Shown: positions 1 to 20,000 of the stretch, piece by piece
How positions within the stretch are numbered: the stretch's first letter is position 1
Layout of the letters: every line of letters begins with the position of its first letter
Origin: an uncultured virus (IMG/VR IMGVR_UViG_3300034103_001223)
Lineage: Duplodnaviria; Heunggongvirae; Uroviricota; Caudoviricetes
DNA length: 20,000 bases
Reading direction: 5' to 3' (one strand)
IMG/VR virus record: IMGVR_UViG_3300034103_001223
Notes under the pieces: model-generated
Told to the model about the DNA's origin: nothing
Databases searched by the model: none
What the model saw: the letters and a program-made list of their open reading frames with translations, nothing else
Position numbers and translations under genes: made by a program

Positions 1-2
1 AA

Positions 3-515
3 TACGTCAATGACGGCTATTTCAGCATCGTTCGCGGGATGTTCCCGCTGGGAAACATGGATTACGAGAAGTCCATCCGGCAGTTCCTCATGGAGCCGAC
101 CGTTCAAGACCTCCTCGGCGACTCAAACTACTGGCGGCTGCGCATCGGCACGAGCTATCAGGCGCGAGACGCCAATCCTTACCTGAAGCCGCTCGCTTTC
201 GGATACGAGACAGACGACTTCGCCCCGGAGTGGCAGGCGGAGTTCACCACGGACGGAGATTCCTGCGAGGTGCTCTGGCATCGGATGACGGACAGGGAAA
301 TCCGCTGCCCTGACGACATGACGACCGCTCAATACTTGGCTGCAAACGTCAGGCCGGTGAAGTCGGAGAATTGGGTGGGACTTTTCCAGGGCCGTTTCCT
401 CTACTTCGAGTTGTCTGTGATTGGGAAGAACGAGCTTGGTGAGGTGATTCCGCCCGTGGGCGCGGTGTTCACGCTCAGTCGCTTTCAGGTGGATGCTCGG
501 GTGATGGCATCCTGA
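3..515 (+). CDS. 3' part of a probable phage tail/structural protein (possibly tail tubular B / P22 gp10-like C-terminus); 5'-truncated by the window
   Basis: The frame is open from base 3 (YVNDGYFSIVRG-MFPLG...), so ATG39 is probably internal. The beta-rich C-terminus (GRFLYFELSVIG...VFTLSRFQVDARVMAS*) resembles ends of podovirus tail/nozzle proteins. Product call is inference from pattern and context. Confidence 0.5.
   Translation, partial: YVNDGYFSIVRGMFPLGNMDYEKSIRQFLMEPTVQDLLGDSNYWRLRIGTSYQARDANPYLKPLAFGYETDDFAPEWQAEFTTDGDSCEVLWHRMTDREIRCPDDMTTAQYLAANVRPVKSENWVGLFQGRFLYFELSVIGKNELGEVIPPVGAVFTLSRFQVDARVMAS
481..515 (+). repeat. Left copy of 35-bp direct repeat GCTTTCAGGTGGATGCTCGGGTGATGGC(A)TC(C)TGA
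   Basis: 481-508 is identical to 1423-1450 (28 bp); 33/35 identity over 481-515 vs 1423-1457. Confidence 0.97.
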
Positions 516-1420
516 CAGCGGCTTACTATAAGCGTGGCAGCATCGCTGTGGACCCCAAATTCTTCGTAATCTGGAGGTGCAGTCTGATTCCTAAGCGACC
601 GAATGCAGGCTCTTGCGAAGTTGATCTTGTTTTGCTCAGAAACGAAGTCGTCGGCACTGGTGAGCACTACTCCAAACGCCTCTCTCGTTAGCGGGCCGAC
701 CCTCTTTTGAATCTCCATCGCCCTCGGTTGGAGAACGTGGAAATCTGGATACTTTGGGAAGTTGGCTGGAATCCCTAACATGTGGCAATTTACTGCCTCC
801 CTTACAGCATCAGTGTATGGACCTTCGTTTTCAATGGATACTGCAAGGGCAAGTTCAGCCTCCTTTTCGCGCTGCTTTTGCCGAGCTAGAACGCGCTTGC
901 GCTCATCCTCCTTCGCCTTCTTCTTTGCAGCAATACTGTCGCGCCTCTTCTGAAGCTCTTCAGGGGTGAGCTTTCTTCCGACTTTGGCTGGCTCAGAACT
1001 TCCAACGGCGCACAGCTTGCGAATGAACGGAGGATTGAGTTTCCCGTCCTCATCGTAAATTGCAAGATACGCAGTGTTGAGTGAGTCAATCTGGCTGAAC
1101 ACTTTTGAGATGGACTCGCAAATCTGACTCCCGTTCTCTTTTCGAGTTGCTCCGAGTAGCGTTACAGCTCGATCTCGAAGCCTCTTCTGGTCTTCTTCCA
1201 AGTTTTTTGCGTCCACCTCGGCAAGCAGCTTCCCAAGCTGCCGTTCTCCAAACTTGTTCACGACCTCGGTTGCTTCCGGGTCAACGCTTGAGAAGGACCA
1301 GTAGCAGCTCCGGTCAATTCTGAAAGCGGTTCGCTCTACTGGCTCGTCTCCTGATGAAACTCCAAACTCCCGCTCATACCACCCAAGATCGCGATTTAAC
1401 TTTGGCCTGTCTATGAACAT
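485..1420 (-). CDS. Hypothetical protein (311 aa) with central K/E/R-rich coiled coil; cargo of the repeat-flanked insertion
   Basis: Long ORF. Its ATG overlaps the last codons of the upstream gene (stop at 1411-1413) and its TGA stop lies inside the left repeat. No family recognised. Confidence 0.8.
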   Translation of the reverse strand: MFIDRPKLNRDLGWYEREFGVSSGDEPVERTAFRIDRSCYWSFSSVDPEATEVVNKFGERQLGKLLAEVDAKNLEEDQKRLRDRAVTLLGATRKENGSQICESISKVFSQIDSLNTAYLAIYDEDGKLNPPFIRKLCAVGSSEPAKVGRKLTPEELQKRRDSIAAKKKAKEDERKRVLARQKQREKEAELALAVSIENEGPYTDAVREAVNCHMLGIPANFPKYPDFHVLQPRAMEIQKRVGPLTREAFGVVLTSADDFVSEQNKINFARACIRSLRNQTAPPDYEEFGVHSDAATLIVSRCQDAITRAST

Positions 1421-1665
1421 GGGCTTTCAGGTGGATGCTCGGGTGATGGCTTCGTGATTCGTTTCACCTCCGTAATCACCCGCATAGCAGCAACTCCAAC
1501 ATTTCCAAACGTGGCGTGGTCCTCAATTCCTTGCGTTCGGCAGAGGTGTGAAAGGATGTCGAAGTTGTGACGCTTGGAGATTTCAGCAGCATCTTCCTTT
1601 GAGAGCTTGCTGAGAGCGTGTTCAGCATCAGCCACTGCCATTTCAGTCCACGACGGGTTATGCAT
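1411..1665 (-). CDS. Hypothetical protein (84 aa, MHNPSWTEMAVAD...)
   Basis: Start reassigned from 1749 to ATG1665, which overlaps the upstream stop (ATGCATAA), a typical coupled arrangement. Confidence 0.7.
   Translation of the reverse strand: MHNPSWTEMAVADAEHALSKLSKEDAAEISKRHNFDILSHLCRTQGIEDHATFGNVGVAAMRVITEVKRITKPSPEHPPESPCS
1423..1457 (+). repeat. Right copy of 35-bp direct repeat GCTTTCAGGTGGATGCTCGGGTGATGGC(T)TC(G)TGA
   Basis: Read directly from the sequence. The two mismatches (509/1451 and 512/1454) are synonymous third positions in the + frame (GCA/GCT, TCC/TCG). Confidence 0.97.
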
Positions 1666-1948
1666 TGTTAGAGGCTTGCAGTGCATCGTGCCACGCCTCG
1701 ACTTTTTCACGCACCATTTCCACCGCCATGCGTTGCGCGGTTTCGGCACTCACGGCATCGACCGGCACGGTATCCATTCCGGCCTCGTAGCAATGCATGA
1801 CCCACTTTTCGGGATAGCGGATGTGTCCACTTGTGACAACGATTCTCAGACCGCCGATTTCGGTTGTCCACGACGTAGGCTTTCGAGCCTTGTCGTCACG
1901 GCTGTATGATGTTGTGTCCTTCCAGTTCATATTGTTTTTCACGTTCAC
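1658..1948 (-). CDS. Hypothetical phage protein (96 aa)
   Basis: GTGA start/stop overlap with the upstream HTH gene and protein-like composition. ATG1930 is an alternative start. Confidence 0.75.
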   Translation of the reverse strand: MNVKNNMNWKDTTSYSRDDKARKPTSWTTEIGGLRIVVTSGHIRYPEKWVMHCYEAGMDTVPVDAVSAETAQRMAVEMVREKVEAWHDALQASNNA

Positions 1949-2283
1949 CTCTTAATCCACTTCTCCAAGCATCGGTTAAAAGTCTTCCTCGCAGCCGGTG
2001 ACAGGTGATTCAGCGGCTTCTCCGACACGGCAGCAGCCAGCAGGAATCGCCGCACTTTGAACGGCTTGAACAGGTCCACGCAGGCGGCGTCGGCAAAAGC
2101 TCCGCACACATCCACATTCACGCCTTCCCAAGAGGTCTTCACCGCCAACCGCTCCACCATGCGCAAGGACAGGCCGGAACGCTCTGCGAGCTGATTCCTT
2201 GAAAGAGGTTTCCGGTCCACCTTCGCCATCGCGGCGACGATGAAGGGGGGAACTTCGTCAAGGACTTGCGGGAGGGTTGGCAT
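1945..2283 (-). CDS. Cro/C1 (XRE)-type helix-turn-helix DNA-binding protein
   Basis: LSRNQLAERSGLSLRMVERLA...VNVDVCGAFADAACVDL matches the XRE HTH pattern. TGATG overlap with the upstream gene. Confidence 0.75.
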   Translation of the reverse strand: MPTLPQVLDEVPPFIVAAMAKVDRKPLSRNQLAERSGLSLRMVERLAVKTSWEGVNVDVCGAFADAACVDLFKPFKVRRFLLAAAVSEKPLNHLSPAARKTFNRCLEKWIKR

Positions 2284-2732
2284 CAGTTTGCCTGCGCATG
2301 AAACTTCTCCAGCGCGTTCATCTCATCGTCATTCAAGGTGATGGTCCCACCGGGAGCCGCATTGGCGAGCTTGGCGATGAACACCGCATCATCCACCGGA
2401 AGGTTCTCCACATGGCTCAACTCCACGAGGCGCTCTTTCAGAGCCGGGTTAAACTTCACTATGGCGTATCTCCGTGAGGCGGTGATAAAGGCGACGCTCC
2501 CATCAGCGAGCTTCTCCTTGCACCCCTGACACTCCGCCATCTTCAACTCTGGCGAGGTGAACAGCTTCGTTCGTTCAAACATCAAGCCGCAGATAGGGCA
2601 CATCCGGGTGAACCTCTGAGCCGACGCCACAGCCTTGTTCTTTCCGCTCGTCACCTGCGCCTTGGCCATTGAGGGGAGGTCGCCCCAAAGATTCGTCAGG
2701 CCGCGTGGTTTGTAGGGGTCGGGTTGCGACAT
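2283..2732 (-). CDS. Zinc-ribbon protein (CPICG...CQGC), 149 aa
   Basis: Two CxxC pairs. Start reassigned from TTG2831, which lies inside a hairpin, to ATG2732 (MSQPDPYK...), 7 nt after a putative -10. Confidence 0.7.
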   Translation of the reverse strand: MSQPDPYKPRGLTNLWGDLPSMAKAQVTSGKNKAVASAQRFTRMCPICGLMFERTKLFTSPELKMAECQGCKEKLADGSVAFITASRRYAIVKFNPALKERLVELSHVENLPVDDAVFIAKLANAAPGGTITLNDDEMNALEKFHAQAN

Positions 2733-2739
2733 GCCAGCG

Positions 2740-2768
2740 AGCGTCCGCCAGATTTGGCGGGGTGTCAA
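2740..2768 (-). promoter_or_regulatory. Putative sigma70 promoter TTGACA-17-GACGCT with palindrome CCGCCA-N4-TGGCGG in the spacer
   Basis: Perfect -35 at 2768-2763, 17-nt spacer, weak -10; inverted repeat at 2745-2760. Confidence 0.5.
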
Positions 2769-2820
2769 GGGGTTTCTGACAGTGTGGAGAGGGGTGAATC
2801 CTTGAGGGAGCGGAGCAGAG

Positions 2821-3095
2821 GCAAACTCCAACTGTTGCCAGTTAGAGTTGCAGAAGGGCAGATCCTCTCGGTCGCTTCGCTTCGGTTTGAACAGCCCTCC
2901 GGGACACCTTAACCATCGGAACCCGCACCAGCTTTTACGCGCTGGAACTGCTGTTATCAGTGTGCTCGGAACGGCTCGCGTCGGGCGGCTTGTGGCACAC
3001 TCTTTAAGGCAGCCGGTTTTTAGTCCATCTGCCCGTGTTTAACCTTCAACTGGCTGGAGCATTACCAGCAGGGAAGGGTTACGCCATCGGCGTCT
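2821..3095 (-). ncRNA. Candidate structured ncRNA, family not recognised
   Basis: Nested complementary pairs 3027-3034/2856-2863, 3004-3010/2906-2912 and 2995-3001/2959-2965; hairpin 2928-2945; terminal 11-bp hairpin with GCAA tetraloop at 2824-2849. No credible CDS here. Confidence 0.55.
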
Positions 3096-3211
3096 GAAAA
3101 AGGAAACACCCGACCTTTGTCATCCCGATGGGTGTGAAGCAATCTGGGAAACCTGTGGCCGGGGTGTTCGGTTTGCACAGGGGTCAAAATGATTTCTGAT
3201 TGCTTCACGCC
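3096..3211 (-). promoter_or_regulatory. Structured leader with alternative pairings ending in a terminator-like stem and U-tract (possible attenuator)
   Basis: GTGAAGCAATC pairs with GATTGCTTCAC (within 3198-3211/3131-3144). AACACCCCGGCC (3168-3157) pairs with GGTCGGGTGTT (3115-3105), followed by TCCTTTTT. Confidence 0.5.
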
Positions 3212-3214
3212 GCG

Positions 3215-3250
3215 AAGCTATATCAATAAAGATTGCTGTCAAGCTGTCAA
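3215..3250 (-). promoter_or_regulatory. Putative sigma70 promoter TTGACA-16-TAGCTT, with tandem TTGACAGC TTGACAGC overlapping the giant gene's stop codon
   Basis: TTGACA at 3250-3245 and 3242-3237, AT-rich spacer, TAGCTT at 3220-3215. Confidence 0.55.
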
Positions 3251-6200
3251 TCGCACCCGGCGAATCTTTTTCCTGCGGCTTCTCATTGGGCTAATCTTCC
3301 GGCGACGACCCGTGAGGCTGATGCGGCGAATCTTCGCCCGACGACGACCACGGGAAGCGGAAACCCCAACCGACTTCATCCGGCCAGACACCCCGCCAGT
3401 GAGTGAGACGCGACCGTAGGAGGGTTCGCGCACAGTGCCTCCAGGGCGATTCTCGGCGACATCCTCCTTGGTGATGTTCCCCGGCTTGCCAAAGAGCGCC
3501 TGTGCCCCGTCTTGCCACGCCTTGATGCCTTGGCGGATGACTTGGCCACGTTCTGTTGTGGCATCGCCAATGAGCTGCTTGTATTGCTCAACTGAAGGGC
3601 GGCGTCCGCCCAAGGCTGCGGTGACTGGATTGATTTCCTGATAGTCTTGCCACACGGATGCCTTGGCGGTCTTGGCGGCGACTTCCGGTGAGTCGCCCGC
3701 TTCGAGGCGTTGCTTGGTGTAGAACGCTTCTAGCTCGGCTATGTTCTTCTGAGCGGAAGCCTTGGCCTTAGAGAAGGCTTCAGTGTCGCCATCGCGTTGC
3801 GCCTGAGCCATGCGGCTAACATCATCGCTGATGGCGCGGCGTTGGACGGAGGTGTAGCCAGCAGGTCCAAAGACCCCAGCGGGAGGCGTCTCGATGCCTT
3901 CCACCTTGGCGTTCTCCAAAATCATGTTCTTGGTGATGTTCACCTCGCCGGGATTCATGCCCAGCAAGTAGTTCAGCTCCGCTCCACCAAACGACATTTG
4001 CAGGAGTGTCTTCCTGAGTGGGACAATCGCTTTCGTTACGTCTCCTGTATCCGAGAATATCTTAAACCCGCTCACCAAGTCCCGAAGCAGCTTGGATGCA
4101 GTTGAGAAAACGAACGCCCGCTGGGATGGGTCAAGCGGCTTCCGCCCATCTAGCCATCCGGTGACGCCTGAAATTGCATCGCCAAAGAAATACGTTGCCG
4201 CAGCGAGGTAGCGGCCAGCGGCAGCGGTCATGTGCTTCGGATTGGTCCAGAACTCTGAATCCAATGGAGTAACCCTGCCAGACCTTTGCCCCTGCATCTT
4301 TCTGCGCCACAGCTCGCCAGCAGCCTCAGCCGCTCCTTGGGTGATGAGCGCAATCGCAGCGATGCCGACATACATCGGCAGCTTGTGGAGAGCTTGCAAG
4401 ACGGCCTTCCTGTCGCGGGAGCCGCCCAGTGTGATGCGCAGCAGCTTTAATGTGGCATCTGCCGGGTATCCGGTCAGGGCCAGTAAGGTTCGCCAGATGG
4501 GATACGCCTGCCCCGAGGCTGCCCGATTCATTGGCAGCGCGGCGTTGTTCTCCGCAACCATGCTCCGCTGCACCGCTTCATAGGTGCGCGGGTCGAACAC
4601 TCTGGCTGGCTTTCCAGCCGTCTTGTCCTGATAGTATTGCAGGAGGTTCTTTTCCAACTGGAATCCTTCAGCGGAGGCGCTGTTTTCGAGGAACCTTCGG
4701 ACTTCTCCTAGCGAGTTCCTTCCATCCTGCTCGTTGCTGGTAGGCAGCCACTCGGAAGGCATCAGCATTGAGTCCTTGTTGGTCGGGTCAATCCGGGTGA
4801 TGCCAGCCTTGGCCAGCCGCTCACCGAACACCATCGCAACATCCTGAAGGCGCTGCTCAAGGTTTCCGACTAGCCCAAGTGAAAGGGCGTTCATTGAGGT
4901 GTCGCTCGTTTCAAGAACGCTGCCACGGACGAACGCCTTATTGGTGTCCAACGCGAAGTTTGCGACTCGGTTGGCGAAGTGGATTGCCCGAGAGAGTGCA
5001 TTCGCCTCCGCATCTTCCTGTTCTTTGCGCGTCTGGAACTGGCCGGTTTCGCGCCACGATTGGCCAGATACCTCAGTCCAGTCTTGGCTGGTATCAAAGC
5101 CCATGCGGTGAACCGCCGCGATGCTGTCCCTGACCGGCTGCGCTCCAACCATCGGTTTGCGTAGCGCAAATTGGATTGGCTTGAACAAGGCTTCGTCAGC
5201 CAGCACATCCACAAGTTTCTGGATAGTCTTCTGCGCCTGCGGGTCGCGCCCCATGCGGCGGTCAATAAATCCGCTGACATTACGGGCTGTCAGATAGGCC
5301 GTGTTCAAGTAGCCACGAGGGATGTTCGTCAACGCCTTCCAGAGTGCCAACTTGAGGCTCATGTAGTGCATCTGCTGCGCCACGTTGAACACCTGACCCT
5401 GACCTTGTGATGTGTTGCGAAGGGCTAGTGCGACTCCGGCCAGAATGTTTCCAAGTGTCGCATCTACGATCTTCCGGCCTATCTTGGTTGGAATTATGTC
5501 AGGGCCACCCTTGCGGTAGCTGTCCTCGAACTTCTTTAGGGATTCCTGAAGAAGTTGCAGCACGTCTTGCATTTCCTGCTGGTTGCCACCGTAGTTTTCG
5601 GACAGCAGCTTCTTGTCAGCATCCGTGGCTCCCGCAGCGCCCATTCGGTTCAGCCGATTCTCCAACTCCCTGATGGACAGGCGCAGCGCATTAGCGAAGT
5701 CCACCAAGACGGTGTGATTAGCGCGTGAAAGGGCAGTGGTGCGCTCAATGCTCCCCAGCGGGCCGTAGTCGTAGTATCTGGAAGGAAGTTCTAGTTTGGC
5801 GGCAGGCTTGGTGAACTCGTTTTCAGAGGACAACGCAATTGAGAGTCCGCTGTTTTTGGCATTGTCTTCAGTGCGCTCCTTCTGGATACGCTGCGCATGG
5901 GAGAGGTATTGGAGCAGCTCGTTGTTGAGTCCTTCCCGAGCGGTGTCCAGTGGGTTCTTCCCGCTCGTAACAGGAATCTCAGCAGCAATCAGGTCCACCA
6001 AGTCCTGCACGCTGTTCACCTGATCCATGTTCCCGGCTAGCCATCGTGCGGCAATCCGCTTCTCGGCAGCCGCCATCTCGGCGGACTGCTTGAAGGTCCG
6101 GTCGGTGCGTGGACTGTTCAAGATGTGCTGCTTCAAATCAATTACGTTCTCGTTCCAGTGCTTGACCACTGGATCGGTGCTGCTGGCGGAAAGGTCCGTT

Positions 6201-9200
6201 GCGGGAGTGAATCCTTGAGGATTTTTACCGTAGGCACTTGTCACATCAGCGATGAACTGTGTAGCTGAACGGTTCAGGTGACGCGGCATACCCTTGTCGC
6301 CGGTGTAGGAGCCTTTCCGGGTAATTTCCTTGCCGCCACGTTCGTAGCGGACGCCGGTTACGGGGTCAATCTCGGTGACTTCGCGGCGGAGCTTTTCCTC
6401 GAACGCCAGCGTCCGATTAAAGAAGGCCATGTCCTCCTTGGTGACGACCTGATTGGCGGTTGGTAGCAGAAACCCAACCCGGAGACGGGAGCCGTATTCG
6501 CGTCCGTAATGCCCCATCTCATTGAGCAAGATGCGGTAGGTGTCCTCGCTCTTAATGTTGTGCGAGCGCATCGCCTCAGATTGCAGCTTTGCCAAGTCCT
6601 GAAACTGCGCTCCAACCTTCTTTGAGTCCAGATAGCCGCGCTTGTATCTAGCAACTTGCGTGCGGAGGATTCCGCCAGCGAATCCGCCCACCAATTTGCT
6701 AATCTGCTCATACTGCCCGAAGATGTTTCCGAGGATGTTGCCCTTCATCATCTTCCGCATTATGGCCGGAGCGAGATACTGGACAGCTTTATCCAAGTCG
6801 CCGAGGTCTAGGAACATCGGCCAAACTTGCTTATTCAGAGCGTGCTTCAGGCCGATGTAATCAGCCCGGTCGAAACCAAGTTGCTGTGGAGTCGGATTAG
6901 CAGGGTTGAGTTTGTGTGCTGCTTCAGCGCGCTCGTAGTCGCCCACATAAAGCTCGGCGTTCTGGACGTATTTCCAAACCTTGTCCCGAGTGGATTGAAG
7001 GTCCAGCGCATTGCCGTCCACGTTGACCTTCAACTCTGCCTGATACTCCTTGCTGGGAGTTCCGAAGCCGCGCAGGACCGGACCCGTTGGACCCAGCACC
7101 ACCATGTTTTGCGCTCCACCAGCACCCAGCGAAACCGCTCCCCGCAACTGCTGGAACGCCGGAGAGTTGGCCGTCTGATTGAACAACGCCTGACCCTGCT
7201 GCAAGGTGCGCAGTCGAAGGACGCTCTGAGCAAGCTGCCGTGCGGCGGTCTGCCTAGCAGCGTTCGCCTTGGTGCCCTGCGCATTGGCTTGCTGGACAAT
7301 CTGGCTGGTGAGGTTCGCTGCCAGCGCCATACCAACTGGATTCCCGCTCGTGGCAAGCTGCGCAATGGACTGCATCTGAAGCGGAGGACTGTTCGCCAGC
7401 TTCGCAGCAGCATCATCGGTGAGCGTCACGATAGCACTCGCAAGGGAAGGCGATTGCTGAACCACCTTGAGCACTTCCCGAAGCGCCGCCTCAGAGATGC
7501 CAAGGGATTGCGCAACGCTCGCTCCGAAAGCAGGCATGTCGCCGGGAGCCATCAGGAAATCGTAGAGCCAGCGGTTCTGGTCGAGCGTCCGGCCCAAGTT
7601 CGCCGCTAGGGTGGTGATGGCTCCCGTGGAAGCCTCTAGGTTGGCGATGTTGGCAGCGTCTCCGACAGTGCCGGTCAAGCCCATCTCCCCCTTGGCAGCT
7701 TTCAAAGCATCCGCCACGAGGACATCAGCCAGGCCGGAAGTCACCTTGGCATCGGCGATGTCAGCCTCCGCCAGCCGGATGTCCTTGAGCAACCCCTTCT
7801 CCTCAGAGTTCAAAAGGTCGTCCATCTGCGACTTCGCAATGTCGAACTCATCGAAGGACTTCTGCAAGCTGGTCAAGACAGATGCCCGCTGCTCATCCGT
7901 TAGGGTTCCCTTCTTCAGCGCATCCTTCACAGTCGCATCGAACGAAGCCCACTTGTCGTAAATCTCCCCAAGGCGTGCCACCTCGGAGATAGACGTGGAG
8001 GAATCCATCAGAGCACGAGTCAGGTCAGCCGCCGCCTTGGCCTTCTCCGACAGGTCGCGCAGTTCGGTGATGCCTTTGCCGAAGAACTCTTGCACTGGCT
8101 CCAAGGTGAGCGCATCACGCTTGGACTGAAGCTCCACCCTGGAAGCGTTTGCGCGGGTAATCTCCTCGGCGCGTTCGCCGATGGATTGCTGTCCACGGCC
8201 ACGGTCGGTGGTAACTGGCGTGAGGTTCGCTACCACCTTCTCCTTGGCGGCAATCAGCTTGTCCAGCTTCAGGATTTCATCTGCCGGAGCCTTGATGCGG
8301 ATGTAGTAGTCCCGCAGCTCTTTCAAGGTGGCCAGCTTTCCAAGGTTGTCCACGAGCCTTCGCGCTTGCTGCTCGAAATAGACCTCCGCTTGCAGCGACT
8401 TCACCAGCTCAGGCCGGAACTGGACTCCCATCTGAGCGAGCTTTGTGACCAGCTCATCGCCGACGACGATTTGGCCGTTCTCAATGGAGACGCCATCGCG
8501 GATGTTCGCCCGCATGTCATCCGTCACGCGGTCTTGGGGAAGCTGTCGAAGCCTGCCTTCATGGAGGCTCACCAGATTGTTCAGCTCAGAGCGTGCATTC
8601 CTGAAGGATTTACTCTCGTAGGCCAGTCCTTCAAGCTGCCGACCCGCCTGCTCGAACTCCTCAACCTGCTGCCTGCCGAGGTCTGCCACAGCTTTTCCAG
8701 CAGCAGCTACGAGGGAAGGCTCAATGGCGCGACCTTGGACTTCGGTGGCGTCGGATTGGCTTACCGGAGCACCCAGCGAATACCGGATGTCCGGCGACTC
8801 CTGCTGGAATCGCTGCGAGAGGGGGATTGGTTGGCCGTCGTTATCATAGGTGATGGGGTCGGCGGACTTTAGCTGTGATGGAGAAAGCGCGATGAAAGAA
8901 TCAAGCCCACGCTCACCTTCGACCTCGTTCCGATAGACGATTGACTCGACTCCTTTTGAAAGCAGTAAGCTGCGAAGCTCTGCGTTGCTATCGCTCGCGT
9001 TGAACACCTTGTCGTATTCCGCGTTGCTAATCGGAACGCCAGCCTTGCGAAGCTCTCGAATCACGGACTGATAATTCCACGTTCCCAAATCGCTGGTCCG
9101 AACTGGATTCCCCAGCTTTGCGTAGAACGGAAAGACTGTTCCGAACTGGGATGCAGCAGACTCAGGCCCAAGGTGAACTCCAAGCTCCAACTCTCCAGAT

Positions 9201-12200
9201 GGAAGGTTGAAAACTTGGAACGCTAAATCGTTTCTACCTTCGGACACCACGCCGCCTCCGAGCTGGGACTGCCACAGCTTTGCATTTTCAACGTCCTGCT
9301 GGGTAACTCCCAGCAAGCCATCATTCGCAAGCCGTTGGTAAGTGGATGTGGCACCCATCCAGTCTTTCAAGCCAACCCTAGTCGCTAATTCTTGCAGCTT
9401 TTGCTTTGCTGACTGGTTCAACGGGGCCGTCTTTCCTTCGGTGTAGTTCGTGGAATTCGTGCCGTGGTATAGCTTGCGGCCATACCCCGCCCCCCTCGCA
9501 GCTTCATCCACCAAGGCTTGCACCTCCTGCATGTCGCCGCGCTGGACCGCTGCGAGGTATTGCTGGTCGAGTTGGTTCTGGAGGGGGCCAGTGGAGAACA
9601 TCGCCTGACCACCCATCACGGAATCCTTGATGGCGGGGGTGAGGGGGAGGGCGTTGATGGTCGCCGCCTCCTTTTGAGCTTTTTGAAACGCTGCAAAATC
9701 GGCATATTGAGTTGGCTTTCCACCGCTTTGATTGATGGCTGCCACCCCCACCTTCCCGCCAGCATTCCTCACCGCAGGCAGCTTCCCGACCACATTGCGG
9801 AAGTCCACGTCGTAGAGCTTCTTCAAGCCTTCGCCGCCGACTTTCAAGCCTTCGCCAGCAATCTCCTCGGACGTGCCGGGCTGAAGTGCGGCAGCCTTGG
9901 ATGCGAATTCCTTGCCAATGTAGGACTCAAGGCCATCCTCATTTAGAAGGTGTTTCTGACCAAGGAACGATCCATCCTTATTCCACGCTTCATAGCCCAA
10001 CCCGCCAGAAGCGTCCTTTTTAATCAGCAATTTAGAGAGCTGCTTTTCGAGCGAGTATCTTTCCGCCTGCTGCGCTCCAGTCGTCCAGCCAACCACATCA
10101 AAGCCATTCTCAGCGGCGTGCCTCAAGGCCCACTTGAAGGCAATCTCCCGCCAGTTCTTCTGGAAGAGCGCAGGCATCTTCTCGAAGTTATCCTTCTGTG
10201 GTGCTTGGACCTCCTCCAGAAACAACATCCGCTGGCCATCCTGCGTGGTGCGTTCGTTGAAGCGTAGCCGCACGATGGGGTTTGCGATGGAGCTATATTC
10301 GGGGTGGCCGTCGGACCAGTTCAAACCTTGCAAAGCAAGCCTTGCAGAGCGGTAGTCATCAATCGCTCTTTGAGATTCATTAGGAATATCAAAGTTGATT
10401 GCGTAGTCCTTGTCGTTCTTGACTGCCTCCCACGCTTCCTGCGCATTGTTAAACCCGAGGTAGTCGAGGTCGCGCAATGCGGATTTCATCCTCTCCCATT
10501 GCGGTGTAGTGTCTGGAATTTGCCGCTTTGGAACTGTCAACAGCACTTCCCTGTAGGAGCCTTCCTTCGCGCCGGGGAGCTGCCACCTTGAAAAGTAGGT
10601 TTTCGGCTCTGCGTAGGCGTCGTATTTCTTGCGGTATTCGATTGGGAGCTTGTTGTAGAACTCCTCTGACAAGTCGAATCCAGAACGCTGCACGTCTGGG
10701 TTCTTGAGAAATACCTGCTCCTGCTCTTTCAGCCAAATCGGATAGCCGGACGCCTTCCCCCCCAACGTCACATCCTTCACCTCCACCTGATTCGCCTGCA
10801 AATAGTCCAGCACCTCCTGCTTGGAATACATCTTTCCGTCTTCCAAATCGTTCACCCCGGTAAGGCCAATCTCCCCTTGAGCGATACCTTCACTCCACGA
10901 TTTCCCAAGCGTCGGGGTAGGCTTGCCCTTCGACCACTTGTTGATGACGCCCTTCCACTTCTGCCCGTTGGCATTCTGCATGGGCGTCTCCTCGACAGCC
11001 CGAACCAGCCGGGAGTAGAACGCCTTCACCATCTGCCTGATGCCCCCCTCCGCATACACCTCTCCACCACTCCTCAAAGACCGCTTCCCAGCAGCCGCCG
11101 CTTTCAGCGCCTTCGCCAGCACATCCTGCGCATCCCGCTCCGTGAACACCTTCCCGGTGAACTTCCCGTAGAGCCTCTGAATAGCACCAATCACCGCATC
11201 CCACAGTCGGGCGAGAATCCCCCGCTGTTCCTGCGTCAACTGCTGCTTCTCCAGAATATCCGCCACCGCCTCCATGCGAAGCTGCTCCTCGGAGATGTTC
11301 CCGTAAGCTGCCTTCGCTGAAGCAAGCTGCTCTGGGGTGAGCGAGGCGACCAGTCTGGAAAGCTCTTTCTGAACAGCCTTGTCGTTCTGGATGGCGTGGA
11401 AGGCTTCCTCCACGAACACCGCCCGAGCTTCTTGAGGAGAGCGCAGGTAAGCGGCGTTCAACCAGATGGTCCCGGTAGCGGGGTCATACCAGCCGCGCAC
11501 CTCGCGGCCATTGAAGACCTTCCCGTAGTTGTGCGTGACCTGAAAGTTCGGCGGGGTGGCGCTGTCAAAGAACAGCTCTCGCACCGCTTGCTCCACCTGC
11601 ATCTTGGAGAGCGACTGGGCGGGGCGGGCGGAGGGGGTGGACCCGAGGGAGAGTTGCTGGTCGCGCTCACGAATCAGATGCTCGGCGTAATCCAGGCCAG
11701 CCTTCGTGAGAGTTTTCTCCAAAAGGTATCCACCTCTGTCGCTGGACAAAGCTCGCTGTCCCTCTTCGACTTCCACCTTACCCCCTTCTTGGATTACAAG
11801 CTGGCGGATGATGTCACGTCGGGATAGCTCCTTGCCAAGGTAGCGAAATTTTGCGGTGAGCTGTTTGACCACTGCCCCGCGCTTCATCGGAGTCATTCCA
11901 TCCGTGAAGGTTCCAAGGTCTTCACGTTCAGCTTTTGCCTTAGCCTCTGCGCTCTTCTCGGCTTCCATCTTGCGAAGCGATTCCGCCCGCTGCTCCCGCC
12001 GTGCAGCCTCTCGCGTGCTTTCGGCAACCGCCTCTTGCTCTGTGTCGTAGATAGAGTCTCCAAAGCCTCGCTTTTCACCCTGCTGAACCAGCCACTTCAT
12101 CTCACCTCTCCGGTCCATCTGGTAAATTGAGCCGACGCCTTCCTTGGGGATGGCTACCCGAGCCTGCTGCGCTTCCGCTTCACCTTGTCCGGCAGCTTGC

Positions 12201-15200
12201 GATACTTCACCGGGCTTTCCTTCTGCCATTTGTGCAGGAGTTCCGGGTGGTTGATTGCGAAGAACTTCCACTGGCGCTTGCTCTTGAGGGGCATAGGGAG
12301 GTTGGGGGGAGGGTTTAGCTGGCTGCTTGCCTTTGAAAACGTAGAGGTCGCCTTCACGGACGTAGCCGGGAGGGAGTTTTCGCTTCAGCTTATATTCCTC
12401 GACTGCGATGGCGTTAAGGCTGGACCTCTCTCTTGCCGCGTTCAGAATAGTTGCTGCGTGCTCTCGCTTGGCCTGCGCTTCAGACTTGTTTCTGACAGTG
12501 CCCATCGTTGTCTTACCAATTCCCCAACCTCCAAGCGGGGTTCTTTCGCTTAGATAACGATTTGGAGACAATCTCCATGATGGCTTGCCCGAAGGATTCC
12601 AAGAGCTTGGTTCGCTATCCACATCTGGACCCAGCTCCAAATTATCGCCGCTCTCAACCCACCTGCCAGTCATCCCTAACTGACTCCCGTTATACCCAAA
12701 CAATGCGCTAGTGACGCGGGAATTGACTGGCTGATTATTCTCAACAGCAGACTTGATGGCAGCCTTTGCGGCCTCTGTGGCAGTCTTGTTATCAAGACCG
12801 CTTGCACGCCAGTCATCCAGCGACATCAGCTCAGGAGGTTTCACCGCAGCCGGAGCAGCCTCCCCCTTCTGCTTCAGCTCGGGATAGTCAGCGAGGACGG
12901 TGGGAGGGACGGGCTTGCCTTTCTTAATCGCATCAGTCAGTTCACGACGATGAAGGTCGTCCGCTTCTTCCTGTGTGTATGACTCATGTCTCGGCTCTCT
13001 GAGGCGAATCTCAGCATCATCTTTTTGGGTCTGCTTGCGGTATTCCTGCCGTGTCATTTGCCACGGTTCCTTCACCGTTTCCGCCAGCTTCGATTTGATG
13101 ACGGAATCCGTGTAAGCCTTCCACTCAGCGGAAGTGTATTCCGCCTTCGTCTTGAGCGAACCATCCGGTCGTCGTGCGTAAGCAACACCCTCCCCCTCCA
13201 ACTCCCTAGCAGCCCTCTCCGCGTAACCCCCACGGATGTCCTCCACAGCCGCCGCCAAGTCGGGGTCCACGGGCGACACCCTGCCGCGCTCGATGCCAAG
13301 CTCTCCCACGGGACGCGCTGGCATGGTCGCTTCAGGGCGGGTGGTGAGGCGCGTGTCGTAGGGTTGACCTTCGAGGGGTTCCGGGAGGGAGGGAGCTTCT
13401 GGAAGAGCAGTCGTCCGCTTCGGCGCTGCCCGCTCAAGGAATCGGTTTGGGTCGTAGATGGTATATTCACCTGTGTCCGGGCTGAATGTTCCAACATACC
13501 CTCGACGCTGTAATTCTGCGTCAATGTTTTTGACCTGCCTGAGAGCGGGTTCAGTGCGGTCCAATTCACGCAGGTTCGCAATGAGCTTGGCCGGGACATC
13601 TATAGAAACCACTCCCTTCGCGCCGTATGCCCCCACGGCTGCCGCCTCATCCGCTAAGAAGTATGTGGCCTTACCTCCAAGTCCAGTGGGTGTTTGCTTG
13701 GCGGGATCAAACCGATCAAATGCCGCACCTTTACCATGATATAAACGGACTGACTCAGCCTCCGTGGCAAGGCGGGGCGCTGCGGCCTGCGCTGCCGGGG
13801 TGATGGCTGTGCGGCGGGGCTTGGGGGTGACAGTCGGAGGAGCACCAAGCAAGTCCAGTTCTCCAGCCAGCTTCCGAGCGGTGGTCACATCGCCAGCAGC
13901 TCTTGCCGCATTGATGCGCTGTTGAAGCTGTTCGGTAGCATCCAGCGGAACGGTGCGCTTGGAATCCACCTTGGCCGGTGGCTCTGGCAGCGCGACCTTT
14001 GGAGATGGAGGGGGAAGCGGAAACTCGAAGGGCTTGCCCCGAGCAGCTTCCGACATGGCCTTCGCCTGCTGGACGTTCTCAAGAAAGCCGAACTCCTTGA
14101 ACCCACTGACAGCGGTGGTCCCGTCATCGAACTTGACCGTGACAGTCGCGTTGGGGTTCCCGTCCACCTTCGGACCAGTCATCGCCGTGACAGTGCCGAC
14201 CTTGCCGAAACCGCCGCCAGCTTGGGACAACTTCACCACCTTGTTGCCAATGCCGAACGAGTCCGGCGATTGGGCGAGGATGTTCGGAGACGATGGTGAG
14301 GTGCTCCACGTTGAGAGTGGTTGGTTCAGCATCAACCCGCTCACCTTTGGCATCGGGGGCGGCTCAATAGGAACGCTCACCCGCTGGCTTGCTTGAGGAG
14401 GGGCTACCTGCGGGGCCGGGATAGGGGCAGGTGCGACGGGAGCTGCTGGAGGGGTGGCAGGAGCGGCGGTGGTAGGAGTTGCTGCTGGTTGCCCACGTCC
14501 TGAGACTAGCTGCGCACTGCCGCCCATCGCCGCGCCAGCGACAAAGCCCTGAGCGGCTGCCTCGGCAAGACCCTGATCCCACGGCTTTCCAAGAGCGAGG
14601 TTGCTGAACATCTGCTCCTGCATGGACTGCGGAAGCTCCTCCAAAGCACCTTCTTGTAAGGCACCAGCAATGATGGCCTTGAACTTCGGGAGAGCGGTCT
14701 TCTGTGCTGCTTGGGTGCCACCTCTGGCGAGTGCCGTCTGGATGTCTTCCAATCCGAGCTTCTGGGCAGCCTTGCCGCCGAGGATACCGAAAGCAGCGGT
14801 TCCGGCACCGCTTGCAGCAGCGTATCCAGCCTGTTCCCAAGTGAGGAATCCATCGGGAGATTGTTGCCGAATGTTCTCCGCAGCGGACCCTGCTCCAACA
14901 AGCCCTTCACCAACAGCGCCAGCCACAACCGGAGCCGACGCACCGGCTGCCCACGTTGCGAACTTGGGGCCAATCTTAGCAATCCCCTTCAAAGCCGCCT
15001 GAGAAAGTGCGCCACCACCAAACATCAATGGAAGCGACTCGATGATGGATTCAGCAGCAACCGTCGGGTTCTCCACCAAGGCTTGCACCGTCGGGATGAA
15101 TCCCTTGGCCTGCGCCACCCGACCCTGCGCCATCTGCTGTTCCCCTGTCTGGTAGGAGGAGAGGATGTCCTTCGCCTCACGAAACTTGAAGCCAGCATCT

Positions 15201-15493
15201 TCGACAGCTTTACCAGCGCGACCCTTGGTAACTATGTCCGCTAAACCGACCGCCGCTTCGGGGACGCTGATAATGCCTTTAGCAAATGCGATAGCCGGAT
15301 CGGCCACCACTCGGCGCAAGGGAGAGCTGTCGTCTATGATGTCCTGCTCGACCCTTGCGGATTCGCGCTCGGCATTGAGCTTGATCCACTGGCTATCCCG
15401 CTCAGTCATGGGCTGAAGCGAATCCAGCGGCGGTGGAGTAAATGCTTCCGGCTCCAGTGAGTCAACTGGAGGGGGTGTGAATTCAAAGGCCAT
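3239..15493 (-). CDS. Giant phage polyvalent / internal virion (ejection) protein, 4084 aa, with two ART-like domains and a degenerate zincin-like domain
   Basis: Uninterrupted 12.3-kb ORF. Contains a Gly/Ala-rich hydrophobic N-terminal region, ART-PolyVal-like motifs (LYHGT...PFYAKLGNP...IVYRNEVE...PSQLKSADPITYDNDGQPIPLSQRF...DIRYS), a second ART-like module (LYHG...F..FD...TYF...GY.G...EY.IYDP), a GWYDP...IWLNA...EEAFH module, and a long helical C-terminal half. Confidence 0.9.
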   Translation of the reverse strand: MAFEFTPPPVDSLEPEAFTPPPLDSLQPMTERDSQWIKLNAERESARVEQDIIDDSSPLRRVVADPAIAFAKGIISVPEAAVGLADIVTKGRAGKAVEDAGFKFREAKDILSSYQTGEQQMAQGRVAQAKGFIPTVQALVENPTVAAESIIESLPLMFGGGALSQAALKGIAKIGPKFATWAAGASAPVVAGAVGEGLVGAGSAAENIRQQSPDGFLTWEQAGYAAASGAGTAAFGILGGKAAQKLGLEDIQTALARGGTQAAQKTALPKFKAIIAGALQEGALEELPQSMQEQMFSNLALGKPWDQGLAEAAAQGFVAGAAMGGSAQLVSGRGQPAATPTTAAPATPPAAPVAPAPIPAPQVAPPQASQRVSVPIEPPPMPKVSGLMLNQPLSTWSTSPSSPNILAQSPDSFGIGNKVVKLSQAGGGFGKVGTVTAMTGPKVDGNPNATVTVKFDDGTTAVSGFKEFGFLENVQQAKAMSEAARGKPFEFPLPPPSPKVALPEPPAKVDSKRTVPLDATEQLQQRINAARAAGDVTTARKLAGELDLLGAPPTVTPKPRRTAITPAAQAAAPRLATEAESVRLYHGKGAAFDRFDPAKQTPTGLGGKATYFLADEAAAVGAYGAKGVVSIDVPAKLIANLRELDRTEPALRQVKNIDAELQRRGYVGTFSPDTGEYTIYDPNRFLERAAPKRTTALPEAPSLPEPLEGQPYDTRLTTRPEATMPARPVGELGIERGRVSPVDPDLAAAVEDIRGGYAERAARELEGEGVAYARRPDGSLKTKAEYTSAEWKAYTDSVIKSKLAETVKEPWQMTRQEYRKQTQKDDAEIRLREPRHESYTQEEADDLHRRELTDAIKKGKPVPPTVLADYPELKQKGEAAPAAVKPPELMSLDDWRASGLDNKTATEAAKAAIKSAVENNQPVNSRVTSALFGYNGSQLGMTGRWVESGDNLELGPDVDSEPSSWNPSGKPSWRLSPNRYLSERTPLGGWGIGKTTMGTVRNKSEAQAKREHAATILNAARERSSLNAIAVEEYKLKRKLPPGYVREGDLYVFKGKQPAKPSPQPPYAPQEQAPVEVLRNQPPGTPAQMAEGKPGEVSQAAGQGEAEAQQARVAIPKEGVGSIYQMDRRGEMKWLVQQGEKRGFGDSIYDTEQEAVAESTREAARREQRAESLRKMEAEKSAEAKAKAEREDLGTFTDGMTPMKRGAVVKQLTAKFRYLGKELSRRDIIRQLVIQEGGKVEVEEGQRALSSDRGGYLLEKTLTKAGLDYAEHLIRERDQQLSLGSTPSARPAQSLSKMQVEQAVRELFFDSATPPNFQVTHNYGKVFNGREVRGWYDPATGTIWLNAAYLRSPQEARAVFVEEAFHAIQNDKAVQKELSRLVASLTPEQLASAKAAYGNISEEQLRMEAVADILEKQQLTQEQRGILARLWDAVIGAIQRLYGKFTGKVFTERDAQDVLAKALKAAAAGKRSLRSGGEVYAEGGIRQMVKAFYSRLVRAVEETPMQNANGQKWKGVINKWSKGKPTPTLGKSWSEGIAQGEIGLTGVNDLEDGKMYSKQEVLDYLQANQVEVKDVTLGGKASGYPIWLKEQEQVFLKNPDVQRSGFDLSEEFYNKLPIEYRKKYDAYAEPKTYFSRWQLPGAKEGSYREVLLTVPKRQIPDTTPQWERMKSALRDLDYLGFNNAQEAWEAVKNDKDYAINFDIPNESQRAIDDYRSARLALQGLNWSDGHPEYSSIANPIVRLRFNERTTQDGQRMLFLEEVQAPQKDNFEKMPALFQKNWREIAFKWALRHAAENGFDVVGWTTGAQQAERYSLEKQLSKLLIKKDASGGLGYEAWNKDGSFLGQKHLLNEDGLESYIGKEFASKAAALQPGTSEEIAGEGLKVGGEGLKKLYDVDFRNVVGKLPAVRNAGGKVGVAAINQSGGKPTQYADFAAFQKAQKEAATINALPLTPAIKDSVMGGQAMFSTGPLQNQLDQQYLAAVQRGDMQEVQALVDEAARGAGYGRKLYHGTNSTNYTEGKTAPLNQSAKQKLQELATRVGLKDWMGATSTYQRLANDGLLGVTQQDVENAKLWQSQLGGGVVSEGRNDLAFQVFNLPSGELELGVHLGPESAASQFGTVFPFYAKLGNPVRTSDLGTWNYQSVIRELRKAGVPISNAEYDKVFNASDSNAELRSLLLSKGVESIVYRNEVEGERGLDSFIALSPSQLKSADPITYDNDGQPIPLSQRFQQESPDIRYSLGAPVSQSDATEVQGRAIEPSLVAAAGKAVADLGRQQVEEFEQAGRQLEGLAYESKSFRNARSELNNLVSLHEGRLRQLPQDRVTDDMRANIRDGVSIENGQIVVGDELVTKLAQMGVQFRPELVKSLQAEVYFEQQARRLVDNLGKLATLKELRDYYIRIKAPADEILKLDKLIAAKEKVVANLTPVTTDRGRGQQSIGERAEEITRANASRVELQSKRDALTLEPVQEFFGKGITELRDLSEKAKAAADLTRALMDSSTSISEVARLGEIYDKWASFDATVKDALKKGTLTDEQRASVLTSLQKSFDEFDIAKSQMDDLLNSEEKGLLKDIRLAEADIADAKVTSGLADVLVADALKAAKGEMGLTGTVGDAANIANLEASTGAITTLAANLGRTLDQNRWLYDFLMAPGDMPAFGASVAQSLGISEAALREVLKVVQQSPSLASAIVTLTDDAAAKLANSPPLQMQSIAQLATSGNPVGMALAANLTSQIVQQANAQGTKANAARQTAARQLAQSVLRLRTLQQGQALFNQTANSPAFQQLRGAVSLGAGGAQNMVVLGPTGPVLRGFGTPSKEYQAELKVNVDGNALDLQSTRDKVWKYVQNAELYVGDYERAEAAHKLNPANPTPQQLGFDRADYIGLKHALNKQVWPMFLDLGDLDKAVQYLAPAIMRKMMKGNILGNIFGQYEQISKLVGGFAGGILRTQVARYKRGYLDSKKVGAQFQDLAKLQSEAMRSHNIKSEDTYRILLNEMGHYGREYGSRLRVGFLLPTANQVVTKEDMAFFNRTLAFEEKLRREVTEIDPVTGVRYERGGKEITRKGSYTGDKGMPRHLNRSATQFIADVTSAYGKNPQGFTPATDLSASSTDPVVKHWNENVIDLKQHILNSPRTDRTFKQSAEMAAAEKRIAARWLAGNMDQVNSVQDLVDLIAAEIPVTSGKNPLDTAREGLNNELLQYLSHAQRIQKERTEDNAKNSGLSIALSSENEFTKPAAKLELPSRYYDYGPLGSIERTTALSRANHTVLVDFANALRLSIRELENRLNRMGAAGATDADKKLLSENYGGNQQEMQDVLQLLQESLKKFEDSYRKGGPDIIPTKIGRKIVDATLGNILAGVALALRNTSQGQGQVFNVAQQMHYMSLKLALWKALTNIPRGYLNTAYLTARNVSGFIDRRMGRDPQAQKTIQKLVDVLADEALFKPIQFALRKPMVGAQPVRDSIAAVHRMGFDTSQDWTEVSGQSWRETGQFQTRKEQEDAEANALSRAIHFANRVANFALDTNKAFVRGSVLETSDTSMNALSLGLVGNLEQRLQDVAMVFGERLAKAGITRIDPTNKDSMLMPSEWLPTSNEQDGRNSLGEVRRFLENSASAEGFQLEKNLLQYYQDKTAGKPARVFDPRTYEAVQRSMVAENNAALPMNRAASGQAYPIWRTLLALTGYPADATLKLLRITLGGSRDRKAVLQALHKLPMYVGIAAIALITQGAAEAAGELWRRKMQGQRSGRVTPLDSEFWTNPKHMTAAAGRYLAAATYFFGDAISGVTGWLDGRKPLDPSQRAFVFSTASKLLRDLVSGFKIFSDTGDVTKAIVPLRKTLLQMSFGGAELNYLLGMNPGEVNITKNMILENAKVEGIETPPAGVFGPAGYTSVQRRAISDDVSRMAQAQRDGDTEAFSKAKASAQKNIAELEAFYTKQRLEAGDSPEVAAKTAKASVWQDYQEINPVTAALGGRRPSVEQYKQLIGDATTERGQVIRQGIKAWQDGAQALFGKPGNITKEDVAENRPGGTVREPSYGRVSLTGGVSGRMKSVGVSASRGRRRAKIRRISLTGRRRKISPMRSRRKKIRRVRLTA

Positions 15494-16404
15494 TAGTTTG
15501 TGACGGTTTGCCAGCTAGTCCGGTCTGTGGGAGGTCCACCCAAATATCGCTTCCCGCCATACACCCGACCGGGGATGTAGCGAGCTGCCGCTGACGGCAT
15601 TCCCCGTTCATCAAGCGGACCTGGAATCTCCGGCATGACCCGAGGTGCAGCAGTTTGAGCAGGAGGCGGCATAGCCGCAGGAGCACCAATCTTGTAGGAC
15701 TTCCTGCGGGTGATGTCGGTGATAGCTTCTGGCGAGATGGCAAACTTGAACTGCCGCGCCTGCCGTTCAGCAATCGCAAGCTCGCTCTCAATCGGCATGA
15801 GTGCCTCTTTAGCCGCTTTCAGGTTCATCCGCGCCTCGCCCAACTCGCGGTTGTAGTCATCAGCAGTGCGGTATTGGCCATTGCCGATGATTCTCCTCTT
15901 GGCCTCGTCATAGCCGTAGCCAATCCTGCGGGCATTGTTGATGATTGCCGCCTCCGCCGCTGCTGCTTCATCACGCGCCCTTCGCGCCTCTGCCGCTGCT
16001 GGGTTCAGTCGGGTAAGAGCTTCCGCAAGAGTGATTCCCGTGTTCTCAGCCTCGTTAGCCGCCTCCACTTCACCAGCCTTGAACTGCTTCTCCTCGAAAG
16101 CGAACTTCCTATCAACATCCTTGCGCTCAGTGTCGAACTCCAGCTTCGCCATCGCATCAGCACGAGCCTGCCGCTTCGCCTGCTCGCCGAACATGAACGC
16201 TTCCCGCGCAAGCTGATTCGCCTCCTGCTGCTGTGCGCGAGCCAACGCTGCCATATTCTGCGCAGCAGCGTTCTCAAGCTGGTTCGTGCGGAAAGCGTAG
16301 TCCGCTTCCAGCTCGTTGGCGCGGGTGAGCGCCTGCCGGTTTTGCTGCGCGATGTCGTAGCCCATGCGGGCTGCCTGTGCGGGGGTTTCTCCAAAGACGA
16401 ACAT
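15493..16404 (-). CDS. Probable internal virion protein (303 aa, Ala/Glu/Arg-rich coiled coil)
   Basis: TAATG coupling to the giant gene. Helical composition and a C-terminal GRVYGGKRYLGGPPTDRTSW motif of a type seen in podovirus core proteins (recognised from memory). Confidence 0.7.
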   Translation of the reverse strand: MFVFGETPAQAARMGYDIAQQNRQALTRANELEADYAFRTNQLENAAAQNMAALARAQQQEANQLAREAFMFGEQAKRQARADAMAKLEFDTERKDVDRKFAFEEKQFKAGEVEAANEAENTGITLAEALTRLNPAAAEARRARDEAAAAEAAIINNARRIGYGYDEAKRRIIGNGQYRTADDYNRELGEARMNLKAAKEALMPIESELAIAERQARQFKFAISPEAITDITRRKSYKIGAPAAMPPPAQTAAPRVMPEIPGPLDERGMPSAAARYIPGRVYGGKRYLGGPPTDRTSWQTVTN

Positions 16405-16409
16405 AGGCT

Positions 16410-17648
16410 TTACTCGTAGTAACCGCGTTCCAGTTCAAAGTCGTAGGCTGGTGGCGGGGCCATCCACTGTTCGCGGGCGATGTCCGCACGGCCACGCGCC
16501 ATAGCCACGTCACGAGCGCGGCTGTCAGCAAACGAAGAGCCTTGCGCACCAATCCGACCGCCGTAGCTCTCGTAGAGCATGGCGTTAAAGTTTGGGTCTT
16601 CCTGCGGGAAGTAGCCAGTGTCGTTCCGGTAGTCAATCTCAGCCTGACTGCGCCGAGAGGTTTCAGTCGGACGATTCCCGCCGCCGCCACCACCATCTCC
16701 GCCGCCACTGGGACGCTCATATCGCGCCTGCGGTGAAGGATACCCACCATAGTTCGGCGTCTGTGGCAGCCGGTAGGACGCCTGCGGGACACCCAGATTG
16801 GGAATCAATCGAGGGTCATCCGAGTAGGGCGTGTAGAAGCGATTGCTCGCCAGCAACGAACTGGCAGCGCCGAGGTTGCGGAGTTCATCGCTGCGGAGTG
16901 CGCTGGCAGCTTGCGCCGGAGTGAGCAGCGAGGAGAGGTATTGGTTCTCCGCAAGCCTCGCTCGCGGAGCCACTTGCTGCTCGAATTCAGCTCCGGTCAA
17001 AATGTTCTGCCTCCCAAGCGCCCCTAACTGCTGCTCGAATGGGATCACTGTCCGAAAGTAGGAATCCGCAAACGTGCGCTCCTGTTCACCACTGCGACCT
17101 GTCCCAAGTGGACCCATCCCGAGGGAGTAGCGCTCGTCAGCACCACGAAGAGCTTGCAGGTTGACCTCCCGTGCCTTGGCTAGTCCCGCCTCCTGCTGCT
17201 TAAGGTTCTCCGCCAGCGACTTCTCAAGGTTGGTCGCTGCCGTGTCGTAGGTCTTTAGCTCGGTGTCGAGCCGGTTCTTGGCGGAGCGTTCCCGACCAGT
17301 CATCTCGGCGAGATACTTCGAGAAAAGGCTCTGCGTCTGTTCGCCCGTCTGCTGCGCTCCCTTCAATGCGCTCTGGGCAGCGGTGTCAATGAGCGGGTCT
17401 TTCACGTTCATCAACACGTCGAACTTGGGGGGAGTGTCGCCCATTGGCGACTTGCCAGCGGTGCTGCCACCGGCGGTCGCGCCGGGGGTGAGTGGAGCGA
17501 TGACGTTCTTGAACTCCGTCTGGTTTTGCTTTCCGACACGGAACTGATACATGTCGTCCGTCTCACCCTCCAAGCGGGGCGCTTTCTTGTAGGTTGGTGA
17601 GAGGAGTGCGCCGGAGCGCATTGGGGTGGAGTATCCAAGTAGGGCCAT
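16410..17648 (-). CDS. Probable internal virion / DNA-transfer (pilot-like) protein (412 aa)
   Basis: Ala/Gln/Leu/Gly-rich, low-complexity helical protein. First of a small-medium-giant gene trio typical of ejection proteins. Confidence 0.65.
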   Translation of the reverse strand: MALLGYSTPMRSGALLSPTYKKAPRLEGETDDMYQFRVGKQNQTEFKNVIAPLTPGATAGGSTAGKSPMGDTPPKFDVLMNVKDPLIDTAAQSALKGAQQTGEQTQSLFSKYLAEMTGRERSAKNRLDTELKTYDTAATNLEKSLAENLKQQEAGLAKAREVNLQALRGADERYSLGMGPLGTGRSGEQERTFADSYFRTVIPFEQQLGALGRQNILTGAEFEQQVAPRARLAENQYLSSLLTPAQAASALRSDELRNLGAASSLLASNRFYTPYSDDPRLIPNLGVPQASYRLPQTPNYGGYPSPQARYERPSGGGDGGGGGGNRPTETSRRSQAEIDYRNDTGYFPQEDPNFNAMLYESYGGRIGAQGSSFADSRARDVAMARGRADIAREQWMAPPPAYDFELERGYYE

Positions 17649-17659
17649 AAGCGGTGTGG

Positions 17660-17974
17660 TTAAGCGGTTTTAAGGCGGCTTTCAAGGAGGAAGTCGTAGA
17701 GCGAGCCGCAGCTCGCAGGTTTGAGGCATTCAAACCGCATCGGAGGCATCTTGGCCCACGCAAGCTCACGACGCTTCCAGTTACGGTTCAGCCTTCCAGC
17801 GGGGAGCTTTCTGCCGCGATTCTTGCGTCCACTTCCAGAGCGACCTTTGGAGGGGGTGGTAATGCTCCAGCCTTGAGGCATTTCATAGACCTTCTGACTG
17901 CTGAAAGCGGACTCAATCTCCGCTTCCGTAAGCAGCACCGCATCGCAGTTTGAGATGGAGCCAACGTCTTGCAT
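17660..17974 (-). CDS. Hypothetical basic protein (104 aa)
   Basis: ATG lies 1 nt after the upstream stop and the ORF ends 11 nt before the next ATG, so it fills the operon gap exactly. Confidence 0.6.
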   Translation of the reverse strand: MQDVGSISNCDAVLLTEAEIESAFSSQKVYEMPQGWSITTPSKGRSGSGRKNRGRKLPAGRLNRNWKRRELAWAKMPPMRFECLKPASCGSLYDFLLESRLKTA

Positions 17975-17975
17975 A

Positions 17976-18182
17976 TTAGTTCGGGTTGCCGCCAGTCAGA
18001 CGGAAGACAAGTTCCTTCTCCCACACCTTCCAAGCCGCATCGTAAGCACCCGCTTCTTCAGGTGCAATCCGGGCAATCTTCGGGCAAAGCTTCACGAGCG
18101 ACGGCGTGGCCGGGACAAGCTCCTTCGCTTGCCATGCAGGACCAGCTTGGTAGCGTTCCAGAGTTTCTTGTTCCGAAGGCAC
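17976..18182 (-). CDS. Hypothetical protein (68 aa, MPSEQETLERY...)
   Basis: Start reassigned to GTG18182, 8 nt after TAGAAT. The longer predicted 5' end overlaps the promoter. Confidence 0.6.
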   Translation of the reverse strand: MPSEQETLERYQAGPAWQAKELVPATPSLVKLCPKIARIAPEEAGAYDAAWKVWEKELVFRLTGGNPN

Positions 18183-18190
18183 GCTGAGAG

Positions 18191-18253
18191 ATTCTACAAT
18201 GCCAGCACGAATGTCAAACAAAGGCTTGCCAAGAAACCCACAACGAATATCGT
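18191..18253. promoter_or_regulatory. Divergent sigma70-like promoters: minus TTGACA-15-TAGAAT; plus TTGCCA-16-TATCGT
   Basis: Minus: 18217-18212 and 18196-18191. Plus: 18226-18231 and 18248-18253. Located in the AT-rich gap where gene orientation switches. The 15-nt spacer is short. Confidence 0.55.
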
Positions 18254-18261
18254 TAAAGGCA

Positions 18262-18654
18262 ATGCGAACGTCCGTTTCACTGGTGGCTTTCCTCCGGGCC
18301 TTGTGGCTGGCGGCGAGACGTGATGCGGTTCAGAACGGCTGGCGCGTCTTGTTCTGGCACGGATGGAACATGCTCCGGGCGTCGGCTCGCTGGCTGCTCA
18401 AAGCCGATGCCCGTGCGGATGCGGACCTCGTGAAGTCCCGCCTGAAGCATGGCTGTGAGGGTTGCCCGGTGTTCTGTCACGAGCTGAATACCTGCGGCGA
18501 CGCCCGAATCGTAGCTGACGACGAGGCGCTTGGCTGCTTCTGCTACATGCCAATCAAAGCTCGCATCAAGGATTCTGTCTGCTGGTTGCATGAGCCGGAG
18601 CAGGAAGAGGCCAGGGCCATCTACGGAGGCTGGCCAAAGGAGTTTGCGCAGTGA
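18262..18654 (+). CDS. Cys-rich metal-binding protein (130 aa), DUF6171-like pattern
   Basis: RL...CEGCP...TC...GCFCYMPIKA...C...W pattern. Start reassigned to ATG18262, 8 nt after the putative -10. Confidence 0.65.
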   Translation: MRTSVSLVAFLRALWLAARRDAVQNGWRVLFWHGWNMLRASARWLLKADARADADLVKSRLKHGCEGCPVFCHELNTCGDARIVADDEALGCFCYMPIKARIKDSVCWLHEPEQEEARAIYGGWPKEFAQ

Positions 18655-19103
18655 GCGAAGCCCTTGAACTGGTGTTCCCAACCGACGGCCCCCCTCCAAC
18701 GGACGCCGAGGCGGAGGCGGCTTTGCGGGACATTGGAGCGGTCATCTCTCCGGGGGCAATCCGAACATTGCAATCCATTGGCGTGTGGGCCTCCAAGCTG
18801 AAGATGCCGCAGATCATGATCGCCAAGAACTTCACCAACCTCGAAGAGGTGAGCCGCGTGAAGGAGCTGGCATCGGTCTTTATGGAGATGGGTGGCGCAA
18901 AGCTGGAGAACGGCGAGGTGAATGACCCGGAGCTGGCGCAGCAGGGCTGCAAGATCATGACCGCCGCACTCACCGTCGAGGAGCGCCTGATGCGGCTTCA
19001 GTTGGAACTCCATCAAAAATCTCAGCCGGAAAAGGGCTTGGAGCCTCAGAAGCGAGTGCTCGCCCCCATCAATCCCATGCACGGAGCAGCAGTAACCCGA
19101 TAA
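18651..19103 (+). CDS. Hypothetical protein (150 aa)
   Basis: GTGA overlap with the upstream gene, coding-like GC3 bias and helical composition. Confidence 0.8.
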   Translation: MSEALELVFPTDGPPPTDAEAEAALRDIGAVISPGAIRTLQSIGVWASKLKMPQIMIAKNFTNLEEVSRVKELASVFMEMGGAKLENGEVNDPELAQQGCKIMTAALTVEERLMRLQLELHQKSQPEKGLEPQKRVLAPINPMHGAAVTR

Positions 19104-19107
19104 AAGT

Positions 19108-19539
19108 ATGCCACAAATCACGTCCTACATTGATTACGTCCCGAATCCGTGGCCGCCGACCACGCCGGGTTCTCCGTGCGACAACGCTGAAGCGACGCCG
19201 CAGAAGGTGTGTGGCGTGGTGACATCATCTCCCGGCACAACCACGCTTGAGCTTCAGTGGGGAGAGTTCACCCGCCAAAGCAGTGGCACGCCGAACGCCG
19301 CCACACCGCTGTCACCAACCCCGCTGCTCGTGCGGCAAGTCAGTATCAGCGCTGCCAGCGGGAACTCTGCAAGCGTTGATGTTGGGCCGACCTCCGCTGC
19401 GGATCTTATGTCCATCGGAGCAGGGTTGTCCGGCTACGAAATCCCCATGCCCGACGGAACTGTGTTCGACCTTGCTGACTGGTATCTCAAAAGCACCGCC
19501 GCAACCCAAACCTTGATCATCGCCTATCTCCCTGCTTAA
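19108..19539 (+). CDS. Hypothetical Thr/Ser/Pro-rich beta-sheet protein (143 aa), possibly virion accessory/decoration
   Basis: Tightly spaced in the operon, with alternating hydrophobic strands (VRQVSISA, SVDVG, YEIP, TLIIAYL). Function is inference. Confidence 0.7.
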   Translation: MPQITSYIDYVPNPWPPTTPGSPCDNAEATPQKVCGVVTSSPGTTTLELQWGEFTRQSSGTPNAATPLSPTPLLVRQVSISAASGNSASVDVGPTSAADLMSIGAGLSGYEIPMPDGTVFDLADWYLKSTAATQTLIIAYLPA

Positions 19540-19543
19540 CCAC

Positions 19544-20000
19544 ATGAAAAACCTCCTCACATTTCTCGCTGTAATCCTCTGCTCGGTGGGCGCTTTTGGG
19601 CAAGGTGCTCAATACAGGCCGACTCCATACGCAAACGGGTTCGTGCAGACGGTGACTTCCACTGGCACTGCTCAGACGTATCTCGGGATTGGCTCTTCCA
19701 CGAACAATGCGTTGCTGAACGGGACCAATGTTTTCACGGGGACGAATACGTTTAACACCAATTTGATTTTTGGAAGCTCAACGTTGCAGACGCAACTGGA
19801 CAGCAAGCCAACGGTGGCGTTGACGAATGTGGCGACGCAGAACGGGGCCAACAGTTTTACCGCCGCACAAACACACAGCAGCACCATCACGTTAAACGGC
19901 TCGGGTGGTGACTACATCATACTGAACGGCTCGGTTGGGGGGGTGCCCAAAATAACGATGTTTAACTCGGGGATTGGCAACATAGAGCTGACTGCGAACT
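19544..20000 (+). CDS. Tail-fibre-like protein with N-terminal Sec signal peptide; 3'-truncated by the window (absent from the ORF track)
   Basis: Manual translation is open to the window end: MKNLLTFLAVILCSVGAFG-QGAQYRPTPY...LNGTNVFTGTNTFN...QNGANSFTAAQTHS. N-x-F-T-(G/A)-x-(N/Q)-T repeats are typical of phage fibre shafts. Confidence 0.75.
   Translation, partial: MKNLLTFLAVILCSVGAFGQGAQYRPTPYANGFVQTVTSTGTAQTYLGIGSSTNNALLNGTNVFTGTNTFNTNLIFGSSTLQTQLDSKPTVALTNVATQNGANSFTAAQTHSSTITLNGSGGDYIILNGSVGGVPKITMFNSGIGNIELTAN

Follow-up and report, generated by a model that had tools for sequence, protein, structure and literature searches.

The DNA analysed here, referred to as the window, is a stretch of 20,000 nucleotides from an uncultivated lake-water phage that is one of a group of related phages. 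Near its left end the gene for a virion structural protein, present with its 3' part (3..515, + strand; the ORF ends in FQVDARVMAS and a stop codon), meets tail-to-tail a minus-strand operon that encodes a giant polyvalent-type protein, a 182-aa protein and a 112-aa protein. The full-length homologue of the structural gene in L012 encodes 654 aa and matches phrog_3287, a 'virion structural protein' family, with an E-value of 5.9e-24, and homologues were present on 12 IMG/VR contigs. The 112-aa gene (1945..2283, − strand) was conserved in 9 loci at 87-96% identity. These two genes form the left and the right border of a slot, and every slot gene starts at the stop of the 112-aa gene or just past it. 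In the window the slot holds, all on the minus strand, the gene for a 311-aa orphan protein (485..1420), here called the cargo, its neighbour, an 84-aa orphan gene (1411..1665), and a second slot gene, a 96-aa orphan (1658..1948, starting at the GTG at 1948 or at an ATG further in). The 96-aa gene had no match in the family searches and was absent from all IMG/VR relatives, as window positions 1460-1947 matched no locus. A blastn search of window positions 1-3200 against GenBank phages gave no match.

Repeat finding in the window identified two direct copies of a 35-nt sequence at 481..515 and 1423..1457 (both + strand), with a spacing of 942 nt and an identity of 94% (33/35). The copies were identical over the first 28 nt, the only mismatches were located at 509/1451 and 512/1454, and the homology ended at both edges of the 35 nt. 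Both mismatches fall on third codon positions in the frame of the structural gene, and the right copy, read in this frame, also encodes FQVDARVMAS and a stop. The initial annotation had described the same arrangement, with repeats that flank exactly one 311-aa ORF and code for the same peptide with two synonymous differences. The left copy serves the structural gene as its functional end, and its antisense strand encodes the last 10 residues of the cargo. The right copy is untranslated in the plus frame; the 84-aa gene runs antisense through it and ends in KPSPEHPPESPCS followed by a stop. A search with a 26-nt degenerate core of the repeat, allowing up to 3 mismatches, gave exactly 2 matches in the 20-kb window, with 0.00 expected from 200 shuffles. 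A third member of this repeat family (D1; 1579-1613, 63% identity) was taken as a chance match because it was missed by the 3-mismatch pattern search.

The cargo fits tightly between the two copies. Its ATG (1420-1418) sits 2 nt from the right copy and its start overlaps the stop of the upstream 84-aa gene by 10 nt. Its stop (487-485) lies within the left copy, in a frame differing from that of the structural gene, and the cargo and the structural gene therefore overlap by 31 nt; the ORF coordinates thus agree with the placement of start and stop in the initial annotation. A minus-strand TGA (475..477) is used by slot genes that directly abut the structural gene, namely the 84-aa family, the Acb3 homologue of L010 and the 112-aa gene in the empty slot of L006. 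It falls in the frame of the 84-aa gene when one 942-nt unit is removed, and as predicted this leaves two intact genes that overlap by 41 nt (475-515), with the minus-strand gene ending in PPESD. The same ending was found as the natural end of four of the six homologues of the 84-aa gene (60-91% identical). In the window the tail was changed by the cargo unit and reads ESPCS in place of ESD. The term scarless, used for the insertion at first, does therefore not fully apply. DNA folding placed a hairpin at 477..523, comprising the left copy and the first bases past it (−11 kcal/mol on the plus strand; z −2.5 on the plus and −2.7 on the minus strand), and yielded no stable fold for the right copy (z +1.2 and +0.8). 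No terminator was found in 1-3400, no promoter-like site at either repeat copy and, by repeat finding in the window, no inverted repeats at the ends of the 942-bp unit.

The cargo is a real gene under purifying selection (dN/dS of 0.15-0.32), and its GC content (0.47-0.55) was below that of the conserved flanks (0.55-0.63). Only four close homologues, 77-96% identical, were found, and all five cargo proteins end in a tail encoded antisense to the same end of the structural gene. A metagenome scan with the cargo as query returned one locus, and a profile search of 1.84 billion representatives gave nothing beyond the cargo's own cluster. The family searches (Pfam, PHROGs, PADLOC and NCBIfam) resulted in sub-threshold noise only (FliG_N 0.11, phrog_1179 0.021, Cas13c 0.015, SseB 0.073), the best E-value against PDB sequence profiles was 0.09, and the ESM Atlas had no usable match for the whole cargo or for residues 196-311. 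The AlphaFold2 model, based on an alignment of five sequences, was poor (mean pLDDT 52.5, pTM 0.32), and Foldseek, one of the checks proposed at the outset, returned no PDB match at E ≤ 0.001 for this model, the rows being coiled-coil-like noise. No tyrosine or serine recombinase family match was obtained for the cargo and the neighbouring slot genes, and family and PDB profile searches of the cargo detected no transposase and no GIY-YIG, HNH, LAGLIDADG or His-Cys box domain, in agreement with the earlier view that no domain of an integrase, transposase or homing endonuclease can be recognised in it. Membership of the cargo in the Acb3 family (PF25187) was rejected, as there was no family match and the best E-value against the Acb3 homologue of L010 was 0.89. 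Because an Acb3 anti-CBASS homologue occupies the same slot in relatives, the most likely role of the cargo is that of an accessory protein in counter-defence or host takeover, a candidate role held at low confidence and judged solely from the slot neighbourhood.

The slot contents were compared across 11 close sequences (9 IMG/VR contigs, L027 and the window). The slot is empty in L006, where the border genes are adjacent and overlap. Without the cargo, it holds an orphan gene (Y) in L003, the Acb3 homologue in L010, a DUF3310 gene in L007, L008 and L009, and a GIY-YIG/NUMOD3 endonuclease-like gene in L011. The cargo stands alone in L004, together with the Acb3 gene in L005, with Y in L027, and with the 84-aa and 96-aa genes in the window. 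Judged from these sequences, the junction of the structural gene and the 112-aa gene is a hypervariable accessory-gene slot, or hotspot. The slot gene of L010 and L005 is a member of the Acb3 family, with an E-value of 6.1e-58 for L010 and 196.9 bits against a cut-off of 27. As had been proposed from the window sequence, a discrete single-gene unit occupies the junction of two convergent genes that overlap in some genomes and is missing from it in others (L003, L010 and L006). The duplication expected around cargo homologues was present in L005 and L027, which have two repeat copies, but not in L004, where the right copy is absent. The junction between cargo and right copy was the same in all three stacked alleles (L005, L027 and the window), each with a different neighbour, and the repeat was confined to the cargo unit, the other slot genes being without it. 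The window's own cargo-less allele, with the structural gene joined directly to the 84-aa gene, was found neither in IMG/VR nor in the species genomes as DNA, and the 84-aa homologues were available as proteins only. It was not recovered because IMG/VR gave no close relative of the 84-aa gene but three marginal short matches only; among the bacterial and archaeal species genomes, neither the 84-aa family nor the structural gene had a relative.

An assembly artefact was ruled out by several lines of evidence. L005 and L027 are two further public contigs that share the two-copy structure. Three runs contain all 226 sampled words of the window; all three are marked as runs from which the window DNA may stem, so they are not clearly independent of it. 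Contigs of four further runs bridge both junctions with at least 99% identity (25 contig pieces), which answers the call for junction-spanning sequences. The parallel search for an empty junction was negative: no joint, loose end or variant such as an empty allele or circle was present in the 25 low-depth contig pieces of the four runs, and contigs drop rare forms. Parts without cover in X5-X7 were excluded from interpretation.

The alleles with and without the cargo shared long blocks of identical sequence. L005 and the cargo-less L010 were 100% identical for 900 nt starting at the right copy, as were L027 and the cargo-less L003 for 580 nt. The right copy itself corresponds to the resident lineage allele of the structural gene end, identical to L010 in L005 and to L003 in L027. 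The left copy has first 28 nt of the common (GCTCGG) type, as in most cargo-less alleles, and the last 7 nt are the cargo-linked allele, of the type seen in all four cargo carriers. When L005 and L027 were compared with each other, 0 differences were found from window-equivalent positions ∼341 to ∼1440 and 13 differences in the 100 nt before, and their right-hand neighbours were unrelated. Therefore, a ∼1.1-kb block has been exchanged, and its right edge falls within the 35-nt repeat. In these two contigs the identity that accompanies the cargo covers ∼140 nt of the structural gene, a co-transfer that plain recombination explains equally well as homing co-conversion. The last 120 nt of the structural gene sorted by the presence of the cargo, with 93-100% identity among the four carriers versus 69-94% between carriers and non-carriers (85% for L010 vs L005 and 91% for L003 vs L027). 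L010 and L003 are thus not simple deletion derivatives of L005 and L027, nor are the latter simple insertions, as the upstream part of the structural gene differs in both comparisons.

Mosaic patches were found across the structural gene end and the cargo, with blocks of 0 and of 12-13 differences per 100 nt, and indicate that short-tract recombination is common in the phage population. In the window, the structural gene has a common-type patch (∼440-505) that reaches into the left copy, which would be compatible, too, with a minimal unit having integrated via the 35 nt alone. The structural gene of L011 was 90-95% identical to its relatives up to window-equivalent position 360 and 63-75% identical over the last 120-150 nt, with the peptide nearly kept; divergence of the gene end was raised among all relatives, and L011 is not alone in this. 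The initial join of the cargo shows at most 1 nt of microhomology. The differences between the two copies had been interpreted as synonymous recoding of a duplicated target. They are synonymous, but the matches of L005 with L010 and of L027 with L003 indicate that they are allelic differences of the parental lineages and not a designed change.

On the basis of the identical-block pattern, we propose that the repeat is probably a duplicated gene end that acts as a portable homology arm, and that the cassette is moved by ordinary phage homologous recombination without an enzyme of its own. In the empty slot the two border genes overlap, and other strains have alternative cassettes in it. The cargo would travel as a 942-bp unit made up of the ORF plus a single 35-nt copy that corresponds to the last codons of the structural gene. 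This copy most likely arose once, through an illegitimate join that placed the cargo before a resident slot gene, and has probably acted since then as a short arm of homology. With one crossover in the structural gene and another within the 35-nt copy, recombination would add or remove the cargo beside the partner's slot gene, keeping the structural gene intact and altering the neighbour in its last residues only, and the two differences between the copies would record the parental alleles. The mechanism of mobility, unexplained in the initial annotation, would thus have an ordinary basis, as the identical blocks fit homologous recombination with crossovers at these two places. The suggestion of an excisable or homing cargo found no such backing, as there was no sign of self-mobility, of a circle or of homing by the cargo. 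Against the homology-arm reading, homologous recombination usually needs more than 35 nt, and no recombinase was identified in the window phage.

A contribution of an endonuclease in trans is possible, if somewhat unlikely, and would add to the homology-arm explanation rather than replace it. A GIY-YIG enzyme of a sister phage, as in L011, would cut the 3' end of the structural gene in genomes without the enzyme gene, and repair from a co-infecting genome would copy the slot contents, with the cargo hitch-hiking. A break site at this position would explain why the crossovers and the duplication are located exactly at the end of the structural gene, and the co-transfer of flank with the cargo is in keeping with it. 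The 270-aa product of the L011 slot gene matched NUMOD3 (E 1.5e-10, above the cut-off), GIY-YIG (E 0.0031) and phrog_314 'homing endonuclease' (E 4.5e-16), and the diverged gene end of L011 with its nearly kept peptide is what a cut-resistant target beside a homing endonuclease gene would be expected to look like. T4 MobE and SegB are reported to show trans-homing and preferential inheritance of flanks (PMC2790892, PMC2330249). However, the GIY-YIG match is below the Pfam cut-off (18.2 vs 22.6 bits), the cleavage site is not known, the enzyme is encoded in one of the 11 close sequences and in none of the cargo carriers, and the raised divergence of the gene end extends beyond L011 to all relatives. 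We further regard it as unlikely that the 942-bp unit is a minimal phage mobile cassette, in which a promoterless orphan gene and an attachment-like 35-nt copy would leave as a mini-circle and re-enter the slots of relatives, helped by the cargo or by the slot GIY-YIG enzyme in trans, with accessory genes being stacked and not replaced and the cargo being a new counter-defence protein.

Improbable, in our assessment, is a self-contained cassette, in which a 942-bp circle excises and re-integrates at the att-like 35 nt. The catalyst would be either a phage enzyme dedicated to this reaction or the cargo itself, acting as a new recombinase or nuclease, much as for integron cassettes or for integrative elements that restore the 3' end of the gene they enter. 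In favour of this, the boundaries are exact and do not vary among the three stacked alleles, each of which has a different neighbour, the two copies have a hybrid make-up like attL/attR, the common-type patch of the window enters the left copy as expected if the 35 nt alone were used, and the cargo is an orphan without an assignable fold. Yet the cargo matches no recombinase, transposase or nuclease family, the co-transfer of ∼140 nt of the structural gene in L005 and L027 is not expected of a site-specific reaction, in L004 the cargo is present but the right copy is missing, and the right copy lacks a stable fold. All five cargo tails derive from the same gene end and therefore no second target site is evident; the lack of a joint in the contigs of four runs weighs weakly in the same direction. 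Quite improbable is a history of loss only, with the stacked arrays being ancestral, the unit never gained and the cargo-less alleles arising by deletion between the 35-nt copies. Direct repeats of 35 nt readily yield deletions, and from the repeat onward L010 and L003 match the stacked alleles at 100% identity, but the mere 85% and 91% identity in the last 120 nt of the structural gene indicates that they are not simple deletion products, and the identical 1.1-kb block in two backgrounds needs exchange between genomes anyway. A target-site duplication of the transposition type, or an assembly artefact, is extremely improbable. Direct repeats do flank exactly a single gene, but the copies differ in a lineage-specific manner, and a transposon or insertion sequence was ruled out by the missing transposase, the missing terminal inverted repeats and the 35-nt duplication, which to our knowledge far exceeds the duplications made by known transposases.

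The homology-arm cassette resembles several known systems. In T4-type phages, PeSL-mediated modular shuffling was described for orphan genes of hyperplastic regions that lie between direct repeats of a short conserved sequence; a close relative has a single chimeric repeat where the cassette would be, and exchange between the repeats was put forward as the way in which single genes are deleted, inserted and moved, with mini-circles demonstrated (Arbiol et al., 2010, PMC2839356). Similarly, the cargo lies between two repeat copies, and L003 and L010 have a single copy and 100% identity from the repeat on. PeSL is a promoter/stem-loop module of ∼100 nt in an intergenic spacer, with many copies per genome and with known circles, whereas the repeat here is a one-off copy of a coding 3' end of ∼35 nt, with two copies in 20 kb and no promoter or terminator, at overlapping convergent genes, and contigs alone were examined for circles. 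The moron concept is reportedly that of Hendrix and colleagues. Like morons, the cargo is a single extra gene of lower GC than its flanks between genes that are adjacent in a relative (L006), but unlike them it comes without its own promoter and terminator, has a translational overlap with the gene upstream, and is flanked by a 35-nt duplication that records how exchange occurs. Accessory genes of phages have also been the subject of other work (bioRxiv 10.1101/2023.04.06.535777). As in accessory regions between conserved genes, the slot also hosts a homologue of a counter-defence gene, Acb3.

Some integrative elements enter a gene at its 3' end and supply a substitute for that end, which gives attL and attR. 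The direct repeats here are likewise a duplicated gene end, the gene is intact, the copies are hybrids of incoming and resident sequence, and empty sites exist; in contrast, no integrase or recombinase was found, the unit is below 1 kb with one orphan gene, and flanking homologous DNA was co-transferred. Integron cassettes consist of a single ORF without a promoter, carry one recombination sequence each and are arrayed at a fixed site. The cargo, promoterless and with one repeat, is also stacked at a fixed site, but its right copy has no attC-like fold (z +0.8 and +1.2), the repeat is on the cargo unit alone, and no IntI-type integrase was found among the scanned proteins, a subset of the window and locus ORFs; an integron cassette was ruled out on the lack of fold and of integrase. 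Intronless homing and trans-homing by free-standing homing endonuclease genes of phages have been described (PMC2330249, PMC2790892, PMC2988022). The slot shares with such genes the presence or absence between conserved genes of co-infecting relatives and, in L011, a GIY-YIG/NUMOD3 gene beside a recoded target-like gene end; the flank that is co-transferred with the cargo may reflect co-conversion or plain recombination. It differs in that the cargo has no endonuclease domain, in that homing normally leaves no 35-nt duplication, and in that cleavage here is putative.

The cassette is a new form of an already known modular shuffling. Accessory slots of phages are usually viewed as replacing one gene by another, and the gain of a gene without loss of the resident, at overlapping border genes without a spacer, is rarely visible at base resolution. 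Here the natural variants cover the full series of empty, single and stacked slots. Because the slot holds an Acb3 anti-CBASS homologue, its orphans (the 311-aa cargo and the 84-aa, 96-aa and 105-aa genes) are candidates for new counter-defence genes. The endonuclease-like gene beside a recoded gene end in the same slot would allow a link of accessory-gene turnover with homing endonucleases to be tested. If the proposed route is correct, a 35-nt duplicated gene end would suffice to turn a slot that replaces genes into one that adds them, carrying a gene between backgrounds while leaving the structural gene intact.

The window contains a 35-nt direct repeat at 481-515 and 1423-1457, whose two copies are 33/35 identical at a spacing of 942, with the first 28 nt identical and mismatches at 509/1451 and 512/1454. 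A 26-nt core pattern of the repeat occurred at exactly two sites in the 20 kb with up to three mismatches allowed (expected 0.00 from 200 shuffles), and the repeat search found no terminal inverted repeats of the 942-bp unit. The left copy forms the end of the plus-strand gene (3..515), which terminates in ...FQVDARVMAS*. Read in the frame of this gene, the right copy gives an identical ten-residue end with its stop codon, and both differences between the copies are at third codon positions. The only open reading frame between the copies is the cargo gene (485..1420, minus strand, 311 aa). Its ATG lies 2 nt from the right copy, and its stop is placed inside the left copy in a different frame, with a 31-nt overlap with the plus-strand gene. 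The upstream neighbor, an 84-aa gene (1411..1665, minus strand), reads the right copy antisense (...KPSPEHPPESPCS*) and its stop overlaps the cargo start by 10 nt. The two-copy repeat around one open reading frame, with synonymous differences, was thus confirmed as initially annotated. The left copy and the first cargo-side bases (477-523) fold into a hairpin, with a DNA energy of -11 kcal/mol and z scores of -2.5 (plus strand) and -2.7 (minus strand), unlike the right copy, for which the fold test gave no fold. In cargo carriers this hairpin could act as an RNA terminus or stability element where the convergent genes meet. In window 1-3400 no terminator-like sites were found, against 4.7 expected in shuffles, and transcription from the two strands apparently converges with no intrinsic terminator.

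An assembly artefact was ruled out by sequencing runs and public contigs. Three runs, each a possible source of this DNA, contained every one of the 226 words sampled from window 100-2300, and in four further runs the junctions were bridged by contigs with at least 99% identity. The repeat borders were crossed with at least 31 letters on each side by records 2 and 3 of run X4 and record 8 of run X5, and the border between cargo and right copy by record 15 of X6 and record 22 of X7. The same two-copy arrangement was present in the IMG/VR relative L005 and the JGI contig L027.

The plus-strand gene is the 3' part of a gene for a virion structural protein; the full-length homologue of 654 aa in the distant relative L012 matches phrog_3287 (E 5.9e-24). 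Twelve IMG/VR contigs carried this gene. Over the last 170 residues, protein identity was 93-99% in nine of them (close) and 72% in two (distant), and one contig was cut off. Together with L027 and the window, the nine close contigs gave 11 close sequences, among which the content between the two border genes, here termed the slot, varies. The other slot border is a conserved 112-aa gene (1945..2283, minus strand), the final conserved member of a minus-strand gene block including a 182-aa gene and a 4084-aa ORF (3239-15493, minus strand). This ORF matched ART-PolyVal only weakly (E 3.8e-05, below cut-off) and looks like a giant polyvalent-type protein heading an operon that ends in the slot. 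The slot was empty in L006 and held a 105-aa orphan, Y, in L003, a 299-aa homologue of the CBASS inhibitor Acb3 in L010 (PF25187, E 6.1e-58, 196.9 bits, cut-off 27) and a 110-aa DUF3310 protein in L007, L008 and L009 (E 1e-16; PHROGs label 'nucleotide kinase'). L011 carried a 270-aa protein matching NUMOD3 (E 1.5e-10), phrog_314 'homing endonuclease' (E 4.5e-16) and, weakly, GIY-YIG (E 0.0031, below cut-off). The cargo was alone in L004, and was accompanied by the Acb3 homologue in L005, by Y in L027 and by the 84-aa and a 96-aa gene in the window. In L012 a 183-aa gene (phrog_3704) was found at the slot position. The GC content of the cargo (0.47-0.55) was below that of the border genes (0.55-0.63), and other slot genes were likewise lower.

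In the empty L006, the 112-aa gene runs antisense over the end of the plus-strand gene to a stop at the equivalent of 477-475 (...WIKRPSPEHPPESD*), and this extended form (L006:4473-4841, minus strand) gains the 10-residue tail PSPEHPPESD. The ground state is therefore a pair of overlapping convergent genes, as the initial annotation had deduced, but with the 112-aa gene and not the 84-aa gene as the minus-strand partner. Slot genes abutting the plus-strand gene take tails from its antisense strand in two frames, ...KPSPEHPPESD* in the 84-aa family and the Acb3 homologue of L010, and ...QDAIT(R/L)AST* in the cargo and the DUF3310 gene. As the same tail occurs on the unrelated 112-aa (L006), 84-aa and Acb3 genes, it represents borrowed read-through and not a conserved domain. 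On the minus strand, 9-nt strings of similar sequence (codons I-K-R and I-K-K; L010:4505-4520 and 5360-5385) border the Acb3 cassette, and in our reading a matching string occurs once in the empty allele (L006:4500-4520), a hint that other slot genes may likewise have come in through short-homology joins.

Removal of the 942-nt unit from the window would bring the 84-aa frame to the minus-strand TGA at 477-475 (...PPESD*), with a 41-nt overlap with the plus-strand gene, as the initial annotation had worked out. For a cargo-less allele of this neighbor no DNA was found, only six homologous proteins (60-91% identical). Four of these end in ...PPESD, one in ...PPESG (82 aa, equal in length to two of the ...PPESD homologues) and one in ...PPESGSK; the window tail ...PPESPCS was found in none of the six. 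The tail of the Acb3 homologue (clear PF25187 match; L010:4473-5372 and L005:5409-6314, minus strand) correspondingly changes from ...PPESD* in L010 to ...PPESPCS* in L005, beside the cargo unit. Alleles of the kind predicted for the empty state therefore exist. The cargo/right-copy junction is constant beside three different neighbors, two of which have cargo-less counterparts. From the start of the right copy there were 0 differences between L005 and L010 over the first 900 nt (the 35 nt and the whole Acb3 gene) and between L027 and L003 over the first 580 nt. The exception is L004, where the cargo is followed by ∼14 nt and then the 112-aa gene, with no right copy. In our reading, these ∼14 nt (L004:5397-5412) look like the opening codons of other slot genes. 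They may be the remnant of a deleted neighbor, in which case the L004 allele derives from a stacked one.

Comparison of L005 with L027 showed 0 differences from window-equivalent ∼341 to ∼1440, a block that begins ∼140 nt before the end of the plus-strand gene, includes the cargo and extends through most of the right copy. Outside it, 13 differences were present in the preceding 100 nt and unrelated genes followed, so that ∼1.1 kb has recently been exchanged between two backgrounds. The left edge of the exchanged block falls in the plus-strand gene and the right one within the 35 nt. Upstream of it, the plus-strand genes of filled and cargo-less partners do not match. Each right copy finishes with the bases of the matching cargo-less allele, and each left copy ends in 7 nt of the type that accompanies the cargo in all four carriers. 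The right copy is a working plus-strand gene end of another lineage and so departs from the left copy only at positions that vary among working alleles, and the synonymous differences, although real, are better read as allelic than as recoding. The last 120 nt of the plus-strand gene cluster by cargo (93-100% among the four carriers vs 69-94% between carriers and others), and in the window this gene is a mosaic, L005-like to ∼430, cargo-less-like from ∼440 to ∼505 and cargo-type from 509. The cargo is likewise mosaic, with blocks common alternately to L005 or L004; among the window and these two, 100-nt blocks of 0 differences alternate with blocks of 12-13. Family and profile searches of the cargo found no recognisable dedicated mobility enzyme. 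These patterns match frequent short-tract homologous recombination, which needs no dedicated enzyme. For phage recombinases, relaxed recombination on short or diverged homology has been reported (PMC3945230). The first stacked allele would have arisen by one illegitimate join between the start of the cargo and a resident plus-strand gene, 35 nt short of that gene's end, with microhomology of at most 1 nt in our reading of the aligned junctions, and the extra 35-nt copy would thereafter serve as a homology arm.

In L011, the endonuclease-like slot gene (L011:1693-2505, minus strand; GIY-YIG/NUMOD3) lies beside a plus-strand gene that is 90-95% identical to its relatives up to window-equivalent 360 and only 63-75% identical in DNA over its last 120-150 nt (L011:1585-1740), despite an almost unchanged end peptide (...FQVDAKVLSS*). 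This pattern suggests a free-standing homing endonuclease targeting the neighboring gene end. The putative target coincides with the location of the 35-nt repeat. Breaks at the plus-strand gene end in endonuclease-less relatives would concentrate exchange at exactly this place, a driver that would add to short-tract recombination and that we regard as rather doubtful. The 942-bp unit lacks the defining features of a transposon or, with the integrase sought in a subset of window and locus ORFs, of an integron cassette, and the cargo those of a homing endonuclease gene. The nearest described system is the PeSL-mediated modular shuffling of T4-type phages, in which direct repeats stand on both sides of orphan genes, a single chimeric repeat takes their place in a relative, exchange proceeds through recombination and mini-circles were shown (PMC2839356). 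There the PeSL repeat is a dispersed promoter-terminator module, whereas the window repeat is shorter, is a single extra copy of a neighbor's coding end and, unlike PeSL, solves the insertion between overlapping convergent genes. The unit has the attL/attR-like form of integrative elements, but no recombinase was found in the cargo or the neighboring slot genes. In a bolder and quite improbable reading, the unit would be a mini-circle cassette complete in itself, with a coding repeat that serves as an attachment-like site and a cargo that is a new counter-defence gene. Overall, the initial observation stood, while its interpretation was supported in part.

Cargo homologues were restricted to four among 5.8 billion clustered proteins (77-96% identity), and a profile search of 1.84 billion representatives returned only the cargo's own cluster. 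The two cargo allele types differ by a 7-residue in-frame length, with local divergence at window 1130-1215 (residues 70-95), and dN/dS was 0.15-0.32 in three pairwise comparisons; the cargo is a real gene. The structural model was poor (pLDDT 52.5); it begins with a short N-terminal beta region and continues in long helices, and a fold search with it gave no match. Relatedness to Acb3, reported to inhibit CBASS CD-NTases (bioRxiv 10.1101/2025.07.23.666291), was rejected, as direct comparison showed no relation to the Acb3 homologue. The company that the cargo keeps suggests that it is a candidate counter-defence or host-takeover gene.

Follow-up and report, generated by a model that had tools for sequence, protein, structure and literature searches.

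What occupies the only long ORF-free stretch of a gene-dense phage genome fragment, directly downstream of the gene of a giant protein? The DNA analysed here, a stretch of 20,000 nucleotides that we call the window, comes from an uncultivated freshwater phage, and 22 of the 24 runs listed with the stretch are lake, freshwater or river metagenomes. The genome is estimated at ~65 kb, since related IMG/VR contigs of ~20 kb are rated ~30% complete. The dominant ORF of the window encodes 4084 aa (15493..3239, minus strand). In its N-terminal part it matches PHROG 30335 and 11358, with weaker matches to the DarB-like and virion-RNA-polymerase PHROGs, and this part is ~40% identical to a 'structural' or PLxRFG-domain protein of H66-type Pseudomonas phages. 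According to the annotation of these relatives, 'giant virion gene' appears to be a fair label. Residues 582–625 of the ORF (window 13619–13750) weakly resemble PF18760, the ADP-ribosyltransferase domain of polyvalent proteins, with 24.9 bits, under the cut-off of 31.2.

Between the stop codon of the giant ORF (3241–3239) and the ATG of the next gene (2732) lies a gap of 506 nt, which according to the ORF listing is the only long ORF-free stretch in the window, as a first-pass annotation of the sequence had stated. In that annotation, the part 2821–3095 was drawn as a nested multi-stem RNA of ~270 nt that is read from the minus strand and belongs to no recognised family; a structured ssDNA origin was the other possibility. 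The non-coding character of the gap, the minus-strand sense and the lack of an Rfam family were borne out by the present analysis, whereas the nested fold and the ssDNA origin were not.

A dispensable unit between two genes

Nine related IMG/VR contigs were collected by searches with the downstream protein and with the C-terminus of the giant protein, the latter giving the same eight contigs. A metagenome scan with the downstream-protein alignment detected seven loci, none of them with the segment described below. Three more records that reach the junction were obtained in this way (L070, L071 and L074); L072 and L073, equal in length to the L006 and L009 contigs, were taken as the same records, and L075 and L076 stop short of the site. 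Only two of the 13 records spanning the junction, the window and the contig L005, carry a segment of 467 nt between two copies of CTTGACA, which we call the cassette (Table 1). Among the related contigs, the gap sequence is common to L005 only. The GC content is 54% in the cassette and 57% in its conserved core, similar to that of the window (58%).

Seven of the 11 records without the cassette (L001–L004, L070, L071 and L074) are simple empty sites. In these records the last codons and the stop of the giant gene (…GCTTGACA) lead directly into the hairpin CCGCCA-NNNN-TGGCGG and the next gene, so that the two genes flanking the cassette are directly adjacent. A single copy of CTTGACA is present, with a 7-nt overlap between the alignment blocks. 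An eighth record, L006, lacks the cassette too and has a variant leader, and the remaining three (L007, L008 and L009) have small ORFs just downstream instead, inserted after the conserved hairpin and not before it. The junction is a cargo (accessory-gene) hot spot. In L007 (2810–3005) and L008 (2805–2995) the small ORF is Cys-rich and encodes ~70 aa (CxxC…HC…C), and in L009 (2503–3025) two ORFs of 89 and 82 aa are found.

The gap is non-coding: an ORF of at least 50 aa is absent from its minus strand, its ORFs match neither Pfam nor a homologue, and a 1-nt indel breaks the longest minus-strand ORF. The cassette is a presence/absence unit bounded by a 7-bp direct repeat, dispensable and non-coding. 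Because the stretch is wholly missing from 11 of the 13 related records, it is unlikely to be a structured ssDNA origin or an essential element of any kind. A second element at the junction, consisting of TTGACA, the hairpin CCGCCA-NNNN-TGGCGG and a GAYGST hexamer 17 nt past the -35 (window 2745–2768, minus strand), is kept in every relative, with AATC and GATT as loop variants of the hairpin, and may represent either the native promoter of the genes that follow or a hairpin that regulates them. Downstream of the cassette, the genes in window 516–1948 are likewise mosaic. L001, L003, L004 and L008 skip from ~1949 to ~515, L005 and L007 keep window 1459–1, and the joints are marked by short 35-nt repeats.

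Four of the 24 listed runs were examined (X7, X9, X12 and X15), of which X9, X12 and X15 come from three studies. Filled and empty forms coexist in these three lake or river metagenomes, and in X7 the cassette is without cover. Each of the three runs yields one contig of ~500 nt with the cassette. The empty joint runs from 2762 to 3237 in X12 and X15 (with 7 ambiguous letters) and from 2760 to 3235 in X9, and 474 nt are skipped. The rough k-mer depths in X9, X12 and X15, which are not shares of cells, are 21.1, 12 and 4.8 for the cassette contigs and 5.55, 12.8 and 18 for the empty-joint contigs; other junction forms account for a further rough depth of 14.2 in X9 and 13.5 in X12. None of the 24 listed runs is recorded as RNA. 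The runs X23 and X24, which come from two named organisms (A and B) and are guessed to be RNA, contain 4–6% of the sampled words of window 2300–3800.

Copies of the cassette elsewhere were sought with several searches. No match of the region was found by blastn in GenBank phages and plasmids. IMG/VR was scanned for exact occurrences of one 27-mer, of three 16-mers and of a gapped pattern of two motifs, and among the matches listed only the L005 contig held the cassette; the matches from the 16-mers and the gapped pattern were checked by blastn, and the rest were chance or unrelated sequences, including, among the matches listed for the gapped pattern, an unrelated AT-rich coding repeat. One 17-mer gave 31 chance matches in species-representative genomes. 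A BLAST search of 428 nt against 401 genomes of one bacterial order, a set centred on a Methylotenera MAG that was chosen only as a plausible freshwater lineage, gave only matches of 20–43 nt (E 0.002–0.009) and not the cassette. A paralogue is found neither in the window nor in four related contigs. Thus no second genomic context and no distant homologue of the cassette were found in the databases searched; copies less than ~90% identical would escape the exact-word scans. In the literature, as far as the accessible parts of the papers go, we found no RNA reported for this locus or for the phage group.

Promoter-like element, hairpins and conserved core

The features of the cassette and its borders are summarised in Table 1.

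Table 1. Features of the cassette and its borders, in window coordinates.
Feature	Position	Strand	Sequence and remarks
Left CTTGACA copy	3237..3243	minus	holds the giant ORF stop TGA; doubles as the -35-like hexamer of the cassette
Cassette	2770..3236	minus	in the window and the L005 contig
Right CTTGACA copy	2763..2769	minus	followed by hairpin CCGCCA-AATC-TGGCGG (2760-2745) and the ATG of the next gene, as in empty-site relatives
Promoter-like element	3215..3242	minus	TTGACA-16 nt-TAGCTT; in L005, TTGACG-16 nt-TAGATT
Hairpin A	3134..3208	minus	75 nt; 5' stem-loop of the putative ~113-nt small RNA
Hairpin B	3126-3102 (feature 3097..3126)	minus	followed by UUCCUUUUU; terminator-like end of the short RNA; MFE, alternative pairing in consensus fold
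Small hairpin	3093-3081	minus	ACGCC-GAU-GGCGU
Hairpin AACC..GAAGGUU	3080-3041	minus	
Hairpin loop and 3' arm	3052..3067	minus	UGGUAAUGCUCCAGCC; perfect 16-nt complement to the mRNA sense of ORF 17660..17974 at 17872-17857
Closing helix	3034-3027 / 2863-2856	minus	GGGCAGAU / AUCUGCCC; reading and script
Helix	3010-3004 / 2912-2906	minus	GCCUUAA / UUAAGGU; last pair G-U
Helix	3001-2995 / 2965-2959	minus	AGUGUGC / GCACACU
Hairpin	2945-2928	minus	CCAGC-GCGUAAAA-GCUGG
Terminal hairpin	2849-2824	minus	AACUCUAACUG-GCAA-CAGUUGGAGUU; 11 bp, one U-G, perfect only on the minus strand; then UUUG
14-nt direct repeat, copy 1	3167..3180	minus	CUGU[G/U]CAAACCGAA; hairpin A loop region
14-nt direct repeat, copy 2	2881..2894	minus	CUGU[G/U]CAAACCGAA; core
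Conserved core	2784..3086	minus	303/303 nt identical to L005; holds all nested helices of the first-pass fold
C-rich, G-poor tail	2770..2823	minus	18-20 C vs 4 G per 40 nt

Between the window and L005, 10 of the 12 hexamer letters of the promoter-like element are kept, whereas only 5 of the 16 spacer letters are identical. Kept hexamers across an unrelated spacer are the pattern expected of a promoter. The motif TTGACR-N15-17-TAGNNT occurs twice in the window where 0.07 are expected, a count that is not independent since the pattern was written after both sites had been seen. The second site (18191–18217, minus strand; TTGACA-15 nt-TAGAAT) heads the long block of minus-strand genes and overlaps the region where divergent plus-strand genes start. 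Nothing was called in 2600–3400 by a strict sigma-70 promoter scan and a strict terminator scan.

The element is followed by hairpin A, in which none of the 31 predicted pairs is broken between the window and L005. The pair 3199–3143 is U-A in the window and G-C in L005, a compensatory change. The pair 3198–3144 is C-G in the window and U-G in L005, and on the plus strand the latter would be an A-C mismatch. The alignment comprises two sequences, and this covariation is one event in it. The contigs of X9, X12 and X15 have the same changes in hairpin A as L005, and their extra changes at 3192, 3189 and 3165 are all unpaired in the minimum-free-energy (MFE) fold. Since the C-G to U-G change and the G-U pairs work only on the minus strand, and the promoter-like element lies upstream on that strand, the minus strand is taken as the sense strand, in agreement with the first-pass annotation.

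Hairpin B is followed by a U-run, which is one U shorter in X9, X12 and X15 owing to a deletion at 3097. In the MFE fold, this loss and the changes of the runs at 3128 and 3108 are neutral. In the consensus fold with L005, the change of U to C at 3108 would break a pair of hairpin B. The small hairpin at 3093–3081 is broken by one listed change (3091 G>A in X9 and X12). The fold of 3211–3097 has the layout of a stem-loop and a terminator-like hairpin with one compensatory pair, and its stability is in the range of chance, with z -1.62 (16 of 200 shuffles are as stable). In sequence, the promoter-like element, hairpin A and hairpin B with its U-run look like a small RNA of ~113 nt.

The identity to L005 is very uneven along the cassette. 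The first ~30 nt are almost wholly different, and the bin with the promoter shows 84% identity, followed by 98/100 in 3190–3091 and 300/300 in 3090–2791. The 100-nt bins of the flanking coding sequence are 74–96% identical. The alignment shows much stronger conservation in the last ~300 nt of the cassette than in the genes on either side. In X9 and X12, 13 differences are listed in 3087–3199 and none in 2784–3086. In the contigs of X9, X12 and X15 no difference is listed in the core, with 166 differences outside that listing and, by subtraction, up to 4 (X12), 7 (X9) and 26 (X15) unplaced differences per contig. X9, X12 and X15 share one haplotype of the 5' module, so that the comparison covers three haplotypes only (the window, the L005 type and the X-run type). 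X12 combines a promoter region like that of the window with hairpin changes like those of L005, which indicates that the alleles recombine. The uneven divergence is real, and judged from these alignments the identity of the core could reflect either purifying selection or a recently exchanged tract.

Putative RNA cargo and leads on its function

We give an even chance to the reading of the stretch as a self-contained accessory unit with a non-coding transcript, a putative phage 'moron' with RNA cargo, in the hot spot after the giant virion-protein gene. Phage morons, known from lambdoid phages and HK97, are independent units of promoter, cargo and terminator between genes that are adjacent in related phages. 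The cassette likewise lies between genes that abut in relatives, has promoter-like and terminator-like elements of its own, is dispensable, and occupies a hot spot that also takes other small cargo. Unlike in morons, the cargo contains no ORF, and the predicted promoter and terminator fail strict consensus scans. Prophages and phages also encode trans-acting small RNAs such as DicF, IsrK and AsxR/AgvB. The 5' module resembles them in its promoter-like element, its 5' stem-loop with an exposed loop, its terminator-like hairpin with a U-run and its length of ~113 nt, and the cassette has a 16-nt complementarity to an mRNA. It differs from them in having no sequence or Rfam relationship and in the conserved body of ~300 nt past the terminator-like hairpin. 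From these comparisons, the closest known kind appears to be the phage moron, here with a putative RNA cargo, together with the prophage-encoded small RNAs, rather than any described RNA family.

In the proposed mechanism, the left copy of CTTGACA would supply the -35 box of the cassette promoter, and transcription of the minus strand would start near 3209. Most transcripts would end after hairpin A, hairpin B and the U-run, giving the small RNA of ~113 nt. Read-through would give an RNA of ~390–430 nt with the conserved core, ending at the GCAA-capped hairpin or in the C-rich tail, which is a possible Rho-loading region. The most likely mode of action would be base-pairing in trans via exposed loops, because CAAACCGAA is displayed twice and a loop has a 16-nt complementarity to the phage's own ORF 17660..17974. 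The RNA would then modulate the expression of phage or host genes and be kept as a polymorphism in lake phage populations.

The 16-nt match was found post hoc; when the cassette was shuffled with its dinucleotides preserved, 1 of 1000 shuffles gave a match at least this long to the minus-strand transcripts of the window. The putative target encodes 104 aa, has no family match and no IMG/VR relatives, and lies beyond the reach of the related contigs. CAAACCGAA, also found post hoc, occurs twice in the window where 0.2 are expected, and two occurrences are reached by 4 of 200 shuffles. Both the 16-nt match and the 14-nt repeat are compatible with an RNA that presents short seeds for base-pairing, and neither is proof of it. 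In two related contigs the repeated motif has a match of 9–10 nt, which we disregard as too short. If the cassette is a unit from promoter to terminator with an RNA-only product, RNA joins the cargo repertoire of uncultivated freshwater phages. Such a unit would be tractable, being polymorphic in nature, with natural filled and empty alleles and with a core that is invariant in the two relatives' haplotypes seen.

An unlikely alternative is a functionless passenger, either the remnant of a decayed moron or filler caught by illegitimate recombination at the CTTGACA microhomology, with the identity of the core due to recent homologous exchange. The absence of the cassette from 11 of 13 records, a fold stability at chance level, the lack of a homologue elsewhere and the recombination shown by the mosaic haplotype of X12 are all consistent with it. 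A passenger does not readily explain why the divergence is so uneven, with 13 listed differences in 3087–3199 against none in 2784–3086 (and 0/303 between the cores of the window and L005), why the promoter hexamers are kept across an unrelated spacer, or why the changes in hairpin A preserve the structure. In addition, judged by rough k-mer depth, which is not a share of cells, the contig with the cassette is in none of the three runs either rare or fixed relative to the contigs with the empty joint. If the cassette is only passenger DNA, it illustrates that a hand-drawn fold in a GC-rich gap can be real in sequence and yet no better than chance.

A reading to which we also give a minor chance places the ~300-nt core at the centre. 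The core would represent a new class of phage RNA whose sequence is almost absolutely constrained, such as a decoy or a regulator directed against a host factor or a defence, and the cassette would be an RNA-only moron in balanced polymorphism with the ~113-nt small RNA as second product. Accessory hot spots of phages are places where functions for anti-defence and host takeover accumulate, and the known cargo there is almost all protein.

Proposed fold, orientation and coding capacity

The fold of the first-pass annotation makes 2821–3095 one compact, highly structured RNA of ~270 nt, a ribozyme, a decoy or similar, with nested helices inside the closing helix GGGCAGAU/AUCUGCCC. We consider this quite unlikely. 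Direct reading and a script confirmed all the helices on the minus strand at the positions given for them, together with their G-U pairs and the GCAA loop; the G-U pairs favour that strand, and the core that holds the helices is strongly conserved. The plus-strand centroid and the minus-strand fold of 2856–3034 also recover the closing helix and two inner hairpins. The stability was compared with dinucleotide-preserving shuffles, a control that the first-pass annotation itself had named. On the minus strand, 2821–3095 gives z -1.51, and 17 of 200 shuffles fold equally well; on the plus strand z is -1.12 (29/200). For 2784–3086 z is -1.04 (13/100), and for the enclosed domain 2856–3034, limited by the closing helix, it is -0.07 (96/200). 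Only the whole gap of 504 nt reaches z -3.13, with none of 100 shuffles as stable.

In the minus-strand MFE structure of the full region, a local hairpin takes the place of the closing helix. The proposed helices sum to -66.8 kcal/mol, compared with -97.1 kcal/mol for the MFE structure, which consists partly of other pairs. Covariation could not be scored inside 2821–3095 because the only full homologue in hand, that of L005, is identical there, and the only covariation found is that of hairpin A (3208–3134), outside this region. The nested fold has neither excess stability nor covariation, and the hand-drawn multi-stem architecture is not supported. No Rfam family was assigned, as the first-pass annotation had anticipated: the whole window has no match at the gathering threshold, and with the 4227 models of Rfam 15 at E up to 10, the sole match was on the plus strand to a vertebrate lncRNA model (14.4 bits, against 70). 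ARAGORN detected no tRNA or tmRNA. GOLLD, ROOL and HEARO are large structured RNAs in Rfam that are associated with phages. The cassette is like them phage-borne, non-coding and hundreds of nucleotides long; unlike them, it matches none of the Rfam models, and a complex fold is without statistical support.

A very unlikely reading is that the cassette is a cis-acting module, a second promoter with a long leader for the downstream genes (2732..2283 and beyond) that alters their timing or level, any structure acting in cis only. The orientation is that of the downstream genes, with the promoter-like element 480 nt upstream of them, and the tail of the terminal hairpin is only UUUG, which makes read-through plausible. 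However, the cassette leaves the native arrangement of TTGACA, hairpin and ATG intact on its downstream side, a hairpin and its U-run occur only ~110 nt past the promoter-like element, and an invariant body of 300 nt is unneeded for a mere leader.

It is highly improbable that the cassette is a non-autonomous mobile element (MITE-like or derived from an IS) with a 7-bp target-site duplication. Exact 7-bp direct repeats surround the insert of a few hundred bases, with one copy in the empty sites, and filled and empty sites occur in one population, as is the case for MITEs and other non-autonomous insertion elements. Unlike these elements, the cassette has internal but no terminal inverted repeats. 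Its first ~30 nt, variable between the window and L005, do not resemble transposon ends, and it is single-copy wherever searched (the window, four related contigs, IMG/VR k-mers, a genome k-mer scan and 401 genomes). Moreover, a microhomology of 7 bp fits illegitimate recombination or deletion equally.

Other known kinds of element were rejected. An ORF-less group I intron has no Rfam intron match; none of the eight registers of the repeat gives an exon ending in U together with an intron ending in G, and the position of the insert, at or after the stop codon, further disfavours it. An integron cassette, attP, a DGR template, a CRISPR-like repeat or anti-CRISPR RNA, and a type I or III toxin-antitoxin system show no defining sequence feature here. 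As for a CsrA sponge, the six GGA in ~430 nt counted by reading are about the number expected by chance.

That the cassette encodes one or more small proteins is hardly tenable. Short ORFs do exist (minus strand, 48 and 40 aa; plus strand, 64 and 62 aa), but Pfam gave no match for these four longest ORFs (40–64 aa), no homologue of the 64-aa ORF, which lies over the core on the plus strand, occurs among 5.8 billion clusters, and none of six ORF translations was found in a collection of 15 billion proteins. The 1-nt deletion at 3097, present in X9, X12 and X15, shifts the frame of the 48-aa ORF.
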